Shown piece after piece: positions 1 to 64,000 of a DNA stretch of 64,000 nt. Made by a program: the position numbers and the translations under genes. The stretch comes from Bacilli bacterium. Lineage in GTDB: Bacteria; Bacillota_I; Bacilli_A; RF39; UBA660. The notes beneath the pieces are model-generated. The model worked only from the letters and a program-made list of their open reading frames with translations, was not told the DNA's origin and made no database searches. Within the stretch, counting starts at the first letter, position 1. Each line of letters starts with the position of its first letter. The stretch covers positions 77,027-141,026 of the forward strand of contig JAFUTO010000032.1 in the NCBI GenBank assembly GCA_017484205.1, written 5' to 3'.

Positions 1-894
1 TTCAAATGCCTTACCGTCTACTTCAACAAATGGAAGTAATTGATCTACTTTAGTACCTACTAAATCAGATCCTTTATAACTATCTAATACTTTATATTCA
101 TCTCCTAATACTTTAGTGGCTAATGATTCAGCTAAAATAAATTTATAACCTTGACTCTCTACTTTTAAATATGTTAAATCAGGATTAACACATATAGCCA
201 CGTTAGCTATTAAAGTCCAAGGAGTAGTAGTCCATACTAAGAAATATACATCCTCATCACTTTTCTTAAATGGTACTATTACAGTATTAACAGAATCTTC
301 TTGATATCCTTGAGCAACTTCATTACTAGAAAGTTCAGTTCCACATCTAGGACAATAAGGTAATACTTTATTTCCATAATAAATTAAACCTTTCTTATCC
401 ATTTCTTTTAATATCCACCACTCAGATTCGATAAACTCATTATCACATGTAACATAAGGATTATCACAGTCAATAAATTGTCCCATCATATCAGTAATCT
501 TTTTAACTTCGTCTATATTAGTAGCAGTCTCTTCATTACATTCCTTACAGAAGTTTTCAATACCAAATTCTTCAATATCAGATTTGTTTTTAAAACCTAA
601 CTTTTTTTCTACATTAACTTCAATTGGAAGTCCATGAGTATCTAGACCAATCTTTCTTAAAACTCTATATCCTTGCATTACTTTATATTTAGTAAATGCA
701 TCTTTTATTGTTTTTGCGAATACATGATGTATACCTGGTTTAGCATTAGCATATATAGGTCCATCATAAAAGACATAGTCTTCGCATCCTTCTCTATTTT
801 GAATACTTTTATTAAAGATATCTTGTTTTTTCCAATCTAAAAGTATATCTTTTTCAACCTCACTAATTTTTCTTTTATCTAATTCTCTAAACAT
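1..894 (-). CDS. ileS: isoleucine--tRNA ligase, N-terminal ~298 aa (gene continues past the left window edge)
   Basis: Absent from the ORF track because it has no stop in the window. Own translation from ATG (complement of 892-894): MFRELDKRKISEVEKDILLDWKKQDIFNKSIQNREGCEDYVFYDGPIYANAKPGIHHVFAKTIKDAFTKYKVMQGY... This shows a class I aaRS HIGH-type motif (PGIHH) and an IleRS-like N-terminus. A T-box leader lies directly upstream. Confidence 0.8.
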   Translation of the reverse strand, partial: MFRELDKRKISEVEKDILLDWKKQDIFNKSIQNREGCEDYVFYDGPIYANAKPGIHHVFAKTIKDAFTKYKVMQGYRVLRKIGLDTHGLPIEVNVEKKLGFKNKSDIEEFGIENFCKECNEETATNIDEVKKITDMMGQFIDCDNPYVTCDNEFIESEWWILKEMDKKGLIYYGNKVLPYCPRCGTELSSNEVAQGYQEDSVNTVIVPFKKSDEDVYFLVWTTTPWTLIANVAICVNPDLTYLKVESQGYKFILAESLATKVLGDEYKVLDSYKGSDLVGTKVDQLLPFVEVDGKAFE

Positions 895-904
895 ATTTGC
901 CTCC

Positions 905-1100
905 TTATAAATAAAAAAACTCAATCCTATTAAGGACGAGTTATCGTGGTACCACCTTATTTTGTTCTCAAAACTATAACGCGTTACCGTTTATATCTTA
1001 TCCATATAAAACATCAGAAGTGATTTGTATATTACCTTCATGTTAGTTTCCATCAACCACTAACTTTCTATAAATCCCTTAATATACCGTCTTCATCAAT
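905..1100 (-). promoter_or_regulatory. T-box leader (tRNA-sensing attenuator) of ileS
   Basis: Minus strand reads AATAAGGTGGTACCACGATAACTCGTCC (T-box consensus AAnnnGGGTGGTACCGCG; core at 943-962). It overlaps a terminator hairpin AACTCGTCCT-taat-AGGATTGAGTT plus a T7 run (913-942). A candidate specifier ATC followed by A lies at 1021-1024 (Ile codon). Confidence 0.7.
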
Positions 1101-1105
1101 TGTTT

Positions 1106-1564
1106 TTAGAAATCTATTTTTTCAATATCATCTACCATCTCTAATTGCGCTTCTAACTGATCTCTTAGTTTTCTTTTAAAAACATTTATATTTCTTCTAA
1201 GCATTGCTGCTTCTCTTTCAGTATTCTCCGCTTTTATTAAAGCATCATTAACAATTCGATTAGCATTTCTTTTTGCATCACCTAATATAAGTTCGCTTTC
1301 TTTGATAGTATTTAACTTCATTTGTTCACTTGTCCTTTGAGCCATTAATATAGCTTCTCTAAGTGTTTGTTCCATACCTTCATATCTAGTTAACTTATCT
1401 TTAATAGTTGGATAATCGTTTATTTGCTCCTCTAATTCTTTTATATGCAAATCTTTCGCTTTTGATTCTTCAACTATCTTCTCCACTTGGGTGATCACTT
1501 TATCCAAAAACTCATTTACTTCTATTGGATCATAACCATGAAGTGTTCTATTAAATCTATCCAT
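1106..1564 (-). CDS. divIVA: DivIVA-domain cell division protein
   Basis: N-terminus MDRFNRTLHGYDPIEVNEFLDKV matches the DivIVA/GpsB N-terminal motif (F..GY...EV.EFLD); the remainder is coiled-coil. Adjacent to sepF and ileS. Confidence 0.8.
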   Translation of the reverse strand: MDRFNRTLHGYDPIEVNEFLDKVITQVEKIVEESKAKDLHIKELEEQINDYPTIKDKLTRYEGMEQTLREAILMAQRTSEQMKLNTIKESELILGDAKRNANRIVNDALIKAENTEREAAMLRRNINVFKRKLRDQLEAQLEMVDDIEKIDF

Positions 1565-1616
1565 ATCTCACCTCTGGTGCCATTTATTGTAACACATAAT
1601 TACATTTTTGACAATA

Positions 1617-2027
1617 CTACCATTGAATATCTAAATCTTCATTATTATGAGTATTCTTTTCATCTTTATCATTAGATATTTTACCTTCTACATTAACATT
1701 CTTAGGAGTACATAAAAATGATCCTCCACCGATATTTTGCATAGTTCCGCCAATTGCGTATACTGCACCTGATACAAAATCAGCAATACGTTTAGCTTGG
1801 TCTTTTGTAACTCTCTTAAGATTTAATACAACAGTATTTCTTTTCTTTAAATAATCAGCTATTTGAGTTGCTTCAGAATAAGCTCTTGGTTCAAATAATA
1901 TCATATTACTTGTTCCCTTTGGTGTTGCCTCTTCTGGTGTTACATCATAAAATTGTTCAGTAACACTATCATCATCTAACATTTCATCTTCACTTTTAAA
2001 TATGTCCTTGAATATATTTTTTGCCAT
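1617..2027 (-). CDS. sepF: cell division protein SepF
   Basis: Core MILFEPRAYSEATQIADYLKKRNTVVLNLKRVTKDQAKRIADFVSGAVYAIGGTMQNIGGGSFLCTP is SepF-like. Start moved to MAKNIFK (ATG complement of 2025-2027), just downstream of AGGAGGAA. Confidence 0.85.
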   Translation of the reverse strand: MAKNIFKDIFKSEDEMLDDDSVTEQFYDVTPEEATPKGTSNMILFEPRAYSEATQIADYLKKRNTVVLNLKRVTKDQAKRIADFVSGAVYAIGGTMQNIGGGSFLCTPKNVNVEGKISNDKDEKNTHNNEDLDIQW

Positions 2028-2123
2028 ATAAATTCCTCCTACGATTACTATACTATTTAATTTTAACATAAATTAATTAAAAAATAAAGATATTCATAGA
2101 AAAAACAAACAAAAAAAGACTTA

Positions 2124-2687
2124 TTAAGCCTTTTTAGTTGCAGTTTTTTTAGCTGTAGTTTTCGCAGCTGGTTTTTTTGCAGTTGTTTTTGTAGTAGTCT
2201 TAGTTGTAGCTTTAGCAGCTGGTTTTTTTGCAGCAGTTTTAGTAGCTGGTTTAGCTTCTTCTTTTTTAGTTTCAACTTTAGCAGTTTCTTTTTTAGGAGC
2301 TGCCTTTACTTCTTTAACTGGTTCTAATTTACCTTCTAATGCTTGTTTAGCTGTTTTAACTAATTCAGCAAATGCTTTTTCATCATTAATAGCTATTTCA
2401 GCTAACATTTTACGGTTAATATTAATACCTGCTTTATTTAAACCATCAATAAATTTAGAATAACTAATTTCATTTAATCTACAAGCAGCATTAATTCTAG
2501 TAATCCATAATTTTCTGAAATCTCTTTTCTTTTGTCTTCTATCTCTATATGCATATTTACCTGAATGCATTAATTGTTCTTTAGCAGTTCTATATAATCT
2601 ATGTTTACTACCAAAGTATCCTTTTGCTTCTTTTAATACTTTCGCACGACGAGCACGATGTATTGTTCCACCTTTAACTCTTGTCAT
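2124..2687 (-). CDS. rplT: 50S ribosomal protein L20 with ~70-aa Lys/Ala/Thr-rich C-terminal extension
   Basis: [68 protein letters not shown] is canonical L20. The tail [63 protein letters not shown] is extra. Confidence 0.95.
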
Positions 2688-2699
2688 AATCTCACCTTC

Positions 2700-2894
2700 C
2701 TATAATACGTCTTTTAATCTTTTATAATCGCCATTACTCATAATAGATGCATTTCTTCCAACTCTATTTGAAGCGGCATTTTTCTTTCCAGTATTGTGTC
2801 TTGTTCCTGGATGACCAATTTTAACAGTTCCACCAGGTCTTACTTTAGTTACTTTTGCAGTACCTTTATGTGTCTTACTTTTAATCTTTGACAT
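2700..2894 (-). CDS. rpmI: 50S ribosomal protein L35
   Basis: MSKIKSKTHKGTAKVTKVRPGGTVKIGHPGTRHNTGKK is L35-like; position between infC and rplT. Confidence 0.9.
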   Translation of the reverse strand: MSKIKSKTHKGTAKVTKVRPGGTVKIGHPGTRHNTGKKNAASNRVGRNASIMSNGDYKRLKDVL

Positions 2895-2906
2895 ATCTAA
2901 ATCCTC

Positions 2907-3428
2907 CTATTTTTTTATTGGCATAAGTATCATTGTCATAAAGCGTCCTTCTAAGTTTGGTTTTTGTTCTATAGTAGCTACATCTTCTAATGACTTAGAA
3001 AATCTAACTAAAACATCTTCACCTAGATCTGTATGAGCCATTTCTCTACCTTTGAAACGAACTGAAGCTTTAACTTTGTGTCCTTTTTCTAGGTATTTTT
3101 TTGCATTATTAACCCTTGTATTGAAATCATGAATATCAATATTAACTGATAATCTATATTCCTTCATTTCTAAATTAGCTTCTCTTTGTTTTTTAATATT
3201 TTCTTTTGCTCTTTTTTTATTTTCATACTTGAATTTATTGTAATCCATAATTTTACATACTGGTGGATTACCATTTGAATTCATAAGTACTAAATCAAAT
3301 CCAGCAAAATTAGCTAATGTTAGGGCATCTTTTATAGGTTTTACGCCTAATTGTTCCCCATTTGGTCCAATAACCATAACTTCTTTGGCTCTTATTTGTT
3401 CATTGATGAACATATCTTTATTTGCGAT
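2907..3428 (-). CDS. infC: translation initiation factor IF-3 (probable non-AUG start)
   Basis: INEQIRAKEVMVIGPNGEQLGV...CKIMDYNKFKYE...KEYRLSVNIDIHDFNTRVNNAKKYLEKGHKVKASVRFKGRE is IF-3. Conserved N-terminal residues (IANKD) lie upstream of the first ATG (3413). An in-frame ATC at 3426-3428 lies 8 nt after GGAGG. The track start at 3470 is inside the leader. Confidence 0.85.
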   Translation of the reverse strand: MANKDMFINEQIRAKEVMVIGPNGEQLGVKPIKDALTLANFAGFDLVLMNSNGNPPVCKIMDYNKFKYENKKRAKENIKKQREANLEMKEYRLSVNIDIHDFNTRVNNAKKYLEKGHKVKASVRFKGREMAHTDLGEDVLVRFSKSLEDVATIEQKPNLEGRFMTMILMPIKK

Positions 3429-3593
3429 ACGAAACACCTCCAAATTATCAAAAAAAGATGCTAGAAGCATCCACTCAAAAAAACACCAAAACAGGCATTT
3501 AACCCAAAGCTATGTGCAATCGGGTGAGTGAAACACTTCTTTCCTTTTTTCAAATACGTATCAAATTATATATTATTTTATTAATTTTGTCAA
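3429..3593 (-). promoter_or_regulatory. infC-rpmI-rplT promoter plus L20-type leader with intrinsic attenuator
   Basis: Minus strand has TTGACA (3588-3593), 17 nt, then TATAAT (3565-3570). A ~100-nt relatively GC-rich leader follows, then hairpin GGATGCT-tct-AGCATC plus a T7 run (3451-3472) just before the infC SD. This architecture matches the Firmicutes L20 leader. Confidence 0.55.
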
Positions 3594-3596
3594 TAC

Positions 3597-4154
3597 TTAA
3601 GCTCTAGAAACATATTCACCATCTTTTGTAGAGATAATAACTACTTCATTTTCTTCTACAAATAATGGTACTCTTACTACTAATCCTGTTTCTAAAGTAG
3701 CGTCTTTAGTTGCGTTATTAGTTGTATTTCCTTTAACAGCTGGTTCAGTATGAGTTACTGTAAGTTCAACTTTATCAGGTAAAATAAGTCCTAATAACTC
3801 ACCTTGATAGAAACTGATATTTACATCTAAACCTTCTTTTAAATATAATACATCATCACCAATTTGATCTTTAGTAAGTTCAATTTGTTCATAAGTTTCC
3901 ATATCCATAAAGCTATAAGATTCTCCACTTGCATATAAAAATTGCATAGCTTTCTTTTCAATCATAGCTTTTTCTAATTTTACACCACTATTGAATCTAA
4001 CAACAACTGTAGAACCAGTTTTTAGATTTCTTAATTTAGCTTGAACAAATGCTGCACCTTTACCAGGTTTAACATGTGAAAATTCCAAGCATGAATATAT
4101 ACTTCCTTCATATAAGAAAGTGACACCTACTTTTATATCATTAACATTAAACAT
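3597..4154 (-). CDS. efp: elongation factor P
   Basis: MFNVNDIKVGVTFLYEGSIYSCLEFSHVKPGKGAAFVQAKLRNLKTGS is canonical EF-P; full length 185 aa. Confidence 0.95.
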   Translation of the reverse strand: MFNVNDIKVGVTFLYEGSIYSCLEFSHVKPGKGAAFVQAKLRNLKTGSTVVVRFNSGVKLEKAMIEKKAMQFLYASGESYSFMDMETYEQIELTKDQIGDDVLYLKEGLDVNISFYQGELLGLILPDKVELTVTHTEPAVKGNTTNNATKDATLETGLVVRVPLFVEENEVVIISTKDGEYVSRA

Positions 4155-4166
4155 CTAATCACCTTC

Positions 4167-4334
4167 CTATTTCTTTTCTTTATGATCTGTTGTTTTTTTA
4201 CATTTAGGACAATATTTCTTTAATTCTAAACGATCAGTTGTATTTTTTTTATTTTTTTCTGTACGATAATTTTCTTCTTTACATTCACTACAAACTAAAG
4301 TTATTCTTTCTCTTGCTTCACCTTTTTTAGCCAT
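4167..4334 (-). CDS. rpmG: 50S ribosomal protein L33 (55 aa, below the ORF-track size cut-off)
   Basis: Own translation: [55 protein letters not shown]. It has the CxxC...CxxC zinc ribbon and the RITL/Y.T.KN signature of L33, with SD GGAGGGAAC upstream. Confidence 0.85.
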
Positions 4335-4377
4335 AAAAGTTCCCTCCTTCTTGCATATACGTAAGTATTATATCAAA

Positions 4378-6396
4378 TTATTGATAAATTTCAAAGTATT
4401 TTTTTGAAACTTCGTAACTAATTCGTCTATTTACGTAACTTCTAATAGTTCTACCACTCCTATAATAACCTATATCAGGAGATACTATAGTAAATGTAAC
4501 TTTAGGATTATCATATGGTACATATGCTACATAAGTATTAGATAAAGTCTCTGTATCAATAATACCATCTCCATCTGTATCAATAAAAGATTCACTTGTT
4601 CCTGTCTTACCAGCTGGGTTATATATATAATTAACATATCCATATCCAGTACCACTAGTACTCATCACTTCTCTAAGTCCTTCTTTCACTCTTTGCATAT
4701 AAATATCTTCAGTTTCTACTCTATTTAATTCCTTAACTTCATAACTATATTTTAATTGTGTTAATGGTTCATTAGTTCCATAATATACTTCCTTAAGTAA
4801 ATGCTTAGCTACTCTAACACCATTATTTGCAATGGTATCAATATATTGTGATAACATAAGTGGTGTATATGTATCATACTGACCTATGGCAAAATCAAGT
4901 AAATGCCCCGGTAGTTTACTAGTACCTTTATAGCCTAAACTTTCTACTGGCAAATCTATACCTGTAGATACACCTAATCCAAACATAGCAAAGGTATTTC
5001 TATATATATCAAAGGCAGATTCATCTATTGTAAGAGGCATATTATACCTATAACTACCCTTCCCTACATTAATTGCCGTATGAAATTGATATACATTTGA
5101 TGAATATTTTAAAGCTCCTATATCATTTAATGTACCTAATTTAGTCCATGAGCACTTAATAGGTGTTGAAGCTATTTTAATACAATTATCACTTCTAACT
5201 TCACCTATATGTAAGGCACCAGTATTATAGCCTACAATATGGGAAGCTGCTTTTATTGCTGACCCTACTGTAACAGGGGATGTTACTATACCTGCAGAAT
5301 AATCATAAGTATTATCATTTATAACTTGAACTCCTGCCATTGCTAGTATAGATCCTGTACTAGGTTCTGTTATAATGGCGTATGACCTATTATAATAAAT
5401 CATATTTTCATTAGCTATACTATATCTTATTTGATTTTCCAAAATATTTTCTATTTCCTTTTGTAACTCTATATCAATTGTAAGAACTATATCATTACCC
5501 CTTTTACCTTCTTCAACCAAAGTAAGAGACCCATCTTGTTCTACTTGATATTTATTTTTAGTACCTCTAAGTTCACTATCATATTGATATTCTAAATAAC
5601 TAGTTCCTACTCTATCATTTAATTCTAATCCTAATTCTAGATAATGATCTTTTAATTCACTAGGTATACCATTTTGTGATACATTACCTAAAATTGTTCT
5701 GAAAGTTTTACCATATGGATAATATCTATCCCAACTTATACTAGTTTTAACACCTTCTAAGTTACTTTCCGCCACACTTACATATTCTAGATCGGAGGCG
5801 CCTCTTTTAATCACTTTAGTATCACTATAATATCCTTTATTCATCAAATAATATATATATGATGATTCTTTATCTCTTTCATTAAAAGTGGATATATATT
5901 CATCTTTAACACGTTCTAATTTTAATGCTTTTATATCTTCTGAATTAAGTTTTCTTTCATCATATAATTTATATTCTTCTTCTGTTATTAAATCATTTGC
6001 TTTATCCTTATTATTTATAATCCAAAATTCTTTTAAAATACCCTTAGTTAAATTACTATAATCAACATCTAAAATATCAGCTAATTTATATGCAAGTTTT
6101 ATTTCTTCTTTAGTAGTCATTCCATTTTTTCTATACTCTATTACATTCACAACTTTATTATCTACAATAATTCTACCCAATGTATCATATATTCTACCTC
6201 TAGGTGCATCATCGCCATATATAATATTAGAAGTTAAGGTATTTAGTTTTTCTTTATATAGTTTATTATTGATAATTTGAACATAAAAAAGATTACATAC
6301 TAATATAGTCATGCATAATAATATAAGTATCTTTAAAATTGTAAGTCTTGTTCCAATGATTCTTTTTAAACTATATTTGTATTTCTTTTTTTTCAT
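4378..6396 (-). CDS. class B penicillin-binding protein (PBP2-type transpeptidase)
   Basis: N-terminal membrane anchor plus transpeptidase motifs SxxK (GSAIKAAS), SxN (YSSNVY) and KTG (AGKTGTSE). Confidence 0.85.
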   Translation of the reverse strand: MKKKKYKYSLKRIIGTRLTILKILILLCMTILVCNLFYVQIINNKLYKEKLNTLTSNIIYGDDAPRGRIYDTLGRIIVDNKVVNVIEYRKNGMTTKEEIKLAYKLADILDVDYSNLTKGILKEFWIINNKDKANDLITEEEYKLYDERKLNSEDIKALKLERVKDEYISTFNERDKESSYIYYLMNKGYYSDTKVIKRGASDLEYVSVAESNLEGVKTSISWDRYYPYGKTFRTILGNVSQNGIPSELKDHYLELGLELNDRVGTSYLEYQYDSELRGTKNKYQVEQDGSLTLVEEGKRGNDIVLTIDIELQKEIENILENQIRYSIANENMIYYNRSYAIITEPSTGSILAMAGVQVINDNTYDYSAGIVTSPVTVGSAIKAASHIVGYNTGALHIGEVRSDNCIKIASTPIKCSWTKLGTLNDIGALKYSSNVYQFHTAINVGKGSYRYNMPLTIDESAFDIYRNTFAMFGLGVSTGIDLPVESLGYKGTSKLPGHLLDFAIGQYDTYTPLMLSQYIDTIANNGVRVAKHLLKEVYYGTNEPLTQLKYSYEVKELNRVETEDIYMQRVKEGLREVMSTSGTGYGYVNYIYNPAGKTGTSESFIDTDGDGIIDTETLSNTYVAYVPYDNPKVTFTIVSPDIGYYRSGRTIRSYVNRRISYEVSKKYFEIYQ

Positions 6397-6450
6397 ATTA
6401 TTCTCCTTATAAGTAAATTATTAAAGTTATAAACATATTATGATATAGAG

Positions 6451-6717
6451 GTGTTTATGATTAATTTAATAAAAGAATATATTAATAAATTAGATAAAGG
6501 TAGCGTGAATACTTATTTAAATAATCAAGGTATACATCTAAATAGTAATGAACTTGATATAATATATAATCATCTTAAGAATAATTGGTATACATTTCTT
6601 TATGAAGATGATACCCCTATATTAAATGATATTAAAGAAAAACTAGATAATGATAATTATTTAAAACTACTTAATTTATATAAAAAGGCAAAAGAAAAAT
6701 ATAGTTTTTACCTATAA
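6451..6717 (+). CDS. hypothetical small protein
   Basis: ORF track only; GTG start; convergent with nfo. No motif recognised. Confidence 0.35.
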   Translation: MFMINLIKEYINKLDKGSVNTYLNNQGIHLNSNELDIIYNHLKNNWYTFLYEDDTPILNDIKEKLDNDNYLKLLNLYKKAKEKYSFYL

Positions 6718-7592
6718 TCTTCTCTTACCTCATCTAATAAATTACTATTAAAAATATTATCACGAATCATTTTTATTTCATGTTTATATGGTGGATATTC
6801 TTTATCTATATAAGGTGTTTCTAATATTTTAGGAACATCTTTTAATTTAGGATTATATATTATATTACTTAATGTATCAAAACCTATTGTTCCAAAACCA
6901 ATATTTTCATGTCTGTCTTTATGAGAATTTATAGGATTCTTACTATCATTAATATGTACACATCCTATGCGTTCTATTCCTATTATCCTATCAAATTCTT
7001 CTAACACTTCATCAAACTTACTCATATCATACCCAGCGTCATTCATGTGACATGTATCTAGGCATACCATTAATTTATTATTTAGTTTAACTCCATCTAT
7101 AATAGTTTTTATCTCTTCAAATGTTTTACCTAATTCACTACCTTTTCCTGCCATAGTTTCTAAACAAATAATTGGTTTCATATCACTTTCAATCACCATA
7201 TTTAACCCATCTATTATATTTTGAAGGCCTATTTCTACACCTAATCCTACATGACTACCTGGGTGCAAAACTATTTTAGATATGCCTAGTTCTTCACTTC
7301 TTCTAATCTCTTTTTTTAAAAAATCTACGGAAAAATCCATATTAGCTCTATTAGCTAAATTTATTATATATGGTGCGTGTATAATAACATTATTTATATC
7401 TATATTATTTTCTTTCATTAAAGCTTTTGCTTCTTCTGTTATATTTTTATCTATAGGTAATCTAAAAGTATTTTGAGGGGCACCTGTATAAAACATAAAT
7501 GTATTAGAATTATAAGTAAGTGCCTCTTTAACACTACCAAGTAATCCATCATTTTTATTATATCCTACATGACTTCCTATTATTAAATCCAT
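6708..7592 (-). CDS. nfo: deoxyribonuclease IV (endonuclease IV)
   Basis: IGSHVG...IIHAPYIINLA...VLHPGSHVG...CLETMAGKG...LDTCHMNDAGYD...HINDSKNP..SHKDRHENIG matches the Nfo TIM-barrel metal-binding motifs. Confidence 0.9.
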   Translation of the reverse strand: MDLIIGSHVGYNKNDGLLGSVKEALTYNSNTFMFYTGAPQNTFRLPIDKNITEEAKALMKENNIDINNVIIHAPYIINLANRANMDFSVDFLKKEIRRSEELGISKIVLHPGSHVGLGVEIGLQNIIDGLNMVIESDMKPIICLETMAGKGSELGKTFEEIKTIIDGVKLNNKLMVCLDTCHMNDAGYDMSKFDEVLEEFDRIIGIERIGCVHINDSKNPINSHKDRHENIGFGTIGFDTLSNIIYNPKLKDVPKILETPYIDKEYPPYKHEIKMIRDNIFNSNLLDEVREDYR

Positions 7593-7641
7593 AATATCAC
7601 CAATTTAATTATATAAAATCAAAAGAAAAAAGTCTATAAGA

Positions 7642-8061
7642 CTATTTAAGTGATAATATTTTTTTATATCCACCAAAACTTGCTTCTATTGAATTGCCAT
7701 TGGGATTAATTTTAGTTGTTACTTTCTTACAAACTAATTTATCATTCTCATCGCGAAGTAAAGTATATCCATCTGGGGCCTTATATATAATTTTTTCATT
7801 CAAAGAAAAAACAGTTGGAACAGTATATTCTTCTACCTCTTCATACTCTGGAATATATTCTATATCCGCATCTATTCCTTTATCAAGTAAATCTTTTTTC
7901 ATATGTTTCATTTGATGATCTATACCATTATTATGAACTATATTTAATGTTTTTGTAATTAAACATACATGTTCACTATGATCTATATTATTATCATATA
8001 TGCCTAATGAAATCGTACCTGTTAATAGTGCAATCCCTGCGTATACTTTTATTTTTTTCAT
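7642..8061 (-). CDS. hypothetical secreted protein
   Basis: ORF track; N-terminal signal-like segment MKKIKVYAGIALLTGTISLG. Confidence 0.4.
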   Translation of the reverse strand: MKKIKVYAGIALLTGTISLGIYDNNIDHSEHVCLITKTLNIVHNNGIDHQMKHMKKDLLDKGIDADIEYIPEYEEVEEYTVPTVFSLNEKIIYKAPDGYTLLRDENDKLVCKKVTTKINPNGNSIEASFGGYKKILSLK

Positions 8062-8070
8062 TTTTCCTCC

Positions 8071-8394
8071 TTAATCTATATGACTTGTAACTTTATCAAA
8101 GAAATCAACAATACCAGTTCTAATAAAACTACCTACCATATTTGACAATTCCAAACTCCTTCTAGATATATTATTAGAATAGTCTTTATCTTTTGTTACA
8201 TAATTATTAACATCTATCGCATTACCATTTCTAACATCTTCTTCAAACTTTTGTATACCATCTTCTGTTAAAACACTTTTTTGATAATTACTATATGCAT
8301 ATGATCCATTCATATCAGATAAATATATTGTGATATAAAAAAATAGTAAAGTAATAAGTATAAATTTAAATAAATTAGTTACTTTCTTTTTCAT
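8071..8394 (-). CDS. hypothetical membrane-anchored protein
   Basis: ORF track; single N-terminal TM (LFKFILITLLFFYITIYL); 20-nt overlap with the upstream spoIIP-like gene. Confidence 0.4.
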   Translation of the reverse strand: MKKKVTNLFKFILITLLFFYITIYLSDMNGSYAYSNYQKSVLTEDGIQKFEEDVRNGNAIDVNNYVTKDKDYSNNISRRSLELSNMVGSFIRTGIVDFFDKVTSHID

Positions 8395-9262
8395 CCAAAA
8401 CCTCCTTTATTATTGGAACTAGTATATTAATAGTGTTGTTTATCTCTTCCCATGTATTATTATTACTCCCTAATTCCAGTAGTATGGCACCTTTGTTTAA
8501 GTCTTGATTATAAGAGTCATGTTGATAGCTTTTATCTTTAATCATAATACCCTTAGAAACACCTGGATATTTTGCTTTTAATTTATCACTTATATTTGTA
8601 GCTAATTCTAAGTTATCCTTATATGTATCATATCTAACACCTTGGACAAATAATATTTTGGCATAATTAACATCATCAATAGTAACATATGAATACTTTC
8701 TTTCAACCGCATCTCTATGTAAGTCTATTACAAGTTCTATATCAGGATATATTTCTAATGCATTTATGACATATTTTCTACTAATGGCATACGCTTGATA
8801 AAAAGTGGAATAAGATGTATCTAAATATGGTGTTACTCTATTATCTTCGACAAGAGTTGCAATACCAACACTATCTAATTTTTCTTTCATTAATCTAGCT
8901 GCTTCACGTACACCTGCTACATTTTCCAGATAAGCTTCACCATCATGAGTATTATAAATATATACTTTTGGTGTTATTGATTTTGTAAATAATACATTAC
9001 TGGACTCATAAATTTCTTTTTCTACAACATTAAAAGGCGTATCTATTTCAAATATATATTTAAATATTCTATTAGATATATCATTATTGTTTTCAATATG
9101 AGGATTTATACTGGTAAGTAATGATGAAACTATATCTTTATTATCACCTGATAATGTTGGGACCTCTTTAATATATGAAATTCCTAAATAAATGATACCA
9201 ATTAGTAATATAAACCATATTATTTTTAAACTATATTTTTTCTTTGTTTTAAACTTTTTCAT
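8375..9262 (-). CDS. spoIIP: stage II sporulation protein P-like amidase
   Basis: N-terminal TM, then VYIYNTHDGEAY ... IDLHRDA ... LLELGSNNNTWEE, resembling SpoIIP signatures (IYHTH..E.Y, D.HRD, E.G). Start moved to MKKFKTKKK. Confidence 0.65.
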   Translation of the reverse strand: MKKFKTKKKYSLKIIWFILLIGIIYLGISYIKEVPTLSGDNKDIVSSLLTSINPHIENNNDISNRIFKYIFEIDTPFNVVEKEIYESSNVLFTKSITPKVYIYNTHDGEAYLENVAGVREAARLMKEKLDSVGIATLVEDNRVTPYLDTSYSTFYQAYAISRKYVINALEIYPDIELVIDLHRDAVERKYSYVTIDDVNYAKILFVQGVRYDTYKDNLELATNISDKLKAKYPGVSKGIMIKDKSYQHDSYNQDLNKGAILLELGSNNNTWEEINNTINILVPIIKEVLDEKESN

Positions 9263-9529
9263 CTTATCACCAATATAAGTATAGAACTTAGACTGCAATT
9301 ATTTTGTCTAAAAAAGAAATAGTGTAAAATTTTAGGAATATATTACCTTTTTTATTGTATTTGTTGCATGTACTTTGTTTACGTTTTATTTTTATAGATA
9401 AAATGATTATTTAATATATGAAATTTCATATATTATATTGGCAATTAAAAAAGAAAAAATATAATATTTTATTGCTTTTTTATTTGTTTTTTGTTAAAAT
9501 TATATATGTTTAAAGACGGAGGTGATATT

Positions 9530-9790
9530 ATGGCAAATATGAAGAACGCAAAAAAAGCTATTAAAGTTATCGAAAGAAAAAGAATTGAAAATAGAGATTA
9601 TGAAGCAAGTATGAAAACAGCTATGAAAAATGTTGAAAAAGCTGTAACAGCTAAAGATAAAGAAAAAGCGGAAAAAGAATTAAAAGTTGCTATTAAAAGA
9701 ATAGATAAAGCTGTAGCAGCTGGTGTTACAACTAAAAACTTCAGTGCACGTAACAAATCACGTCTTACTAAAAAAGTAAATGCAATGTAA
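9530..9790 (+). CDS. rpsT: 30S ribosomal protein S20
   Basis: MANMKNAKKAIKVIERKRIENRDYEASMKTAMKN... is S20-like; GGAGGTG SD 7 nt upstream of ATG 9530. Confidence 0.9.
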   Translation: MANMKNAKKAIKVIERKRIENRDYEASMKTAMKNVEKAVTAKDKEKAEKELKVAIKRIDKAVAAGVTTKNFSARNKSRLTKKVNAM

Positions 9791-9792
9791 TA

Positions 9793-9822
9793 AAATGTAG
9801 ATTATGTCTACATTTTTATTTT
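9793..9822 (+). terminator. intrinsic terminator of rpsT
   Basis: AAATGTAGA-ttatg-TCTACATTT followed by a T-rich run. Confidence 0.6.
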
Positions 9823-9853
9823 ATTTTTATGTATAATATAGTTAGGTGATTGT

Positions 9854-10732
9854 ATGAAAAAATTTATTAAAGCTTTAATTTTTGTAGGAATTATATATGC
9901 AATTGTTATGTATAGAGCATATATAGTTGAATATGCTGTTAGTTTTTATAATAGTCACAACAAAAATATAGTCACAAATAAATATACAAAAAATCAAAAT
10001 TTTGCATCTTTCCAAAGGACTAGTAACTATACTCCAAAAAATAAACAAGATTTAATTAACCTTATGTATACAATATTAGATAATGGGATGGATAACTTTG
10101 TATTTGCATGTTCAGCAAAATATGAAAACTGCGCTGATGATATGAAAGATATTGCAGAAAACGGGATGTTACAAGTTATAAACAACTATGTACATCCTTA
10201 TAATAGTTATAATGTACTTAATTATAGCATATATATGAATTTAGTTAATGTATCAATTGAAAAACTTTATAGTGAAAATGAAATAGCTTCAATAGACTCT
10301 AAAATAAACTTAATATCTAATTATATAATCACAAGTAACATGTCTGATTATGATAAAATTAGGGCATTTCACGACTATATTATAAACAATACCACTTATG
10401 ATGATTCTATAGATGATTTTGCTTCCCATAGAGCTTATAATGTTGTTATGAATGGAGTTGGAGTATGTGGTGGATATGCAGATACTATGGCTATTTTCTT
10501 AGAAAAGCTTCAAATCAAAAACTTTAAATTATCTAATGAGGAACATATTTGGAATGTATTATATTTTAATAATAACCTATATCATATTGATATGACATGG
10601 GACGATCCTATCACTCCTGATAAAAGTAACATGCTATTACACGATTACTTTATGATAACTAGTAAACAACTAATAGAATTGAATGATGAAAAGCATATAT
10701 TTGATGCAAATTTATACGTAGAATTAAAATAA
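9854..10732 (+). CDS. transglutaminase-like (papain-fold) domain protein, membrane anchored
   Basis: N-terminal TM. Catalytic-triad-like pattern GVCGGYADTMAIFLEKL ... EEHIWNVLYF ... HIDMTWDD is typical of the transglutaminase-core family. Confidence 0.65.
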   Translation: MKKFIKALIFVGIIYAIVMYRAYIVEYAVSFYNSHNKNIVTNKYTKNQNFASFQRTSNYTPKNKQDLINLMYTILDNGMDNFVFACSAKYENCADDMKDIAENGMLQVINNYVHPYNSYNVLNYSIYMNLVNVSIEKLYSENEIASIDSKINLISNYIITSNMSDYDKIRAFHDYIINNTTYDDSIDDFASHRAYNVVMNGVGVCGGYADTMAIFLEKLQIKNFKLSNEEHIWNVLYFNNNLYHIDMTWDDPITPDKSNMLLHDYFMITSKQLIELNDEKHIFDANLYVELK

Positions 10733-11383
10733 ATTTAATAAATCAAGTTCAACATATACGATGGTACCATTATTAGGTGTAGATTCATAAATCATTTTAC
10801 CATTATGTGCATTTATGATTTCTTTTGATAAATATACACCTAATCCAGTACCATCTTTTTTTGTTGTAAAAAATGGTTCTCCTACTTTTAGTAAATCCTT
10901 CTCTTCTATGCCACACCCATTGTCTTTAAAACTAATAATTACTTTATCATTCACTATTTTTGTTTTTATGGATATATATGGTTTTTTTACACCAGTTAAA
11001 GCTTCTTTTGCATTTTTAATTATATTAATAAATAATTCTTTCAATCTTTTATAATCCCCATTTACATATATCTCGTCTTTGTTTTGTTGATATTTTATTT
11101 CTATCCCAGATGTACTTAATATATTCCTATAATTATTTACCACATCATCTAATAAACAATTAATATCCATAATATCTAATTCTATCTTTAACTTACCTAT
11201 ATTTGAGAAGTCCTCTAATAATGCAATAGAGTGATTTAAATTATCTTTGACAAATGGCATATATTTATTATACTTTTCTACACTTCCATCAAATAATGAT
11301 ACATATCCTTTTACAACTGCTAATGTATTTTTTATTTCATGTGATATTCTAAACAATGATTCACTTTCCGTTATAGTGCTCAT
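10724..11383 (-). CDS. orphan cytoplasmic sensor histidine kinase (HisKA + HATPase_c only)
   Basis: H-box SHEIKNTLAVVKGY, N-box NIIKNAKEAL, G1 DNGCGI, G2 GTGLGVYLS. No TM or sensor domain, and no adjacent response regulator. Confidence 0.8.
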   Translation of the reverse strand: MSTITESESLFRISHEIKNTLAVVKGYVSLFDGSVEKYNKYMPFVKDNLNHSIALLEDFSNIGKLKIELDIMDINCLLDDVVNNYRNILSTSGIEIKYQQNKDEIYVNGDYKRLKELFINIIKNAKEALTGVKKPYISIKTKIVNDKVIISFKDNGCGIEEKDLLKVGEPFFTTKKDGTGLGVYLSKEIINAHNGKMIYESTPNNGTIVYVELDLLNLF

Positions 11384-11430
11384 ACAATCATTCCTTTCAA
11401 TTTCATAAACAAGATTGTATCATTATGGAA

Positions 11431-11457
11431 TGTCGAATATTGTCGAATTATGTCTTA
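11431..11457. promoter_or_regulatory. three 10-bp-phased TGTC(GAA) repeats resembling Spo0A boxes, upstream of the orphan kinase
   Basis: TGTCGAATAT TGTCGAATTA TGTCTTA. The first two match the 0A-box consensus TGTCGAA exactly. They lie 48-74 bp upstream of the kinase start. Confidence 0.35.
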
Positions 11458-11471
11458 TTATAGAATTTTTT

Positions 11472-11499
11472 AACAAAAAAAGTGAACTTAATCACTTTA
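11472..11499 (-). terminator. intrinsic terminator of the EIIB-like gene
   Basis: Minus strand AAGTGA-ttaag-TCACTT followed by TTTTTT; overlaps the stop codon. Confidence 0.6.
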
Positions 11500-11806
11500 A
11501 ATCGTCAATATATTTTTTTAATTGTTTGGCCTCGTCACCAAATATGATTTTTAATTCATTATCGATTTCAACAATACCTTGAGCTCCCATTTTTTGAATT
11601 GAATCTTTATTAACTATTGAAGGGTCTTTAACTTCTACCAAAAACCTTGATACATTAACCTCATATTTGACAATATTATTTTTACCACCTAAATATTCCA
11701 CTAACTTGTTAGCTTCCATTTTATAATCTTTTTTATGTGATTTAACAATCGCCAAAGCAACTAATATTAATACTAAAGCTATTATTATATATTGTACAAT
11801 TTCCAT
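11492..11806 (-). CDS. membrane-anchored PTS EIIB-like domain protein lacking the phospho-cysteine
   Basis: LVEYLGGKNNIVKYEVNVSRFLVEVKDPSIVNKDSIQKMGAQGIVEIDNELKIIFG aligns to the glucose-family EIIB (GG..NI....HCATRLR..v.D). Asn occupies the Cys position. Single N-terminal TM. Confidence 0.55.
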   Translation of the reverse strand: MEIVQYIIIALVLILVALAIVKSHKKDYKMEANKLVEYLGGKNNIVKYEVNVSRFLVEVKDPSIVNKDSIQKMGAQGIVEIDNELKIIFGDEAKQLKKYIDDLK

Positions 11807-11902
11807 ACTATCACCTATTTAATTATACTATATTTTTTAAAAAATTAATATATTTTATTATATAAAGATATATTTTTGAGTATATTATAAAAAGGTGGAA
11901 CT

Positions 11903-13027
11903 ATGAATTTGAATAAAATTAAAAATAATAAATCTATTATTTTTCTTGTTTTGCTTATGTTTTTTATAAGTATTTTTTCTATTAAAAGTGCTTCTATACT
12001 ATTAAATTACGAAGAAAATATAATGATTAAGCAAGTAATATGGTATATTATTGGATTTATATTTACATATACCATTACTATCATTGGAAATAAAAAAATA
12101 TATAAAAAAGTATGGATTTTATATACAATTGGAGTTATTTTACTCGCTGGATTACTTGTATTTGCGGAACCAATAAATAATTCTAGATGTTGGTTTAATA
12201 TAGGTGGAGTTATTACTATTCAACCAAGTGAATTTATGAAAATAATTCTTATAATTACATTAGGAACTATGATAGATAAGTTTAATATTAAATATAAAAA
12301 TCATACATTAAAAGATGAGTTTTTATTCCTACTCAAAATTGGTATCATTGTTATAATACCATCTATTTTAACTTTTTTAGAGCCTGATACAGGCGTTGTA
12401 CTTATATATCTCGTAATAATGATTACAATGTTACTTGTTTCGGGCATCAGATATAGATGGTTTATTATTTTTTTTGGAATTATTATTATCGGATTAACAA
12501 CTATATGTATAATATATAAAACTAATAATGATTTCTTTATAAATATATTTGGTCCGAGTTTTTTTCTAAGAATGGATAGATTGTTTGACTGGTCTAATAA
12601 AAACGGATATCAACTAAATAATGGTTTAGCTGCTATAGGTGCAGGAGGAATTTTGGGATTTGGTTTTAACCATACACCAATATATTTTCCTGAAGCAGAC
12701 ACGGATTTTATCTTCGCTGTTTTTGCATCCAATAAAGGATTCCTTGGAGGGTTATTGTTAATAATAATCACCACTATATTTGATTTAAAACTTATTAAAA
12801 TAGCAAAGATGAGTAAAAATAAATTAGATTCATATATTTTAGCAGGAATAATTGGAATGCTTTTGTATGGACAATTCCAAAATATAGGTATGACTTTAGG
12901 AATTATGCCTATAACAGGAATAACACTACCTTTTATAAGTTATGGAGGTTCTAGTTTAATAAGTTATATGATTATTCTTGGCATAATCATTAACATAAAC
13001 AACAATAGTTTAAAAATTAAAAAATAG
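11903..13027 (+). CDS. FtsW/RodA/SpoVE (SEDS) family peptidoglycan polymerase
   Basis: Ten-TM profile. QPSEFMKI, PDTG and GITLPFISYGGSS are SEDS signatures. Confidence 0.9.
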   Translation: MNLNKIKNNKSIIFLVLLMFFISIFSIKSASILLNYEENIMIKQVIWYIIGFIFTYTITIIGNKKIYKKVWILYTIGVILLAGLLVFAEPINNSRCWFNIGGVITIQPSEFMKIILIITLGTMIDKFNIKYKNHTLKDEFLFLLKIGIIVIIPSILTFLEPDTGVVLIYLVIMITMLLVSGIRYRWFIIFFGIIIIGLTTICIIYKTNNDFFINIFGPSFFLRMDRLFDWSNKNGYQLNNGLAAIGAGGILGFGFNHTPIYFPEADTDFIFAVFASNKGFLGGLLLIIITTIFDLKLIKIAKMSKNKLDSYILAGIIGMLLYGQFQNIGMTLGIMPITGITLPFISYGGSSLISYMIILGIIININNNSLKIKK

Positions 13028-13038
13028 TGATTTTTTCA

Positions 13039-13407
13039 CTATTTTTCTATACATTCATTATTATATTTCAATATAAATTCCCCATTTTGGTAATTAACCT
13101 CAATAATATCATCACGCATATCATTTATGACATTATCAGGTATTTCTCCAGAATTTACTAAATCTTCTTTAGTAATACAATAAGTTGATCCTTCAATTTT
13201 ATAATAATAATTTGAATGATTGTTTAAATACTCTATAATTGTATATGTTTCAATTTCGCCTTTAAACCTTGAAAATTGTTTTATTATATTTTTAACATCA
13301 AAATGTCCTAATCCTAAAATAATAAGGTAAGTAACAATAATTATGGTAACTAATATTTTCAATACCATTTCAAAATCAATATTATTCACATGTGTACGAA
13401 AATTCAT
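13039..13407 (-). CDS. hypothetical single-TM protein downstream of the pseudopilin genes
   Basis: ORF track; TM LKILVTIIIVTYLIILGL; overlaps the upstream pilin gene end. Confidence 0.35.
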   Translation of the reverse strand: MNFRTHVNNIDFEMVLKILVTIIIVTYLIILGLGHFDVKNIIKQFSRFKGEIETYTIIEYLNNHSNYYYKIEGSTYCITKEDLVNSGEIPDNVINDMRDDIIEVNYQNGEFILKYNNECIEK

Positions 13408-13735
13408 AATTCATTACACCATTTGTTATATTAACTTTTACACATGAGTTGTTAGTTACACTTTCATTATTTTGACTTTCAATAAAAGTAGAATTTATTT
13501 TATTGTTTTCAATTAATGTCTTAACTGTTACTGTATAGTTTCCATTAGCAGGTAAAATAAAATTTTCATTTAAATATTCTTCAGATGCTGAAAATAGTAT
13601 TTTTTCTGTTGCTGAATCAATATTACCGTTTGTATTTTCAACCATTTTAATTATTGATATAGATAAAATCGTAGCTATAACTGCCAATATAACAATAACA
13701 CCTAGTAATTCAATTAAAGTAAATCCCTTTTTCAT
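13382..13735 (-). CDS. type IV pilin/pseudopilin (prepilin N-terminal cleavage/methylation domain)
   Basis: MKKGFTLIELLGVIVILAVIA is the class III signal (G/FTLIE); start moved to this Met. Confidence 0.75.
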   Translation of the reverse strand: MKKGFTLIELLGVIVILAVIATILSISIIKMVENTNGNIDSATEKILFSASEEYLNENFILPANGNYTVTVKTLIENNKINSTFIESQNNESVTNNSCVKVNITNGVMNYEFSYTCE

Positions 13736-13736
13736 A

Positions 13737-14081
13737 TTACCCCTCCACACAAGTTTGTTCTATATCAAATTGATATCTATTAGATCCATATGAAGCCATC
13801 ACACAATATTCACTAAATTTATCCATAATACTTTCGTCTAATAATTCTTCATCTACTAATGTGCGTAACTTAATATGGTGAGTACTATTATCATTGAATT
13901 TTTTAGGATTATTTTGAACATAGAGATTAGCAGCTGCATATACAGTTTCATATAATTGCTTATCCATCTTTTCTCCATTATTATTTATATTATTCATAAT
14001 AGTTGGTACAGAAATAGCTATGATTGCACCTAATAAAGCTATAACTGCAAGTAATTCAATTAAAGTAAATCCTTTTTTCAT
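13737..14081 (-). CDS. type IV pilin/pseudopilin (prepilin N-terminal cleavage/methylation domain)
   Basis: MKKGFTLIELLAVIALLGAI is a class III signal; start moved to this Met. Confidence 0.75.
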   Translation of the reverse strand: MKKGFTLIELLAVIALLGAIIAISVPTIMNNINNNGEKMDKQLYETVYAAANLYVQNNPKKFNDNSTHHIKLRTLVDEELLDESIMDKFSEYCVMASYGSNRYQFDIEQTCVEG

Positions 14082-14126
14082 ATTATCACCTATATTAATT
14101 ATACCAACACAAAACAAAAAAAACAA

Positions 14127-14318
14127 CTATGCAGCTGTTTCTTCTTTAGTTTTAATTACTTCTTTTCCTTTATATGATCCACATTTTGGACATACTCTAT
14201 GTGGTCTAATTGCTTCTCCACATTTTGGACAAGTTGTAGTTCCATTAGCCTCAATTTTGTAATGAGTTCTACGCATTCTTCCACTAGTTTTACTTACTTT
14301 TCTAAATGGTACTGCCAT
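14127..14318 (-). CDS. rpmF: 50S ribosomal protein L32
   Basis: [22 protein letters not shown]...[25 protein letters not shown] is canonical L32 with a zinc ribbon. Confidence 0.9.
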
Positions 14319-14335
14319 CTAAAACACCTCTTTTC

Positions 14336-14815
14336 TTATAATAAGTCCTTAAGTTTTGCTAACTCAGGGTTTTCTCTTTTTTCTTCCTCTTTTATCAATT
14401 TCCAACCATCACCAGATAATTCAATATCTTTGGCATCAGGTGAAACAACCTTTGATGGAATTTCCATTAATATATTTTCCCATATTATCGGCAAAATATC
14501 AAGACTATTTTCTATTTTTTTGTCAATTTCTTCTAAATCTTCTAACATTTCTTCAAGATTTCCATCAACATTTATATCAAATGGATAATCTACTGGTACT
14601 AAAGTTAATGAACAAGGTAACACCATTATTCCTTTAATTTCTAGATTTATAATTAAATTATTTAAATTATTCTTAGTTATATTACCTTTTATAGATACAT
14701 TATCAAGGTTAATTATATCTGTTCCCTTTAACTCTTCCTTATCAAAAGAATATGTCTTATCAATAAGAATTTCTTTATCAATATTATTTAATAATCTTTT
14801 TAAATCAAATTCCAT
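14336..14815 (-). CDS. yceD: YceD/DUF177 family protein
   Basis: Conserved position upstream of rpmF; LPCSLTLVPVDYPF and the acidic C-terminal half are typical of DUF177. Confidence 0.75.
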   Translation of the reverse strand: MEFDLKRLLNNIDKEILIDKTYSFDKEELKGTDIINLDNVSIKGNITKNNLNNLIINLEIKGIMVLPCSLTLVPVDYPFDINVDGNLEEMLEDLEEIDKKIENSLDILPIIWENILMEIPSKVVSPDAKDIELSGDGWKLIKEEEKRENPELAKLKDLL

Positions 14816-14851
14816 AATATCACCAGCACGATAATTATATATTAAATTTAC

Positions 14852-15655
14852 TTATTTTGCAAGTAATAATTTATTTATTTCAACTTTAGGATCAGAATAT
14901 TCTAAATAGTAGCATTCAAGATTTATATTATATTTTTTTAGTTGACTTAAGAATTTTTTAAGATAGTAGTTTGAACACATCATTTTTTCAGGAATTATTA
15001 TAGTTGGAATTATATTATATGTATCATTTGCATTATAATTCCCCCATTCTTCAGTAAATGATCTTATAAAGTATTTGTTACTATTTTCTTCTTTTTTCAT
15101 TATGCAAAAGTAATATGTTAATATTTCTGTAATAGGGCTTAATAATGTTTCATTAGAATCAATATCTTTTAATTCACATATAAATATATTATTACTTTTA
15201 TTAAATATAATATCTATTTTTTCAGAAGCACCTTCTCTTCCCTTTTCTCTAGTAATTGGAGATTGATAATATCTAGCATAGCCTAAATCATTATGTTCTT
15301 TCTTTTCATATTTTTCAAATATTCTAGCTTCACATTTTCTTTCGCCAGGGCCCATTTCATCTGCTTTTTTTCTTGTTTCTTCTTCACCGCGATATTGTTT
15401 TATACCATCTATCTCTTTCCCCGTATTACTTTTATTTTTTTTAGCTGCTAGATCTTCTTCATAAAGGCCAGTGCCATCATCAATAATTTGTTTTACATAA
15501 GCAGCAAAGTATTCATCATTGGAAACTAATTCTTTTATTTTTTCACTTTCACTTATTTTTTTATCTTTTTTTAACAAATAGCATCCATGATCTTTATATA
15601 AATATTTATGTTCTTCAAAATTTCTACCTCTATTAACTAAGTCTTTATATTCCAT
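14852..15655 (-). CDS. hypothetical protein with PD-(D/E)xK nuclease-like core (island gene 5)
   Basis: EKIDIIFNKSNNIFICELKDIDSNETLLSPITEILTYY fits the D...(E)xK pattern of the NucS/DUF91-type restriction-endonuclease fold. The N-terminal half is charged, with no recognisable domain. Confidence 0.4.
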   Translation of the reverse strand: MEYKDLVNRGRNFEEHKYLYKDHGCYLLKKDKKISESEKIKELVSNDEYFAAYVKQIIDDGTGLYEEDLAAKKNKSNTGKEIDGIKQYRGEEETRKKADEMGPGERKCEARIFEKYEKKEHNDLGYARYYQSPITREKGREGASEKIDIIFNKSNNIFICELKDIDSNETLLSPITEILTYYFCIMKKEENSNKYFIRSFTEEWGNYNANDTYNIIPTIIIPEKMMCSNYYLKKFLSQLKKYNINLECYYLEYSDPKVEINKLLLAK

Positions 15656-15664
15656 AATTTCCTC

Positions 15665-16849
15665 CTATAAATTTATTATATCATAATCTTTTATTTCTAA
15701 TATATTATCAAAGATATTTTTATTACTACTGTCTGTGTGTATTATTAAAGTTTTTTTAGGCTTTACCATTTTATTTAATAATTTCATGGCATCTATATCT
15801 GCATGACCTGATGTATGCAAACTAAATATATCTATATTATTATTTTTTATAAACTCTAGAAACTCGATTGTATTTTCTTCATTTTTATATCCATCCCACA
15901 TCGAATATATTAAGCATGCTTTATCAATTAGATTTTTATTTTTTAATAGTTTTATGTCTTCTATCATAGATGTTTTTACTTCCATTGCATATTTCTTGCC
16001 AAACTTAGAACTAGTTTTAATATTTAAATAATTATTTTTAAATTCTCTACTTTTATATTTGTATAAAATAGGTTTCCATACAAATATACTTTTATAGTCT
16101 ATAATAATATTTAAATTCAGTATTTCATTTAAATGATATGTAAAAGGTGTCATAATATATTTTTTATTAGTTTTTAAAGAAGCTTTAATTAATGATATAG
16201 TCCTATCAATATTAGTAGTGGAGCTTAAAAAAAATACTTGATTATATTTTTTCATAATATCAGCTAAATCATTTTCTAATACATATTCAGATTTATATTT
16301 TTCACTGCTTCTAGATAAAGATGTTCCCTCTGTAATAAGTAAATCCACACTTCCAACTTTTTCTAGTGTTTTTCTAAAAAGGCATCCTTTTCTCCCGTGA
16401 TTCCTATAATCACCAGTATGTAATATTTTTTTGTCTTCAGCCTCTATTAGAAACATGCATGAATTATAAGCAGAATGATCTACTAAATAAGGTGTAATAG
16501 TCATACCCTTAACTTTAATCTTTTCTTCAAATTTGAATGTCCTAACACTTCGATTAATTTTTTGCCTATTACAAAAATCACATGTTAATTTATATATAAG
16601 TAATGACTTTTCTTCTACATAGACATCTATATCATTATTAATTGTATTTATTAGGCCTATATGATCTATATGACTATGGGTAATAAACACTGCATCATAA
16701 ATACTCTTGCCTTTATTGAGACCTTCTAATTCAAATTCACCACCATCTAGGTCTTCACCAAAATCTACGATTATTTTACTTTTTTTACTTGTTATTTCAG
16801 TTATACAACCACCTATTTGTTTAGTTCCTTTAATTATTCTTACTTCCAT
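15665..16849 (-). CDS. metallo-beta-lactamase fold, beta-CASP/RNase J-like nuclease (island gene 4)
   Basis: IGGCITEI...IIVDFGED, HxHxDH (ITHSHIDHIG), VDHSAY, HTGDYR, LITEGT and HTSGHA match MBL motifs 1-4 plus beta-CASP-type motifs. Start moved to MEVRIIKG (AGGA 7 nt upstream). Confidence 0.65.
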   Translation of the reverse strand: MEVRIIKGTKQIGGCITEITSKKSKIIVDFGEDLDGGEFELEGLNKGKSIYDAVFITHSHIDHIGLINTINNDIDVYVEEKSLLIYKLTCDFCNRQKINRSVRTFKFEEKIKVKGMTITPYLVDHSAYNSCMFLIEAEDKKILHTGDYRNHGRKGCLFRKTLEKVGSVDLLITEGTSLSRSSEKYKSEYVLENDLADIMKKYNQVFFLSSTTNIDRTISLIKASLKTNKKYIMTPFTYHLNEILNLNIIIDYKSIFVWKPILYKYKSREFKNNYLNIKTSSKFGKKYAMEVKTSMIEDIKLLKNKNLIDKACLIYSMWDGYKNEENTIEFLEFIKNNNIDIFSLHTSGHADIDAMKLLNKMVKPKKTLIIHTDSSNKNIFDNILEIKDYDIINL

Positions 16850-18497
16850 TATTAATCCTTTCATAATACAAATATAAATTTCTAATTTTATTTATTATAT
16901 TAGCTTTAGGTATGAAATTCATATCCAAACTATTAATTACCAAATAAATGCTTACTTCATCTATTATGTCTTTTAATTTATTATAAACATCATCTAGTAT
17001 AACCATATGATATTTATCAGCATATGCTTTAACTAATTCATCCATATTAAGATTAGATATATCTGATAAATCTTCGCCTTCTCTTAACACATTTAACACA
17101 TCTATATTATTGTAAAATTTATGTTTATCTATATCTTTTATATTCTCATTAGGTAATATATTTATCTTAATCATATCACTTAAGTCATGATAATCTATCA
17201 ATGTGCCATGATTATTTAAAGCAGTATAGTTTAAATAATTATCTGGTATAACTAAAAAGCTATTATATAAAGTATCATTATATACTGGTATGTCTATTAT
17301 ATATTTAGCTATTAATTCTTTATCATTATTTGAAAGTTTTATTTTATTTAATATTTCATAATGTCTTATTATCCTATATGCATCTTGAATATTTACCTTA
17401 TGCCCATAATTACATTTAACTAAATTATAGTTTTCCACCATATAGAAAAATAATTTTTTAAAATAAAAATTATCATTAACTTTTAAAACTAGATTAGGAA
17501 TTTTGCTAAAGAATAATTCATAAGGCAAATTATAAGGATCAATATTTGTTATACCTAAGACGAATGCAACTAATGAATTATTAATATAATCATCTATTTC
17601 ATAATATTCATTGTTATCTTTTAGAAAATTAGTAATATTAATTAGCATTTCATAAAAATAAGTATAATTTAACTCTTTTATTAAACTTAATTCTTCCTTT
17701 AATCTATTAATGGTTTTTTCACTCGGATTTTTGTATTTTTCTTTAAATTTTTCATATACTAATTTTTCTAAATAATCGTAATTGCCTTTATAATTAAAAT
17801 CATGATTAGTATCAATATAGTCAATCATATTCAATAACTTATTAGAATTATTAATTACTATTTTTTCATCATTAAAAATTTTTAATGTCTCTAATGTATC
17901 CATATAACATCTAATCTCTGGATTAGTTTTAATATGTCTATAGTAATTAATTACTTTTTTAGCTAATAATTCATCACTATTTAAAGCATTAGGTACATTA
18001 GAATATACGACTAATTTATTTTTAAAGTCAATATCTAACTTTTTATTAATTTCAATATAATCAAATATTGATAAATCAATGTCAATATCTTCATCATTTA
18101 AAATAAAACCTATAATTAGATTATTCCTTAAATTAATTATTTCATCAAGTGGAATTTTTTTATTATATATATTTGTATAAATATCCAATATTTTATTTAA
18201 ATTATATACACCATCATTATTTTTAAGTATTAAGTTTATTTCATACTCCTTATTGTCTATGATAGTAGTTATTTCTACACCATAACCTATTTTATATTTT
18301 TTAAATCTATCATCTTTATTACATAATTCTTTATATATATTTTCTATCTTATAAAAAGAATAATTAGTATCTTTATCAATAAAAATTATCCCTTTCTCAT
18401 TATTTTCTAATGAGTCCATTATAATTGTCTCTACATCAATTGTAGATTCATAGTCAAAACTATATTTTGTTTTTGCATGTACTTCTACTTTATTCAT
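16830..18497 (-). CDS. decayed DNA polymerase III alpha (DnaE/PolC) N-terminal-like protein: degenerate PHP domain (island gene 3)
   Basis: VEVHAKTKYSFDYES compares with PHP motif I (veLHlHTkyS.lDG; second His is Lys here). IIFIDKDTNYS compares with aiTDHgn. INRLKEELSLIKELNYTYFYEML...NNSLVAFVLGITNIDPYNLPYELFFS compares with RL..EL..I...gf..YFLiv...GSLVAY.LGIT.iDPl.y.LlFERF. The PDIDID catalytic site is replaced by PNLVLKVN. Only 555 aa. Confidence 0.5.
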   Translation of the reverse strand: MNKVEVHAKTKYSFDYESTIDVETIIMDSLENNEKGIIFIDKDTNYSFYKIENIYKELCNKDDRFKKYKIGYGVEITTIIDNKEYEINLILKNNDGVYNLNKILDIYTNIYNKKIPLDEIINLRNNLIIGFILNDEDIDIDLSIFDYIEINKKLDIDFKNKLVVYSNVPNALNSDELLAKKVINYYRHIKTNPEIRCYMDTLETLKIFNDEKIVINNSNKLLNMIDYIDTNHDFNYKGNYDYLEKLVYEKFKEKYKNPSEKTINRLKEELSLIKELNYTYFYEMLINITNFLKDNNEYYEIDDYINNSLVAFVLGITNIDPYNLPYELFFSKIPNLVLKVNDNFYFKKLFFYMVENYNLVKCNYGHKVNIQDAYRIIRHYEILNKIKLSNNDKELIAKYIIDIPVYNDTLYNSFLVIPDNYLNYTALNNHGTLIDYHDLSDMIKINILPNENIKDIDKHKFYNNIDVLNVLREGEDLSDISNLNMDELVKAYADKYHMVILDDVYNKLKDIIDEVSIYLVINSLDMNFIPKANIINKIRNLYLYYERINNGSKNN

Positions 18498-18500
18498 AAA

Positions 18501-18881
18501 TTATCTCCATTCTATTATATATTTATTTCCTTCTACCCTACTTTTTTGAAGTGGATTTTTGAAATCTTTTCTAGGTACATATGGTGGTATAAAATTTGAT
18601 TCTGCGTCTGTTCTAAACACTAAATCAATACTCCATATACCTTCTTCACCATTTAGTGTATCAATCATTAAATTATTAAAATTAGAATAATTCTTTTTTA
18701 AATAATCTAAATCTAATTCTATATATAAATACTTCATTTCAAAACCATTACCATATATTTGATATTTAACACCAAATGGAATATATCTATATGAATAGAT
18801 ATATTTACCGGGGATAATGATATATTCATAATCCCATTCAATTTTAATATACTTTATAGATTTACTTTTAATATATTTCAT
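18501..18881 (-). CDS. hypothetical 126-aa protein (island gene 2, first gene of the 4-gene operon)
   Basis: ORF track; AGGAGGGA SD 7 nt before the ATG; ends 3 nt before the next gene. Confidence 0.45.
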   Translation of the reverse strand: MKYIKSKSIKYIKIEWDYEYIIIPGKYIYSYRYIPFGVKYQIYGNGFEMKYLYIELDLDYLKKNYSNFNNLMIDTLNGEEGIWSIDLVFRTDAESNFIPPYVPRKDFKNPLQKSRVEGNKYIIEWR

Positions 18882-18998
18882 AATATCCCTCCTTTGTTAT
18901 ATGAAATAAAATTAATAATTATTAAATTGTCAAAGAACAAGATGGTATCTCCATCTGATATACACTATATCATATGTTTTTTTACTTTTTTTTAAACG

Positions 18999-19026
18999 AC
19001 AAAAAAATATAAGAGTAACTCTTATA
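18999..19026 (-). terminator. intrinsic terminator after the HTH gene
   Basis: Palindrome ATAAGAGT-a-ACTCTTAT (19009-19025), followed on the minus strand by a T7 run. Confidence 0.55.
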
Positions 19027-19051
19027 TTTGAACGCATACACCTATTTTCAA

Positions 19052-19651
19052 CTATTTAGAAAAATACCACTCATTAATTAGATAATCATAACCAACATTA
19101 TGATAAAGTGTATTTAAATCATGCATATACCTTTGAATAGTTCGTTCATTCATATGCAGATCTTTCACAATGTCAGATGTTTTTCTAGTTTTATATTGTT
19201 TTGTATATTCATATAAAATATCTAATTTTTCTTTCTTGTTTTTATTGAATTTAATCGGTTTTTTCTCACTTTCTACTTCCATCTTATATTCATCCCAATT
19301 TACACCATAGCCATACGATAAATCACAATGCAAATCATCTTCTCCTATCGTTTCAATCTTAAACCATTTATTTTCAAAACAATCATTTCGATAAGATTTA
19401 TTATAAATAACTACCCTTACAAACTTGTTAAATATTTTTCGATACTTTTTATCCAATTCCATAGGTGATTTATTATCTTTATTATTAATTATTATCATAT
19501 AACCTTGATAAACTGATGCTTCATTAATTTTATTAACGTAATGTACTTTTTGACTTTCATAGTATTCTAGTGATAAAGAAGGAATTGGAACAAGATCTTT
19601 TTCTACTCCAGTAAAACCAACTATAACAACATTCTTTTTAGCTTTATTCAT
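19052..19651 (-). CDS. hypothetical protein with C-terminal HTH (island gene 1)
   Basis: C-terminal TRKTSDIVKDLHMNERTIQRYMHDLNTL resembles the HTH_11/DeoR-type helix-turn-helix (..S.RTI.R.i..L). The N-terminal 140 aa are unassigned. Confidence 0.45.
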   Translation of the reverse strand: MNKAKKNVVIVGFTGVEKDLVPIPSLSLEYYESQKVHYVNKINEASVYQGYMIIINNKDNKSPMELDKKYRKIFNKFVRVVIYNKSYRNDCFENKWFKIETIGEDDLHCDLSYGYGVNWDEYKMEVESEKKPIKFNKNKKEKLDILYEYTKQYKTRKTSDIVKDLHMNERTIQRYMHDLNTLYHNVGYDYLINEWYFSK

Positions 19652-19718
19652 AAATATACCTCTTTATAATTATACCATTTTATCTAATTTTATGATATAT
19701 TAACTATGAGGTGATACT

Positions 19719-20843
19719 ATGACTATTGGTATTATTGCAGAATACAACCCTTTTCATAATGGGCATTTATATATGATAAATAAAATTAAAGAAATGTATC
19801 CTAATTCCACTATAGTATGTGTGATGAGCGGAAACTTTACTGAACGTGGGGATGTTTCTATCATAAATAAATGGAAAAAAACCGAAATAGCTTTAAACTA
19901 TGGTGTTGATTTAGTTATCGAATTACCTTTTGTCTATGCATCTCAATCAAGTGATTACTTTGCTTATGGCGCAATTAAAATACTAGATAGCTTAAAAGTT
20001 GATAAATTAGTATTTGGATCTGAAACTAATAATATAGAGATATTTAATAAGTTAGTAGATATACAATTAAATAATAAAGAATATGATAAGTTAGTTAAAG
20101 AATATATGGACTCTGGATTAAACTATCCTACTTCGATGTCTAAGGCTTTAAAAGATATTATAGATATTAAAATAGAGAAGCCTAATGACTTATTAGGACT
20201 ATCTTATATTAAAGAAATTAAAAAACAACATAGTAATATTGAAACTATATCTATCAAAAGAGAAAATGATTATAATAGTTTAGATTTAGATAGTGACATA
20301 GTATCTGCATCTGCCATTAGGAATGGTTTATTAAATAATATTGATGTAAAAAAGTATGTACCTGAATTAACATATAAATATTTAGATAAGTTACATTTTA
20401 ATAATAATTATTTTAAATTACTAAAGTATAGGATATTAACTACTGATATAGCTATATATCAAGGGGTTGATGAAGGATTAAAATATAGAATACTTAAGTA
20501 TATAAATGAATCTAATACATTAGATGAATTAATTTCTAAAGTAAAAACTAAAAGATATACATATAATAAACTTAATAGAATGTTTATTCATATCTTATGT
20601 AGTTTTACAAAAGAAGAAGCATCACAAATAGATATTGAATATATTAGAGTATTAGGATTTAGTGATATTGGTAGAAAATATTTAAATAAAGTTAAGAAAG
20701 AATCTAACATACCTATTATTACAGGATATTCTAATATAGATAGTAAAGTATTAGATATAGAATATCGAGTTAATAGTATCTATGCTTTAGATGATGAAGA
20801 AGAATTAATCCAAAGAGAATTAAAAGGACCAATTAAGTTATAA
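19719..20843 (+). CDS. tmcAL: tRNA(Met) cytidine acetate ligase (YlbM/UPF0348 nucleotidyltransferase)
   Basis: MTIGIIAEYNPFHNGHLYMI...VMSGNFTERG...KWKKTEIAL..GVDLVIELP is the TmcAL/YlbM signature. Confidence 0.8.
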   Translation: MTIGIIAEYNPFHNGHLYMINKIKEMYPNSTIVCVMSGNFTERGDVSIINKWKKTEIALNYGVDLVIELPFVYASQSSDYFAYGAIKILDSLKVDKLVFGSETNNIEIFNKLVDIQLNNKEYDKLVKEYMDSGLNYPTSMSKALKDIIDIKIEKPNDLLGLSYIKEIKKQHSNIETISIKRENDYNSLDLDSDIVSASAIRNGLLNNIDVKKYVPELTYKYLDKLHFNNNYFKLLKYRILTTDIAIYQGVDEGLKYRILKYINESNTLDELISKVKTKRYTYNKLNRMFIHILCSFTKEEASQIDIEYIRVLGFSDIGRKYLNKVKKESNIPIITGYSNIDSKVLDIEYRVNSIYALDDEEELIQRELKGPIKL

Positions 20844-20878
20844 TTATTTATAAAATACATATAATAAATATATACAAA

Positions 20879-20997
20879 TTGACATATAATTTAAAATATT
20901 ATATAATCAATTTGTAAGAGCCCTCTTTGAGCCTTAGCTTGCGGAGGGTTTAGAATGTGAGTTCGCCGAGCTTGTGCTTGACGGACTCATATTTTTT
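20879..20997 (+). ncRNA. candidate small transcription unit 1 (consensus promoter + structured ~85-nt RNA + terminator)
   Basis: TTGACA (20879-20884), 17 nt, then TATAAT (20902-20907). A GC-enriched segment follows with CCCTC...GAGGG pairing, then hairpin GAGTTCG...CGGACTC followed by TTTTTT (to 20997). No SD or ORF. Confidence 0.3.
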
Positions 20998-21108
20998 AAA
21001 TATCTAATTATTATATTTTTTCCACCAACCTTTGGAGTTTTTAAATCCCATTCATCAGTTACATCTACATATTCTTTTATTTACTACATATAATAAATAT
21101 ATACGATA

Positions 21109-21192
21109 TTGACTTTTAACAAGTCTTATTGTATATTTTTTATTAAGAAGTGGTCTCACTCCGCTTGGAGAGGGTGTCACTTCTTATTTTTT
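21109..21192 (+). ncRNA. candidate small transcription unit 2
   Basis: TTGACT (21109-21114), 17 nt, then TATATT (21132-21137). Hairpin AAGAAGTG...CACTTCTT follows, plus a T run ending at 21192. The upstream block ACATATAATAAATATATAC is shared with unit 1. Confidence 0.3.
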
Positions 21193-21240
21193 AAATACAC
21201 CAAATAATTTGTTCCCATTTTTTTATATTACATAATAAAA

Positions 21241-21322
21241 TTGACATATTTTATGAAATATCGTATAATCTAATTACTGAGGAGACTTGGAACACTTTGG
21301 TCCATGTACTCCTCTTTTATTA
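21241..21322 (+). ncRNA. candidate small transcription unit 3
   Basis: TTGACA (21241-21246), 17 nt, then TATAAT (21264-21269). Hairpin GAGGAG...CTCCTC (21279-21314) follows, plus TTTTATTAT. It abuts the stop codon of the convergent ORF 21320..21850. Confidence 0.25.
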
Positions 21323-21850
21323 TCTTTTATAATATAAGACAACATTGTCATTCTTATCCAACAAAATAACTTGTTTTATTTTTATTCGTTTACCAGTTGC
21401 AAATATCCTATTAATTTCATGAACTATATATAATATATCTAAATTAGTTTTTCTTTGATGCAAAATTAAATTATAAGTTGGATATTCTGCTTTATGCATT
21501 ATATTATCAATGGTATTTTTACTACTTCCATCTATTCCCTTATAATCCCAAAGTTCATTTGTATCTTTTACCCAGAAATCAGGAGTTTTAACATTTTGAA
21601 TGTGTGTTTTTGGATTAAGAAAAAATTTAAAACCAGTTTTATTTTCCATTATTTTTTGATATTTTATTTCTTCTGATATAATGTCTCTAGGGTCATAATA
21701 AGCATCCAAATATACATTCTTATCTTTGTCCATCGCATAAATCAATCTTCGTTCTATAGAATCACTAGACTTTGAATGTTTTCTAATATCATCAGTTAAG
21801 TCAATATACTTACTAACTAAATTAATCATATATTCCCATACTACATTCAC
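21320..21850 (-). CDS. hypothetical protein, possible stand-alone PD-(D/E)xK (toxin-type REase fold) domain
   Basis: VKTPDFWVKDTNELWDYKGIDGSSKNTIDNIMHKA has a PD...(D/E)xK spacing reminiscent of CdiA-CT/Tox-REase type nuclease domains. No neighbour on the same strand. Confidence 0.3.
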   Translation of the reverse strand: MNVVWEYMINLVSKYIDLTDDIRKHSKSSDSIERRLIYAMDKDKNVYLDAYYDPRDIISEEIKYQKIMENKTGFKFFLNPKTHIQNVKTPDFWVKDTNELWDYKGIDGSSKNTIDNIMHKAEYPTYNLILHQRKTNLDILYIVHEINRIFATGKRIKIKQVILLDKNDNVVLYYKR

Positions 21851-21931
21851 CTCCTATAAAACAAAAGAAGTAGTCATCTATACTACTTCATCTATAATCA
21901 TTATATAATAATATAAATATTTTGTCGAATA

Positions 21932-22738
21932 TTATTTTTGACATTTCTTACAATAATAAGTACCCCTACCATTTATGTGTTCTTTTTCTAAAATACTTCC
22001 ACAATTAGGGCATATATCTTTACCATGAACTAATAATTCATTTTGAAATAACCCATGTACACCTTCACTTGATTCATAACTTCTAATAGTAGTACCACCT
22101 AATTTAATAGCTTTTTCTAATACTATTTTTGTATTATTAATTATATTATTTAAATCTGAATCTCTTAAATCACATGCTTTTTTATATGGATTTATTTTAG
22201 ATAAAAACAATACTTCATCATCATAGATATTTCCTATTCCAGTAATAATAGATTGATCTAATAATACTGTTTTTATAGGTAATTTTTTATTTTTATATTT
22301 ATTTTTTAAATAATCAATTGTTAAATTACTATCCCATGGTTCTAATCCTAGTTCATTTAATGGTTTTAAATTAAATACATCCTTTATAGGGAGTAAATAC
22401 ATTCTTCCAAACTTTCTTGTATCAATATATCTTAATTCCTTATCATTTAAGATAAATCTAACATGTTCATGTTTTAATTTTTCACCATTTTTGATATAGT
22501 ATCTACCTTCCATTCTTAAATGACTTAAAAGATAATAATCATCTAATTTAAACATTAAGAATTTACCACGTCTTTCTATATCATTAATAGTTTGACCTTT
22601 AATATTTTTTTTAAATTCCAAAACACTTGGATAGGCGATTATATTATCATAATAAACTATAACATCATTAATAGTTCTTTTTAATACTTCTTTTTTTAAT
22701 GTTTCTTTTACTGTTTCCACTTCTGGTAATTCCGGCAT
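21932..22738 (-). CDS. mutM: formamidopyrimidine-DNA glycosylase
   Basis: MPELPEVETV N-terminus (start moved to 22738), H2TH region, and C-terminal zinc finger CPNCGS...YYCKKCQ. Confidence 0.9.
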   Translation of the reverse strand: MPELPEVETVKETLKKEVLKRTINDVIVYYDNIIAYPSVLEFKKNIKGQTINDIERRGKFLMFKLDDYYLLSHLRMEGRYYIKNGEKLKHEHVRFILNDKELRYIDTRKFGRMYLLPIKDVFNLKPLNELGLEPWDSNLTIDYLKNKYKNKKLPIKTVLLDQSIITGIGNIYDDEVLFLSKINPYKKACDLRDSDLNNIINNTKIVLEKAIKLGGTTIRSYESSEGVHGLFQNELLVHGKDICPNCGSILEKEHINGRGTYYCKKCQK

Positions 22739-23487
22739 TATTTCACCTCTATTCCAATTGGACAATGGTCACTACCTAGTATTTCTGTGTATATCATTGT
22801 ATTAGTTATATTATCAATGTATCTTTTTGAACATATAAAATAATCAATTCTCCATCCAATGTTTTTTTGTCTACTATTAGCCATATAACTCCACCAACTA
22901 TATGTAGCTTCATTAGGATGATAATATCTATATGTATCAATATATCCATTATTTAAAAGTTCAGTCATCTTATCTCTTTCTTCATAAGTAAAACCTGCAT
23001 TACCTATATTAGATTTAACATTTTTAATATCTATCTCATTATGCGCGACATTAAAGTCTCCACATACAATAACTGGTTTTGTCTTATCCAAATTATTTAA
23101 GTAATCAACAAATAGATTTTGAAATCTCATACGTGATTCCATTCTACTTAAATCTCTTTTAACATTTGGTACATATACATTTACTAAATAAAAATTATCA
23201 TATTCTAATGTAATAGTTCTACCTTCACCATCATACTCTAAATCATCTATTCCATATTTAATACTTAGAGGCTCTATTTTAGAATATACCATTGTACCTG
23301 AGTAACCTTTCTTTTCTGCTGGATACAAATAATATTGATATCCTTCTGGTTTAAAAGTTAACTCACTATCTACTAATTTAGTTTCTTGTAAACATACTAT
23401 ATCTGCATTTACATCATTAAAGAATTCTTCAAAGCCTTTCTTTTGACAGGCTCTAAATCCTGCAACATTCCACGATACTAACTTCAT
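22738..23487 (-). CDS. xth: exodeoxyribonuclease III
   Basis: MKLVSWNVAGFRA...CLQETK...GDFNVAH..IDIKN...WWSY......GWRIDYF...GSDHCPI is the ExoIII/AP endonuclease family; start moved to MKLVSWN. Confidence 0.9.
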   Translation of the reverse strand: MKLVSWNVAGFRACQKKGFEEFFNDVNADIVCLQETKLVDSELTFKPEGYQYYLYPAEKKGYSGTMVYSKIEPLSIKYGIDDLEYDGEGRTITLEYDNFYLVNVYVPNVKRDLSRMESRMRFQNLFVDYLNNLDKTKPVIVCGDFNVAHNEIDIKNVKSNIGNAGFTYEERDKMTELLNNGYIDTYRYYHPNEATYSWWSYMANSRQKNIGWRIDYFICSKRYIDNITNTMIYTEILGSDHCPIGIEVK

Positions 23488-23547
23488 AAAATCACCAATA
23501 TTATTATAACAAAAAAGCATAGTTCAAATCTATACTTTTAAATATTA

Positions 23548-24246
23548 TTAATGTTTAACTAATGTCTTTTGAGTACTAATACTACTTATTATGTATTCTT
23601 CTAATGGTAATGGCATATTCATGTGATAATGTCTTATATATTCATTTCTTATTAGCTTAATAAAATCATCTTCATTTTTATAATAGCATTCTTTAATATA
23701 GTCACTAACTCTATCAGAAATTTTGAAACCTTTATTTTTTAAACTTAAAATTTTAATAACACTAAGAATAGGATTATAATTAAGTTCTTTTGCCTTTTCA
23801 TCACCAATGAAATCAATTTCATTTTTTTCTATGCAATCACAATAATTATTAATATCAAGTTTTCCTTCTTTAACATCATATACTAATGAGTCATAATTGA
23901 TTAATGTTGTTTTAGATATATTATCAAAACAAATATCATAAACACCTTCTTTAAATAAGAAATGATTTTTTAAAAGCCAAACATCACAAACAGCATCATC
24001 AAAATATAGTTTGTATCCTCCAAAAAAATTTTTGCCATATAAAACATTTTGTTCTTTTATGAATTCTTCTAATTTAGAAGTGTTTTCTTCATCAATAATA
24101 ATATCAAAGTCTCTTGGGCAGGCATCTGAAAGGATATCTCTTATAGCACCACCAATTATGATACAATGAAAAATAGATAAAAACTTTTTTAATTTATCAT
24201 TTGTCTTATTGAAAAGAACATCACTAATCATAGTCTCTTGATACAT
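23548..24246 (-). CDS. short nucleotidyltransferase (CCA-adding/poly(A) polymerase head-domain-like)
   Basis: IIGGAIRDILSDACPRDFDIIID matches the GG.vRD......D.D motif of Pol-beta superfamily class II NTases. At 232 aa it is too short for a full CCA enzyme. Confidence 0.5.
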   Translation of the reverse strand: MYQETMISDVLFNKTNDKLKKFLSIFHCIIIGGAIRDILSDACPRDFDIIIDEENTSKLEEFIKEQNVLYGKNFFGGYKLYFDDAVCDVWLLKNHFLFKEGVYDICFDNISKTTLINYDSLVYDVKEGKLDINNYCDCIEKNEIDFIGDEKAKELNYNPILSVIKILSLKNKGFKISDRVSDYIKECYYKNEDDFIKLIRNEYIRHYHMNMPLPLEEYIISSISTQKTLVKH

Positions 24247-24285
24247 ACCTAAACTTCCTTTGAGACATATTATAGCACATCATAA

Positions 24286-24316
24286 TACAAAAATAAAAGG
24301 CATATAATTATGCCCT
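24286..24316 (-). terminator. intrinsic terminator at the native serS 3-prime end
   Basis: Minus strand GGCATA-atta-TATGCC followed by TTTTATTTTT; the stop codon lies in the hairpin. Confidence 0.5.
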
Positions 24317-24445
24317 TGGAGTAATCTTTTCAATTCCACCCATATATGGTTGCAATACCTTAGGTACATTAACTGAACCATCTTCATTATAGTTATTTTC
24401 AATTAAAGCAATTAATCCTCTTGGAGTAGCTACTACAGTATTTCT
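24308..24445 (-). pseudogene. serS: displaced 3-prime fragment of seryl-tRNA synthetase (last ~45 codons)
   Basis: [37 protein letters not shown] matches the SerRS C-terminus (..A.gRtliAilENyQ.eDGSv.iPevLrPYMGG.e.I). No upstream serS sequence follows; the frame runs into the recombinase gene instead. Confidence 0.7.
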
Positions 24446-26246
24446 CGGTGTTGCAATTTGCACCAAAGGAGTCGGATTTGATACTATCATTCTGATCAAC
24501 TTCTTTCTTATTCACTTGTATAATTTTTTCCTCTTCAGAGGAAGCTGAAGATTGTTGCTTTTTTATTTCTTCAGCATATTTGTCTATAACGGTTTGTTTG
24601 CTATATGATTTACGGGGTAATGCTTGTTTTACTTCTTTGCCATTTCTAAATATGAATTTGATTACATTTGGATTTAACACATCATTTTCATCTTTTTCTC
24701 CGATTATAATTTTGTCTGTGATGCTATTAAACACTACTGAATCAAATCCTGATAAAATATTTTTCTTTTTGAATATGGATTTAAAATCCACAATTCTTTT
24801 TTTAATATCATTTTCATCTTTCATGACAGTTTTGTACTCATCCAATTTTTCTTCAAGTAAAAGAATTTTATTTTTTAATTCTTCACTTTTTTGCACATAT
24901 ATATTTGAGTCTATTATTCCATCTAACTTCATATCTACAAGGTTAGATTCTCTATCTTTGAGAGTGATAATTTGTTCTCTAATATTTGACATTTCCTTAT
25001 CATAGTTGTTTCCTGATAGTATCTCTTCCATTGTATCTAATAATTGATTAATAATTATTGTATGATTCTCACATACACTATTGTATGCTTGAACAAATGC
25101 AGATTCAATTATTGACTCTTTGACATTTCCAATATTTTGACAATAATCATCATTTCTTCTTTGAAATGTTCTACACGCCCAAGCAACTCTTCTAGGTTGA
25201 CCTTCTTTGTGTGGCGACCAAGATCTTCTAATAAACTTTTGACCACAACATCCACAATCTATCTTACTACTAAATGGATACATGTGGCTTTCTTTATTAA
25301 GTTTATTTTTTTCTTTATACTCTCCTGTTCGCTTATCTAACAAAGCATTTGCTTGATCCCAAATTTCTCTTTCTATAATAGGAACATGATGATTCTTTGT
25401 ATAATATTTATCTTTTTCACCATGATTTATTATTTTCTTTTTTGAAATAGGATCACTTGTATAAGTTTTACCAGTTAATAAGTCACCACAATATTTTTCA
25501 TTTCTTATCATTCTTGCAACGACTGTACTTGACCACATCTTGTTAGTTGGACTAGGAATTTTTTTATTATTTAAAGTTCTTGCAATTCTGGCTGTTCCTA
25601 GACCATCTTCAATATATAATCTATATACTTCTCTAACTACTTCAGCTTCTTCTTCACAAATAACTAACTCTTCTTTATCTTGATCATATCTATAACCATA
25701 AGGAGCATAGTGTCCTACTAATTCTCCCCTTTTCATTTTCATTCTTGCTCCAAGTGCTACACTTGAGGATATTGTTGCACTACCTTGTTGAGCAAGTGCT
25801 GATAAGACAGTAAGTAATATTTCACCTTGCATTTCCATAGTGTTTATATTTTCTTCTTCAAAATATACTGCAACACCATGTTCTTTTAATAAACGAATAT
25901 ATTTTAAAATATCTACTGTATTTCTACCGAATCTTGAAATTGATTTAACAAGTATCATATCAATTTTACCTGCTAAAGCATCATCTATCATTCTTTTAAA
26001 ATTTACTCTTTTAAAAACTTGTGTTCCTGAAATAGCTTCATCTGCATAAATATCAACAAATTCCCAATCTTCATTTTGTCTTATCTTTTGCTTATAGTAT
26101 TTTATTTGTGATTCGTAACTGGTCTTTTGTTCTTCAGTACCTGTACTTACACGACAATATGCACACACTCTCAATAATTTTTTTATTAGACCTTTTATGC
26201 CATGTGCTTTTTTTGGATTAGCTGCTATAACTTTAACATTACCCAA
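24399..26246 (-). CDS. large serine recombinase (integrase of the ICE)
   Basis: Catalytic [11 protein letters not shown]...[20 protein letters not shown], the recombinase domain, zinc ribbon (CGCCGQKF...WACR) and a long coiled coil. TTG start after GGAG. The last ~20 codons run across the att junction into serS sequence, so the exact C-terminus is junction-derived. Confidence 0.9.
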
Positions 26247-26329
26247 TAAAATCTCCTTTCCTCAATCAAAGTTTATAGCAAAACTTCCTATTCAATTATA
26301 ACACACATTTGGGCAGTTTTAGAATCAAA

Positions 26330-26563
26330 TTAAACGATTTTGTGTTCTAATTTGATTTTTGCCTTAATTAATGAATATTCTCGTTCTGTTATTTTATTTA
26401 ATTTTAACAACTCATTTAATAATGCCAACTTCATACTATACGCCAATAAATTATCACAACTCTTTTTGTTAGTATTTTTCTTATCTATAAATATCTCTCC
26501 TTTTTGGTACGACAAAAAAAAGGATACAATTTTGTATCCAACAGTTAATCCAAAAAGAATCAA
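26330..26563 (-). CDS. hypothetical small protein
   Basis: ORF track; N-terminal hydrophobic segment plus a C-terminal LNKITEREYSLIKAKI segment (SHOCT-like?). A mirror ORF on the plus strand is equally long, so coding status is uncertain. Confidence 0.3.
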   Translation of the reverse strand: MILFGLTVGYKIVSFFLSYQKGEIFIDKKNTNKKSCDNLLAYSMKLALLNELLKLNKITEREYSLIKAKIKLEHKIV

Positions 26564-26576
26564 TCATAGCTAAAGG

Positions 26577-27290
26577 TTATTGTTCATTATTAACTTGAAT
26601 GTATGCCTTTTTAAAGTTTCTCATTTCATTTCCAACATCATAACCAGTCATAAACTTATTGAATTTAGGAAAATCAGTTTTTTCCATAAATAAAGTTCTA
26701 TTATCTAATTTAACAATTAGTTCTGTTAAAACATCAACTTGTTCTGTAAATTCTAGTTTTTTAAAATCAGCAATTATTTTTCTACTTGTATCGTTACAGA
26801 TATTTTCATCATTTTGCGTTAATACTAATTTCCCTGCTTTTTTAATTCTATCATTATTTAACATTACGAATAAAAAGTCAGATATTTCAGTTCCTAATGA
26901 GTCATCAAATCCCATAACAGAAGGTTTAAAAACTACACCTTTACCATTACTTATTGATTTGTTGCTCCATTTTTTAAATAAATCTATACATACTTCAAGT
27001 CTATCAGAATATTTAACATTTTCTATTCTTTTAATATATTCAATAGTTTTATCTGAAGCATCTTGAATAAATCTAAAATTTTCACCTTTCATTAGAATAA
27101 TATCTCTCAAAAATATATCATCAGGTTTCTTTCCAAATAGTGTAGCTATTTCAACAGCTCTTTCGTATGAAAGAATTGTCTTACCTACTTCTATTTGTCT
27201 ATAACCACTTTTACTTAAATCAAACATTGAACCAATATCAGTACAAGTGTATCCTTGTTCTTCTCTTTCCCTTCGTAAATCTTCTAGCAT
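26577..27290 (-). CDS. XRE-family HTH protein with ~170-aa C-terminal domain of unknown function
   Basis: GYTCTDIGSMFDLSKSGYRQIEVGKTILSYERAVEIATLFGKKPDDIF is an XRE/Cro-type HTH. Confidence 0.65.
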   Translation of the reverse strand: MLEDLRREREEQGYTCTDIGSMFDLSKSGYRQIEVGKTILSYERAVEIATLFGKKPDDIFLRDIILMKGENFRFIQDASDKTIEYIKRIENVKYSDRLEVCIDLFKKWSNKSISNGKGVVFKPSVMGFDDSLGTEISDFLFVMLNNDRIKKAGKLVLTQNDENICNDTSRKIIADFKKLEFTEQVDVLTELIVKLDNRTLFMEKTDFPKFNKFMTGYDVGNEMRNFKKAYIQVNNEQ

Positions 27291-27369
27291 ATAATCATCT
27301 CACTTTCTATAAAAGTAATTTTAACTAATTATATTATATCAAATTTTCATTAAAAAATCATTGTTTTTC

Positions 27370-28104
27370 CTAGTATTTTTCAAGAATTCCATGAATAAAA
27401 TATCTATCATTTTTTCTCCAATTTCCTTCTCTGGAACATGAATATAAAGTAATAATTTTATCCTTAGTGGAATCTACTTCAATATTTGTATTATAATTAC
27501 TTTTTGATATTACCAAATCTAAATAGTTTCTATAATCTTCTAAAGAACTATATTTTTGATTATAAGATTCTGAATCTGTGTCTGCAACATAGGCACTAAA
27601 TATATTGACATTATAATTTCCATTAGGAGTATATAATTTAAATGAGGGATGTTCTTTATAAAAATTATAATCCATGTATTTATATACTTCTCCAAACATA
27701 GAGCCATCCTTAGTGTGATGACCATATATAAAGGTATTATAATCTGTAAAATCTCTTGTTGAATTGAAATCCATAAAAATACTCCCAAAGCCACTCCATT
27801 TTTTATCAAACGAATGGTTTAAATAAAAAGAATTATTCTTTCCTTGTACAATTGGATAATTAATTTGTGTTCCTTCAATTACTATCCATCCAACAATATC
27901 TGGATTGATTTTTTCCAATTCAGAAAAATCAACTGTGAATTCTGGTTCATTGGATGGAATGTCAGGAATATCTATTAATTCAATTAATTCCTCTTTTATA
28001 TCTGCTGCATCTTTTTCTTCTTTGAAAATTTTGTATACATTAAATGCACAATATATCAAAGAAGATATTAATACTAATAATAAAAGTATTTTTATCTTTT
28101 TCAT
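27370..28104 (-). CDS. srtB: class B sortase
   Basis: N-terminal TM; IVGWIVIEGTQINYPIVQG, FIYGHH (catalytic His), TLYSCS (TLxTC Cys motif) and a downstream Arg (NDRYF); SrtB-like length. Confidence 0.8.
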   Translation of the reverse strand: MKKIKILLLLVLISSLIYCAFNVYKIFKEEKDAADIKEELIELIDIPDIPSNEPEFTVDFSELEKINPDIVGWIVIEGTQINYPIVQGKNNSFYLNHSFDKKWSGFGSIFMDFNSTRDFTDYNTFIYGHHTKDGSMFGEVYKYMDYNFYKEHPSFKLYTPNGNYNVNIFSAYVADTDSESYNQKYSSLEDYRNYLDLVISKSNYNTNIEVDSTKDKIITLYSCSREGNWRKNDRYFIHGILEKY

Positions 28105-28106
28105 TT

Positions 28107-28397
28107 TTATTTTTCTATCTCCTCATTTAATTCTTTTTCATTAGATATATCATATTTTTTTCTATATTCGTCTAAATGTCTTAGTTCTTCCCTAGTTAAT
28201 AAATCAACCATCCCATGACTATTGTAGACAAATACTTCATCATATAGAAAATCATAGAATTCTTTACCTTTCCATTTATTATCTTCATCATAAGCAACAA
28301 TATTATTATTTTTATCATATTCTAAATTAATATCATAAATTTTGTGTTTATATAAAATATGATCAATTAAATCTAATTCATTATCTAAATATTTCAT
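28107..28397 (-). CDS. hypothetical ICE accessory protein, acidic tail ...NEEIEK
   Basis: ORF track; ATGA overlap with the upstream gene. No recognised domain. Confidence 0.55.
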   Translation of the reverse strand: MKYLDNELDLIDHILYKHKIYDINLEYDKNNNIVAYDEDNKWKGKEFYDFLYDEVFVYNSHGMVDLLTREELRHLDEYRKKYDISNEKELNEEIEK

Positions 28398-28870
28398 CTT
28401 TCTATCTCATTCTCCTCTTCTTTTTCAATGTTTTTAGTATCATTATTTATATCATAATGTTTTCTGTCAGTTTCTAGTTCATTGTAAACAAAATCCAGTC
28501 TATTCTCTTTTGAATAGTCTTTATACTTTTCATATATATCATTCAACAATATTTTAAATGTATTTTTTAATTTATTTATATCAGAATCAGGAGTTGCAGA
28601 TAAACTATAAATAGCAGCTGCTTCACCAGTTAAAACAAAATTACCATTTCTATCCTCAGCAAATATTGAAAAGTGACGAGGATAAATATCAGCACTCAAT
28701 GTAAAAAAGACAGCAAACTTATCTTCTTTAACAGCATTACCACCATAACCCATATACTTAATTTCTTCATCCCTATGGAAATAAACTGTATATCCTTTTT
28801 CTTTCATAAAATCATAAAATATATTTTCTACTGCTTCTTCTTGCTCTAAAAAATTTCTTCTATCTATCAT
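28394..28870 (-). CDS. hypothetical ICE accessory protein, acidic tail ...EEENEIER
   Basis: ORF track; AGGAGGA SD. No recognised domain. Confidence 0.55.
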   Translation of the reverse strand: MIDRRNFLEQEEAVENIFYDFMKEKGYTVYFHRDEEIKYMGYGGNAVKEDKFAVFFTLSADIYPRHFSIFAEDRNGNFVLTGEAAAIYSLSATPDSDINKLKNTFKILLNDIYEKYKDYSKENRLDFVYNELETDRKHYDINNDTKNIEKEEENEIER

Positions 28871-28882
28871 TTTATATCCTCC

Positions 28883-28909
28883 TTATTTTTCTATTTCTTC
28901 TTCTAAATC
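28883..28909 (-). repeat. 27-nt gene-end repeat (copy 1): D-L-E-E-E-I-E-K stop
   Basis: Plus strand TTATTTTTCTATTTCTTCTTCTAAATC is identical to 42236-42262. It shares a 20-nt core ATTTTTCTATTTCTTCTTCT with the 33-nt repeat. Confidence 0.85.
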
Positions 28910-29179
28910 AATTTCTTTTAAATCGTAAATTGAAATTAATGATTTAAATTGAGAATATTGAAAATCACCTTTCATTTCTTCTGATATATAATCAATTATT
29001 TCTTTTACTTCATTAGGATTAAGACTTTTATTATAAACTCTTTCTAATTCCTCTTGCTGCTTTTCTGTACCCATAGACAAAGCTAGTGGTGAATCACTTA
29101 CATATTTCTTATCCATTAAACAATGTGCTAGTGCTTCTCTATATTCAGAATCTAAAGCTGTTAATGTTTCTTCAATCAT
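28883..29179 (-). CDS. hypothetical ICE accessory protein, acidic tail ...LEEEIEK
   Basis: ORF track; the 3-prime end is the 27-nt repeat shared with 42236-42262. Confidence 0.55.
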   Translation of the reverse strand: MIEETLTALDSEYREALAHCLMDKKYVSDSPLALSMGTEKQQEELERVYNKSLNPNEVKEIIDYISEEMKGDFQYSQFKSLISIYDLKEIDLEEEIEK

Positions 29180-29198
29180 ACTTACTGTGATTATTTTA

Positions 29199-29891
29199 CT
29201 AATTTTGTTCTACCTCCATTTCATCTTTATTTTCCTCTATTACTGACTTGTTTTTAGAAAAATGATTTTTAAATTGCTCATATAGTCTATCCATGATTTT
29301 TTCTTGATCCATATCTGGATTAAACCAGTCAATTTCTTCAGTTTCCTTTTTCCAATTATTAAGGTCTATTCTATATCCATACTCTATTTTTGCCTTACCT
29401 TCATTATAAAATAATTCAATAGAATAAGCATAATTAGATAATCTTGCAACACTAGATGAACCTGCATATTCTTTATAACCTGGATAAGTATAATTTTCAC
29501 CTGCTACATAACCTTTCTCTCCAAGTAAATTAATATCAAAATCTTCTAAAATAAATTCATCTAAGTCTAATTGTTCTAATAAATTATCTCTTAATTCTAT
29601 ATATTTATTATAATATTTTAAATGTTCCCTATAATCTTTTTCAGGAACATTATATTTTTTTATAAAGTTTTCAGCTCGTACCTTCCAATATTCTTCTTTT
29701 TCTCCCATTACTAATAAATCTTTAATAGTCCACCCATTAGCATATATTTCATTATAATTTAACACATCTTTATAAAGTGATTCTAAATAACTTGGAATAT
29801 AGTCTTTTATATATTCCAACATAGATAAATCTCCATAATCATAGTTTTTCCTAAATTCTTTTAAATTTATTTCATATAATGGTTTTGTCAT
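29199..29891 (-). CDS. hypothetical ICE accessory protein, tail ...DEMEVEQN
   Basis: ORF track. No recognised domain. Confidence 0.55.
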   Translation of the reverse strand: MTKPLYEINLKEFRKNYDYGDLSMLEYIKDYIPSYLESLYKDVLNYNEIYANGWTIKDLLVMGEKEEYWKVRAENFIKKYNVPEKDYREHLKYYNKYIELRDNLLEQLDLDEFILEDFDINLLGEKGYVAGENYTYPGYKEYAGSSSVARLSNYAYSIELFYNEGKAKIEYGYRIDLNNWKKETEEIDWFNPDMDQEKIMDRLYEQFKNHFSKNKSVIEENKDEMEVEQN

Positions 29892-29894
29892 ATT

Positions 29895-29927
29895 TCTCTC
29901 CTTTTCTATTTTTCTATTTCTTCTTCT
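29895..29927 (-). repeat. 33-nt gene-junction repeat (copy 1): ...EEEIEK stop + AAAAGGAGAGA
   Basis: Plus strand TCTCTCCTTTTCTATTTTTCTATTTCTTCTTCT is identical to 38322-38354. Confidence 0.85.
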
Positions 29928-30520
29928 GGTTCTTTATTTATACTATTTACTTTTTCTACAAGAAAATCTATTTTATCTGATATGGTTTCATATTTATTAC
30001 CATAGCAAAATTCCATTTCTATATTTTCGTTGATTATAGCTTTAAAAGTATTATAAATATCATTCATATTAGTAACTTTAATTGAATGTATCTTAATATC
30101 AAATGATTCAAATAAACGCTTATAAAATTTTTCAAAATCTTTTTCTGTAAAATTTTCTAATGGCATAAGACTTTTAAAACTAACATTAAACTCTGAACCA
30201 ACATTTCTAATTTTTAAAAATCTATTGTTCCATAAATCCATCATTTTTTCTTTATCATACTCTTTAAATAAAAAAATAAAAGTTCCTGTATCTCTTGAAT
30301 TAACACAATTGGTATGATCAATAATTGTTTCGTACTTTCCTTCATCTTGCACTATAATTCTATTACCTGCTTTTAACTTATTTACAATATTCATATATTT
30401 AGGATTATGTAAATCCCTAGGAAAATACTCATATATTCGTAAATAGTGTATAATTGCTTCATTCAAATTATCCCATACATCTAAATTTTTATTTATAAAC
30501 ACATATATAAAATTATTCAT
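29906..30520 (-). CDS. hypothetical ICE accessory protein, acidic tail ...PEEEIEK
   Basis: ORF track; the 3-prime end plus downstream SD is the 33-nt repeat shared with 38322-38354. Confidence 0.55.
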   Translation of the reverse strand: MNNFIYVFINKNLDVWDNLNEAIIHYLRIYEYFPRDLHNPKYMNIVNKLKAGNRIIVQDEGKYETIIDHTNCVNSRDTGTFIFLFKEYDKEKMMDLWNNRFLKIRNVGSEFNVSFKSLMPLENFTEKDFEKFYKRLFESFDIKIHSIKVTNMNDIYNTFKAIINENIEMEFCYGNKYETISDKIDFLVEKVNSINKEPEEEIEK

Positions 30521-31254
30521 TTTTCTATTTCCTCCTCTATTTCATTTTCTATATTTTTTTCTAAATCTTCGCAGTAATTTTTTCTATTAATATTTACAAC
30601 AGGGATAAGATCTTTATCAGAAAATAATTTCATTAATGCCTCTACACCATTTTGCTGTTTATATAACATTTCCTCTCTATATAGTGGAAATACTTGATAA
30701 AAATTAATTCTACCTTTATCTGGTAATGTTAAATCCAAATACTCATAATCTTTATTCAAAGCATTAAGTAAAAGTGTACTAGATAACTTTGTATTACTTG
30801 CAAATGGTTTTGTAGCCTTTTCATCTTCTGAAAAAGAATGTCCAAATCCTATCCATGAATCTTCCATTATTGGTGTTCTAGCAATATTTTTTATTTGACT
30901 TATAACCCATCCATTCTCTTCTTTTTCAAAATCAAAATTCCAATCTGATGGTAAATACATAATTAATTCTGCTCTGTCCAATCCTTCGTCTTTAATAATA
31001 TCTGGAACATTCATTTTATAAGCACCTAATCCTCTAGTAACTAACTTATAAAAATTATTTTTTGAATCAGGTGGAATTATCAATATATCCAAATGAACAT
31101 CAGGTGAATATAGTTCATGATAAACCATATCAAACTCACCAATATTATCTTTTATATATTCTTCGTATAATTTTATATCACTAGCATTGTATACATATTT
31201 TGGTGGTTCTTGTAAACCTTTCAAATAATAATTCATTTTTTTAGTAAAACTCAA
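30517..31254 (-). CDS. SUFU-like (Imm-SUFU type) protein, acidic tail ...IEEEIEK
   Basis: YHELYSPDVHLDILIIPPDSKNNFYKLVTRGLGAYKMNVP...AELIMYLPSDWNF...WVISQIKNIARTPIMEDSWIGFGHSF resembles the bacterial Suppressor-of-fused family (h.D....p......lvT.GmS...m...EL...lp..W......W....l...a......w...GH). Confidence 0.45.
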   Translation of the reverse strand: MSFTKKMNYYLKGLQEPPKYVYNASDIKLYEEYIKDNIGEFDMVYHELYSPDVHLDILIIPPDSKNNFYKLVTRGLGAYKMNVPDIIKDEGLDRAELIMYLPSDWNFDFEKEENGWVISQIKNIARTPIMEDSWIGFGHSFSEDEKATKPFASNTKLSSTLLLNALNKDYEYLDLTLPDKGRINFYQVFPLYREEMLYKQQNGVEALMKLFSDKDLIPVVNINRKNYCEDLEKNIENEIEEEIEK

Positions 31255-31266
31255 ATTATCATCTCC

Positions 31267-32952
31267 TTATTTTCCTTTATAATATTCATTAACCTTTTTC
31301 TTTTCATCTTGAGAAATTTTTTCAATATCCTCACCATTAACTCTTTCTACTTCTTTATCATCTTTGTCATATAATACATATTCTTTATCATCTACTAAAT
31401 AAATAATTCCTCTGGTATCAAAACTAACCCAAGCAATACTCTTTTTAGGAACATAAAAAAAGTATTCACTATATGGAATACGGACACAATATGTATCTGA
31501 TGAAGAGCGTTTTTCATCAATCATATTTTTACTAATAGAAATACTTTTAATATATCCTTTTTCACTTTCTAAAGAAATACCCTTAATCTTTTCTAATTCA
31601 CTAGCTTTATTTTTTAAATAAGTAAGATAAGCATATTTTTGATTCATATCAATTCTCATCTTATTTGCTTCAGAAATAATTTCTTCTACTTCTTCTGGTA
31701 TTTCTACATTTAATTCTTTTTTCAAATCTAAAAATGTTTGAACTTCTTTTGGGAGTTCTGCATCTATTGGATATATTTCTTGTTGCTCTAAGTATCCATT
31801 ATAATCATCTAAATATTTTATATATAAATTACATAATGGAACTCTAAGTTGTAATGTTTCATGTTTTGATAATAAAGAGTTATATTCTGTTTCCCTTTGC
31901 TCTATATCTTTCTTTATTTCATTTAATTGATAATCTAAAGAATCGTAGTTATATATTTCATGACTATTTAAAAAGTTAATTGTATCTACTAACTGATGAT
32001 AACGCCTTACTTCTAAATAGCGAGAATTATAATATTTAAAATATTCAGAGTTAGCATCTAAATCTTGCATAGTATATAAAACTGAATGTTTTGATAAATT
32101 GGCTAGTTGATCATATATATTTAAAATATCACTATCACTAACATTTAATTTATAATCTTCAAAATTAATAACCTTTTGATTTTTTCTCTTTTCTCTGAAA
32201 AATAATTTTAATGCTTCTTCACTATAATCATCACCTAGAATTTTCATTGTTACATATCTTTCTTTTCCATAAGGCTTTATACGAATGTTTTTCCCTTGTT
32301 TAATTAAATATCCTTCTAAAGCAAGTTGCTCTAATAATTCATCAAAAGAATAACATCTATCTTTTAGTGTTTCTATCATTTCAATTATTTGACTTCGCCA
32401 AGATTTATTTGCAAGATTATATAAATATTTATTTTTATGATAATGACCAATCTTTGGAGCATCTTCAATTATATGAAGACCATGTTCTAATGCAATTTGA
32501 TCACTTACATCTCTTAATCCATACAATCCTTCAATTGGATTAGATAGTCTATCTTCTAGTTTTCTACCTTTCAGATTTACAGCTGAAATGCAGAAGTGAT
32601 TATGCAAATGTAAATGGTCTACATGAGTACAAACTACTACTTGAAAATCTGGATATAATTTTTTTGCAAGTTCTATTCCCATTTGATGCACTTCTTCAGG
32701 AGTTAAGTTTTTTTCTTTTGGATCAAATGATTGATAAGCATGATAACATGTTCTACTATCATCATTTTCTTCAATACGAAATTTTTGACTATTTATCTGC
32801 ATCTCATAAGCTGCGAATTCAGAAGAACAATTTATTCCTGTTACTAATGTTCCATCTTTCGTTTTATCTGGATTCTTAATATAGTTAATACAATCAACTC
32901 TTCCTTTTACTCCATGTACTGACCATCTAGCTGTTGCTGGAATAAATATCAC
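31267..32952 (-). CDS. relaxase/mobilisation nuclease (MobA/VirD2 Relaxase-family)
   Basis: ATARWSVHGVKGRVDCINYIKNPDKT N-terminus and the His triad CTHVDHLHLHNHFCISAVN. Start placed at an in-frame GTG (32950-32952). The track ATG at 33015 would give an 89-nt overlap with the MobC-like gene and a non-homologous extension. Confidence 0.75.
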   Translation of the reverse strand: MIFIPATARWSVHGVKGRVDCINYIKNPDKTKDGTLVTGINCSSEFAAYEMQINSQKFRIEENDDSRTCYHAYQSFDPKEKNLTPEEVHQMGIELAKKLYPDFQVVVCTHVDHLHLHNHFCISAVNLKGRKLEDRLSNPIEGLYGLRDVSDQIALEHGLHIIEDAPKIGHYHKNKYLYNLANKSWRSQIIEMIETLKDRCYSFDELLEQLALEGYLIKQGKNIRIKPYGKERYVTMKILGDDYSEEALKLFFREKRKNQKVINFEDYKLNVSDSDILNIYDQLANLSKHSVLYTMQDLDANSEYFKYYNSRYLEVRRYHQLVDTINFLNSHEIYNYDSLDYQLNEIKKDIEQRETEYNSLLSKHETLQLRVPLCNLYIKYLDDYNGYLEQQEIYPIDAELPKEVQTFLDLKKELNVEIPEEVEEIISEANKMRIDMNQKYAYLTYLKNKASELEKIKGISLESEKGYIKSISISKNMIDEKRSSSDTYCVRIPYSEYFFYVPKKSIAWVSFDTRGIIYLVDDKEYVLYDKDDKEVERVNGEDIEKISQDEKKKVNEYYKGK

Positions 32953-33727
32953 CTTCCGTTTCCAATTGCTGACTATATAAATTATATATATAATCTGCTT
33001 CCATCTCTTCTGCATATTTTGATGCTGATTCTTTATCTACAAAAGGCATCACAATACCATATCTTAACTTATCATTGAAACGATAAATAGAAATATATAA
33101 TTCCTTCTTCATAGCAATTTGACGATAGTTGTCAATTTTCTCTTTAAACTTATCTGGATTGAAATTTTTAATTTCAATTTCATCATAGTATTCTGGTAAA
33201 AAAACAATATATATAACAGCTTCATTTGGATGATATAAATTAGAAGGTCTTAATACCAATCCCCATTCACCAGCAATTTGTATTTTAGGTATCAATTTAT
33301 CTGAATCATATTTTTCTATCATATTAATTCTTTGTTGAATTTTCTTTTCTGAATTAACAGACAAGGAAGAAATTACAATTCTTGATAATCTACCTATCTT
33401 TTCTATAATTTGTTGATTCTGAATTTTTATTTTATCAACATCTTCTTTTGTTAGAAAAACATTTTTTATTAATTTTCTTTGAACATTTAATAGTTCTCTT
33501 AACTCTTTTATATATTCACTAACCTTATTACAAACTTTTTCTTTTCCATGAACATCTTCAACATAAATGTTTTCATATATACATGCTGCTCTTATATATT
33601 CGGCTAAGCAATCTCCAAATCCATATTTAATAGCTTTTTCTTTTATTATTTTTCGTTCTTCTTCATTAAGCATCACATTTATCTTTTGTCTTCTTAATTT
33701 ACTATATTTTTCGTCTTGATTGCTCAT
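32927..33727 (-). CDS. MobC/RHH-like relaxosome accessory protein
   Basis: RRQKINVMLNEEERKIIKEKAIKYGFGDCLAEYIRAACI fits the MobC pattern (r...v.v.lt.eE...i..kA...g.s.seYiR); immediately upstream of the relaxase. Confidence 0.5.
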   Translation of the reverse strand: MSNQDEKYSKLRRQKINVMLNEEERKIIKEKAIKYGFGDCLAEYIRAACIYENIYVEDVHGKEKVCNKVSEYIKELRELLNVQRKLIKNVFLTKEDVDKIKIQNQQIIEKIGRLSRIVISSLSVNSEKKIQQRINMIEKYDSDKLIPKIQIAGEWGLVLRPSNLYHPNEAVIYIVFLPEYYDEIEIKNFNPDKFKEKIDNYRQIAMKKELYISIYRFNDKLRYGIVMPFVDKESASKYAEEMEADYIYNLYSQQLETEGDIYSSNS

Positions 33728-34262
33728 ACATTATCCTTTTCTTTTTTTGAAGATCCAATTTATACAATTCTAAATTTTCTAAATATGAAGTACGAAAATA
33801 ATTTTCACTTAGCCATTTAACTCCTTCTTTTGAAACTAAAACTTTCCCATCTTCTAAATATTGTTGAGAAAAATTATTATTTCTCATACGAATTAAAGCT
33901 ACATATATTGTGTTAATACTTTTATCAAAAAATATAGACAATTCCCTAACTGTCATAGGATTATATTCTATCTCTTTATGAGGGATACCCAATTCTTTTT
34001 CTAATCGTAATATTTGTCTTCTAAAAAATTCTATATCCAAATCTAAATAATATTTTTTTTCATTTGAATATACATCCCTTAACCATTCAACAAATTCTAA
34101 TTTAAAATATACAACTCTCTGACCATTGGATGCTATTCTCTCATCTATCCATTCTTCCAATGGATGTCTTTTTATCATCTTTTTTATTGCTATATCCATC
34201 TGTTTATCAGTCATATTAAAATTTTTCTGCACTCTCCACTTTTCCTGAACTTTAAATTCCAT
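33702..34262 (-). CDS. hypothetical DNA-binding protein (first gene after the oriT-like region)
   Basis: ORF track; internal HTH-like MTVRELSIFFDKSINTIYVALIRM. Confidence 0.35.
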   Translation of the reverse strand: MEFKVQEKWRVQKNFNMTDKQMDIAIKKMIKRHPLEEWIDERIASNGQRVVYFKLEFVEWLRDVYSNEKKYYLDLDIEFFRRQILRLEKELGIPHKEIEYNPMTVRELSIFFDKSINTIYVALIRMRNNNFSQQYLEDGKVLVSKEGVKWLSENYFRTSYLENLELYKLDLQKKKRIMYEQSRRKI

Positions 34263-34264
34263 AT

Positions 34265-34420
34265 TTGCTCCTTTCTTACTTCAGTAGAAAGCACCCCTTA
34301 CAGAGTATAGAAATATAATCTATCAAGCATGGTGTTGACACACCCCTAAGCTTGTTAGGGAATGTCCCTAAAACCCACTAAGTAGTCGCTGACAGTTAGT
34401 AGAATTTTTTTCAAAAATTA
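34265..34420. promoter_or_regulatory. candidate oriT plus promoter of the MOB operon
   Basis: The only GC-enriched non-coding stretch of the element. Inverted repeats TTAGGGA-atg-TCCCTAA (34365-34381) and GGTGT-tgac-ACACC (34331-34344). Direct repeat CACCCCT(T/A)A (34292-34300, 34341-34349). Minus-strand TTGATA-17-TATACT promoter. Directly upstream of the MOB genes. Confidence 0.4.
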
Positions 34421-34789
34421 TTAATAATATTTTTCATTTTCATCTATTTCTAATGATGAAAAATAATCCAAACTATTATAAAAAACTGCTTCAGAAATTT
34501 CACCTGAAGTAGCTTTTTCTAAATCATTTTTTGTTAAATTTCCTCTTGTATAATGATCAGTTAGATAATGAGAAATTGAATAAGGATTTATATTTTCATT
34601 CTCAACTTTTGATGTAATTTTATAAATAAATTTTGCATCTTCTTCATCAATATCAGGAAAACAATCATATATTCCTTTAAAAATATAATAAGATTTTAAA
34701 TTCTCTTTATGAGTTTCTGGCATAGTTTTATATATTGAAAATATATCCAAATTAATCAACCTCTCTTTCATCAATATCTTCAATTTCAA
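34421..34789 (-). CDS. hypothetical ICE accessory protein (paralog of 34752..35093)
   Basis: ORF track; shares the pattern I.K.S.V.....P.SI...L....Y with the upstream ORF; tail ...EIDENEKYY. Confidence 0.5.
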   Translation of the reverse strand: MKLKILMKERLINLDIFSIYKTMPETHKENLKSYYIFKGIYDCFPDIDEEDAKFIYKITSKVENENINPYSISHYLTDHYTRGNLTKNDLEKATSGEISEAVFYNSLDYFSSLEIDENEKYY

Positions 34790-35093
34790 GAGGGTTTCCT
34801 AATTCTTTTCCATTGTTATACCAATCATAGAAATCATCTACTGATAATGATTTTATTTGGTCAATTGTTATATTTTTTTCTTCATAAACTTCATTTGCAA
34901 GTGATTGTCCTATTGATATTGGATCTGTATAATCTCCATGAACTTCTGAACACTTTTTTATCAATAATTCTAACTCTTCTTTTGGAATATCATTTTTAAC
35001 ATTTGTCAAACCAATATAAAAGCAATAATCATAAATATTATAATCATCAAATGATGCTGAATATTCTTTTATTTTTTCAAAAGATTCTATCAT
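34752..35093 (-). CDS. hypothetical ICE accessory protein, acidic tail ...EIEDIDEREVD
   Basis: ORF track; ATGA-type overlap with ArdC. Confidence 0.5.
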   Translation of the reverse strand: MIESFEKIKEYSASFDDYNIYDYCFYIGLTNVKNDIPKEELELLIKKCSEVHGDYTDPISIGQSLANEVYEEKNITIDQIKSLSVDDFYDWYNNGKELGNPLEIEDIDEREVD

Positions 35094-36037
35094 ATATCCA
35101 TCTCCATTTCTTGTTCTATTTCGTTTATTTGAACTTTTTCTTTTTTAATACTATTTTCTTCTAAATAATCTACAATTTTGTTAGCATCTGTTATTGCATT
35201 AAACAATTCTTGTGGATTATTTTTTAATATTTCTAACCAATTCTTTACATAACTTTTATGATTATCTAAATGCCTTTTATCCTCTTCCAAATGAAACTTT
35301 TGCATTAAAAAAGAAGAACTAATTTCTGCTCTTAATTCTTCTTTGGCATAGCCTTCAGTTCCAAAATGGTCTTTCATATTTCTTGATAATCTTGATTCAT
35401 GTCCTGTTGAATGAGCTAATTCGTGAAGTTGTGTAGCATAATAAGAATTACTTGTTTTAAAAGTATTTGATGGTGGCAAAACAACTATATCTTTTGAAGG
35501 ACTATAATAAGCATTTTCTCCTTCTTCTTTATATCCAACGCCTATATTATCAATTATATTTTGAATATAATCATTACTAATAATTTCTTGTTTTTGTTCT
35601 GTTTTATCATTAACCAATCCATCAACTAAATCTCCATTGAATACTGTATAACTCATTTTACTTATTTTAAATTCTTTTTCTTTTTCAGGATTTTCTTCAA
35701 TAATTTTATTATATTCTTCAAAACTTATAATCTTATTATCTTTTTTATTTTTCATTGCCCACCATTCAACTGGTACACCTTTACCTTTTGCTGAACCAAT
35801 AAATTTCCAATGCTTTTTTCCCATTTGATTAAATGTAATCCATCTATTATCTTTATATCCTCTTTTATAAGCAATGTATGATAAATATAAATTATTTACA
35901 CCTCTATATTTTATTCCAGAAATAGCATTTTCAGGAATAGAAGTCTTCCACATTTGCTCCCATGGAATGTTTCCTTCCTCTAAACTTTTTATATACATAT
36001 CAATTAAATCTTGTCTAGTTTTTGGAAGTTTACTCAT
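35090..36037 (-). CDS. ardC: ArdC-like antirestriction protein (ssDNA-binding N-domain + zincin metalloprotease)
   Basis: N-terminal IPWEQMW...YRGVNNLYL...RWITFNQ (DUF1738/ArdC-N) and C-terminal HELAHSTGHESRLSR (HExxH). Tail ...EIEQEMEMDI. Confidence 0.8.
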   Translation of the reverse strand: MSKLPKTRQDLIDMYIKSLEEGNIPWEQMWKTSIPENAISGIKYRGVNNLYLSYIAYKRGYKDNRWITFNQMGKKHWKFIGSAKGKGVPVEWWAMKNKKDNKIISFEEYNKIIEENPEKEKEFKISKMSYTVFNGDLVDGLVNDKTEQKQEIISNDYIQNIIDNIGVGYKEEGENAYYSPSKDIVVLPPSNTFKTSNSYYATQLHELAHSTGHESRLSRNMKDHFGTEGYAKEELRAEISSSFLMQKFHLEEDKRHLDNHKSYVKNWLEILKNNPQELFNAITDANKIVDYLEENSIKKEKVQINEIEQEMEMDI

Positions 36038-36974
36038 ATTCTATTTCATCCATTTCTTGTTCTTGAGCTATCTCTTTATCTGTCATTTCATAAAATATAG
36101 GAATTGTAATTTCGTTAAATAAATCTTTATATACATACTTATTTTCATTAACTATAAATATATCTGACTCACTATCTTTTAATATTTCTCTAATATCTAT
36201 CATTCTTCTTATATCTCTTGATAACCTAGAAATATTAACAGAATATAGATCTAAAGTTTTATTATTTTTTATATCCTCTAATGCTTTTCCAAATGCTTTT
36301 TCATGATTTTTTAATCCTGAACATCTATCAAAATATATTCTTATTAATTCAGTATTTCCTTTAGCATTTTGATTAATAGAATACAAACATTTATCAATTT
36401 GGTTTTTTATAGCAATCATAGATTCACCTTGAACATTATCTACACGACAATAAATTGAATATAATTTATTATCTTTATTTTGTTCCCAAATCATATCTAA
36501 AACTTCATCTACTGCTTCCTTTAAAGAATCTGAATCCATTACATCATCATATTCTATTTCACCATCTTTATTATAAAAAGACAATTCAAACCAGTTATTA
36601 TTATCAATATCTAGTTCATATAATTCGTGTTTTTCGTTTAATATATCTAATAATTCATTATCATCTTTGATATATAATGACATCTCATCTTTAAATGCTC
36701 CAACTTCATTTTTATCTTTAACATGAGCAATTAAATTTCCTGCTTTTATTTGTTCACCATCAGGCGTTATATAATCTTTTTTTGCAATTAAATCACAAGA
36801 TACTATTCCTCTAGCAACAATTTTATATTCACCTTCTGAAGACTTTATACTTGCTACTTCTCCACCATACCAGAAAACATTATCATGATTTGGTTCTTCA
36901 TTTTCTTGAATTTTTATATCAACATTTAATCTTGTATATCCGTTTGGTGATATTTTTCCACGAACTAAATTCAT
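36030..36974 (-). CDS. two-domain protein: unknown N-domain + resolvase-like catalytic domain with Ser-to-Asp substitution, no DNA-binding domain
   Basis: YSIYCRVDNVQGES...RIYFDRCSGLKNHEKAFGKALEDIKNNKTLDLYSVNISRLSRDIRRMIDIREILKDSESDIFIVNEN aligns with gamma-delta-type resolvase (YaRVSt.qQ...ifsDk.SG....Rp.l..ll......D.lvv..lDRLgRd......i...l...gv.f). The nucleophile position reads D. Tail ...EQEMDEIEYE. Confidence 0.5.
   Translation of the reverse strand: MNLVRGKISPNGYTRLNVDIKIQENEEPNHDNVFWYGGEVASIKSSEGEYKIVARGIVSCDLIAKKDYITPDGEQIKAGNLIAHVKDKNEVGAFKDEMSLYIKDDNELLDILNEKHELYELDIDNNNWFELSFYNKDGEIEYDDVMDSDSLKEAVDEVLDMIWEQNKDNKLYSIYCRVDNVQGESMIAIKNQIDKCLYSINQNAKGNTELIRIYFDRCSGLKNHEKAFGKALEDIKNNKTLDLYSVNISRLSRDIRRMIDIREILKDSESDIFIVNENKYVYKDLFNEITIPIFYEMTDKEIAQEQEMDEIEYE
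36034..36064 (-). repeat. 31-nt gene-junction repeat (copy 1) spanning ...EQEMDEIEY and the ATG of ardC
   Basis: Plus strand TCATATTCTATTTCATCCATTTCTTGTTCTT is identical to 58713-58743. Confidence 0.85.
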
Positions 36975-37189
36975 TATTTATCTCCTAATATTTTAGTATC
37001 AAGATCTTGTTGCATTTGATAGATTTTTTCTTGTTGTTTTTTATAATCATATAATACTTTTAACTGTTTATCATAATCGGATATTACAACATTAATAGCA
37101 TCTATTTTATCTAGTTCCTTCTTCTTTAGTGCTTCTAACTTATCAATTTTTTTCTCTAATGGTTTATTCAAAATTAATTCTCCTTTCAT
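36974..37189 (-). CDS. hypothetical coiled-coil protein (71 aa)
   Basis: ORF track; overlaps neighbours at both ends (translational coupling). Confidence 0.45.
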   Translation of the reverse strand: MKGELILNKPLEKKIDKLEALKKKELDKIDAINVVISDYDKQLKVLYDYKKQQEKIYQMQQDLDTKILGDK

Positions 37190-37743
37190 ATTTCTAATTC
37201 ATATTCTTCATCAATATTATTTAATTCAAAAGATTTATCTGTTTCTTTATAACAATTATCAAGAATCCATTTAAAATTTTTTGAAATATTTTCATCTTCT
37301 CTAAGTAATAATCCTTGCCATATTCCTTTAATATGATTTATTCCATTTAAAAACTTTATTCCTGTTCCTCCTGCCTCTTTCCAATCAAGAAGATTCTTTG
37401 TATGGTCATCAATTAAATAATCAAATGAAGTAATTTTACTAGGTAAATATTTATATTTAATATCACCATAAGGAACAAAAATTCTCTTTTCAATTGGTAA
37501 CTCTGGAAGATATTTATTTAACCAATTATTTTTTTCTTTTAAAGCATAATCACTATCACTTAAAAAAGAAGAAAGAATATAAATATCCTTTCCTTCTCTA
37601 ATAAGTTTTTTAGTTTCTTCTAATATATAATTGTTTGGTTTTAATGATTCATAATAACCTTTTTGATATAATTCATTATTTGATTGAATATTTTTCCATT
37701 CGGCAAGAGTACCGTCCATATCAATGAAAATTCTTGTTTTCAT
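37186..37743 (-). CDS. HAD-superfamily 5-prime(3-prime)-deoxyribonucleotidase-like phosphatase
   Basis: IFIDMDGTLAEW (DxDG.L motif I), ILSS (motif II), IDDHTKNL (motif III/IV region); size and pattern as NT5C-type dNMP nucleotidases. Tail ...DEEYELEI. Confidence 0.6.
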   Translation of the reverse strand: MKTRIFIDMDGTLAEWKNIQSNNELYQKGYYESLKPNNYILEETKKLIREGKDIYILSSFLSDSDYALKEKNNWLNKYLPELPIEKRIFVPYGDIKYKYLPSKITSFDYLIDDHTKNLLDWKEAGGTGIKFLNGINHIKGIWQGLLLREDENISKNFKWILDNCYKETDKSFELNNIDEEYELEI

Positions 37744-37745
37744 GA

Positions 37746-37949
37746 TTATTTATCTAATTCAACTTCATCTTTTAATGGAACTTTTTCATAATCAATATAG
37801 CTCTCAATATAACTTTCAATAGAGTTTTTTAAATCTCCAATTGTTTCGCATTTATATTTAGTACCTGATGAAGACGGAGTGCCAATATAAACAGTTTTTT
37901 CTTCTTTAGAAAATACTATTTCAAGTTCAATATCATCTTTTATAATCAT
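37746..37949 (-). CDS. hypothetical ICE accessory protein (67 aa), tail ...DEVELDK
   Basis: ORF track; ATGA overlap with ssb. Confidence 0.45.
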   Translation of the reverse strand: MIIKDDIELEIVFSKEEKTVYIGTPSSSGTKYKCETIGDLKNSIESYIESYIDYEKVPLKDEVELDK

Positions 37950-38317
37950 TTATCAATTTCCTCCTCTACTTCATCATTTAAAATAGTTTTATCTTGATTT
38001 TTGCTGTGAGATAGATAATCAATATTATCAACAACAATATCAGTATATTTAGTTTTTTGACCATCTTTTTCTACTAATCTAGTTTGTATTGATGCTTCTA
38101 TAAGAACTAAATCACCTTTTAATAAATGGTCTGATTTTTTTACTGCTCTTTCATTCCATGCTGTTAAATCTATAAAGTTTGCTTCGTGTTCACCATTTTC
38201 ATTTGTGTATGGTTTTGGTACAGCAATAGTAATACTAGCATAATTTTTTCCTGCTTCAGTTTGTTTTAATTCTGGTTTTGATACCATTCTTCCTACAAGT
38301 AATGTTTGATTTAACAT
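37946..38317 (-). CDS. ssb: single-stranded DNA-binding protein with non-canonical acidic tip
   Basis: MLNQTLLVGRMVSKPELKQTEAGKNYASITIAV...FIDLTAWNERA......KGDLVLIEASIQTR is an SSB OB fold. The C-terminus is ...DEVEEEIDK instead of the usual D-D-D-(I/L)-P-F. Confidence 0.85.
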   Translation of the reverse strand: MLNQTLLVGRMVSKPELKQTEAGKNYASITIAVPKPYTNENGEHEANFIDLTAWNERAVKKSDHLLKGDLVLIEASIQTRLVEKDGQKTKYTDIVVDNIDYLSHSKNQDKTILNDEVEEEIDK

Positions 38318-38321
38318 ATAA

Positions 38322-38354
38322 TCTCTCCTTTTCTATTTTTCTATTTCTTCTTCT
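38322..38354 (-). repeat. 33-nt gene-junction repeat (copy 2)
   Basis: Identical to 29895-29927 by direct comparison. Confidence 0.85.
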
Positions 38355-38713
38355 AATTCTACTTCGTTTTTCTTCTCAAATTTCATACTTAATAACCTAC
38401 TATTGGTATAAAAAGATTCCAAATCTTTAACATTTAATGGTTCTACTCCAAACCAGTTTTTAGATGATTCTTTAGTATATCCAAATGTTAATCCCTTTGT
38501 TATTTGAAATTCAAAAACAAGATAATTTGGATTCTTATTATTAATTCTTGCCAGATGCTGCCAATCTGAAAAATTTCTATAATCTTTAAGAAGTTTTCCA
38601 ATTCCTAAATCGTCTAAAAATTTTCGGAATTTATTAAACTCTTCTTCATTTGATACCATTATAGAATTAATTCCAGCGATAAAGTCTAGCCATTTATTCT
38701 CTTCGTTTATCAA
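38333..38713 (-). CDS. hypothetical ICE accessory protein, acidic tail ...LEEEIEK
   Basis: ORF track (TTG start after AGGAGA); the palindrome operator variant lies just upstream. Confidence 0.5.
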   Translation of the reverse strand: MINEENKWLDFIAGINSIMVSNEEEFNKFRKFLDDLGIGKLLKDYRNFSDWQHLARINNKNPNYLVFEFQITKGLTFGYTKESSKNWFGVEPLNVKDLESFYTNSRLLSMKFEKKNEVELEEEIEK

Positions 38714-38730
38714 TTAAATCTCCTTTCTGT

Positions 38731-38748
38731 TGCCTACAATAGTAGTCA
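38731..38748. promoter_or_regulatory. palindromic operator-like site, variant TGCCTAC-AATA-GTAGTCA (copy 3)
   Basis: Shares the 12-nt core CTACAATAGTAG with copies 1 and 2; ~17 nt upstream of the start of ORF 38333..38713. Confidence 0.35.
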
Positions 38749-38763
38749 ATAATTTTAAAAAAA

Positions 38764-39804
38764 TTATATCTCTATTTCTAAATCTTCTTCTACTTCTTTA
38801 TCTTTAGATGATGATAAATCATAATGATAAAGTTCATTCTTACCATAAGTAATGGAAGTTATATTTGAAAAGTTAAATTCTTCTGTCCATCTGCTTGTTT
38901 CTTCCTGAGAATTTTCTTTAATAAATTTTGATACTTCTTCATAAGCTTTACCATATCCACTACTGCCTTTACTATCATTAGTTAAATCTCTTTTTAATGC
39001 ACTATATTCATATTTAAATGTTAAACTTTTATCTCCATATTGAATTGTTATATTAACTGTTTTTGCATCAATATCTTTAATAGAATTATATATATTTCTT
39101 TTTATATATAAATCTTTAAATTCATTATTTTTATTTTCTTTTATAATATCTAAATATTCAATCTTATCACGGAATATTAGCAATTCAAGTCCTAATTCCT
39201 CTTTATTATTTCTATAATCATCTATTGTTTCTATAATTTTATTAGAATACTTTTCAACAGTCTTTTGAGGATTATTTAAATATTCAACATCTATATAATG
39301 TCCCTTATATTCTGGAATGTTTGTGAATTCATAACTTGAATATGACTTTTGAAGTTTTATTATTGGATTCATTTCTTCAACAAATTGTTCTCTTACATCT
39401 CTCTTATAACTATCTATCCTATAATCTTCTAAATGATTATATTTTTCAATAGCTATATCTTTTAATTTTTCTTCATTGGCGAATGAATATTTCTCTATAT
39501 AATCTTGTATTTCATTCCACAATTTTTCACCCAAAACACCAAAAGAACTTTTTTCAATTAAGTTCTTTTCTTTAGGTAATAATTCATTTAAATAATAAGT
39601 GCAATTATATAATACTCTATCTTTTGTATCCAAATATCCTGCTACTTCATAATCATTTTGTGATAAATAACTATTATTTGTTTTAGTATATATAACAACA
39701 AATCTATCATCAAATTTCTCTTTATGAATTTTTTGATGATTATAAGTACCTTCAAAAACTAAATCATTAACATCAGGATTTAAAAGAAATTTTTCTATAT
39801 CCAT
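38764..39804 (-). CDS. hypothetical ICE accessory protein, paralog A, tail ...EVEEDLEIEI
   Basis: ORF track; colinear similarity with 39826..40842, including the identical DAKTVNITIQYGDKSLTFKYE. Confidence 0.55.
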   Translation of the reverse strand: MDIEKFLLNPDVNDLVFEGTYNHQKIHKEKFDDRFVVIYTKTNNSYLSQNDYEVAGYLDTKDRVLYNCTYYLNELLPKEKNLIEKSSFGVLGEKLWNEIQDYIEKYSFANEEKLKDIAIEKYNHLEDYRIDSYKRDVREQFVEEMNPIIKLQKSYSSYEFTNIPEYKGHYIDVEYLNNPQKTVEKYSNKIIETIDDYRNNKEELGLELLIFRDKIEYLDIIKENKNNEFKDLYIKRNIYNSIKDIDAKTVNITIQYGDKSLTFKYEYSALKRDLTNDSKGSSGYGKAYEEVSKFIKENSQEETSRWTEEFNFSNITSITYGKNELYHYDLSSSKDKEVEEDLEIEI

Positions 39805-39825
39805 ATTGTATAATCACCCCTTTAA

Positions 39826-40842
39826 TTACATTTCTATTTCTAAATCTTCTTCTACTTCTTTTTCTGGAGTTGGAACATCTTTACTATATATTTCATTCTT
39901 TCCACTTGTTATAGAACTAATCGTAGGAATAGAAAAAGGACATTTCCATTGGTTTTTATCAGCAAGATTAGGATTATTTGCTTTTACAAAATCTGATACT
40001 ATTCCATAACTACTTGTATAACTTGAAGTTTCCATTTTACCACTTGATAATGCACTTCTTAAATCATCAAGTTCATATTTAAATGTTAAACTTTTATCTC
40101 CATATTGAATTGTTATATTAACTGTTTTTGCATCAACATATTTAATTGAATCAAGTATTTTTTTGCAAGAATGAATATCATCAAAAGCATTATCTTTATT
40201 CTCTTGTAATTCTTTTAAATAGCTTACCTTATCGTGGTAAATTAATAATTCTAATCCATAACTTTTTCCGTTTCTTTCAATAAATCTTTTAGATATTTCT
40301 TCTATTGCTTTTTTTGGATTATTTAAATATGAAATAATATTATTATCATAATCAATGTCATAATTGCTGATTGAGATTGTTAAATCTGCTGTTGGATTAT
40401 CCTTAGTGATAAAAAGTTTATTAATTTCTTTTTTATATTCAAATAATCTTGTATCATCCTTTGTATCATATTTTTCCTGAGCTAATTTAGTTAAATCTTT
40501 TTCATGAGCAAAACAATAATCATTTATATATTGCTTTACTTCATCTAAGATTTTTTGATTTAAATTATCAAATCTATCAAACTTTATAACATCACTTTCT
40601 TGAATTTTATCAGTTAAAAATTTTTCTGCATTATATATACAATGTGCCTTATTATCATAATATCCACATAAATTATAATAACTACGATTTTGCCTTAAAG
40701 TGTCTTGATTTTCTTTAATATATAAAAGATCAAACCTATCATCATAGTGTTCTTTATGAAGTTTGTATTCTTTTTGTTGATAATCAAATACTTCATCATT
40801 TGCTTTTACATCTAATAAAAAATTTTCTATTTTACTATACAT
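39826..40842 (-). CDS. hypothetical ICE accessory protein, paralog B, tail ...EVEEDLEIEM
   Basis: ORF track; tandem duplicate of 38764..39804. Confidence 0.55.
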   Translation of the reverse strand: MYSKIENFLLDVKANDEVFDYQQKEYKLHKEHYDDRFDLLYIKENQDTLRQNRSYYNLCGYYDNKAHCIYNAEKFLTDKIQESDVIKFDRFDNLNQKILDEVKQYINDYCFAHEKDLTKLAQEKYDTKDDTRLFEYKKEINKLFITKDNPTADLTISISNYDIDYDNNIISYLNNPKKAIEEISKRFIERNGKSYGLELLIYHDKVSYLKELQENKDNAFDDIHSCKKILDSIKYVDAKTVNITIQYGDKSLTFKYELDDLRSALSSGKMETSSYTSSYGIVSDFVKANNPNLADKNQWKCPFSIPTISSITSGKNEIYSKDVPTPEKEVEEDLEIEM

Positions 40843-40862
40843 ATAATTCTCCTTTCATAGTA

Positions 40863-41444
40863 TTAATAATCCATTTCCATATCATCATTTTCCATTTCAT
40901 AATCATCATTATTATTTGAATTAAGTTGTTGCTCAGTATCTTGTTTTATACGATTTAATTCAATAGATTCTTGATTTTCAAGAAAATTAGATATTTCCAT
41001 TGCTTCTGCTTGAATGTTAGGATCTGTTATCGCTCTATGGTATTCATTAGATATTTCTTGATTAAAGAAATGGAATTCTTTCTTTTCAGTTCTTTGTTTA
41101 TCTTGAATATAATCATAAGTATGATTTATCGCAATTTGTTCTGATAATCTTAAATCTTTTGGATTTAAATTGTTATCAATACATATTAACGCTTGATAGA
41201 AAAGTTGCTCATTATCTTTCTTTAAAGCGTTTAATTGACCATACATGATTGTTAAAAATTGTCTGTTGACTGATTGACTAATTGCTCTTTCTACTTCTTG
41301 TCCAAATTCTTTTTCAAAATGAGATGCAGGTACTTTGGTAGGTTGATGCGTTTCTGGATTTGTATATTTAAAAACTATATCTTCAAGTGTTTTTGACATT
41401 TCTTTTGGTTTTTGTTGAATAAAATCATCATAAAATTTTCTCAT
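40863..41444 (-). CDS. hypothetical ICE accessory protein, tail ...ENDDMEMDY
   Basis: ORF track. No recognised domain. Confidence 0.5.
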   Translation of the reverse strand: MRKFYDDFIQQKPKEMSKTLEDIVFKYTNPETHQPTKVPASHFEKEFGQEVERAISQSVNRQFLTIMYGQLNALKKDNEQLFYQALICIDNNLNPKDLRLSEQIAINHTYDYIQDKQRTEKKEFHFFNQEISNEYHRAITDPNIQAEAMEISNFLENQESIELNRIKQDTEQQLNSNNNDDYEMENDDMEMDY

Positions 41445-41465
41445 AAATTCTTTTCTCCTTTTCTA

Positions 41466-41804
41466 TTAAATATTTATTTCTATATCACTAACTTCTTTAT
41501 TACTAACTGACTTACTTTCTATTTGATGCTGTAAATTTTTATAATCTTCCATTTCAATTAGTTCTAATAAATTTTGTGCTTTTTCACCAGATAAACGAGT
41601 ATATGGTGCATTGAACAAAAATCTATCTTGAACCATTTTTATAATTTCATCTATTGATTCTTTAGAAGATATTTCTCCATCTAGTTCTAATACTCCACCA
41701 TCCATGTTATGACCTTTAGAATTATAAATTGTATAATCACATTTATCTCCATCATTAAATATATGAAGAATATTATTCTCATTACTAATTATTAAAGTAT
41801 CCAT
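41466..41804 (-). CDS. hypothetical ICE accessory protein, tail ...EVSDIEINI
   Basis: ORF track. No recognised domain. Confidence 0.5.
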   Translation of the reverse strand: MDTLIISNENNILHIFNDGDKCDYTIYNSKGHNMDGGVLELDGEISSKESIDEIIKMVQDRFLFNAPYTRLSGEKAQNLLELIEMEDYKNLQHQIESKSVSNKEVSDIEINI

Positions 41805-42181
41805 TATTCATCTCCACCAGATACCAAAGTTATAATTATTTCTAAAGGTTCACACAATGGACATGAATCACAATCTTCATTATCATCTTCAGCAATATCA
41901 TCATCTAATAATGATTCCATTTCTGTTATATTATCTTCATTATCTATTTGATTTGATGGAAGATAACCAGCTAAAACAAGTAAATGAATGAAGTCTATTT
42001 TTAAAACTTCACACATTCTAATTAATGTAACTAAATTATAATTTTCTCTTTCACCATGTTCAATTCTTGATACTTCTGTATCACTAATTCCAACAATGGC
42101 TGCTAATTTTCTTTTACTATAACCTAACATTACTCTTCTTTTTCTAAATACTTCAGCAATAAAACCATAATTATTTTTCAT
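41804..42181 (-). CDS. XRE-family transcriptional regulator with acidic, Cys-containing C-terminal extension
   Basis: GYSKRKLAAIVGISDTEVSRIEHGERENYNLVTLIRMCEVLKIDFIHLL is a Cro/C1-type HTH. Start moved to MKNNYGF (42181); the track N-terminus MSTIVDK is created by the upstream palindrome. Confidence 0.7.
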   Translation of the reverse strand: MKNNYGFIAEVFRKRRVMLGYSKRKLAAIVGISDTEVSRIEHGERENYNLVTLIRMCEVLKIDFIHLLVLAGYLPSNQIDNEDNITEMESLLDDDIAEDDNEDCDSCPLCEPLEIIITLVSGGDE

Positions 42182-42201
42182 AAATATTCTATCCTTTCTT
42201 T

Positions 42202-42219
42202 TGTCTACAATAGTAGACA
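42202..42219. promoter_or_regulatory. palindromic operator-like site TGTCTAC-AATA-GTAGACA (copy 1)
   Basis: Perfect 7-4-7 inverted repeat ~20 nt upstream of the XRE regulator start. A 23-nt block including it is identical to the one at 50032-50049. Confidence 0.45.
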
Positions 42220-42235
42220 TTTTAATCAAAAAAAA

Positions 42236-42262
42236 TTATTTTTCTATTTCTTCTTCTAAATC
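42236..42262 (-). repeat. 27-nt gene-end repeat (copy 2)
   Basis: Identical to 28883-28909. Confidence 0.85.
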
Positions 42263-42451
42263 CTGTTCAATAGTAGTTTTATTAAATAATCTATCTTCTG
42301 AAACATCTATATCAAAATCATATTGCATATTTGAAGTAATATAAGAAATCATCATATCTTCCAAATCTTCAGGGCTTTGAATATCCATTCCTGCTTCTAA
42401 AAATGTTTCTTTGTTTTCTTCAAATAATTCTTTTATATACTCTTTATTCAT
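42236..42451 (-). CDS. hypothetical ICE accessory protein (71 aa), acidic tail ...LEEEIEK
   Basis: ORF track; the 3-prime end is the 27-nt repeat shared with 28883-28909. Confidence 0.5.
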   Translation of the reverse strand: MNKEYIKELFEENKETFLEAGMDIQSPEDLEDMMISYITSNMQYDFDIDVSEDRLFNKTTIEQDLEEEIEK

Positions 42452-42735
42452 TACTCGTCTTCCTTAAAAGATTTTAAATATTTATCTTTTAATGTATCAA
42501 ATATATTTATACAATTATTGCCTAATGATTGCTTATTATTATCATATTCATTTAATAATTCTTGGCATCTCCATAATAACTTAAATTCCTCATCAGTTAT
42601 TTCATAATTTCTTAAATCAACATAATTATCTACTGGGGCATAATTATTTAAATTGTTATAAAAATCACTTAGCATTTTTTCATTTACTTTTTGAACAGCT
42701 TCTGTGTATTCTTTTTCTGTAAATATCTCTTTCAT
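42451..42735 (-). CDS. hypothetical ICE accessory protein (94 aa)
   Basis: ORF track; 1-nt overlap with the downstream gene. Confidence 0.45.
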   Translation of the reverse strand: MKEIFTEKEYTEAVQKVNEKMLSDFYNNLNNYAPVDNYVDLRNYEITDEEFKLLWRCQELLNEYDNNKQSLGNNCINIFDTLKDKYLKSFKEDE

Positions 42736-42752
42736 TAAATCACCTTTCTATA

Positions 42753-43505
42753 TTAATTTGTTTCTAATTTCATTCCTAAATAGATACCATTTTCATCCTG
42801 TATAGGACTACACATTCCAGTTCTATTTGTTTTCTTTAATTCTGAAGCACAAGCATCTGCTACATTCATCATTGTATATCCATCAGAGAATAGAAAATAC
42901 TTTACAATTTTACCTGAATTATTATCGTTTTTAGATGGTTCTTGAACTGGTTGAGTTTGTTTAGGTTCTTCTTTTGGTGTTGTATTAGTTGTATTATTTT
43001 TTTGATTTGATTCTACTTTAGGTGGAGTTTGTCTATTTTCAGTAGAATTATTTTCAGGTATATTTTCTTGATTTTCTGGTTCTTCTTTTTCTTTTACAAT
43101 AACTTTTAATATTGCTTGACTTGTATTTCCAGATTTATCATTAACACTATATACAATAGATTGTTCACCAACTATTGATGTATCAATCTCTTCGTATTTT
43201 AATTCATCTATTAAATTACCATCAACTTTATCTATAACACTTTCTACATAATCAATGTAGTTTATATCATCCCCTTTCGTTAATTCTAATTCTTCTATTT
43301 TTAATTTAATAATTGGAGCTTCTTCATCTTTTACTATTACTTCTTCTTTTGGCTTTTCTTCTAATTCAGTAGATGAAGTATTATTAAAATGAAAATATAA
43401 AATTAAACCTGCGATCAATATAAAAAAGAGAACGATAATTGATATAATAATCATTCTCTTTCTCTTATATTCATGATATTTAATCAATAATTCTTCATCA
43501 CTCAT
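42753..43505 (-). CDS. membrane-anchored protein with Ig-like (DUF5011-like) extracellular domain
   Basis: N-terminal TM. The domain EAPIIKLKIEELELTKGDDINYIDYVESVIDKVDGNLIDELKYEEIDTSIVGEQSIVYSVNDKSGNTSQAILKVIVKEK is paralogous to the one in 43529..43951. Confidence 0.5.
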   Translation of the reverse strand: MSDEELLIKYHEYKRKRMIIISIIVLFFILIAGLILYFHFNNTSSTELEEKPKEEVIVKDEEAPIIKLKIEELELTKGDDINYIDYVESVIDKVDGNLIDELKYEEIDTSIVGEQSIVYSVNDKSGNTSQAILKVIVKEKEEPENQENIPENNSTENRQTPPKVESNQKNNTTNTTPKEEPKQTQPVQEPSKNDNNSGKIVKYFLFSDGYTMMNVADACASELKKTNRTGMCSPIQDENGIYLGMKLETN

Positions 43506-43528
43506 AGTAAAATTCTCCCTTCATATAA

Positions 43529-43951
43529 TTAATCTACATATTTAAAGTTTGGTTTTTCTTTAATAATAACTTGAAGCTCTGCTTTGGTAGTATTTAAAGC
43601 TGTATCACTTATTTCATAATCAACAACATATTCTCCAATTGCATTAATATCAATTTCATTATACTTAACCTTTTCAGTTAGATCTCCTTCTAAATTATCA
43701 GAGGCTTCCTTAATAAAAGCTTTATAATTTAATTCATCTCCCTGATACATAATAACTTTATCTTGAGTAAGCATTAATATTGGTGCAATTTCGTCAGCTT
43801 TTAACATTTCTTCATATTTTTGTCTTTCTGCCTCTTCTTGCCTAGCTGCTTCAAGTTTTCTTTGAATTACCCCTCTATTTAAAATTATAGGTACTGCTAT
43901 ACAAATAATAACTGCTACAAATGCTATAAATATAATCTTTATTTTTTTCAT
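43529..43951 (-). CDS. membrane-anchored protein with Ig-like (DUF5011-like) extracellular domain
   Basis: N-terminal TM plus IAPILMLTQDKVIMYQGDELNYKAFIKEASDNLEGDLTEKVKYNEIDINAIGEYVVDYEISDTALNTTKAELQVIIKEK. Confidence 0.5.
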   Translation of the reverse strand: MKKIKIIFIAFVAVIICIAVPIILNRGVIQRKLEAARQEEAERQKYEEMLKADEIAPILMLTQDKVIMYQGDELNYKAFIKEASDNLEGDLTEKVKYNEIDINAIGEYVVDYEISDTALNTTKAELQVIIKEKPNFKYVD

Positions 43952-45846
43952 TCTTTCTCCTTTTCATTATCTAAATATATAAATCCTACTACTGTTAATC
44001 CACTACTTTTACTAGCTTTTCTATAAGCGTCAAATGAAGAATAAGTTTTTGTTCTAACTAATTCTTCAGCATGTTCATTTGCATATTCTACTTGACTGCA
44101 TGAATCATCACTACTACACTTATTTCCAACATTTCCTTCACTTATTGTTATAGTTTTACCATCATAAGCTTCAACAAAAGCAACATGTCCAAATTTACGC
44201 CCCATTAAAACAACAACTGAGTTTGCTGATGGTTGTGTTCCTGTTTTGTAACCCATAGCAATAGCAGAAGTTAACCATGTTTGAGCATTACCAGTAGGCA
44301 TCTTTTTACCAGATATTTCTAATGCTCTACCAAATGAGAACCAAGTACATTGACCTTTAAATCCTGAAGTTGCTAATGTGTTTTTTGAGTTATAATTATC
44401 GCTCTTTAGATCTGCTTTTGTTTCATTTTTTCCATATACAGGTGTATGAGTAATAAAATCATTTCCTAATAACTCAGCAAAGTCATCAGATTGATATAAA
44501 AGCTCTAGCATTTCTTTTTGCTCATCTGAAAATGAAGTATCAGATCCATCTGTTACTTTTTTCTTTTTATTAAAATCTGCAACTTTAGAATAATTATTGT
44601 TTAACCATTCTAAATAATCCTCATATACACCATTTGTAATAACTAATACTGGAATAGTATTTGCTTGATTATTTGCAGGAGCAATTTCAGTATTATATTG
44701 TGGTGTTGTAGATGGTGTATTAAAAGTAGGTGGTGATGGTGTAGTCGTTGTTGAACTACTACCTTCTACTTCTTGATAAACAACTTCATGTTTTTCATAT
44801 AGACCAGCTGTCTTGAATGAATTAAGCAAATCTTTTTCATCTGAATCAAAACTTAGTTCTGCTCCTGTTGATTGAATAATAGCAAGTGGTATTCTCCAAT
44901 CTATTTGACCATACTCACCTTTTACTCCGACAACAATACCATTCGGATTCATTCTTTTCCAATCATCAACTTGTTTATTATATTCGGCTTGGACAGATGC
45001 CATATATGATGAATAATCAGTAACTGATTTATCATTTGATGAACCACTACCAAATATAGAGCATATTGCCACAATAACAAGAATTACTAAAGCAACAGGA
45101 ATTATGAATTCTGCTGCTGCTGTAAATACAGATATAAGTAATTTTAAAAATTTAATTAAAACAGATTTAGCAACCTGAATTAATTTTTTACCAAGTGTTT
45201 GATTTAATTTCTTTTGGATTTTTTTAGCACCTTTTTTTGCTACTTTATAACTTGTAGTTTTGACTTTACGACCTATCTTATCATTTATATATTCACTTCC
45301 TGTACCATCACTACTCATAGCTTTATTTAATTCTCTAGAAGTTCTAGTAATAGTTCTTCCTGCTTTTGATACCTTGCTTCCAGTTTTACTAATAACTGTC
45401 ATTGTTTTAGAAACTTTACCTTGATTATCATTAAATTTAAAAGTTTTTTGAGCCACTTTAGATACAGAAGTTTTTAATTTACTGGTTTTAGGAGTAGCTT
45501 CAGATTCACTAACTCCTTCACCTTTTACGGATGACTTAGCTTCCTTATCAATTCCTGAATTAACATTAGTTTTTAATCTACTTGTTGATTCTTCTCCAAC
45601 CTCTTCATTTACCCCTGTATTTGCACTTTCTTGGGCATTTTCAGAGGTTTTTAGTCGTGAGCCAACTTCTTCTTCATTATTTTTGTTTTCTTCTTCCTGA
45701 GCCTTTAATTCACGCTCTTCTCTTATATCAGATAACTTTTTAGCACCTTTATCTATCAAATCAAATGTATTAGATGATGCTGAAGAAGAAACGGTTGATA
45801 ATCTATCAATCGCCTTCTTTGTATCTCTTTCAGCATTATTATTCAT
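43948..45846 (-). CDS. T4SS-associated cell-wall hydrolase (CHAP/NlpC-P60 domain at C-terminus)
   Basis: Disordered Lys/Ser-rich N-region, then a TM, then C-terminal GQCTWFSFGRALE...GHVAFVEAYDGKTITISEGN (CHAP Cys...His). Position next to VirB4 as in Tn916 orf14-like genes. Confidence 0.75.
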   Translation of the reverse strand: MNNNAERDTKKAIDRLSTVSSSASSNTFDLIDKGAKKLSDIREERELKAQEEENKNNEEEVGSRLKTSENAQESANTGVNEEVGEESTSRLKTNVNSGIDKEAKSSVKGEGVSESEATPKTSKLKTSVSKVAQKTFKFNDNQGKVSKTMTVISKTGSKVSKAGRTITRTSRELNKAMSSDGTGSEYINDKIGRKVKTTSYKVAKKGAKKIQKKLNQTLGKKLIQVAKSVLIKFLKLLISVFTAAAEFIIPVALVILVIVAICSIFGSGSSNDKSVTDYSSYMASVQAEYNKQVDDWKRMNPNGIVVGVKGEYGQIDWRIPLAIIQSTGAELSFDSDEKDLLNSFKTAGLYEKHEVVYQEVEGSSSTTTTPSPPTFNTPSTTPQYNTEIAPANNQANTIPVLVITNGVYEDYLEWLNNNYSKVADFNKKKKVTDGSDTSFSDEQKEMLELLYQSDDFAELLGNDFITHTPVYGKNETKADLKSDNYNSKNTLATSGFKGQCTWFSFGRALEISGKKMPTGNAQTWLTSAIAMGYKTGTQPSANSVVVLMGRKFGHVAFVEAYDGKTITISEGNVGNKCSSDDSCSQVEYANEHAEELVRTKTYSSFDAYRKASKSSGLTVVGFIYLDNEKEKE

Positions 45847-45848
45847 AT

Positions 45849-48266
45849 TTACCTCGCTTGAACCATACTATCAGTATTGTTAACCTCATAAATTAAATAA
45901 TCTTTTTGAACTTTATTTGTAAATGGTATTACATCTGAGCCAAATACAACTAACCCCTGTCCTGTTGGTGCATCACCTTGAACATACATTGATTCTTCAT
46001 CACTAATATTAAAAATACTGCATATAGAAGGTAAATCTAATGGCTTTTGTTTTAATATCAATGCAAACTCTGAATTTGATAAAATATCTTTACCTGATTC
46101 TGATCTTAACAAATGGGAAATTTGTTGCGAAATAACTGTATTAAGGGCATTTAGCTTTCTTCCAGTTTTGTAGAAGTTAGCAACATATTGAGCTGAATAT
46201 GGATTTGCAAGTAATATATGGAATTCATCTATAAAAATCCATGTATATTTACCCAATTCCTTATTTTTTGCCAATCTATTTTGAATATGATCAAGTACAA
46301 CTAAATATCCAGTTGTTCGTAAAGTTGCTGATAATTTACTAATATCAAATGATACAAGTCTATTTTGAATATCAATATTAGTCTTTTTAGAAAACAAATC
46401 CATTGAACCTTTTACATATCTTTCAATTATAAGTGCTAAATCCTTTGCTTCTTGTTCTGGTTGTTTTAAAAGCATATTATAAAAGTCTGGTAATGTAGGA
46501 AGTAAGCTTTCATCTTCAAAATTACTTTTCTCATAATCTTCAAAAATAATCTTAGTACATCTATCAATAATAGTTTTTTGACCACCTGTTAAACCATTCG
46601 CTCCTACAACACTTTCTAAAAATGCAATAATATATTCTACTTTGCTTTTTACTGGATCACTCCTACCAGTATCAGAACAACCGTAATTTAAAGATAAATC
46701 AAATGGATTTATATGAGTATCTGAAGTTGTAGATATAAATATCTTTTGCCCACCAAATACTTTTAATAACTCAGAATATTCGTCCTGAGGTTCTATAATA
46801 CACACATCATCTGAAGGATAACGAATTAAAATTTGTTCAATTAATGTTTTTACATTAAATGATTTACCAGCACCAGATGTTGCTAAAACGCATCCATTAC
46901 CATTTATGAGTTGTTTCCTATCACAAAATATTGCATTTTTACTAACTAAATTTACGCCATAAAATAAAGACTTCTCATGATTAAAGTCTTTACTATTGAA
47001 AGGTACATTAACAGCAGTAGCTTCACTTGTTAATGTTCTTTGAAATTGTAATGTATTATGACCTAGTGGAAGAATATTTTGTAGTCCTTCTAATTGTTGC
47101 CATAATAATGGTTTCATTTCTACTAACATTTCAGCTGCTACTTCTTGTACCTTTACAGTCTGGTCTTCTAATTCTTCAAATGAATTTGCAGATATACAAA
47201 CTAAAAAATTATTTTGAAATATCTTTTGATTATTCTTTTGAAGATCATATTGTAATTGTTCTGCATTTGAAATTCTTGTTTCCAACTTCTTATCTTTTAC
47301 CCATTCATAATCTAAATTACTTTTACCAGCTCTTTTGATTTTCTCAAGTCTTTCAGTTTCCATTGCTGATAAACTTTTATCAACTTGTTTTATCATCTTT
47401 GCTGAATTAGTAGGATTGATATTTAATGTAGTTATTAAATTAATCTCTTCTAATGTGGTTAAACGATTATAAAATCTTGGAGTTAAACTTTTAGGAAGTT
47501 TAGATACATATAAAACTCTTAAAAATTTCTTATCATCAATTTCTATAAAATCAGATTCTCTCATAGAAATCTTTTTAGGAGCCATTACATCAAAGATAGA
47601 CATATTATTTTCTTTTGCATAAGTAATAATATTATCTATTCCTCTAGTTTCTAAAGATTCAACATTAAAGAAATTATATAGAAATTTTAATCTTTCTTTT
47701 ATACTAACTAATGTTACTTTAGATTTTAACTCTTTAAACTTCTGCTCTGTCTTTATAAACATATTTAAAAACAGAGCATTTGCTTCAAGGAAGTTCTTTG
47801 CTCTTAATGAAATTACAATAAATCTTTTTGTTTGTAATGTTTCTTCATTTGAACCAAGTGAATTAGTTATTATTGTATTTAATTCATCAGCTATTTGAAG
47901 TTGTTTAGAATCTTCTATATTATCAGTATCAAATATAAACTTTTCTTTATATTTTTCTGTTTTTATAGGAGTTCCTGCATTTATAACTTCAATGTGAGTA
48001 TCTTCTCTGAATGAATGTAAATATTCTAACCACTTGAAGAATATATTTTCTGCTTCTTCATCATTAGCTTTTGCAAATGATACATCAGTATATTCAATAC
48101 AAATTGAATACTCTTCTTCACTTATTCTAAATATATTTGTTTTTTCATCATACTCTTTAAACATATAAGATATTACTTCTTGACTTGTTTTAGGCGTAAA
48201 TACTTTAGGAAGTAGATTACGCTTCTTCTTGTTTTGTTGGCGTATCTTCTTTGGTTTCTGAGCCAT
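45849..48266 (-). CDS. VirB4-like conjugative transfer ATPase
   Basis: 805 aa; Walker A VLATSGAGKS, Walker B-like YTWIFIDEFH. Architecture typical of Firmicutes VirB4/TcpF/PrgJ homologues. Confidence 0.85.
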   Translation of the reverse strand: MAQKPKKIRQQNKKKRNLLPKVFTPKTSQEVISYMFKEYDEKTNIFRISEEEYSICIEYTDVSFAKANDEEAENIFFKWLEYLHSFREDTHIEVINAGTPIKTEKYKEKFIFDTDNIEDSKQLQIADELNTIITNSLGSNEETLQTKRFIVISLRAKNFLEANALFLNMFIKTEQKFKELKSKVTLVSIKERLKFLYNFFNVESLETRGIDNIITYAKENNMSIFDVMAPKKISMRESDFIEIDDKKFLRVLYVSKLPKSLTPRFYNRLTTLEEINLITTLNINPTNSAKMIKQVDKSLSAMETERLEKIKRAGKSNLDYEWVKDKKLETRISNAEQLQYDLQKNNQKIFQNNFLVCISANSFEELEDQTVKVQEVAAEMLVEMKPLLWQQLEGLQNILPLGHNTLQFQRTLTSEATAVNVPFNSKDFNHEKSLFYGVNLVSKNAIFCDRKQLINGNGCVLATSGAGKSFNVKTLIEQILIRYPSDDVCIIEPQDEYSELLKVFGGQKIFISTTSDTHINPFDLSLNYGCSDTGRSDPVKSKVEYIIAFLESVVGANGLTGGQKTIIDRCTKIIFEDYEKSNFEDESLLPTLPDFYNMLLKQPEQEAKDLALIIERYVKGSMDLFSKKTNIDIQNRLVSFDISKLSATLRTTGYLVVLDHIQNRLAKNKELGKYTWIFIDEFHILLANPYSAQYVANFYKTGRKLNALNTVISQQISHLLRSESGKDILSNSEFALILKQKPLDLPSICSIFNISDEESMYVQGDAPTGQGLVVFGSDVIPFTNKVQKDYLIYEVNNTDSMVQAR

Positions 48267-48843
48267 TTATTTCTATTTCCTCCTTCCCTACTACCTGTTT
48301 AGCAAGTTTGAGTAATACTTGAGCCTCTTCTTGACTTAATGAAAAATTGCTTTGTGTATTTTCTAAATTATTAATTCCAAATTTCTTTTTAGCACGAGCA
48401 ATTTCTCTTTGTTTCTTTCTTTCTTTCTGAAGTTCTTTTTGTTTTTGTTTTTCTAATTTTTGAATATTTTTTTGTTCTTTTTTACTTACATAACTAACTA
48501 CTGTCTTTTTCTTTTTTCCATTCTTTTCTTGAAGAAGTTCTTCTTCAGTTTTATAAAGAATAGGTTTTGCAAAATTAATGTAATTTCTTTTCCAGAAAAA
48601 CATTATTCTTTCAGCATTTAGTCCTTGTATTGGAATGAATCCAACAAATCCAATAGGAATTGCAACTAATATAACTAACCATCCTGCAATATTACTTCCA
48701 ATCTTTGGAGATAGTACAAGATATAAAGGTACAGTAGTTATAAGAATAAGAATTCCAAATATCCATTGTCTTAAAGTAAAATTATAAAATTTTTCTTTAT
48801 AATCCTTAATTTCATCATGAATTCTAGGTTCTATTCTATCCAT
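48217..48843 (-). CDS. PrgI/TcpE (VirB3-like) family membrane protein
   Basis: EIKDYKEKFYNFTLRQWIFGILILITTVPLYLVL plus a second TM, then a K/E-rich tail; sits directly upstream of VirB4. Confidence 0.6.
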   Translation of the reverse strand: MDRIEPRIHDEIKDYKEKFYNFTLRQWIFGILILITTVPLYLVLSPKIGSNIAGWLVILVAIPIGFVGFIPIQGLNAERIMFFWKRNYINFAKPILYKTEEELLQEKNGKKKKTVVSYVSKKEQKNIQKLEKQKQKELQKERKKQREIARAKKKFGINNLENTQSNFSLSQEEAQVLLKLAKQVVGKEEIEINGSETKEDTPTKQEEA

Positions 48844-48844
48844 C

Positions 48845-49663
48845 TTATCCTCCTGTCCATTTCTCTGCCATACTGCTTGTCATTGAAATCATAGCCATTA
48901 AGAATCCGTTCAAGAACATAATAGCAATCATAGAGCTAATTGAACTTGCATCAGATAATGTTGATAATGAAAGTGAATAAATAGCTGTTGCTACAACTAT
49001 CATTGATGATTCAATACCTAAAGCAATTGTTGACATAATAAATCTTTTACATACATTTTGACCATCTTCCCAAGTACCAATAGCTATTGGAATTGGTGAA
49101 AATGCAAAACTTAATATTAATTTACCTATTCGTAAGAATACCTGAACAAGTACGCCGATCATTGTTCCCATAAATGGAATATATAAAATTAAAATAATAA
49201 CACCCATGAAACCACGATCAATTAATCCTCCTGCGTTTCGTACCAAATCTCCCATTTGAGTAGATAAATTAGGAATTGTTCCTGTTGAGGATATTGATGC
49301 TGTTACTTTAGTTAAAATATCATTGGTTATAGTCATGATAGATGATAACAATTCAAATGAATTTTCAATTAACATTTTAAAGATAAAAAAGCGAATACAT
49401 GTAAATACGATTCGCTCCCAACTCATTCTTTCATAATCCATTACTTTCTTTGTTATATCTATCAGGAAGAACAGAGTTAACAAACTCAGTCCTATCGGAA
49501 CAATAATAGAATGTATCTTAGTTGCAAGTGTCCATATTGTGGTTTTCGTAATAGTATTCCAATTACAAAGACTACGAATAGTTCCTACAAAATCACTTAT
49601 ATCTATTTTAAATCCCAATATTTTGAAGGATATTTTAAATAGATTTTCAATCAATTTAGCCAT
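48845..49663 (-). CDS. polytopic membrane protein, VirB6/TrbL-like channel component
   Basis: At least 6 predicted TM segments; position between the Maff2-like and PrgI-like genes. Confidence 0.5.
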   Translation of the reverse strand: MAKLIENLFKISFKILGFKIDISDFVGTIRSLCNWNTITKTTIWTLATKIHSIIVPIGLSLLTLFFLIDITKKVMDYERMSWERIVFTCIRFFIFKMLIENSFELLSSIMTITNDILTKVTASISSTGTIPNLSTQMGDLVRNAGGLIDRGFMGVIILILYIPFMGTMIGVLVQVFLRIGKLILSFAFSPIPIAIGTWEDGQNVCKRFIMSTIALGIESSMIVVATAIYSLSLSTLSDASSISSMIAIMFLNGFLMAMISMTSSMAEKWTGG

Positions 49664-49687
49664 TCGTATCCTCCTTTAGATTAAATC

Positions 49688-50008
49688 TTATAGTCCAAAT
49701 AATCCTTTTGATTGACTAATAGCTATTACCATAAATCCTGCCATCATAGTCATTAAACCTCTTGATTTACCTTCTGCATCATCTCTTTGCCATCCAAGAG
49801 CAAACATTACTGCACCAATTAAAGCAACTACTCCACCAATTTTTAATAGCCAATCACATACAAATGTGATAAATCCATCTATACTACTTGTATTACTTCC
49901 AGCAGCATATACGCTGTTTGTACTTAAAATCAAACTACATAATGCTATATTTAAACCACTAACTACTTTTTTGAATGTATTTTTTCCTTTTGATAACAAT
50001 TTTTTCAT
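49688..50008 (-). CDS. Maff2-like small membrane protein (possible VirB2 analogue)
   Basis: Signal/TM followed by two hydrophobic helices (LLKIGGVVALIGAVMFALGW...GLMTMMAGFMVIAISQ). Start moved to MKKLLSKG after AGGAGAG; the track N-terminus MSTIVDK is the palindrome. Confidence 0.5.
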   Translation of the reverse strand: MKKLLSKGKNTFKKVVSGLNIALCSLILSTNSVYAAGSNTSSIDGFITFVCDWLLKIGGVVALIGAVMFALGWQRDDAEGKSRGLMTMMAGFMVIAISQSKGLFGL

Positions 50009-50031
50009 ATTTCTCTCCTTTTCTTTAATTT

Positions 50032-50049
50032 TGTCTACAATAGTAGACA
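50032..50049. promoter_or_regulatory. palindromic operator-like site TGTCTAC-AATA-GTAGACA (copy 2)
   Basis: Same palindrome ~25 nt upstream of the Maff2-like/T4SS gene block. Confidence 0.45.
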
Positions 50050-50068
50050 TTCAAAACAAAAAAATAAA

Positions 50069-52027
50069 CTACATAGTTTCTAATAGTTCATCTGTAAGAC
50101 TTTTAGTAGATAGAATAACATCACTGTCTTCAATATCTTGTTCTTCATCTGCTGTTAATTTTCTAGCTTTAAACTCTGGTTTTACTTTTACAAAGTTTAA
50201 ACCTAAATCATTTAATAACTGCTGTTTTCTTCTGATTTCCTTTGTCTTCCTCCTTTCTATTTCATGCTCATATCTATTTTGAATCGTGTTTTTTTCATCC
50301 CACGCTTCAAACAATTCTGAATATCTAGGATGTTTTGTTAAATCAAACATCTTTGAATAAAAAGGACGAAGCCCTGAAACAAGCAATATACAATATCCTT
50401 TTTCCATCCTAGCAATCTCATCTATAAATGCAAGTTCTCTTCCAACAATATCCCAATTAGTAGAAGATGAACCTTGTTTAGAATAGGTTCTACCAGATGA
50501 TCTCTTATACCAAGTTTTTTTACCTAGCATAGATGACATATAGTCTAATGTTTCTTTACTTCGTGAACCCATGAACAAAATATAATCACAACAATCAAGT
50601 GCTGTTTCCCAATTATCTTTATATACTTTCTTTAACTGAGATAAAGATTGAAGACATGTTGTTAACCCACAGTTAAGTCCACGAATGTATGCCAGATTTT
50701 CTAAGTAGCGTGGGATAACTCCAAGTTGACTCCATTCATCACAATATATTTGACATGGTGAAGCTAGTGAACCATTATTATGACTAGCATTATAATCAAT
50801 AATAGAAAATATTTGTGTATACATAATACTAGCTATAAAATTAAATGTAGAATCATTTGGGCTATTAATAATGAAGTATGCAATTTTTCCTTCATCCCCT
50901 TTAGCACCAATTCTATTTAATTCCATAGTATCATTAACTGTAATACCTTCAAGTTCAGCAATATTAAATGGTGAAAGTCTTGCAGATGCTGTAATTATGA
51001 TTGTACTCATCATTTTTGTAGATGAAGCTGATACTTTAAAGTGTTTCCATTGTTTTATTCCAATATTATCTGGATCTTTTGACTCCCAAGCTTTAAACAT
51101 ATTTCCTAAAGTAGAATTACCTTCTTTGTCTGGCTCAGCAAGTCTAATTAATTCAAGAACTGTTTTAAAGTTTCTATCTTTTTCATCATAATTAAATATT
51201 ACATAATAAATTATTGCTTGTAGAAACATAGATTCACATCTTTCCCAGAAAGGATCACCTGTATTACTTTCAATTGTTTCTGATTTAGTATTTAACATTA
51301 ATGTATTTATTAATGTCATTACATCATCTTCAGCAATCCATTCTTCTCCTGCTGAATCTTCAGTAACATATCTATTTATTTTTTTTATATACATTAAAGG
51401 ATTAAAATGATCTGATTTCCACTTTTCTACAAGATTTAAAACACGAATGTCATATCCTTTATTTATCAACGACATTCCACAATCTCTAAGTAATTCTCCT
51501 TTTGGATCTGTTAAGATAATTGTTTCACCATTAGCATTTAAAATGTTAGGTTTAAAATAATATCTTGATTTACCAGTCCCTGGTCTTCCAAGTAGAATTA
51601 CATTACGATTTCTTTTAGATACTTTCATATTCTTTGAAAACATTTCAGTAGATGTAAATATTTGATTATTTACGAATTCTTTATCACGAAATTCTAAAGT
51701 ATTTTTAGGTTCTTCCCATTCAGAACTACCATGTGTGTTTTCTTGAATATTCTTTTTATTTTGCATCATATATGAATAAATAATCATTGCTGCAAACAAA
51801 CCTACAAATAAAGAAGTAGATATTGTTTTCACATTTAAAATAACTGGTGTTGTAATTACATGAAGTTTATCTAAAGCTTCAGTAAGATATTCAAATTTAA
51901 ATCCACCATTTACTTCAGCAAGACTACTTACTCTAAGTGCATAATAAGAGGCAATCAAAACTATTAAAAAAATAATCCATTTACTGCCTTTGTGAACTCT
52001 TTTAACGAGCAATTTCTGGTTCTTCAT
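50069..52027 (-). CDS. type IV coupling protein (VirD4/TraG/TcpA family)
   Basis: Two N-terminal TMs, Walker A LGRPGTGKS, Walker B-like CQIYCDEWS; 652 aa. Confidence 0.85.
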   Translation of the reverse strand: MKNQKLLVKRVHKGSKWIIFLIVLIASYYALRVSSLAEVNGGFKFEYLTEALDKLHVITTPVILNVKTISTSLFVGLFAAMIIYSYMMQNKKNIQENTHGSSEWEEPKNTLEFRDKEFVNNQIFTSTEMFSKNMKVSKRNRNVILLGRPGTGKSRYYFKPNILNANGETIILTDPKGELLRDCGMSLINKGYDIRVLNLVEKWKSDHFNPLMYIKKINRYVTEDSAGEEWIAEDDVMTLINTLMLNTKSETIESNTGDPFWERCESMFLQAIIYYVIFNYDEKDRNFKTVLELIRLAEPDKEGNSTLGNMFKAWESKDPDNIGIKQWKHFKVSASSTKMMSTIIITASARLSPFNIAELEGITVNDTMELNRIGAKGDEGKIAYFIINSPNDSTFNFIASIMYTQIFSIIDYNASHNNGSLASPCQIYCDEWSQLGVIPRYLENLAYIRGLNCGLTTCLQSLSQLKKVYKDNWETALDCCDYILFMGSRSKETLDYMSSMLGKKTWYKRSSGRTYSKQGSSSTNWDIVGRELAFIDEIARMEKGYCILLVSGLRPFYSKMFDLTKHPRYSELFEAWDEKNTIQNRYEHEIERRKTKEIRRKQQLLNDLGLNFVKVKPEFKARKLTADEEQDIEDSDVILSTKSLTDELLETM

Positions 52028-53207
52028 CCTTGTCTAATACTTTTTCTATTGGATTATTCTTTTCGGCAAATTCATCTGCCTCTTTTACTAAATCTGCCGT
52101 CTTGGATTTTTTTTTACTATTCTCAACCAACTCCTTTGTATCAGTTTCTTTTACAAGAACTGTTGTTTTGCCATCAGGCATGTGTTGAGCAACAAAATCT
52201 TTAGAATCATATTTTTCTTTAAATAATTTATAATCATCAAAATTATTTATTTCCAATTCTATAATATCATTGGAATTGCTTTCTGTTTCAATATCTCTTG
52301 CACCATTTGCACCATATTCTTTTATAGGTCTATCAAGTGGAGCAAAAGTTTTATATTCTTGCAAATCTTCTGAAGGAATAGCAATTATCATTTCATTATC
52401 ATTATATACACATGCACCATGACTTCTTAATTCAAATAGTTGTTCTCTTATTTCACAATATTGTTCCTTTGTTATTCTTTGAGTACAATAATTTGATAAA
52501 TAATCCCTAACTGCACATGAACCAAAATCTTCCCCTACTTTACTTAAATCAGAAACTTTTAAATTCATTCCACGAGGTTGTAATGGTTCATAATCACGCT
52601 CATCAATAACACCATCTTTGTTAATATCAACTAATTCATTTTGGGCATGTTGTTTTACTCTATTAGGTGGTATTTTTTCTAATTGCTCATTTAAAAAAGA
52701 TAATTTGCTTTTATTGAAGATTAAAACATATCTTTCATCCAAATTATCTTGTTCATCTTTAATAGATAAATTTTTATACCTATCAGCCATACTTTTACAT
52801 AAATTATGGATAACAGGAATCTTTTTAAATGTTTTCCTTCTATCATCCCATTTATGATACTTAATTTCATTCTTAGCAAGTTTTTCTTGCTTATGAAGCG
52901 ATTGGTTTCTTCCTTGCTCACCATTCGGATCCATCTTCTTAATTCCCATTAAAACATTATTTTCTCTACATGCTGTTATAATTTGTTTTGCCTCTGCTCT
53001 TGTAAGTGGTGGTGATACATAAAGTTCTTTAGTAGGTCCATCACTTCTGAGAGCTTTCATAGATGAAGAAAAATGTTTATTATAATACCTAGTTGCTCTT
53101 TTCATAAATCTTCCAAATATTCTTGCAAATATTTTTGTTGATTTTTCTGATACAACTACTGTTTTCTCTGCTGTGTGTTCTAAGTCGTGTTTTGCATTTC
53201 CATCCAT
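52002..53207 (-). CDS. hypothetical protein, N-terminal region PcfB/DUF3801-like (tentative)
   Basis: Position immediately upstream of the T4CP, as for PcfB-like genes. LYVSPPLTRAEAKQIITACRENNVLMGIKKMD resembles that family only loosely. Confidence 0.35.
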   Translation of the reverse strand: MDGNAKHDLEHTAEKTVVVSEKSTKIFARIFGRFMKRATRYYNKHFSSSMKALRSDGPTKELYVSPPLTRAEAKQIITACRENNVLMGIKKMDPNGEQGRNQSLHKQEKLAKNEIKYHKWDDRRKTFKKIPVIHNLCKSMADRYKNLSIKDEQDNLDERYVLIFNKSKLSFLNEQLEKIPPNRVKQHAQNELVDINKDGVIDERDYEPLQPRGMNLKVSDLSKVGEDFGSCAVRDYLSNYCTQRITKEQYCEIREQLFELRSHGACVYNDNEMIIAIPSEDLQEYKTFAPLDRPIKEYGANGARDIETESNSNDIIELEINNFDDYKLFKEKYDSKDFVAQHMPDGKTTVLVKETDTKELVENSKKKSKTADLVKEADEFAEKNNPIEKVLDKDEEPEIAR

Positions 53208-53208
53208 A

Positions 53209-56200
53209 TTATGCAGCCTCCTTTTCTAATATTGGAACATCTTGCATTGATACTTCAGAAGAAGGAAAATCAATAACCTTATTTTTTTCAGTCATCTCAT
53301 TATAAAAATCTAATATTTGATTACCATTATAATGATCTATATATTTCCCTTCTTTATCATGAAATCCTACTTGTTCATTAGGAGCAAATTCAACTATAAC
53401 TGATTCTTTATTTATCTTTGTTTTTATTATATTTACATTTATATAACCTGTAATATCATCAATAGTTAAAGGAATCTCAATAAAGTTAGAATTAAATTTG
53501 CATTTATATTTAGGAACATCTAATGATAAAACTTCTTTTTTCTTAGATTCATTAGGGTAAAACATTTTTAAATACTTATTTATTTCATTATAATTAATTC
53601 TTTTTTCAAATGTTTTCTTAAATCCTTCTAATGAATATTTGGATAAACCAGAATTAAACAATCCTTTTTTAGGACATACAATTAAATAACTTTTATCATC
53701 AGTCCATGAACATATCTTTCTTATTGCAAATAATAATGAGGAAGAATCATTTGTTTTAATATAAAATCCTTTTTCTGTTTCTAAATATATTTTTGACTTA
53801 TATATTTTGCTGATTGGCTCTTTATATTTAGAAATATATGAATTATCAAATATGAGTTCATCTTCTGGTGATTCTACAATTTCTTTTGTTATTTCATTAC
53901 TGGGAGAAGATTGTTTCTTAGTTTTATCTTCCCATTTATATTTTAATTCTTCAAATGATTTGTCATATAGATATTCACCATACTTATCATATATTTTGTA
54001 AGACTTACCATATTTCAATTTAGTGTAAAATAATTCGCCATTTTCAGTCCATTCACATTCTTCCTTAGGAACACAAAAATATTCCTTAGCTTCAGTATTT
54101 GGAATTCTAACAAAATAATGAGTATCAGTTTCTAAAGAAGGGACTAATAATACCTGATTTATAGAAAACAAATAGTCTTCTTTCTTTTCTATTTCTAATT
54201 CTTTTTTAGGAACAAATCTTTCTTCTTTAACATCTGATTCTTTGGTAATTACATTACTCTTATCTAATGTTAAATTGTTATCTAAATTATTATAAAAAAG
54301 AATAGTTTTAAAATTACCAGTTCTACCTTTAAATCTATCATCAATAAAATCTTTATCAACATTTAAAAATAGACTTCCAAATTTAAAAAAGTCCATTTTA
54401 TTTTTATTTAAGAATAATCTTTCTTTGATATTTTCTTTTAATATATCAAGAGTTTTATTTTTATATGATAGTATTCCATCAATATCATCAAGATTGTTTA
54501 TAATATAAAGTTCTTCTACTTCTTCTAATGCTAACTTATCTTTATCAGTAAGACTATTTTCATATTGTTTTATTACTGTCTGAATTTGACTATCACTTAA
54601 TCTTATTCTAGCACTACCATTAGAATTCTTTATATAAGTTTTATCAAAAACATTTAGATATTTAAAACGATTTAATGATTCATAATCAGCATAATCCTTA
54701 TTATCCTTTAAAAAGTCGTCTAACAAATCTTTTTTATTTAAATTAGAAGAACCTGATTTTAAATATTTATCTGGATCTTTATTAAATATTAACACTAATC
54801 TTTCTTCTATCTCTGTTTTATGATTATTAAAATAAAATGACAATACTTTATCATTCATTGTATCAACTTGAGATAATACTTCAGCGTATAAATAATTAGT
54901 CATTGCCTTAGTAGCAAAATTATCTATTGCTGCTTCTTTCTTTTGAATCTTTTTAGGATACATTATTTCTTCTAAATCTTGCCTTATATAATCTGTATTT
55001 TCAGTAATGTAATCTCTAAATAAAGCATCATCATAAGTATTAATAATTATTTTATCTTTTTTTAACTCTTTATAAACTGAAGATATATTCTCAGCTTTTA
55101 ATTCTAAATCTTTAAAGTATTTATGAGTTAATAAAAAATCAAAGCCAGATACTTTACAATTTTGAATATCCATAAAAGGAATATCTGCTTCAGATAAATC
55201 TCCAAAATCTTTATATTCACCTATTTTAGAAAAATCTAAAACATTTACCTTTAATCCTTGCTTAATTAATTCTGGTATAATTCTTAACATTGCATCATGA
55301 CCAGCACGATCATTATCTAGTGCTAGTGTGATCATAGAATTATTTTTCTTAACAAGTTTTAAATGTTCCTCTGTTAAAGCAACACCCATTAAAGATGATA
55401 CATTATCAAAACCTAATCTTTTTGCTCCAGCTACATCTAAAAATCCTTCAGATAAAATTAATTCACTATTATATGAAAGTGCTTTAGCATTTGAATAATT
55501 ATATAATAGCTCCTTTTTTTGGAATAATGAATTCTCTGATGTATGCAAGTATTTAGGTTGTTCATCTTTCATTCCTCTACCAGCAAATGATAATATATTA
55601 CCTTTTTCATCGCATATAGGAAACATTATTCTATCAGTAAATGTTTCATGAATATTGCCATAATCATCAATTCTTAAATACCCTAAATCAATTAAATCTT
55701 GTTTTTTTATTTTATCATTATTTTCTGCTATTTTTAGTAACTGACCTTTTCCTGCAAATCCTAAATTTAATTCATTAATTTGTTTATCTTCAACTTTTCT
55801 ATTATATAAATAATTTTTAGCATCCTTATTTATTGCTGTCAGATTATAATGAAACAATTTAGCAATATATTCGTTTACTTCAATTAAATGTTTTTCTTCA
55901 TCTGTATACCTTCTTGCAGAAACAATAAATTGATTATTACTTGATTTTTTATTTAGTTTTGAAACATCAATATTTAAATTACATATTTCAACAACTTTAG
56001 CTATTGCTTGATTTATATTTAAATCATTACCATTTACTTGTTTTTCATATTTTTGAACGAATGATATAACATTTCCTGTAACACCACAAGAAAAACAGGT
56101 AGCAATATTCTTTTTAGGATGCACTACTAAACTAGGATTATTATCATTATGAAATGGACATAATGATTTATTATGATTTAATTTAAGTCCATAATAATTA

Positions 56201-56250
56201 AATACATCTATAATACTCGCTTGTTTTAAAACTTCGTCATATAGATTTAT
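53209..56250 (-). CDS. DNA primase (CHC2 zinc finger + Toprim) with ~600-aa C-terminal extension; start codon unresolved
   Basis: The track ORF starts at GTG 56124 (MHPKKNIATCFSCG). The same frame stays open to 56268 and encodes IYDEVLKQASIIDVFNYYGLKLNHNKSLCPFHNDNNPSLVV, the first half of the DnaG-type CHC2 finger. Toprim region LILSEGFLD...LALDNDRAGH. The upstream stretch has no ATG/GTG/TTG; the end is placed at an in-frame ATA (56248-56250). Confidence 0.75.
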   Translation of the reverse strand: MNLYDEVLKQASIIDVFNYYGLKLNHNKSLCPFHNDNNPSLVVHPKKNIATCFSCGVTGNVISFVQKYEKQVNGNDLNINQAIAKVVEICNLNIDVSKLNKKSSNNQFIVSARRYTDEEKHLIEVNEYIAKLFHYNLTAINKDAKNYLYNRKVEDKQINELNLGFAGKGQLLKIAENNDKIKKQDLIDLGYLRIDDYGNIHETFTDRIMFPICDEKGNILSFAGRGMKDEQPKYLHTSENSLFQKKELLYNYSNAKALSYNSELILSEGFLDVAGAKRLGFDNVSSLMGVALTEEHLKLVKKNNSMITLALDNDRAGHDAMLRIIPELIKQGLKVNVLDFSKIGEYKDFGDLSEADIPFMDIQNCKVSGFDFLLTHKYFKDLELKAENISSVYKELKKDKIIINTYDDALFRDYITENTDYIRQDLEEIMYPKKIQKKEAAIDNFATKAMTNYLYAEVLSQVDTMNDKVLSFYFNNHKTEIEERLVLIFNKDPDKYLKSGSSNLNKKDLLDDFLKDNKDYADYESLNRFKYLNVFDKTYIKNSNGSARIRLSDSQIQTVIKQYENSLTDKDKLALEEVEELYIINNLDDIDGILSYKNKTLDILKENIKERLFLNKNKMDFFKFGSLFLNVDKDFIDDRFKGRTGNFKTILFYNNLDNNLTLDKSNVITKESDVKEERFVPKKELEIEKKEDYLFSINQVLLVPSLETDTHYFVRIPNTEAKEYFCVPKEECEWTENGELFYTKLKYGKSYKIYDKYGEYLYDKSFEELKYKWEDKTKKQSSPSNEITKEIVESPEDELIFDNSYISKYKEPISKIYKSKIYLETEKGFYIKTNDSSSLLFAIRKICSWTDDKSYLIVCPKKGLFNSGLSKYSLEGFKKTFEKRINYNEINKYLKMFYPNESKKKEVLSLDVPKYKCKFNSNFIEIPLTIDDITGYINVNIIKTKINKESVIVEFAPNEQVGFHDKEGKYIDHYNGNQILDFYNEMTEKNKVIDFPSSEVSMQDVPILEKEAA

Positions 56251-56260
56251 ATTGTATCGC

Positions 56261-57139
56261 CTACCTTTCTAGTTCTAAATCTAAATCATAATTTTTATTA
56301 TTCTCATAACCAGATAATATTAACGCTTCATTCCTACATCTATAATTAATTTCATTGACTAATCTTGAAAGTAATCCCATATTGCGTTCTATATCATGAA
56401 CAATATCACTTACACTTGATTCATGATCTTCATCTAATTCTATTAAATCTCTTATATATCCATCTTTATCAAAATAATTATAATAGTATTTTAAACCTTC
56501 AGTAACATCAGTAGCTTTATTATTTGTTGTTATGATGCTAAATTTAAATGGAAATTTACTTTGTTCTTTTTGCTCAAAATCCCAAAATCCAAAAGTTGGT
56601 TTTACTTTCCATCCTAATTCCTCAATTATTGGTTTTAATTTATTAATCGGTACAATATCTAAATCAACATTTTCTCTTTCACTATAATATTTACCAATCT
56701 TCAATTCTTTAAAAATTCTATCTAAATCAGAGTGCCATCTTGGTATAAAAGTATCTCTATTTAAAAGTTGACTTTCTAAATTTCTAAGAGAATTATTATA
56801 ATATCCTTTAAAACCATTAATATTGTAATGAGCTATATCACCACAGGCATTAGTAAAGAAATGATACATCTTATCAGTTAATTTCTCTAACGAACCACTT
56901 TTTTGCAAATTTCTATATTCTTTAACTATTTTTTTAAATGAATATACAGTATTACCATCATATAATATTGAAGATTTTAAATTATTATCATCAATACATT
57001 TTTGAATTAATAATCTATCACTAGCTTCATCACCAGTTAAAGGTAATTTATCAATAATATTCTTATCCGATTCAATTACACTATTACTACCATAAAAAGT
57101 TATTCTTTTATTATTTTTATTTAGTTCTATATGGTTCAA
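56261..57139 (-). CDS. hypothetical ICE accessory protein, tail ...DLDLELER
   Basis: ORF track; TTG start after AGGAGA. Confidence 0.5.
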   Translation of the reverse strand: MNHIELNKNNKRITFYGSNSVIESDKNIIDKLPLTGDEASDRLLIQKCIDDNNLKSSILYDGNTVYSFKKIVKEYRNLQKSGSLEKLTDKMYHFFTNACGDIAHYNINGFKGYYNNSLRNLESQLLNRDTFIPRWHSDLDRIFKELKIGKYYSERENVDLDIVPINKLKPIIEELGWKVKPTFGFWDFEQKEQSKFPFKFSIITTNNKATDVTEGLKYYYNYFDKDGYIRDLIELDEDHESSVSDIVHDIERNMGLLSRLVNEINYRCRNEALILSGYENNKNYDLDLELER

Positions 57140-57160
57140 TTTAATCTCCTTTCTTTAATA

Positions 57161-57568
57161 CTATTTTTCTAAATCTATATCTTCTTCTACTTCTTTTTGA
57201 TTAATTTCATTTTTCTTTTTCCATTCAATTAGTCTTCTTGCATTTGAACCTATTTCATTCCAACTAGAAGAAATACACATTGTCTTATTTTCTATATTTG
57301 GATTTTTCATAACATTTATAGTTATATTCTTATACGAAGGTTCTTTAAAACAAATTAAGTCATTTGATCTGATACAAACATATCTATCATCATTTTTGTC
57401 TTTTAAAATAGCATAAAGATTATAATTTGTTTTCTGATACTTAAATATTTCTAAATTGTATTTATTAATTTGCTTTTGCAATTCATTTTTCATTTGATTA
57501 GGATAATCTTCATAATTTTTATTTTTCTTCAATATTTTTTCTTCTATCCATTTGTTCATATAATCCAT
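57161..57568 (-). CDS. hypothetical ICE accessory protein, tail ...EVEEDIDLEK
   Basis: ORF track; start moved to MDYMNKW (ATG 8 nt after GGAGGA). Confidence 0.5.
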   Translation of the reverse strand: MDYMNKWIEEKILKKNKNYEDYPNQMKNELQKQINKYNLEIFKYQKTNYNLYAILKDKNDDRYVCIRSNDLICFKEPSYKNITINVMKNPNIENKTMCISSSWNEIGSNARRLIEWKKKNEINQKEVEEDIDLEK

Positions 57569-57683
57569 CTCTTGACTCCTCCAATCTTGAACACTCACTT
57601 GATATGACACAACAAGAATAACAAAATACTAGAACAAATAATAATATTAATACTCCAAATGCAACTAATAATATTTTTAACAT
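57519..57683 (-). CDS. possible small single-TM protein (54 aa) overlapping the next gene by 50 nt
   Basis: MLKILLVAFGVLILLFVLVFCYSCCVISS...; ATG 7 nt after GAAAGG. Coding status uncertain. Confidence 0.3.
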   Translation of the reverse strand: MLKILLVAFGVLILLFVLVFCYSCCVISSECSRLEESRDGLYEQMDRRKNIEEK

Positions 57684-57687
57684 ATAT

Positions 57688-58716
57688 TTACCTTTCCAAT
57701 TCACAATCATCTAATTCAACTTGAGATTGAATATTTTCAACCATTTTATTAAACATAACTTCATCTTTTTCTATTGCAATGCTATTTCTATTAGTATTTA
57801 AACATGCAACAACAAAATTACCACTACCTGCATATTGATCTAAAAGAGTTTCAAAAGGATTTGAAATATATGAAATAATACTTTCTAAAAGTTCTACTGG
57901 TTTTTCTGCTTCCATAACCTTATCATTTTTCCCTCTTGGTTGATAATCAAATGTTGTTGGCAGCATACCATTAGTCCCCTTCATATAACATACATCAAAT
58001 CCTTTATTAATTAGAATATCTCTTACTTCATAAGAAGTTTTACCTTTAATATCAATATTATTTTTAGTTGCTATTTCTATATTCTTCTTAGCATCTAATT
58101 TTAATGCTCTAGGTTCTCCTTTTGAGAAAATCATGACATCTTCCACATTCTTAGATTTTCTTCCTGTATTAGCAACAAAATCGCCTTTTTTCCAAGGAAC
58201 TTTAGCAAAATATTTGAATCCACTTTTAATTGCCATATCCTTAACTTCAAAAAGATATTGATAATTAATTTCAGATTCTTCAGGTAAAAATTCTACAAGA
58301 AAAGCCCCTTCTTTTAAAACTCTTTGTTTTTCTTCAAAATCTTTTTGGTTATATTTAAATAACTCATAGGAAGCAAATTTTCTATTTCCTCCTGTTAATG
58401 CTTTTGATAAATCATACGGATGGTCAGTTATAATTCCATCTATTGAATCATCTGGAATCATAGATAAATCTCTACCATCTCCATTAATAAGTAAGCAATC
58501 ATTTCTATCACCATTAATTTGAGAAGTTACTTTATATACTCCACGAGAAACTTTTTCAAACAATCCCTTTTCAACGCCTTCGTATATTCTTGCTCTTATT
58601 GATTCATTATTTACTTTCATCACAGAATTAACAAGATTTGTTGCTTCTTTAACCGTAAATTGTTCATCATCCAAAAAGTATTGAAATAGATTCATCTGAA
58701 TAGTGTTATCTGTCAT
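57688..58716 (-). CDS. orphan DNA methyltransferase (beta-class N6A/N4C, motif IV before motif I)
   Basis: Motif IV GIITDHPY (DPPY variant), motif I LLDQYAGSGNFVVAC, N-terminal wHTH-like 70 aa. No restriction gene adjacent. Tail ...VELDDCELER. Confidence 0.75.
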   Translation of the reverse strand: MTDNTIQMNLFQYFLDDEQFTVKEATNLVNSVMKVNNESIRARIYEGVEKGLFEKVSRGVYKVTSQINGDRNDCLLINGDGRDLSMIPDDSIDGIITDHPYDLSKALTGGNRKFASYELFKYNQKDFEEKQRVLKEGAFLVEFLPEESEINYQYLFEVKDMAIKSGFKYFAKVPWKKGDFVANTGRKSKNVEDVMIFSKGEPRALKLDAKKNIEIATKNNIDIKGKTSYEVRDILINKGFDVCYMKGTNGMLPTTFDYQPRGKNDKVMEAEKPVELLESIISYISNPFETLLDQYAGSGNFVVACLNTNRNSIAIEKDEVMFNKMVENIQSQVELDDCELER

Positions 58717-59104
58717 ATTCTATTTCATCCATTTCTTGTTCTTTGTCTTTTTTTAAACATGGTTCTAATAATTGTTTTAACTTATCGCATAGTTCTTTTT
58801 GATTCTTAAAAGTATATCTTTCATAACTATCATGATAAGCTGTACTATCCACATTCAAATCTAATTGTGCTGTTGTTATTTCCAATTGTCCCCATGAATG
58901 CGTTATCCAAATTCTTTTATTGATAATTTTACTCTCCATAATTATCCATAAAGGTTGATTTGATTCCACATAATTGTTTCTTTCTTTATAAAACCAGTTT
59001 GAATGATCATTTATTTCATCAATATCGGCAGTAAATATCAATTTATAAATATCCCTATATTTAGTTTTATAAATTGCATTTTGTAGATTATAGGTTCTAA
59101 TCAC
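58706..59104 (-). CDS. hypothetical ICE accessory protein, tail ...EQEMDEIEYDR (paralog of 59101..59466)
   Basis: ORF track; shares MIR..NL....KY.D.YK....DID.I.D...Y.FKN.K.L..KL with the upstream ORF. Confidence 0.5.
   Translation of the reverse strand: MIRTYNLQNAIYKTKYRDIYKLIFTADIDEINDHSNWFYKERNNYVESNQPLWIIMESKIINKRIWITHSWGQLEITTAQLDLNVDSTAYHDSYERYTFKNQKELCDKLKQLLEPCLKKDKEQEMDEIEYDR
58713..58743 (-). repeat. 31-nt gene-junction repeat (copy 2) spanning ...EQEMDEIEY and the ATG of the methyltransferase
   Basis: Identical to 36034-36064. Confidence 0.85.
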
Positions 59105-59466
59105 GACTTAACCTCATGATAATACGATTTCAATATTTCATCTAATTTTCTTGTTAAAATTTTTTCATTTTTAAATGAGTAGAAATCACATTTTTGATAT
59201 GAAAATTTTTCTGATTTATTACATATATTTTCATATTCAACTCGCATAAGATATTCACTATAAAAGGTAGTAATTATTATAGTAGCTGGAAATCTATGAT
59301 CACCTAAAGTTATACATAAGGAATTAAAATTTTTATCAAAATCTTTTTTTGGTTCAAAGACTGATGTGTCAATAATATAATCAATATCATTACTATACAA
59401 AACTTTATAAAAATCATAATACTTTGATGGAATCTTTTTTTGCTTTAATTCATTTAATCTTATCAA
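59101..59466 (-). CDS. hypothetical ICE accessory protein
   Basis: ORF track; ATGA-type overlap with the downstream paralog. Confidence 0.5.
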   Translation of the reverse strand: MIRLNELKQKKIPSKYYDFYKVLYSNDIDYIIDTSVFEPKKDFDKNFNSLCITLGDHRFPATIIITTFYSEYLMRVEYENICNKSEKFSYQKCDFYSFKNEKILTRKLDEILKSYYHEVKS

Positions 59467-59481
59467 TATTTCATCCTCCTT

Positions 59482-62400
59482 TTAATTAAATTGACTTTGA
59501 CCTAAACCTCTAGTCCATGCTTCAGCATATCCATTTGTACAATCAATAGCAACCCAATATAGATATGGGAAGTTATAATTTGTATAATTTGTATGAGCTG
59601 CAATGTAATTCTTTTGTGCTTCTGCTTGAGCTCTAGTCAAAGTATAATCTGTTATTACTAAATAATTACCTGGATATAAAGTTTGTTCTTGAACTCTACC
59701 TGTCCATCCTGCACTTTGGAATACACTTAATAAACCATTAGCATTTCCAATTGGTCCATGTCCTGTTGTTAGTCTACAATAACATTCAGTAACCGAAGCT
59801 GTTAAAGTAACATCATGATCTGGCATACTATCTACCCAGCCATTCCATCCATGGAACTTATGATAGCCATCTAAAGCATCTTGTCCATTTAAATTTGGTA
59901 GTCCATCACTATATCCAACAGATCTTTGTGCCCATAAATTACCATTAACATAATAATTAACTGTGTAATAATTTTTATTCCATGTTGCTGTATAACTTCT
60001 ATTGCCTATTGAACCAGTATTGATAGTTACATTTTTTGTAGCAGAACTTAATCCTGTACCTGTCCATCCTGCAAATGTATATCCTTTTTTTGTTGGTTGT
60101 GGTAATGAGAAAGAACTTGATTCTATATTATAACTTGTTGGCTGTGATGAAACACTTCCACCATCAAGGTTATATGAAATACTATAATTAATTACTTGCC
60201 AATTTGCAGTATATGATTTATTGCCTATTGAACCTTTTTCAATTTTTACACTTGTAGATGGTGTCGTACCATTATCTCCAGTCCATCCAAGGAATGTATA
60301 TCCTTCTCTTGTTGGATTACTCAAAGTAAATGTTTCTGTTTCTATATTATATTTTGAAACTTTAGAAGATAAACTTCCACCATTCAAATTGTAAGTAATA
60401 TCATAATCAATAACTTTCCAATCGGCTTTTAATTCATGATTAGAAGATATTTTCATTAAACTATCTTCAGTTATTAAAGAATTATTATAATACCATCCTT
60501 CAAATGAATAACCTCTTCGTGTTGCTTCAGGTATTATTCCATATAAGCTATTGTAAGAAATATTTACATAATCAGGAATAACTGTTCCTTTATTAGGATT
60601 TAAGCTTATTTTATAAATATTAGCTTCCCAATTAGCTTTATAACTTTTATTACCTATTGTTCCTTTTGGTATAATAACTTGAAGTTGTAGTCTTAGTCCG
60701 TTATCTCCAGTCCATCCAAGGAATGTATATCCTTCTCTTGTTGGTGTTGGTAAAGTTATTGCATCTGATTCTACATTGTATTTAATTTCTTTTATATCAT
60801 CAGAACTACTTGTATTTAAATCATATTTGATAACATAATCATTTCTATTATATTTTGCTTGATAAACAGTATCAGATTTAATTGGTTCATTGGATGGATT
60901 CCAACCTGTAAATGTATATCCATCAATAAACGGATTTTCTGGTGGTATTGAATTATTTCCATAATCAACTATTTCTTCTTTTAAAATAACACCAAATAAA
61001 TCATAATATTTAACACTTAATTTAATAATTTCCCATTTAGCATATAAATTAATTACATCATTATCACTATTTGATAAATTGTAAATATCTTGTTCATCTA
61101 GGTAGACCAAATCACCATTTTCTGAAGTTGACCATCCTACAAAATTATAACCTTCTTTAGTAAATAAATTTTTGCTTAATTTACCATGATTATTATATTT
61201 AATTTTGGTTTTATCCATTGTTCCTTCGCCACCAGATGAATTATAAGAAATATAATATGAAATTGGTTTATAATTAGCTGTCAATTCAATGTTACCAATT
61301 GTTCCCTTTGGTATTTCATAATCTTTAATTAAAGTGTCATCATCTTGTGTTGACCATCCCACAAAAATATATCCTTCTTTTTCTGGATTAGGAATAATTA
61401 TATTTTCTGTTTCTATATTGTAAGAATTTGGTGTATCTTCTATTTTTCCACCAATCAAATTATAAGTAATTGTATAAGTAATGGTATCCCAATTAGCATT
61501 AATTGTTATATCATTTTCTTCACTAAATACTGTTTTACTTGATACTTCTTTATTTGCCTCATTAGTCCAATTGATGAAGTTATATCCTTCTTTGGAAACA
61601 GAAGGTAATTTACCATACTCTTCATCAAATTTAATTTCTTTTGGATTTATTATTTCTTTTGCACCATTTGTATTATAAATTAAATTATATGAATTAGGTT
61701 CATAATTGGCAATTAGTTCTATGTTACCAATTGTTCCTTGCTTTATCTTATAATCTATATTAGGATTATTATCTTCCATATTCGTCCATCCAAGGAATGT
61801 ATATCCTTTTTTAGAAGGAGTTGGAATACTAAAAGAATCATCTTCAATAGTATAAGTTGAAGGAGCATCTTCATTAAATGCTCCTCCACTTAAATCATAA
61901 GAAATTTCATAATTATTAATATTATAAAGTGCATTAATTACTAAATCTTCTTTTACTTCCTTTACATCATTATCCCATTTAAGAAATGTATATCCTGATC
62001 TTTCAGGATTTTCTGGTGTAATGATGCTATCACCATAATCATACTCAACTTTTTGAATAGTTGAGCCATCATAGTCTAAAAATTCTACATCAAATGATTC
62101 AATATGCCACATTGCATATAATACAACATTAGCATTATTCTCAGTTGATAAATTAAAAACTTCCATCTCATCTAAATAGATTGGTTCTCCATTTATTTCA
62201 GTTGACCAACCTGTAAAAATATATCCTTCCCTTGTTAATGTGCTTTTTGGTAATTTACATACTTCATTACCATCACATGTAATTGAATCCATTGTTCCTT
62301 CGCCACCATTAGCATCAAAAGAGATTTTATATTTTATCCCTTGTGCTTCCTCTACCTTATCTCTTTTTGGAACATATTTATATGGATCATCTTCTTTCTT

Positions 62401-62838
62401 TTTATCTGAAGATTTTGAATCTTCTTTTTTATCTTTATTATCTGGAACAATTGTATTTTCTGGAGTATTATTTATTGGTTTTGGATTAGGTTTTGTATCT
62501 TTAAAATTAAAGAATAAAAATAATCCTATCAATAACATTAATAATAATAAAAGAAGTATAAAAGGAATACACCTTTTTAAAACAATATAATTATTGTCGC
62601 CTACATAAATGTATCCTTTTTTAAAACCAAATAATTTATCCTTAACCTTGTATTCTGTATCATTAAAGCATAATAAATCCAACTCATTATTATCAGAGTC
62701 GGATTTATTTTCTTTTAATCTTGTTTTTCCAACTATAACATTATTTTCATTTTTATTAAATTCTTTTTTTGTTATATATGGAACACCTTTATAATATTTT
62801 GAATTCTCATGATCAATAACAATATATTTCTTACTCAT
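59482..62838 (-). CDS. large surface protein with ~12 Listeria-Bacteroides (InlB B-repeat/Flg_new) repeats and an unassigned C-terminal domain
   Basis: ~90-aa N-terminal cytoplasmic region, then one TM. Reiterated ~70-aa units follow with the G(Y/F)(T/I/N)F.GW signature (GYIFTGWST, GYTFLGWT, GYNFVGWST...). The last ~150 aa are non-repeat. Confidence 0.75.
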   Translation of the reverse strand: MSKKYIVIDHENSKYYKGVPYITKKEFNKNENNVIVGKTRLKENKSDSDNNELDLLCFNDTEYKVKDKLFGFKKGYIYVGDNNYIVLKRCIPFILLLLLLMLLIGLFLFFNFKDTKPNPKPINNTPENTIVPDNKDKKEDSKSSDKKKEDDPYKYVPKRDKVEEAQGIKYKISFDANGGEGTMDSITCDGNEVCKLPKSTLTREGYIFTGWSTEINGEPIYLDEMEVFNLSTENNANVVLYAMWHIESFDVEFLDYDGSTIQKVEYDYGDSIITPENPERSGYTFLKWDNDVKEVKEDLVINALYNINNYEISYDLSGGAFNEDAPSTYTIEDDSFSIPTPSKKGYTFLGWTNMEDNNPNIDYKIKQGTIGNIELIANYEPNSYNLIYNTNGAKEIINPKEIKFDEEYGKLPSVSKEGYNFINWTNEANKEVSSKTVFSEENDITINANWDTITYTITYNLIGGKIEDTPNSYNIETENIIIPNPEKEGYIFVGWSTQDDDTLIKDYEIPKGTIGNIELTANYKPISYYISYNSSGGEGTMDKTKIKYNNHGKLSKNLFTKEGYNFVGWSTSENGDLVYLDEQDIYNLSNSDNDVINLYAKWEIIKLSVKYYDLFGVILKEEIVDYGNNSIPPENPFIDGYTFTGWNPSNEPIKSDTVYQAKYNRNDYVIKYDLNTSSSDDIKEIKYNVESDAITLPTPTREGYTFLGWTGDNGLRLQLQVIIPKGTIGNKSYKANWEANIYKISLNPNKGTVIPDYVNISYNSLYGIIPEATRRGYSFEGWYYNNSLITEDSLMKISSNHELKADWKVIDYDITYNLNGGSLSSKVSKYNIETETFTLSNPTREGYTFLGWTGDNGTTPSTSVKIEKGSIGNKSYTANWQVINYSISYNLDGGSVSSQPTSYNIESSSFSLPQPTKKGYTFAGWTGTGLSSATKNVTINTGSIGNRSYTATWNKNYYTVNYYVNGNLWAQRSVGYSDGLPNLNGQDALDGYHKFHGWNGWVDSMPDHDVTLTASVTECYCRLTTGHGPIGNANGLLSVFQSAGWTGRVQEQTLYPGNYLVITDYTLTRAQAEAQKNYIAAHTNYTNYNFPYLYWVAIDCTNGYAEAWTRGLGQSQFN

Positions 62839-62858
62839 TTATTGCTCCTTTCATGATT

Positions 62859-64000
62859 TTACTTTCTTTTTTTCTTTTTCATTAATGATATAGCTATTGC
62901 TATTGCTCCAGCTAATGATACTCCTCCAATTACTAAATATAGAGTTTTATTATTTTCGTATCCTGTTTGAACTCCATTATCAATTTGAACTACTGGTAAT
63001 AATGTATCTTGATATTTAATGCTATAAAGTAAATCTTCATCAGTTTCAACTAATTTATCATTAATAAATAATCCTTCGTCATTTAAAGTTATTTTTACTA
63101 TTTCAGATGAAATTGCATATCCTTCAGGAGCTTCATATTCACTTGCATACCAACTTCCGTAGTAAATAGGAATTAATGCTGTTCCATCTTCAGTATTTGC
63201 TTTATAAGTATCTACTACTTCTTCACATTTTTCATCTTTACATAGTCTAAATGAAAAATCTTTACTAATGATATTTTCTAAAGTTTTATCATCAACTTTA
63301 TTAATTAAAACATAATTCTTTATAGCTTCATTAAATATCTTTTCAGAATTTGAAATTTTTTCTATATTTTGTCCTTTATATTTTGTATCAACAGATATTT
63401 TTTCTTCGTTTTTGTAATATCCATTTAATTCTTTTTCTTCACTTATTTCAAAATAAGTTTCATCATCAAATGATAATGGAAGATCTGCATTAAATACATA
63501 TTTACCTTTGCTATCTGTTGTACCTACTTCTATTACATCTCCTGCCTTAACTAATACTTCTCCATCATAAGATAGAATATCTTTAATTGCTTTTAAATTA
63601 AAAATAACACCTTCAAGTGGTGTTTCTCTATCTAAATCTAATTTTGTTAAATTTAATTCTACTTTTTGTCTTTCATTAGTTATTGAAAGTGTTTCTACTA
63701 TAATTGGTGTAACATTATCTTTAAATTCTAAATTTATTTTATATTTATTTGTATCAACTATCATTCCACGAGGAGCTTCATATTCATAGGCAACATATTT
63801 TCCAAGTGGAAGCTCTTTTGATAGAGCATCAGCTTCACAAGTTGTAGTTACTTTATCAACTATCTCACCTTTTTTGTAAATAATAGAACCATCAGCTACA
63901 TCAATTATATCTTCATCTGCTTGAATATATACAGTCATACCAGCTAGGCATTTTTCTTCATAAACAAATTTAGTGTTTCCGTTTTCATCTTTTTTAACTC
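62859..64000 (-). CDS. cell-wall-anchored adhesin with SpaA/Cna-B-like domains, C-terminal part (ORF open to the right window edge)
   Basis: Repeated YEAP.G(Y/M) motifs (YEAPRGMIVD, YEAPEGYAIS) typical of isopeptide/prealbumin-fold domains. C-terminal sorting signal GVQTG plus hydrophobic segment plus KKKKRK. The frame has no stop between 63938 and 64000. Confidence 0.7.
   Translation of the reverse strand, partial: VKKDENGNTKFVYEEKCLAGMTVYIQADEDIIDVADGSIIYKKGEIVDKVTTTCEADALSKELPLGKYVAYEYEAPRGMIVDTNKYKINLEFKDNVTPIIVETLSITNERQKVELNLTKLDLDRETPLEGVIFNLKAIKDILSYDGEVLVKAGDVIEVGTTDSKGKYVFNADLPLSFDDETYFEISEEKELNGYYKNEEKISVDTKYKGQNIEKISNSEKIFNEAIKNYVLINKVDDKTLENIISKDFSFRLCKDEKCEEVVDTYKANTEDGTALIPIYYGSWYASEYEAPEGYAISSEIVKITLNDEGLFINDKLVETDEDLLYSIKYQDTLLPVVQIDNGVQTGYENNKTLYLVIGGVSLAGAIAIAISLMKKKKRK

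What the first reader, a model, noticed from the sequence alone, without database searches (positions are those of the whole stretch)
34421..42735. Probable leading region packed with anti-defence and establishment candidates
On the side of the oriT-like region opposite the relaxase lie 17 co-directional, mostly overlapping small genes. They include ArdC (antirestriction), SSB, a dNMP-nucleotidase-like HAD phosphatase, a catalytically altered resolvase-like protein and an XRE regulator, plus 12 highly acidic proteins of unknown function. Leading regions of conjugative plasmids are known to concentrate ssb, ard, psi and other anti-defence genes. Many anti-restriction proteins are small acidic DNA mimics. 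The unknown ORFs here are therefore prime candidates for new anti-defence functions.
Basis: inference. Interest (0 to 1): 0.65.

Follow-up and report, generated by a model that had tools for sequence, protein, structure and literature searches.

The report
Conjugative-element accessory genes sharing an acidic tail
This is the variable accessory block of an integrated conjugative element from uncultured gut bacteria, and most of its proteins end in the same short acidic peptide, which may be a tag for injecting them into the recipient cell with the DNA.

Summary
The gene block is real. They lie between type IV secretion genes and a strongly conserved oriT-like gap that is followed by a NikA-like protein and the relaxase. 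ArdC, SSB, an NT5C-type HAD phosphatase, a resolvase-like protein (Ser replaced by Asp) and an XRE regulator are confirmed. One "unknown" carries a polyvalent-protein domain, LPD16. The element is an ICE integrated in the chromosome of uncultured gut Bacilli.

I could not determine transfer polarity, so "leading region" remains unproven. The block has no non-coding space for ssDNA promoters.

The main result is new. Thirteen of the 16 products, plus 9 other soluble accessory proteins on both sides of oriT, end in one C-terminal motif, roughly E-(I/L/M)-(E/D)-(K/R/I/M/L). This is far above chance (P about 1e-15). It is not explained by embedded ribosome-binding sites. It is kept in orthologues and in unrelated genes inserted into the block in sister elements. 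A related motif ends ArdC-type polyvalent proteins, primases and one relaxase in unrelated elements.

My best reading, which is inferred: these proteins are made in the donor and exported through the T4SS using the tail as a recognition signal.

The parts
34263..34420 (.). oriT-like intergenic region. IR1 (TTAGGGA-cat-TCCCTAA) lies at 34355-34371. Composite hairpin IR2 (CAAGC..GGTGT-gtca-ACACC..GCTTG) lies at 34324-34354. An invariant 15-mer, ACACCATGCTTGATA, lies at 34321-34335.
   Evidence: The core is almost invariant in 10 related loci. Both strands fold significantly better than shuffled sequence, z -3.2 and -4.0. The region sits directly upstream of the 186-aa protein, the NikA-like protein and the relaxase.
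34421..34789 (-). Unknown protein of 122 aa (109 aa from the ATG). It is acidic and has a weak or variable tail (..EIDENEKYY).
34752..35093 (-). Unknown protein of 113 aa, pI 4.1, tail ..IEDIDEREVD.
35090..36037 (-). ArdC: ArdC-N ssDNA-binding domain plus a zincin metallopeptidase with HELAH. Tail ..EQEMEMDI.
   Evidence: Pfam. Matches the R388 ArdC structure 6sna/6i89 at 1e-30. In the AF2 model the tail, residues 301-315, is disordered. The tail is kept in 111 of 120 homologues.
36030..36974 (-). 314-aa protein with an unknown acidic N-terminal domain and a resolvase-like domain whose nucleophile Ser is replaced by Asp (YCRVD). Tail ..EMDEIEYE.
36974..37189 (-). Basic 71-aa protein, probably a coiled coil. 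It has no tail in any orthologue.
37186..37743 (-). HAD-family NT5C-type 5'(3')-deoxyribonucleotidase with the DMDGT motif. Tail ..DEEYELEI.
37746..37949 (-). Unknown protein of 67 aa, tail ..KDEVELDK.
37946..38317 (-). SSB (OB fold). The canonical C-terminal tip is replaced by the shared tail, ..EVEEEIDK.
38333..38713 (-). Unknown protein of 126 aa, tail ..ELEEEIEK.
38764..39804 (-). Unknown protein of 346 aa, an orphan family with 85 members and a tandem paralogue of the next gene. Tail ..EEDLEIEI.
   Evidence: Homologue search. AF2 model pLDDT 88 with tail residues 332-346 disordered. No fold match in PDB or BFVD.
39826..40842 (-). Unknown protein of 338 aa, paralogue (43% identity) of the 346-aa protein. 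Tail ..EEDLEIEM.
40863..41444 (-). Unknown protein of 193 aa, tail ..NDDMEMDY.
41466..41804 (-). 112-aa protein with an LPD16 (large polyvalent-protein-associated) domain. Tail ..VSDIEINI.
   Evidence: Pfam hit 1.4e-5 at 25.2 bits, against a cut-off of 27. The same domain is fused to ArdC in P0279.
41804..42229 (-). XRE-family HTH regulator. It has no tail in any orthologue.
42236..42451 (-). Unknown protein of 71 aa, pI 4.05, tail ..DLEEEIEK.
42451..42735 (-). Unknown protein of 94 aa, acidic, with no canonical tail.
28107..31254 (-). Six more tail-bearing accessory genes downstream of the relaxase. They include a SUFU-domain protein at 30517-31254.
56261..59104 (-). Four more tail-bearing genes upstream of the primase and T4SS genes. 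They include an orphan N6/N4 DNA methylase at 57688-58716 (tail ..CELER).
31267..34262 (-). Relaxosome module: a basic 186-aa protein, a NikA-like RHH protein and a PF03432 relaxase. All three lack the tail.
42753..56124 (-). T4SS and DNA-processing genes, all without the tail: two Ig-like membrane proteins, a CHAP hydrolase, VirB4, PrgI, VirB6-like, VirB2-like, the VirD4-type coupling protein (50069-52027), a 401-aa unknown and a DnaG-type primase.
24399..26246 (-). Large serine recombinase at the left end of the ICE. Host fpg and xth genes lie just beyond it, at 21932-23520.

Best explanation
The block is the variable accessory module of an integrative conjugative element (ICE) of uncultured gut Bacilli. 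It carries establishment and anti-defence functions. In effect it is an unbundled 'polyvalent protein': ArdC-N plus peptidase, LPD16, SSB, a nucleotidase, an inactive-looking resolvase domain and many orphan proteins are encoded as separate small genes.

Thirteen of the 16 products end in a flexible C-terminal peptide with consensus E-(I/L/M)-(E/D)-(K/R/I/M/L)-COOH, preceded by more acidic and hydrophobic residues. Nine other soluble accessory proteins elsewhere in the element, including an orphan DNA methylase, have the same tail.

Proposed mechanism. The genes are transcribed in the donor as a continuation of the T4SS gene array. The tail serves as a common docking signal for the coupling-protein/T4SS machinery. 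The proteins are then delivered into the recipient together with the T-strand. There they coat the DNA (SSB, ArdC), modify it (the methylase) or otherwise protect it before any element gene can be expressed.

What is shown: the gene content, the tail, its protein-level conservation, its restriction to soluble accessory proteins, its disorder in the models, and its presence on ArdC, primase and relaxase proteins of unrelated elements.

What is inferred: that the tail is recognised by the T4SS, that the proteins are transferred, and that the orphan proteins counter defence systems.
For: Element and context:
- The ICE is shown by a large serine recombinase next to host fpg/xth genes, a full Gram-positive-type T4SS, a coupling protein, a primase and a sortase with LPXTG adhesins.
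- The hosts are uncultured Bacilli, 'Tenericutes' and 'Mollicutes' MAGs, and the contigs reach 0.2-1 Mb.

The tail is real:
- 25 of 79 ORFs carry it, against a 4.1% internal-window rate (binomial P=6.6e-16).
- Within the element, 22 of 42 ORFs carry it.
- The host part of the window has at most 3 loose matches.

The tail is not a by-product of translation coupling:
- 15 of 22 tail genes have no Shine-Dalgarno core in their last 24 nt.
- Distances to the next gene range from -38 to +136 nt.
- Glu codon usage in the tails matches that in the gene bodies (all).

Selection acts at the protein level:
- Orthogroups are consistently tail-positive (ArdC 8/8, resolvase-like 7/7) or tail-negative (relaxase 0/9, NikA-like 0/9, XRE 0/9, sortase 0/8, recombinase 0/6).
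- 17 of 22 block ORFs in sister elements that have no homologue in the window still carry the tail.
- 111 of 120 ArdC homologues at 54-89% identity keep the pattern although the residues differ.

The tail is flexible: it is disordered in both AF2 models.

The motif is more general:
- ArdC relatives at 35-55% identity, of which the ten scanned are multi-domain polyvalent proteins, are enriched at the C-terminus for -4 G/E, -3 M/L/I, -2 E, -1 R/L. The strict motif occurs in 41 of 149, against a 1.9% background (P=2.5e-35).
- The motif is not enriched internally in these proteins.
- Unrelated Firmicutes elements of 34-53% GC carry it on ArdC, on DUF3991-Toprim primases, on a MobL relaxase and on an unknown protein.

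Precedent:
- pSa ArdC and the RP4 TraC1 primase are transferred as proteins (PMC5512222).
- An F-type T4SS translocates SSB, PsiB and even a host HAD nucleotidase, YrfG (PMC11288057; abstract of PMC8406263 as listed).
- Glu-rich C-terminal signals are read by DotM in Legionella (abstract of PMC5802825 as listed).

Anatomy: there is no terminator and no gap longer than 50 nt between the T4SS genes and the block.
Against: - There is no direct evidence of translocation.
- No receptor for the tail has been identified.
- The element's own relaxase and primase, the most expected T4SS substrates, lack the tail.
- The pLS20-family plasmid examined has ArdC but no tails, so the signal is not universal among Firmicutes.
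- Known VirB/D4-type signals are positively charged, not acidic (PMC11288057).
- Related endings (GIER, GISL) occur on ArdC fusions in Fusobacterium and Campylobacter. The motif could therefore track the ArdC/polyvalent protein world rather than a particular secretion machine.
- Co-transcription with the T4SS genes is inferred from anatomy only. The RNA-seq contigs were uninformative.
Confidence: 0.42

Rival explanations
1. Classical leading region. The block is the first DNA to enter the recipient. Its genes are expressed there early and act as anti-restriction, SSB and anti-defence functions. The shared tail would have some other, secondary role.
For: - The block lies on the side of the conserved oriT-like region opposite the relaxase.
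- ArdC and SSB are hallmark leading-region genes. Relaxases are 'typically' in the lagging region (PMC11541004).
- If the plus strand is the T-strand, it would be the template for every gene in the block, the orientation reported for leading-region genes.
Against: - Polarity is not determined. The best-conserved sequence, IR2 plus ACACCATGCTTGATA, abuts the relaxase-operon start, as in pIP501 and pMV158. By my reading of that geometry, this block would be transferred last.
- There is no non-coding room for ssDNA promoters, since gaps are 50 nt or less.
- Ten tail-bearing accessory genes lie on the other side of oriT or far upstream.
- Some MOB classes show no leading-region enrichment at all.
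Confidence: 0.25
2. The tail is a docking or regulatory peptide for some partner other than the secretion machine. Candidates are the ArdC metallopeptidase, the relaxosome, SSB-coated ssDNA, or a protease for which the tail acts as a degron limiting protein lifetime. It would co-ordinate the accessory proteins inside a single cell.
For: - The motif is most widespread on proteins that contain the MPTase domain.
- It is a terminal, disordered, short linear motif of the kind used for protein-protein docking.
- It replaces the SSB C-terminal tip, which in canonical SSBs is an interaction peptide (the role of the tip is my own background knowledge).
Against: - AF2 does not dock the ArdC tail onto ArdC's own peptidase (pLDDT 21-26).
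- The motif is not found at internal domain boundaries of polyvalent proteins, so it is not a processing site.
- To my knowledge, known bacterial C-terminal degrons are non-polar rather than acidic.
- The motif marks exactly the classes known to be transferred elsewhere: ArdC, primase, relaxase and SSB.
Confidence: 0.2
3. The tail is a nucleotide-level by-product. It could come from ribosome-binding sites or translational-coupling signals of the next gene, from slippery sequences for frameshift fusion, or from repeated junction sequences used for cassette recombination in an AT-rich genome.
For: - Seven of 22 tails do contain a Shine-Dalgarno core.
- Four genes end in an identical 20-mer, where 0.02 are expected by chance.
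- Gene content in the block turns over between sister elements.
Against: - 15 of 22 tails have no Shine-Dalgarno core, and tail-less genes are coupled just as often.
- DNA identity does not extend beyond the tail codons, except for one pair.
- The amino-acid pattern persists while the residues change, and it persists in elements of 52-53% GC.
- Host genes of the same genome lack it.
- Only 2-3 junctions have an A-run followed by TGA that could slip.
Confidence: 0.03

Closest known systems
Leading-region anti-defence islands of conjugative plasmids (Samuel et al. 2024, PMC11541004)
   Same: A cluster next to oriT, co-directional, holding ArdC-type anti-restriction, SSB and many small genes of unknown function, with high gene turnover between related elements.
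   Different: Polarity is unproven here. There is no room for Frpo-type ssDNA promoters. The block is continuous with the T4SS gene array. The host is a Gram-positive-type ICE. Equivalent tail-bearing genes lie on both sides of oriT.
Polyvalent proteins of conjugative elements and phages (Iyer et al. 2017, PMC5512222)
   Same: The domain repertoire is shared: ArdC-N, MPTase-PolyVal, LPD16, methylase, and Toprim in relatives. Close ArdC relatives are true polyvalent fusions that end in a related C-terminal motif.
   Different: Here the domains are separate small genes, each with its own tail. The paper text that I searched does not mention a shared C-terminal motif.
Protein transfer by conjugative T4SSs (F/pED208 'conjutome', RP4 TraC1, pSa ArdC)
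   Same: The same classes of protein (SSB, ArdC, primase, a HAD nucleotidase) are known to pass to recipients and to help establishment.
   Different: Those systems are Gram-negative. Their signals are heterogeneous: positively charged, hydrophobic or internal. No single sequence-readable tag is known for them.
Legionella Dot/Icm Glu-rich ('E-block') C-terminal signals read by DotM (PMC5802825)
   Same: A C-terminal, disordered, glutamate-rich signal with a hydrophobic residue near the end, shared by many unrelated substrates.
   Different: That system is a type IVB effector translocator with DotLMN adaptors. No DotM homologue was found here. The motif here is a strict acidic/hydrophobic alternation at the very terminus.
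Establishment genes of pLS20-family plasmids (PMC6294495, PMC8708921)
   Same: A Gram-positive conjugative element with an ArdC-like gene and other establishment genes.
   Different: The pLS20-family plasmid examined shows no tails on ArdC or its neighbours. Its establishment genes are reported to be controlled by an ssDNA promoter and by antitermination.

Membership tests
Leading region of a conjugative element | Adjacent to oriT on the side opposite the relaxase | tested here: met
   The conserved oriT-like core at 34321-34371 lies between the block and the 186-aa / NikA-like / relaxase genes.
Leading region of a conjugative element | First DNA to enter the recipient (5' side of nic on the T-strand) | tested here: inconclusive
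   The nic site could not be assigned to a strand. The hairpins are symmetric. No similar oriT was found in plasmids. The closest relaxases in plasmids are 29% identical or less. The pIP501-type geometry would, by my reading, reverse the polarity.
Leading region of a conjugative element | ssDNA promoters (Frpo/ssi) upstream of early genes | tested here: not met
   All intergenic gaps in the block are 50 nt or less. The promoter scan found no more sites than in shuffled sequence.
ArdC anti-restriction protein | ArdC-N ssDNA-binding domain plus a zincin metallopeptidase with HExxH | tested here: met
   Pfam hits 1.5e-18 and 8.8e-39. HELAH is invariant. The protein aligns to R388 ArdC (6sna) at 1e-30 over residues 9-299.
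Bacterial SSB | OB-fold SSB domain | tested here: met
   PF00436, 6.8e-22, residues 2-100.
Bacterial SSB | Canonical C-terminal acidic tip ending in a hydrophobic-Pro-Phe sequence | tested here: not met
   The protein ends ..DEVEEEIDK, the element-wide tail. The canonical tip sequence is from my own knowledge.
Serine recombinase / resolvase | Catalytic serine in the Y-x-R-V-S motif | tested here: not met
   The window copy reads YCRVD where the element's bona fide recombinase reads YCRVS. One orthologue, in L013, keeps Ser.
Polyvalent protein | Several effector domains in one polypeptide | tested here: not met
   The domains are on separate ORFs with their own stop codons. Relatives P0279, P0281, P0327 and others are fused.
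C-terminal T4SS translocation signal | Terminal, disordered, shared by unrelated substrates, and absent from structural components | tested here: met
C-terminal T4SS translocation signal | Necessary and/or sufficient for T4CP-dependent transfer to recipients | not testable with these tools
   This needs a transfer assay.

The most novel reading that the evidence does not exclude
The acidic/hydrophobic C-terminal peptide is a sequence-readable export tag for conjugative type IV secretion in Firmicutes, and possibly beyond. It sits on ArdC-type polyvalent proteins, primases, some relaxases and, in this ICE lineage, on more than 20 separately encoded proteins. If so, the set of proteins injected during conjugation could be predicted from sequence alone. 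This element would then deliver a large cocktail of establishment and anti-defence proteins ahead of any gene expression.
Probability: 0.33. Interest if true: 0.85.

Novelty: new variant of a known kind. Interest (0 to 1): 0.7.

Why it matters
Little is known about how Gram-positive conjugation systems choose protein substrates. A December 2025 review says experimental evidence is limited. If the shared tail is the recognition signal, three things follow. It gives a simple way to list the proteins that conjugative elements inject into recipients. It explains why polyvalent proteins exist, since one tag can serve many domains. It also points to about 20 orphan families in this element alone as candidate effectors against recipient defences. 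Separately, this case shows that assigning 'leading region' from gene order alone is unsafe for ICEs of this type.

Tried and rejected
- Near-identity search of the region against plasmids found no match.
- A distant search with the oriT core found only chance 20-mers.
- NCBIfam and PHROGs gave nothing for the orphan proteins.
- Fold searches with the confident 346-aa model found no relative in PDB or BFVD.
- The sigma-70 promoter and terminator scan found no more sites than in shuffled sequence.
- RNA-seq runs hold only small low-depth contigs. They are uninformative about operon structure.
- Literature searches for a nic consensus that would fix polarity did not help. The Tn1549, Tn5252, pC221 and lactococcal searches turned up nothing usable, and the pC221 papers were not held.
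- I rejected the Shine-Dalgarno or coupling explanation of the tail.
- I rejected a recent DNA duplication or recombination junction.
- I rejected an internal processing-site motif in polyvalent proteins.
- I rejected cis-docking of the tail into the ArdC peptidase.
- I considered a -1 frameshift fusion at A-run/TGA overlaps. Only 2-3 junctions have such a sequence.
- A basic/hydrophobic strand in the coupling protein (FVKVK at residue 613) is not distinctive, and I did not pursue it.
- The two 374-aa plus-strand ORFs that I first suspected to be IS copies are host genes, FtsW/RodA and a HIGH nucleotidyltransferase.

Full report
**What is there**

The window is 25% GC, and almost every gene is on the minus strand. 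From about 24.3 kb to beyond 64 kb it holds an integrative conjugative element. A large serine recombinase (24399-26246) lies next to host fpg and xth genes. Upstream of it on the minus strand come:
- an XRE regulator and a sortase;
- six small accessory genes;
- a PF03432 relaxase (31267-33015), preceded by a NikA-like protein and a basic 186-aa protein;
- a 158-nt gap;
- the block in question (34421-42735);
- two Ig-like membrane proteins, a CHAP hydrolase, VirB4, PrgI, VirB6- and VirB2-like proteins, a VirD4-type coupling protein, a 401-aa unknown and a DnaG-type primase;
- four more small genes, including an orphan N6/N4 methylase;
- LPXTG adhesins.

The same proteins occur on metagenomic contigs of up to 0.2-1 Mb. 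Eleven related loci come from MAGs labelled uncultured Bacilli, Tenericutes or Mollicutes, taken from human, goat and mouse gut. The left 24 kb of the window is ordinary host chromosome: PBP2, FtsW/RodA, SpoIIP and a DNA polymerase III fragment.

**Checking the observation**

There are 16 ORFs, not 17, and gene calls made on the source contig agree. Pfam confirms ArdC, a resolvase domain, NT5C, SSB and an XRE HTH. It adds LPD16, a polyvalent-protein-associated domain, in the 112-aa protein.
- The ArdC aligns to the solved R388 ArdC and keeps its HExxH motif.
- The resolvase-like protein has Asp in place of the catalytic Ser. One orthologue keeps Ser.
- The 11 remaining proteins have no match in Pfam, NCBIfam or PHROGs.
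- The largest orphan, of 346 aa, has a tandem paralogue. Its family has only 85 members. Its AF2 model is confident (pLDDT 88), yet it has no structural relative in PDB or BFVD.

The block is significantly more acidic than the host genes, but part of that acidity is terminal. The gap at 34263-34420 behaves like an oriT. A core with a 7-bp hairpin (IR1) and a composite hairpin (IR2: CAAGC..GGTGT-loop-ACACC..GCTTG), followed by ATA, is almost invariant in ten elements. The neighbouring NikA-like and 186-aa proteins in those elements are only 36-60% identical. Variation falls in the hairpin loops.

**The unexpected feature**

Listing the C-termini showed that most block proteins end alike..EEEIEK..EEDLEIEI..EYELEI..EMEMDI..DEIEYE..EVELDK. 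I scored an acid-hydrophobic-acid triplet in the last seven residues.
- 25 of 79 ORFs are positive, against a 4.1% rate for internal windows of the same proteins (P=6.6e-16).
- Positives comprise 13 of 16 in the block, 6 of 6 genes at 28107-31254 beyond the relaxase, and 4 of 4 at 56261-59104. That is 22 of 42 ORFs within the element.
- Every T4SS component, the relaxase and its two accessory proteins, both XRE regulators, the sortase, the recombinase and the host genes are negative, apart from a few loose matches.
- Over 41 families the consensus is -4 E, -3 I/L/M, -2 E/D, -1 K/R/I/M/L, preceded by further acidic and hydrophobic residues.

**Is the tail a nucleotide artefact?**

No.
- Fifteen of the 22 tails contain no Shine-Dalgarno core.
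- The distance to the next gene ranges from -38 to +136 nt.
- Tail-less genes are coupled just as often.
- Glu codon usage does not differ between tails and gene bodies (all).
- Four genes share an identical 20-mer, but the identity stops at the tail codons. That is what strong codon bias would produce from the same peptide.

**Is the tail selected at the protein level?**

Yes.
- In nine sister elements each orthogroup is consistently tail-positive or tail-negative.
- 17 of 22 block ORFs with no homologue in the window still end in the tail.
- 111 of 120 ArdC homologues at 54-89% identity keep the alternating pattern with different residues, for example EMEMEYA, DLEMEI and ELEYE.
- In both AF2 models the tail is the only disordered segment.

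**How general is it?**

ArdC representatives at 35-55% identity are often 400-1400 aa long. The ten I scanned are true polyvalent proteins, with ArdC-N and MPTase joined to LPD16, LPD3, LPD25, AAA or Toprim domains. Their C-termini are enriched for -4 G/E, -3 M/L/I, -2 E, -1 R/L. The strict motif occurs in 41 of 149, against a 1.9% background (P=2.5e-35). The alternating motif is not enriched internally: 143 observed against 161±12 expected. It is therefore a terminal signal, not a linker or cleavage site.

Four unrelated Firmicutes elements with 34-53% GC carry it on ArdC, on DUF3991-Toprim primases (..PDIEMEVDM..KGMEELR), on a MobL relaxase (..SSFELE) and on a 204-aa unknown protein. ArdC fusions on a Fusobacterium plasmid (..KGIER) and a Campylobacter plasmid (..DIGISL) look related. 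A pLS20-family plasmid shows none.

**Polarity**

I could not settle polarity. However, some MOB classes show no leading-region enrichment. In pIP501 and pMV158 the nic region lies inside the relaxase-operon promoter, with the repeats 5' of it. Here the most invariant sequence, IR2 plus ATGCTTGATA, directly precedes the relaxosome genes, which resembles that arrangement. By my reading, it would make the block enter last. Because GCTTG is itself one arm of a conserved stem, the argument is not decisive. I put the odds at about even. No similar oriT or close relaxase exists in the plasmid collection.

**Interpretation**

Its anatomy, however, fits delivery of proteins better than early transcription:
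- it is continuous with the T4SS array;
- it has no room for ssDNA promoters;
- its products, together with similar products on the other side of oriT, share a flexible terminal peptide that structural and donor-specific proteins lack.

The classes that carry the tail here or in other elements are ArdC, SSB, primase, relaxase, methylase and a HAD nucleotidase. These are the classes known or proposed to be transferred by conjugation machines. I therefore propose that the tail is a recognition signal for the coupling protein or T4SS. On this view the ICE lineage has split the polyvalent-protein strategy into many individually tagged proteins. This is an inference. The element's own relaxase and primase lack the tail, and no receptor is known. 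A role as a docking peptide for another hub remains possible.

I found no description of such a signal in the papers searched.

Noticed in passing
window 38764-39804 and 39826-40842: A tandem pair of paralogous orphan genes (346 and 338 aa, 43% identity). The family has only 85 members, all in this kind of element. The fold is confidently predicted but matches nothing in PDB or BFVD.
   Followed up: yes
window 57688-58716: An orphan N6/N4 DNA methyltransferase with no partner nuclease evident. It carries the same C-terminal tail (..VELDDCELER) and lies far from oriT, upstream of the primase.
   Followed up: partly
window 30517-31254 and 29906-30520: A SUFU-domain protein and a neighbour with a weak iSTAND hit lie directly after the relaxase. 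Both carry the tail. As I recall, SUFU-like domains are described as immunity proteins of polymorphic toxin systems.
   Followed up: no
window 28884-28903, 29907-29926, 38334-38353, 42237-42256: Four identical 20-mers (GAAGAAGAAATAGAAAAATA) at the 3' ends of four unrelated genes. Two of them share a further 12 nt that include the next gene's Shine-Dalgarno sequence. These microhomologies might help cassette exchange.
   Followed up: partly
protein P0080 (homologue of window 35090-36037): A variant 88% identical over the peptidase half of ArdC. Its ArdC-N domain is replaced by an XRE-type HTH (Pfam PF12844/PF01381 plus PF18818), and it has the same tail.
   Followed up: no
window 21320-21850: A 176-aa ORF with a CdiA C-terminal toxin domain (4e-11) lies next to the host fpg gene, just outside the ICE end.
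   Followed up: no
window 59482-63938 and 27370-28104: The ICE encodes its own sortase and two LPXTG-type surface proteins (SpaA-like, and Listeria-Bacteroides repeats). These are presumably mating adhesins.
   Followed up: no
window 32927-33015: The longest relaxase ORF overlaps the NikA-like gene by 89 nt. Gene calls on the source contig start the relaxase 21 codons later, giving 561 aa.
   Followed up: no
L007/L009 6408-7676; L006 3018-5465; L011/L012 block regions: Sister elements hold different genes at the same positions in the block, for example a 419-aa ORF ending ..YELEMEYD. The block is therefore a hotspot of gene replacement.
   Followed up: partly

Follow-up and report, generated by a model that had tools for sequence, protein, structure and literature searches.

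What is a gene labelled as a recombinase doing when it lies away from the end of a conjugative element, in an operon of overlapping genes directly upstream of ardC? The window considered here, the whole 64,000-nt stretch of a contig (JAFUTO010000032.1) from a gut Bacilli bacterium that was analysed, contains such a gene, whose product is publicly annotated as a 'recombinase family protein' (MBO5095739.1). A first-pass annotation, made from the letters alone, had read it as a resolvase homologue without its nucleophile that might act on the element's own integrating enzyme. Here, we describe the gene, its two domains and its surroundings, before weighing what the protein may do.

A two-domain gene in an overlapping operon

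The reading frame at 36030..36974 (minus strand) is real, as the first-pass annotation had it: a Shine-Dalgarno sequence, AGGAG, lies at 36982..36986 on the same strand with the ATG 7 nt downstream, and the frame overlaps its neighbours at both ends. From the ORF list, translation and Pfam, it encodes a 314-aa protein composed of an acidic N-terminal domain and a dead serine-recombinase catalytic domain. Its ATG overlaps the stop of a 71-aa ORF (36974..37189, minus strand) as TAATG, and that ORF is in turn coupled through ATGA to the upstream gene for an NT5C-like HAD 5'-nucleotidase (37186..37743, minus strand; Pfam PF06941). At the other end, the frame shares 8 nt (ATGAGTAA) with the start of ardC (35090..36037, minus strand), which encodes an ArdC-N single-stranded-DNA-binding domain and a zincin metallopeptidase (Pfam PF08401 and PF18818). 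Stop/start overlaps run along all four genes, and by the sequence of both junctions the gene is translationally coupled to its neighbours. Overlapping genes are the rule throughout this compact operon. A promoter scan of this AT-rich DNA was uninformative, with 72 found against 77 expected. The protein ends in an acidic tail, QEQEMDEIEYE (36033..36059, minus strand), the final codons of which include the ardC ATG, and the 31-nt junction encoding this tail recurs verbatim at 58713-58743.

The protein belongs to a family of 46 clusters sharing 41-98% identity. No match to it was returned by tblastn against 72,556 plasmids, and a profile run against 400 genomes from the host's class picked up, besides the window, only genuine large serine recombinases. 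With the whole protein as query, PHROGs, NCBIfam and PADLOC gave weak resolvase-type matches only.

A recombinase fold that has lost its nucleophile

The whole catalytic fold of a serine recombinase spans residues 169-305. The PF00239 match (aa 174-297, model positions 3-120 of 145) reaches 40 bits and E 5.3e-10, where the cut-off is 23.3 bits, and the AlphaFold model (pLDDT 91.8, pTM 0.86) resembles 13 chains at Z of at least 8, all of them serine recombinases, with Z 9.0-12.1. The core of the domain (aa 169-280; 36135..36470, minus strand), placed by PF00239, the PDB profile alignment and fold Z of 9-12, is basic (pI 8.8) and retains Y175, R177, D216, S219-G220, R250 and R253. An alignment colinear with small serine recombinases had been claimed for it; the colinearity holds, in the motifs Y-x-R, D-x-x-S-G and S-R-L-S-R, but the kinship does not, the closest matches being the catalytic domains of large serine recombinases (PF00239; 3g13, 3bvp, 2mhc; Z 10.6-11.6, Foldseek E 5e-5). 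The 'SxSRxxR' variant that the protein carries likewise typifies the large-serine-recombinase clade, the element's own recombinase included. The three structures are, respectively, a Clostridioides difficile conjugative-transposon recombinase, the TP901-1 integrase and TnpX. Unlike these enzymes, the protein has no nucleophilic serine, recombinase domain or zinc ribbon, its alphaE is degenerate, it carries an acidic, unrelated N-terminal domain, and its gene sits in an establishment operon rather than at the element end. The top structural score of all (Z 12.1, rmsd 2.5 Å over 106 residues) belongs to the IS607-type TnpA/MJ0014 proteins (3lhk, 6dgb, 6dgc), in which the catalytic domain also lies C-terminal to another domain; these, however, keep the serine and an N-terminal MerR-like DNA-binding domain, to which the acidic domain is unrelated.

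The replacement of the nucleophilic serine by aspartate, also part of the first-pass annotation, withstands a check of the active-site column by PDB profile and BLASTP. The codons at 36432-36452 spell YCRVDNV, and Asp179 (36438..36440, minus strand) falls in the nucleophile column by the PDB profile alignment, BLASTP and codon reading. The family profile places Y-C-R-V-D179 onto YCRVS of 3g13, YTRVS of the TP901-1 integrase and YERLS of TnpX among the PDB sequences; the profile was required, single-sequence phmmer against the PDB giving no match. BLASTP against the element's own recombinase sets YCRVD opposite YCRVS, at 25% identity. Across 29 relatives, the column is occupied by Ala (13), Asp (6), Asn (4), Gly (3), Ser (2; P0033 and P0036) and Gln (1), and the preceding position is also variable (V/T/L/I/F/S/C). 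The loss of catalysis is thus borne out beyond the window itself, with Asp179 exchanged for Ala in the L037 and L038 relatives, which are 87% and 83% identical. On account of this exchange we reject Asp179 as an alternative nucleophile or a phosphomimic.

What surrounds the lost serine has been kept. Y175 and R177 are invariant in all 29 sequences, even at identities as low as about 30%, and D216, R250 and R253 are nearly so; we take the equivalents of these Arg and acid positions in gamma-delta resolvase to be R8, D36, R68 and R71. Because this Tyr/Arg/Asp/Arg/Arg set is retained and dN/dS of the core is 0.08-0.21, the domain is under selection and does not belong to a decaying gene. The protein is a selected pseudo-recombinase, with the catalytic fold of a large serine recombinase and, as judged from its sequence, a predicted inability to cut DNA.

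That the protein has no HTH had been noticed before, and neither Pfam, even at E<=10, nor the AlphaFold model reveals an HTH or other DNA-binding domain. On the further suggestion that it may be competent to dimerise, the alphaE-like helical segment (aa 281-305; 36060..36134, minus strand) gives a mixed picture: it aligns structurally to alphaE of 3bvp/3guv but has the lowest conservation in the protein (mean top-residue frequency 0.44) and a pLDDT of about 62-65; the modelled helix runs from 281 to 304, leaving 10 residues to the end of the protein. Some relatives have a tandem Res*-N-Res* arrangement with two dead domains. A search with a stand-alone dead domain, P0132, returned itself as the sole match.

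The acidic N-terminal domain

The domain at aa 16-168 (36471..36929, minus strand) is beta-rich and modelled at pLDDT >95 throughout, has a pI of 4.2 and a net charge of -24 over 153 residues, and is the best conserved region of the protein, with the motifs W35-Y-G-G, A54-x-G56, D87-K, D105 and N126-N127-W128. The first-pass annotation had described an unknown fused domain of 170 aa, and this description proves sound: it is a separate, confident fold with no match in Pfam, NCBIfam or PHROG. PADLOC returned nothing for it, Foldseek against the PDB nothing at E<=0.001, its profile a best E of 0.84 against PDB sequences, and the VIA-align fold search a best Z of 6.2, not above noise.

Matches were found instead among uncharacterised phage proteins in BFVD (E 7e-5) and, partially and by tblastn, in one unannotated gut phage record (MT837877.1). 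Stand-alone versions of 140-190 aa are many, one on a phage-like contig and others on contigs of conjugative elements, and fused versions are joined elsewhere to GNAT, NADAR, YodL, dUTPase and DUF3848, the N-domain in these partners being identified by its profile at domain E-values of 1e-32 to 1e-55. The acidity is shared, with a median pI of 4.46 and a median net charge of -16 over 91 members. The N-domain is therefore an unannotated family and a module reused widely by phages and conjugative elements. In being found alone or fused in varying order, in phage and conjugative-element contexts, it resembles the modules of polyvalent proteins (YodL, DUF3848, LPD) described by Iyer et al. 2017 (PMC5512222); it lies, however, outside the Pfam families derived from that study, in which resolvase domains go unmentioned and the proteins described have 2 to 15 domains, against two here. 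With the acidic DNA mimics ArdA and Ocr it shares strong negative charge and a setting among anti-restriction genes, but no detectable sequence or fold similarity; among chains with Z>=4, known DNA mimics gave no structural match.

Gene neighbourhood and possible function

The surroundings of the gene include ArdC, SSB, NT5C, LPD16, XRE, relaxase, NikA-like and type IV secretion genes, the SSB of the element lying at 37946..38317 (minus strand; Pfam PF00436). The establishment block (XRE, LPD16, SSB, ArdC) has the type IV secretion genes on one side and the relaxase operon on the other, and the gene is part of a co-directional block with establishment genes, of which ArdC, SSB and methyltransferase are known examples, on the relaxase/oriT side. 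From this location, the establishment genes may be among the first transferred. An inverted-repeat scan of the gap at 34263-34420 found AT palindromes only, and we claim no oriT there.

The dead-domain gene is directly upstream of ardC in 11 of the 13 distinct related loci (the window, L011, L012, L013, L034, L035, L036, L037, L038, L039 and L042), while L001 and L040/L041 have a different gene downstream. L034 and L035 encode, upstream of ardC, a dead domain that stands alone as a 145-aa protein, and nowhere in these two loci is an N-domain found; it is therefore the dead domain, and not the N-domain, that is the constant neighbour of ardC. The NT5C-like gene is upstream in 9 of the 13 loci, an HMM search finding none at L012, L034, L039 or L042, and ORFs of similar size take the place of the 71-aa ORF in L011, L012 and L034. 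A search for fusions of the dead domain to ArdC, or for longer fused forms, returned none, which is weak evidence. As all the related loci come from a single element family, their conserved gene order may reflect an inherited backbone and not functional coupling.

The idea with which the locus was first read was that the dead domain regulates the element's large serine recombinase, which lies at the element end (24399..26246, minus strand; Pfam Resolvase, Recombinase and Zn_ribbon_recom) and has an intact YCRVS. The protein would join the catalytic domain of this enzyme in mixed dimers or tetramers and so be a directionality factor, a dominant-negative inhibitor or an immunity factor. The domain is of the right type, as its best PDB matches (3g13, TP901-1, TnpX) indicate, the tandem forms suggest that dead domains can pair with one another, and in every related element with a visible end (the window, L033, the contigs of L038, L039, L041 and L042, and probably L037) the gene is followed, 8-12 kb further downstream, by a large serine recombinase of the same orientation. 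This co-occurrence does not discriminate, because all these elements share one backbone, and the specific claim of a directionality factor or inhibitor finds no specific support: the gene is coupled into the SSB/NT5C/ArdC block some 10 kb from the recombinase, shares only a quarter of its residues with it, and is least conserved, and modelled with low confidence, in the very segment that forms the dimer/tetramer interface in real enzymes. What is known of such systems also argues against it: for large serine recombinases, the known directionality factors bind not the catalytic domain but the C-terminal domains, and, to our knowledge, TnpX/TndX-type transposon recombinases need none. We regard this reading as distinctly unlikely. 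That the protein is instead a still-active recombinase or nuclease, using Asp179 or the serine that some relatives have one position earlier (Y-C-R-S-A), is barely credible: the active-site Y, R, D, R and R are retained and P0033 and P0036 have their serine, but the column is Ala, Asp, Asn, Gly or Gln in 27 of 29 sequences, the position before it varies too, and the protein is without a DNA-binding domain.

Two further readings shift the weight to other parts of the protein. In one, the dead domain merely self-associates, and the acidic N-domain is the sole effector, a DNA-mimic-like decoy for a host DNA-binding defence protein that acts independently of ArdC. The conservation of the N-domain, its strong acidity across 91 members alone and in many fusions, and the tandem Res*-N-Res* forms are all consistent with this; it is nevertheless unlikely, as L034 and L035 point to a role for the dead domain in its own right and a purely oligomerising role leaves the invariant Tyr/Arg pocket unexplained, the missing fold likeness to known DNA mimics being weak evidence in the same direction. 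In the other, the protein would work with the adjacent NT5C-like nucleotidase as a sponge or sensor, its Tyr/Arg/Asp pocket binding either a free nucleotide or a signal derived from one. Conservation of the pocket after loss of the nucleophile, the frequent presence of the NT5C-like gene upstream and the fusion of the N-domain elsewhere to nucleotide-related enzymes (dUTPase, NADAR) would fit. This proposal is entirely inferential, though, the HMM search found no NT5C at four loci, and we know of no nucleotide-binding serine-recombinase domain, which together make it very unlikely.

We favour, at roughly even odds (about 0.5), the reading that the protein is a non-cutting establishment or anti-defence accessory that works with or beside ArdC rather than with the integrase. 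ArdC is a typical, transiently expressed establishment gene in plasmids of Firmicutes (PMC8708921) and is needed in the recipient to overcome restriction (PMC7213743). Known examples are the ArdC proteins of R388 and of the pLS20/p576-family plasmids. In the window, ArdC shares its block of the genome with the pseudo-recombinase and is the immediate, coupled downstream neighbour, but has no sequence or fold relation to it. The papers searched on ArdC mention no resolvase-like partner, and literature searches on conjugative elements with inactive resolvase domains, on polyvalent proteins, on the neighbourhoods of ArdC and on leading regions turned up no description of the family. We propose that the pseudo-recombinase, which shares one translationally coupled message with NT5C, the 71-aa protein and ArdC, would act while the element is becoming established in its next host. 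The basic resolvase-like core would then hold a phosphate-bearing partner, either the DNA backbone or a nucleotide, through its retained Tyr/Arg/Asp pocket, although the conserved arginines could be structural only, and the very acidic N-domain would engage a host protein as decoy or adaptor. A bolder version, which we consider doubtful, would make the dead domain and ArdC a two-part anti-restriction or establishment machine in which the pseudo-recombinase holds incoming DNA without cutting it, and the N-domain a widespread and previously unrecognised anti-defence module, attached by phages and conjugative elements to enzymes such as NADAR, GNAT and dUTPase.

The public label is in any case misleading: the protein derives from a recombinase domain but is non-catalytic and maintained by selection, and it has been taken up among the genes with which conjugative elements survive their arrival in a new cell. 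A role alongside ArdC, if it has one, would make the protein a new component of an anti-restriction system; it would also illustrate clearly how the fold of a site-specific recombinase can become a pseudoenzyme. The acidic N-domain family, joined as it is to several types of enzyme, is a candidate for anti-defence screening.

The gene and the element that carries it

The open reading frame at 36030-36974 (minus strand) encodes a protein of 314 aa and is a genuine gene within a tightly coupled operon, since it has a ribosome-binding site, AGGAG, 7 nt 5' of its ATG and overlapping stops and starts on both sides. In TAATG the start codon shares bases with the stop of a 71-aa ORF just upstream (36974-37189, minus strand), whose own start overlaps the end of an NT5C-like gene (37186-37743, minus strand) in ATGA, and the final codons of the protein, GAA TAT GAG TAA, contain the ATG of ardC (35090-36037, minus strand). 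The acidic tail that these codons close, E-M-D-E-I-E-Y-E, is conserved among relatives. An identical 31-nt junction (0 expected by chance) is found at 36034-36064 and 58713-58743 (minus strand), where it encodes the tail ..EQEMDEIEY of the preceding protein, a different one in each case, and supplies the start codon of the gene that follows, ardC at one copy and an N6/N4 methyltransferase at the other. As the junction recurs verbatim with that start codon, conservation of the tail may lie partly at the nucleotide level, as a coupling or cassette-junction element.

Within the window is an integrative conjugative element. Read along the minus strand, its genes run in order from a surface protein, methyltransferase, primase, coupling protein, VirB6/PrgI/VirB4-like genes and a CHAP hydrolase, through XRE, LPD16 and several acidic ORFs, to SSB, the NT5C-like gene, the 71-aa ORF, the present gene and ardC, followed by two small ORFs, a NikA-like gene and a MobA/VirD2 relaxase, and finally a SUFU-like gene, a sortase, an HTH gene and a large serine recombinase (24399-26246). 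The SUFU-like protein (PF05076, E 1e-35; 30517-31254) and sortase (27370-28104), encoded between relaxase and integrase, are kept in the related elements L001/L033, L011 and L034. A perfect palindrome, TGTCTAC-AATA-GTAGACA (42202-42219), lies where the XRE gene begins; it was flagged as terminator-like on the plus strand and could be an operator. The 1.27-Mb host genome has four large serine recombinase genes (G000 contigs C13, C20, C27 and C33; loci L006-L009), a number suggesting that more than one element is integrated, indeed several, despite the very small size of the genome.

A degenerate serine-recombinase domain

Residues 174-297 match Pfam PF00239 (40 bits; cut-off 23.3), and a profile built from 18 relatives matches the catalytic domain of 3g13, a C. 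difficile conjugative-transposon recombinase (E 5e-11), together with those of the TP901-1 integrase and TnpX. In the profile alignments Y-C-R-V-D179 falls on Y-x-R-V/L-S, and a BLASTP alignment to the large serine recombinase of the element itself, to which the domain is 25% identical, gives the same register, with YCRVD opposite YCRVS. In the AlphaFold model (pLDDT 91.8, pTM 0.86), residues 165-309 retrieve 13 serine-recombinase chains at Z 9.0-12.1, the next, unrelated folds being at Z ~6. The first-pass annotation, which had read a resolvase-like domain with Asp for the nucleophilic Ser and had proposed aligning it to PF00239, is thus borne out, with Asp179 on the Ser column of the recombinase alignments; its kinship to small serine recombinases is not, the domain being of the large-serine-recombinase type. 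The annotation was also right that there is no DNA-binding domain, as none was found after the alphaE-like segment (281-305).

Across the 29 sequences covering the region, the nucleophile column holds Ala (13), Asp (6), Asn (4), Gly (3), Ser (2) or Gln (1), while every sequence keeps Tyr175 and Arg177 and nearly all keep Asp216, Arg250 and Arg253; loss of the serine is a family trait. Asp179 is ruled out as a substitute nucleophile, because it is replaced by Ala in the L037 and L038 relatives (87% and 83% identical). The dead core is basic (pI 8.8) and under purifying selection, with a dN/dS of 0.08-0.21 in pairs whose dS is 0.35 or more. Mean top-residue frequency is lowest in the alphaE-like segment (0.44; modelled at pLDDT 62-65), compared with 0.56 in the core and 0.70 in the N-domain. 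From sequence and model, the protein is a maintained pseudoenzyme, in which the phosphate-contacting residues are kept and chemistry and DNA-binding domain are lost, as a recognisable oligomerisation helix appears to be. The dead domain also occurs as stand-alone proteins of 145 aa (P0096 and P0132, with Ala on the nucleophile column) and in tandem forms of 449-475 aa, where a second degenerate PF00239 domain (27-31 bits) stands in front of the N-domain.

The acidic N-terminal domain

Residues 16-168, noted in the first pass as an unknown domain, adopt a beta-rich fold in the model (pLDDT >95) and match nothing in Pfam, NCBIfam, PHROG or PADLOC, nor in a sequence search of the PDB; a structural search gave nothing above noise (best Z 6.2), the only structural relatives being uncharacterised uncultured-phage proteins in BFVD (E 7e-5 to 1e-3). 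An exhaustive HMMER search (E<=0.001) recovered 198 cluster representatives, the majority being 140-190 aa long and made up of this domain alone. The family has neither a Pfam model nor source-given names. One stand-alone gene, on a phage-like contig with many small genes, adjoins a diversity-generating retroelement (bAvd and reverse transcriptase; L002:431-2027), and another adjoins a DpnD/PcfM gene. Elsewhere the domain is fused (profile matches E 1e-32 to 1e-55) to a GNAT acetyltransferase (P0112), NADAR, which removes ADP-ribose (P0135), YodL (P0138), dUTPase (P0173) or DUF3848 (P0053, P0179). It is strongly acidic, with pI 4.2 and net charge -24 in the window protein and medians of 4.46 and -16 across 91 members. 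It behaves much as do the promiscuous modules of phage and conjugative-element polyvalent proteins, although the published account of these does not describe it (PMC5512222).

Linkage to ardC and proposed role

Synteny was compared, using HMMs built from the loci in hand, across 13 distinct loci (window included; L040 and L041 counted once), which are not independent because the elements share one backbone. In 11 of them (window, L011, L012, L013, L034-L039 and L042) the gene directly before ardC is the one with the dead domain, and its stop usually overlaps the ardC start; the exceptions, L001 and L040/41, are both tandem forms. Since L034 and L035 have a stand-alone dead domain before ardC, and no N-domain was found anywhere in either locus, the constant companion of ardC is the dead domain, with the N-domain optional. 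Nine of the 13 loci have an NT5C-like gene upstream; in some elements (L001:6609-7988, L013:2-1372, L035:243-1649) its product reaches 456-487 aa, the extra C-terminal ~280 aa having no Pfam match. The related loci come from uncultured gut 'Bacilli'/'Tenericutes' MAGs (humans, goat, mouse), except L042 (CAYLJU010000008.1; tandem form, then ardC), whose contig is binned as Muribaculaceae (Bacteroidota), which may reflect mis-binning or a cross-phylum element.

The first-pass annotation had proposed a possible directionality factor or inhibitor acting on the element's large serine recombinase. Every related element with a visible end (L033, the contigs of L038, L039, L041 and L042, and probably L037) has such a recombinase 8-12 kb downstream, so that co-occurrence neither supports nor refutes this role. 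It is in the C-terminal domains that large serine recombinases are bound by the known directionality factors, and TnpX/TndX-type enzymes are not known to need one. Both points count against it, as do the degenerate alphaE, an identity of only 25% to the element's own enzyme and the fact that the gene is coupled to ardC and not the integrase; we regard it as unlikely.

In Firmicute plasmids ardC is typical of the establishment genes and is expressed transiently (PMC8708921), and its product is required in the recipient to overcome restriction (PMC7213743). Anatomy, selection and synteny are demonstrated here; beyond these we infer a mechanism in which the basic dead core would probably still hold a phosphate-bearing partner and the acidic N-domain would probably engage a host protein. 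We put at roughly one half the probability that the protein is an accessory factor, unable to cut DNA, in the programme by which the element establishes itself, and that it works together with ArdC or alongside it.

Follow-up and report, generated by a model that had tools for sequence, protein, structure and literature searches.

Current work on the first minutes of conjugative elements in a new host puts its emphasis on early expression of leading-region genes. Vergunst and colleagues reportedly described, in 2000, Arg-rich C-terminal signals of VirB/VirD4 substrates. Acidic protein ends are familiar from the ...DDDIPF tip of SSB and the tail of phage T7 gp2.5, which are disordered, carry a hydrophobic end and dock on partner proteins, and translational coupling by overlap of stop and start codons is an established phenomenon. 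Substrates of the Legionella Dot/Icm system (type IVB) carry E-blocks, C-terminal signals rich in Glu that have a hydrophobic residue close by, as described in PMC3096851, and the available part of PMC5802825 reports that DotM, a component of the coupling complex, binds the Glu-rich signal. Conjugation systems of the F-like, IncN and IncP types pass on proteins, SSB and PsiB among them, by means of C-terminal or internal signals, as set out in PMC11288057 and PMC8406263. For Firmicute-type type IV secretion, the available part of a 2025 review (PMC12857230) calls the experimental evidence on substrate recognition 'limited'.

A 31-nt repeat at two gene junctions

Here, we analysed a window of 64,000 nt (the whole stretch of DNA under study), which from approximately 24.4 kb to at least 64 kb is an integrative conjugative element of an uncultured gut Bacilli bacterium. 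An earlier note had described in it a 31-nt repeat, at 36034-36064 and 58713-58743, that encodes the tail EQEMDEIEY of two different proteins together with the ATGs of an ArdC and a methyltransferase gene, the sites lying 22 kb apart. All of this was confirmed: a search of the window returned two exact copies (n=2), both on the minus strand and 22,679 nt apart, in the following setting.

36034..36064, minus strand: 31-mer copy A, the last 9-10 codons (EQEMDEIEY-E) of a 314-aa resolvase-like protein and the ATG of the ArdC-like gene
58713..58743, minus strand: 31-mer copy B, codons EQEMDEIEY-D of a 132-aa protein and the ATG of the methylase gene
36030..36974, minus strand: 314-aa protein, Pfam Resolvase at residues 174-297 (serine-recombinase-like catalytic domain), tail ...EQEMDEIEYE
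35090..36037, minus strand: ArdC-like protein, ArdcN and MPTase-PolyVal domains, own tail ...NEIEQEMEMDI
58706..59104, minus strand: 132-aa protein of no known family, tail ...KEQEMDEIEYDR
57688..58716, minus strand: orphan DNA methylase, Pfam N6_N4_Mtase, tail ...VELDDCELER

No third copy was found in the window at up to 3 mismatches, nor a further one elsewhere in the 1.27-Mb genome, and 100 dinucleotide shuffles gave no match (0/100). At site A the 314-aa frame ends in ...AQEQEMDEIEYE and its stop (36032-36030) lies 3' of the ATG of the ArdC-like gene (36037-36035), an overlap of 8 nt; at site B, where the 132-aa protein ends the upstream frame, the ATG of the N6/N4 methylase gene (58716-58714) precedes the upstream stop (58708-58706) in the same way, with an overlap of 11 nt. 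Sequence identity between the sites ends at both edges of the 31-mer, where the peptides diverge, and the tail is the sole real match between the two upstream proteins (9/11 identities, BLASTP). The 31-mer is thus the DNA of a tail on two unrelated proteins with the same sub-variant, EQEMDEIEY, and its copies are the two most alike members of a family of acidic C-terminal tails. The earlier idea that it marks anti-restriction genes is not supported, since the sequence belongs to the upstream proteins and the element has more than 20 similar tails.

Other elements were searched for the 31-mer, as had been proposed. Among 79 genome-contig loci the exact 31-mer occurs only in one (L011), whose ArdC is 100% identical and which is probably the window's own genome, and metagenome contigs gave no exact match; a degenerate pattern that preserves the peptide had 8 matches, all 8 at these two junction types. 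Compared with PLSDB plasmids by megablast, the part of the window from 34000 to 46000 had no match. Orthologs of the 132-aa protein (81-82% identity) end in KEQEMDEVEYDR, and there too the methylase gene follows.

The family of the 314-aa protein has Asp or Ala at the position of the nucleophilic Ser. The ArdC-like protein was recognised by Pfam (ArdcN, 1.5e-18; MPTase-PolyVal, 8.8e-39), and H205, E206 and H209 of its HExxH motif are invariant. Its homology with R388 ArdC (PDB 6SNA; E 1e-30) covers residues 9-299 and stops there, and in its AlphaFold model pLDDT falls below 50 at residues 300-315, against a mean of 86; as modelled, the ArdC tail is a disordered extension of 16 residues (300-315) outside the fold.

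An acidic C-terminal tail on unrelated proteins of the element

The tail consists of the last 6-10 residues, in which Asp/Glu alternate with Ile/Leu/Val/Met/Tyr up to the extreme C-terminus, and it closes with a hydrophobic residue, Lys/Arg, or Tyr-Glu/Asp/Ala (examples are EEEIEK, EVEEDLEIEI, EMEMDI and DLDLELER). With crude ORF calls (longest frame, first start codon), the motif was found on 21 of the 43 element ORFs (49%) and on 29 of the 1265 ORFs elsewhere in the 1.27-Mb genome (2.3%), an odds ratio of 40.7 (Fisher p 9e-21). A stricter rule gave 25 matches among 1271 ORFs, 16 of the 25 inside the element. About half of the element's soluble, non-machinery proteins share one kind of terminal peptide. 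The tailed genes other than those at the two junctions, with some of their neighbours, are as follows.

28107..31254, minus strand: six consecutive soluble genes downstream of the relaxase, all tailed, namely
28107-28397, minus strand: tail EEIEK
28394-28870, minus strand: tail NEIER
28883-29179, minus strand: tail EEEIEK
29199-29891, minus strand: tail EMEVEQN
29906-30520, minus strand: tail EEEIEK
30517-31254, minus strand: SUFU-like, tail EEEIEK
34421-34789, minus strand: small protein (region 34421..35093), tail ...LEIDENEKYY
34752-35093, minus strand: small protein (same region), tail ...EIEDIDEREVD
37186-37743, minus strand: NT5C-like nucleotidase (region 37186..38713), tail EEYELEI
37746-37949, minus strand: 67-aa protein, tail DEVELDK
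37946-38317, minus strand: SSB, tail DEVEEEIDK
38333-38713, minus strand: 126-aa protein, tail ELEEEIEK
38764-39804 and 39826-40842, minus strand: paralogs of no known function (region 38764..42451), tail EVEEDLEIEI/M
40863-41444, minus strand: protein of no known function, tail DDMEMDY
41466-41804, minus strand: LPD16-like protein, weak tail DIEINI
41804-42229, minus strand: HTH regulator between tailed genes, without tail
42236-42451, minus strand: protein of no known function, tail DLEEEIEK
56261-57139, minus strand: protein of no known function (region 56261..57610), tail ...YDLDLELER
57161-57610, minus strand: protein of no known function, tail ...EVEEDIDLEK

Small size and strong acidity (pI 4.1-4.7) are common among the tailed proteins, and no membrane segments were predicted in any of them. 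Proteins without a Pfam name were searched against NCBIfam and PHROGs, and no family was found. A sortase or T7SS-type signal was rejected, the tailed proteins being without LPXTG, membrane or secretion features.

We then compared related loci, which are kin, so that the counts are not independent. Of the 120 best ArdC homologs (54-89% identity), 115 have the tail. At loci whose ArdC is at least 52% identical it occurs on 279/684 ORFs, and at loci with ArdC at 46% or less, low-GC ones included, on 16/595. Across 29 related loci, 51 families have at least 3 members; the tail is on 80% or more of the members in 26 of these families and on 20% or less in another 20. Tailed families include ArdC (30/30), SSB (12/12), the methylase (7/7), SUFU-like proteins (10/10), the nucleotidase (8/8) and many of no known function, untailed ones the relaxase and the NikA-like protein (0/24 each), VirB4 and sortase (0/14 each); regulators, all membrane proteins and type IV secretion parts are without it at these loci. 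In the 26 tailed families the acid fraction is 0.51-0.66 at positions -8 to -4 and the hydrophobic fraction 0.56 at -3 and 0.47 at -1, the enrichment of both being restricted to the last 8-10 residues. The last-8 peptides are diverse (134 distinct among 238 members of 22 families), with D/E and I/L/V/M/Y swapping freely while the acid/hydrophobic pattern is retained; the SSB of the element ends DEVEEEIDK, those of relatives DEVEEEMDI or DVEPEMGMA. It is the peptide of the tail that is conserved, and not its DNA. The tail is flexible and extends beyond the folded domain; it is restricted to this element lineage and fixed per protein family.

Such a distribution bears on the explanation that the tails are functionless, a compositional accident of a 26% GC genome with a Glu/Lys/Ile-rich proteome. 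The low GC content (25.9%) and the commonest codons (GAA, ATA/ATT and AAA) agree with it, but it is refuted by the within-genome control (2.3% of ORFs outside against 49% inside the element). Low-GC loci of other element lineages (L057, L067, L081 and L086) that are without the tail also speak against it, as does an all-or-none distribution among families that is conserved over 29 loci. We consider it extremely improbable.

In comparisons with more distant elements, presence of the tail is tied to the lineage of the transfer system and not to the cargo. In a genome of the same family, ArdC is 50% identical and has a basic C-terminus, the strict tail is on 0/52 ORFs of the surrounding contig stretch, identity of the coupling protein is no more than 35%, and upstream of its gene lies an ORF without homology to the 401-aa protein encoded next to the coupling protein here. 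Distant ArdC-domain proteins are mostly without the tail (30/34), and many proteobacterial ones end Arg/Lys-rich, like classical VirB/D4 signals. Five Bacilli elements with coupling proteins 33-39% identical showed, by eye, no shared tails, so the tag is not universal; related element lineages have apparent variants of their own (DDFEM, hydrophobic-x-hydrophobic ends, RDMSM).

Translational starts and possible recombination at the junctions

At both 31-mer junctions the downstream ATG is made of the Tyr codon TAT and the G of the next codon. The stop/start overlaps make translational coupling, which had been proposed for both sites, plausible there, while as an account of the tails in general it falls short, 192 of the 314 tails having no overlapping start. 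Overlap with a downstream start is more frequent in tailed genes (122/314) than in untailed ones (60/408), so a translational constraint contributes to at least part of the pattern. Among tails with Tyr in the last three residues, 68/117 contain an ATG with which an ORF of 60 codons or more begins. For the sub-class ending Glu-Tyr-Glu/Asp/Ala it is thus partly established that the Tyr codon and the next G form the start of the next gene, tag and coupled start sharing bases, and the two 31-mer sites are alike right up to the ATG because the same bases code for both. An origin of the tails by polyprotein formation or read-through was rejected, the genes being in different frames, separated by stops and often preceded by spacers with their own ribosome-binding sites.

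The same figures could be read at the RNA level, the shared bases being kept as the ribosome-binding region and coupled start of the downstream gene and the acidic residues being a by-product of purine-rich GAA/GAG/GGA codons. Apart from the overlaps of 8 and 11 nt and their excess in tailed and above all in Tyr-containing ends, ATG-GAG (Met-Glu) and GAG-GAA codons do form GGAG/GAGGA cores 7-9 nt before embedded starts. However, the only Shine-Dalgarno-like element of the 31-mer itself is GGATGA, approximately 8-9 nt upstream of the start and weaker than the GGAGG at other element genes. Several tails (28883, 29906 and 38333) precede a separate Shine-Dalgarno sequence, GGAGG, after the stop, those at 38764 and 42236 end operons, and the majority have no overlapping start at all, whereas the untailed NikA-like, relaxase and VirB4 families are also closely coupled to the next gene. 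The host has the same translational needs, yet bears the motif on only 29/1265 ORFs outside the element, and the residue class is conserved with variable codons, as selection on the protein predicts. Thus, we regard the RNA-level explanation as distinctly unlikely.

Recombination would offer another explanation: one tail would have been copied onto the other by gene conversion, and tail-coding ends would be short homology patches that shuffle modules between elements. In its favour, there are three differences from the junctions of relatives (AAG to AAA and GTA to ATA at site B, GAG to GAA at site A), and each of them brings the two window copies into agreement. Tail-coding DNA also forms repeat families (D5, D7, D8 and D9), unrelated genes being 72-89% identical there over 36-52 nt. 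The three changes, however, are all towards preferred codons, and identity stops exactly where the peptides diverge. Moreover, both junctions are found with the same peptide and different nucleotides in two relatives (G062 and G063) and in one metagenome contig that has both sites, 21.5 kb apart; the similarity of the junctions is therefore old, and a common origin of the two cassettes, as the earlier note had it, is not supported, the longest shared run in relatives being 17 nt. With the codon bias of the element, identical coding of the shared 9-residue peptide is expected about 1 in 10 times (P ~0.10), so gene conversion is possible but not needed; the 3' ends of other unrelated gene pairs of the element have 27, 23, 23, 22, 21, 21 and 20 nt exactly in common. 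As it accounts at most for the perfection of the match, and not for the existence of the tails, we hold it to be doubtful. More generally, where two junctions have an exact repeat, a peptide tag in common and a strong bias in codon use may lie behind it, and not a site of regulation or the scar of a recombination.

Transfer machinery, possible readers of the tail and known systems

The machinery of the element comprises the following genes.

24399..26246, minus strand: large serine recombinase, CcrC/XisF-like, likely the integrase, at the left end of the element
31267..33015, minus strand: MobA/VirD2-type relaxase, without tail (0/24 family members)
42753..50050, minus strand: type IV secretion genes, none tailed (two Ig-like surface proteins, CHAP hydrolase, VirB4, PrgI-like, VirB6-like, TrbC-like)
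50069..52027, minus strand: VirD4-type coupling protein, NCBIfam CD1115 family, without tail, candidate reader of the tag
52002..53207, minus strand: 401-aa conserved protein without a known family; its gene overlaps that of the coupling protein; second candidate reader or adaptor

Pfam and NCBIfam named VirD4 (CD1115 family), VirB4, PrgI, VirB6-like and CHAP families, and the element is not of the Dot/Icm type IVB kind, which has a DotL-DotM-DotN coupling complex; a Pfam scan of 44 element ORFs, together with NCBIfam, named no DotM, DotL or IcmSW family. The 401-aa protein has a mediocre AlphaFold model (pLDDT 60.7), which had no match below E 0.03 in a Foldseek search of the PDB; its assignment as DUF3801, a weak Atlas lead (score 0.81), was dropped, Pfam at E up to 10 having given no confirmation. 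A complex prediction for residues 95-652 of the coupling protein with residues 266-315 of ArdC, run without controls, scored 0.00 (mark 0.32) and weighs neither way. The relaxase and the primase of the element, the two classical protein substrates of conjugation, are both without the tail, which speaks against a role of the tail in docking for transfer.

We nevertheless propose, tentatively and at a little under an even chance, a docking-tag reading, in which the secretion system of the element would take up the tailed proteins for transfer. The tag would have a single common reader, most likely where the type IV secretion system receives its substrates (the VirD4-type coupling protein or a partner of this protein). 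ArdC, SSB, the methylase and about 20 further establishment or anti-defence proteins would then reach the recipient in protein form, along with the DNA. With somewhat more reserve still, the alternating acid-hydrophobic tail could be regarded as a sequence-defined translocation signal of a Gram-positive-type conjugation machine. Known conjugative type IVA signals, as summarised in the available part of PMC11288057, are mostly basic or hydrophobic, not acidic, which argues against such a tag. For R388 ArdC, PMC7213743 reports that expression in the recipient was needed and that supply from the donor gave no rescue; export is therefore not required in that system.

A tag of this kind might instead be read by a partner outside secretion: a protease or adaptor that keeps establishment proteins short-lived, a hub that uses it as a handle like the SSB tip, or, as an acidic mimic of ssDNA folding back, the DNA-binding surfaces themselves. 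The SSB of the element bears the tail where an acidic Pro-Phe tip is usual, several tailed proteins bind DNA judging by their domain families (ArdC, SSB and the methylase), and the untailed relaxase and primase are necessarily exported in other systems. Many of the tailed proteins, however, are so small and acidic (pI 4.1-4.7) that DNA binding is unlikely for them, known bacterial C-terminal degrons are non-polar rather than acidic, and the tail goes with the transfer-system lineage, not with the cargo family. We consider a non-secretion reader unlikely.

If the docking-tag reading is right, some 20 finished proteins of the element enter the recipient along with its DNA and ahead of any gene expression there: ArdC, the orphan methylase, SSB, the nucleotidase, SUFU-like proteins and many unknowns. 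A tag shared by ArdC, the methylase, SSB and approximately 20 other soluble proteins would suggest protein delivery as a second route of establishment. It would be the first rule by which substrates of a Firmicute-type type IV secretion system could be told from their sequence, and it would make establishment or anti-defence a likely function of more than a dozen unknown families. It could reveal the transferred protein set of uncultured elements from sequence alone.

Among the known systems, translational coupling by overlapping stop and start codons resembles the two junctions in that the downstream ATG lies inside the last upstream codons (8 and 11 nt). It needs few bases, however, and leaves unexplained a class-conserved tail of 6-10 residues on 26 families, mostly without an overlapping start. 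The Arg-rich signals reported for VirB/VirD4 are likewise C-terminal, unstructured and charge-based, with the coupling protein as reader (as it would be here), but the charge of the element tail is opposite. SSB-type acidic tips share with it a disordered acidic tail and a hydrophobic end, and the element's own SSB bears the element tail, not the canonical ...(I/L)PF, having no Pro-Phe end; those tips have one carrier and many readers, whereas here there are many carriers, which implies one reader. R388 ArdC (PDB 6SNA/6I89; PMC7213743) is a clear homolog with ArdC-N and metalloprotease domains, as in the element, but the protein described there finishes at the end of the fold, whereas the element's ArdC has 16 further disordered residues with the tail.

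In type IVA protein transfer (the pED208/F 'conjutome', pKM101 and RP4; PMC8406263 and PMC11288057) establishment proteins like SSB and PsiB also enter the recipient with the DNA, and the signals can be C-terminal; as these sources describe them, they are positively charged or hydrophobic C-termini or internal motifs of no common sequence, whereas the element has one acidic motif on approximately 26 families. The Legionella E-block, in the available part of PMC3096851, has 3-6 acidic residues in the last ~25 with a hydrophobic residue near the extreme C-terminus, on many unrelated proteins of one system and outside folded domains. The element tails resemble it in lying within the last ~25-30 residues, in having 3-6 Asp/Glu in 6-10 residues with a hydrophobic residue near the end, and in marking many unrelated proteins of one system (26 families) while being rare elsewhere in the genome (21/43 vs 29/1265). 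They differ in standing at the very end and in alternating strictly with hydrophobic residues. The machine differs as well, being a Firmicute-type conjugative one (VirD4 of the CD1115 family, VirB4, PrgI and CHAP hydrolase), and its targets would be recipient bacteria, not eukaryotic cells.

The two junctions and the tails of the element

The 31-nt repeat occurs exactly twice in the window, on the minus strand at 36034-36064 (site A) and 58713-58743 (site B). No third copy with up to 3 mismatches was found in the window (0 of 100 shuffles gave a match), and no further copy in the whole genome (1.27 Mb). The earlier note had correctly described it as the end of two different upstream proteins together with a downstream ATG. 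At site A it forms the 3' end of ORF 36030-36974(-) (314 aa, ...AQEQEMDEIEYE*) and includes the ATG that starts the ArdC-like gene 35090-36037(-), and at site B it forms the 3' end of ORF 58706-59104(-) (132 aa, ...KEQEMDEIEYDR*) and includes the start codon (ATG) of the methylase gene 57688-58716(-). Identity between the sites breaks off at either edge of the repeat, and no likeness between the 314-aa and 132-aa proteins was found beyond this tail. The surrounding integrative conjugative element is of the Firmicute type, with every gene on the minus strand, and it resides in the genome (26% GC) of an uncultured gut Bacilli bacterium.

Genes of the element with Pfam/NCBIfam assignments
24399-26246, minus: large serine recombinase, the element's likely integrase (reads YCRVST at the catalytic motif)
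27370-28104, minus: sortase
31267-33015, minus: MobA/VirD2 relaxase
32927-33727, minus: NikA-like protein
35090-36037, minus: ArdC
37946-38317, minus: SSB
43948-45846, minus: CHAP hydrolase
45849-48266, minus: VirB4
48217-50050, minus: PrgI-, VirB6- and TrbC-like proteins
50069-52027, minus: VirD4-type coupling protein (CD1115 family)
53209-56124, minus: DnaG-type primase
57688-58716, minus: methylase
59482-63938, minus: two surface adhesins, the second with an LPXTG anchor

We listed the C-terminal residues of every minus-strand ORF of the window. Between about 28.1 kb and 59.1 kb, one kind of terminal peptide recurs on more than 20 unrelated proteins (for example EEEIEK, NEIER, EVEEEIDK, EVEEDLEIEI, DDMEMDY, EEYELEI and DLDLELER), ArdC itself ending in EIEQEMEMDI and the methylase in ELDDCELER. 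Thus, the junction is not, as had been supposed, specific to anti-restriction genes. The tail-coding gene ends appear in a repeat search as DNA repeat families D5, D7, D8 and D9, and other unrelated gene pairs have 27, 23, 23, 22, 21, 21 and 20 exact nucleotides in common at their 3' ends; the 31-nt match stands at the upper end of this continuum.

Tails were counted on crude ORF calls, for which we took the longest frame from its first start codon and discarded overlapping ORFs. Under a strict rule, the last 10 residues had to include 5 or more Asp/Glu and 2 or more hydrophobic residues; 25 of 1271 genome ORFs pass it, 16 of the 25 being in the element. By a motif rule (Asp/Glu-hydrophobic-Asp/Glu within the last 7 residues, with 3 or more acids among the last 8), 21 of 43 ORFs are tailed inside the element versus 29 of 1265 in the rest of the genome (Fisher p 9e-21, odds ratio 40.7). 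The tails are a feature of the element, not of the genome. None of the tailed proteins of the window has a predicted membrane segment, and proteins with such segments are all untailed.

A further repeat family, D10, is a sequence of about 43 nt in three copies (38721-38763, 42192-42234 and 50022-50064; 79-100% identity) containing the palindrome GTCTAC-AATA-GTAGAC. The copies lie directly 5' of the ribosome-binding sites of three genes that each lead an operon (a 126-aa gene, an HTH regulator and a TrbC-like gene), and probably serve the element as a common operator or RNA hairpin. Two adjoining small genes at 13686-14085 with a common prepilin-type N-terminus in DNA (87% over 54 nt, D16) lie in a type IV pilus or competence-like gene cluster of the chromosome, beyond the element.

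Pfam assigns a serine-recombinase catalytic domain (Resolvase, 5e-10) to the 314-aa protein encoded 5' of ArdC. In its family (window and loci L012-L039) the position of the nucleophilic Ser, which we take to lie in the motif Y-x-R-V-S, is Ala, Asp or Gly (YCRVDN, YCRVAN, YCRSAL and others). Since the protein also has no DNA-binding domain, it is probably an inactive derivative.

Conservation of the tails and the level of selection

Among the best 120 ArdC homologs (54-89% identity), 115 are tailed and 5 untailed. When one genome was scanned for each species, 79 loci were obtained. Those with ArdC of at least 52% identity (L011-L040) are from uncultured Bacilli/'Tenericutes' MAGs with GC of 0.24-0.26; motif-rule tails are found in 279 of 684 ORFs of L012-L040, and in 16 of 595 at loci with ArdC of 46% identity or less, low-GC loci among them. 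We clustered 728 ORFs of the window and L012-L040 into 51 families with at least 3 members, excluding L011, whose ArdC is 100% identical and which is probably the same genome as the window. Tails end at least 80% of members in 26 families and at most 20% in 20, and 5 families are mixed. Tailed families include ArdC (30/30), the 346-aa (25/25) and 193-aa (23/23) proteins, SSB (12/12), and the resolvase-like (11/11), SUFU-like (10/10), nucleotidase (8/8) and methylase (7/7) families. The relaxase (0/24), NikA-like protein (0/24), VirB4 (0/14) and sortase (0/14) are untailed, the CHAP hydrolase (0-1/20) and HTH regulator (0-1/26) nearly so. The 346-aa protein, of a family of unknown kind, is one of two tandem paralogs (38764-39804 and 39826-40842, minus strand; 346 and 338 aa) with 220 nt at 74% identity (D2); all 25 members from related loci end in EVEEDLEIE(I/M).

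Several results point to selection on the tail peptide. The 238 members of 22 motif families have 134 different last-8 peptides, and within tails Asp and Glu, as well as Ile/Leu/Val/Met/Tyr, swap freely. Positions -8 to -4 are Asp/Glu in 51-66%, position -3 is hydrophobic in 56%, and position -1 is hydrophobic in 47% or Lys/Arg in 31%. Homology of ArdC to the solved R388 ArdC stops at residue 299, and residues 300-315 are predicted to be unstructured (pLDDT <50 in an AlphaFold model of mean pLDDT 86.4). Tails also stand at operon ends (38764 and 42236), and at 28883, 29906 and 38333 a separate GGAGG comes after the stop codon. In only 122 of 314 tailed genes do the last 14 nt contain an ATG that begins an open frame of 60 codons or more. 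Such overlap is nevertheless commoner than among untailed genes (60 of 408) and highest with Tyr in the last three residues (68 of 117), because TAT and a following G give ATG. Both 31-mer junctions are of this Tyr-codon type, and ArdC homologs ending in EMEMEYA* have the same design, with GGAG cores from ATG-GAG codons. The proposed coupled translation therefore holds for the sub-class with Tyr near the end, both junctions included, and fails as an account of all tails; a mainly RNA-level role of the tails seems quite improbable.

Origin of the exact identity

A search of other elements for the 31-mer and what follows it, as suggested in the earlier note, gave in place of the exact sequence the same two junction types with differing bases. 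Orthologs of the site-B protein in two genomes (G062 and G063; 81-82% identity) end in KEQEMDEVEYDR, followed by a methylase, and those of the site-A protein end in (P/Q)EMDEIEY(E/D), followed by ArdC. A degenerate peptide-coding pattern had 8 metagenome matches, of which 6 are junctions of the first type and 2 of the second. Both sites occur on one contig, 21.5 kb apart, with differing bases and a longest common run of 17 nt. As relatives keep both junctions with the same peptide, the two tails already resembled each other in the elements' ancestor. Short-tract gene conversion may have contributed to the exact identity, which we consider somewhat unlikely: it is not needed, since a shared 9-mer would be coded identically under the element's codon bias with a probability of about 0.10, and the three changes from the orthologs that make the window copies identical are all towards preferred codons. 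Such a contribution would be compatible with a secretion tag, another reader or an RNA-level role alike.

Transfer-system lineage and the proposed reader of the tag

A same-family genome has an ArdC of 50% identity with a basic C-terminus; around it, 0 of 52 ORFs have a strict tail and 2 of 52 a loose one. Its coupling protein is only 35% identical, and the ORF upstream of its coupling-protein gene shows no homology to the 401-aa protein whose gene overlaps the coupling-protein gene here. In relatives with tails, the coupling proteins are 75-90% identical and the 401-aa gene adjoins. At distant loci 30 of 34 ArdC-domain ORFs are untailed, and many proteobacterial ones have Arg/Lys-rich ends, like those of classical VirB/D4 substrates. 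It seems that the tag tracks the transfer-system lineage, not the cargo family. Judged by eye, three proteins of L040 end in (E/D)DDFEM, several of L044 and L050 have hydrophobic-x-hydrophobic ends (e.g., EDEFEMSL, NLEDNFEL, KPSMELAL) and two of L076 (Oligella) end in RDMSM, which look like tag variants of other element lineages. The distant ArdC-domain proteins of Clostridia loci L058-L071 have a basic tail (...KGKVGINSKR), beside a 2600-aa protein ending in ...GGNGKR, and those of Proteobacteria loci L072-L089 end in RPRRAAKIG, RSRRAARIG or KKRRSRSM; these may be lineage-specific C-terminal signals of opposite charge.

The 401-aa protein (52002-53207, minus strand) is of no known family, and its gene overlaps the coupling-protein start, as in 5 of 5 relatives examined. 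At E<=1e-5 the protein has 542 homologs, and its own C-terminus is weakly acidic (EEPEIAR, EEELEVAR, EEQEIDR); a model and structure search did not identify its fold. In five relatives the coupling protein starts 5 codons further downstream (MLVKR..., 647 aa) than the ORF as listed, and this later start is probably the true one.

What the 31-mer reflects is a lineage-specific tag at the protein level, which about half of the soluble proteins of the element carry at the C-terminus and which is partly dual-coded with the start of the next gene. One exposed tag on many unrelated soluble proteins of one element suggests one reader, which would recognize ArdC, SSB and the methylase among others. 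The tail may well be a secretion tag of the transfer system, a reading that we hold tentatively. However, the relaxase and primase have no tail, and R388 ArdC is active when produced in the recipient, without rescue by donor supply (PMC7213743). A different reader of the same exposed peptide, acting in turnover, as a hub or through DNA mimicry, is unlikely. Full-text search and the consulted portions of a 2025 review (PMC12857230) gave no Gram-positive conjugation system with an acidic tag at the C-terminus, which is no proof of absence. There are published precedents: SSB, PsiB and other proteins are transferred by F-like, IncN and IncP systems, the signals being C-terminal or internal (PMC11288057, PMC8406263). 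Dot/Icm substrates carry Glu-rich E-blocks with a nearby hydrophobic residue (PMC3096851), and DotM is said to recruit effectors to the Dot/Icm coupling complex (PMC5802825).
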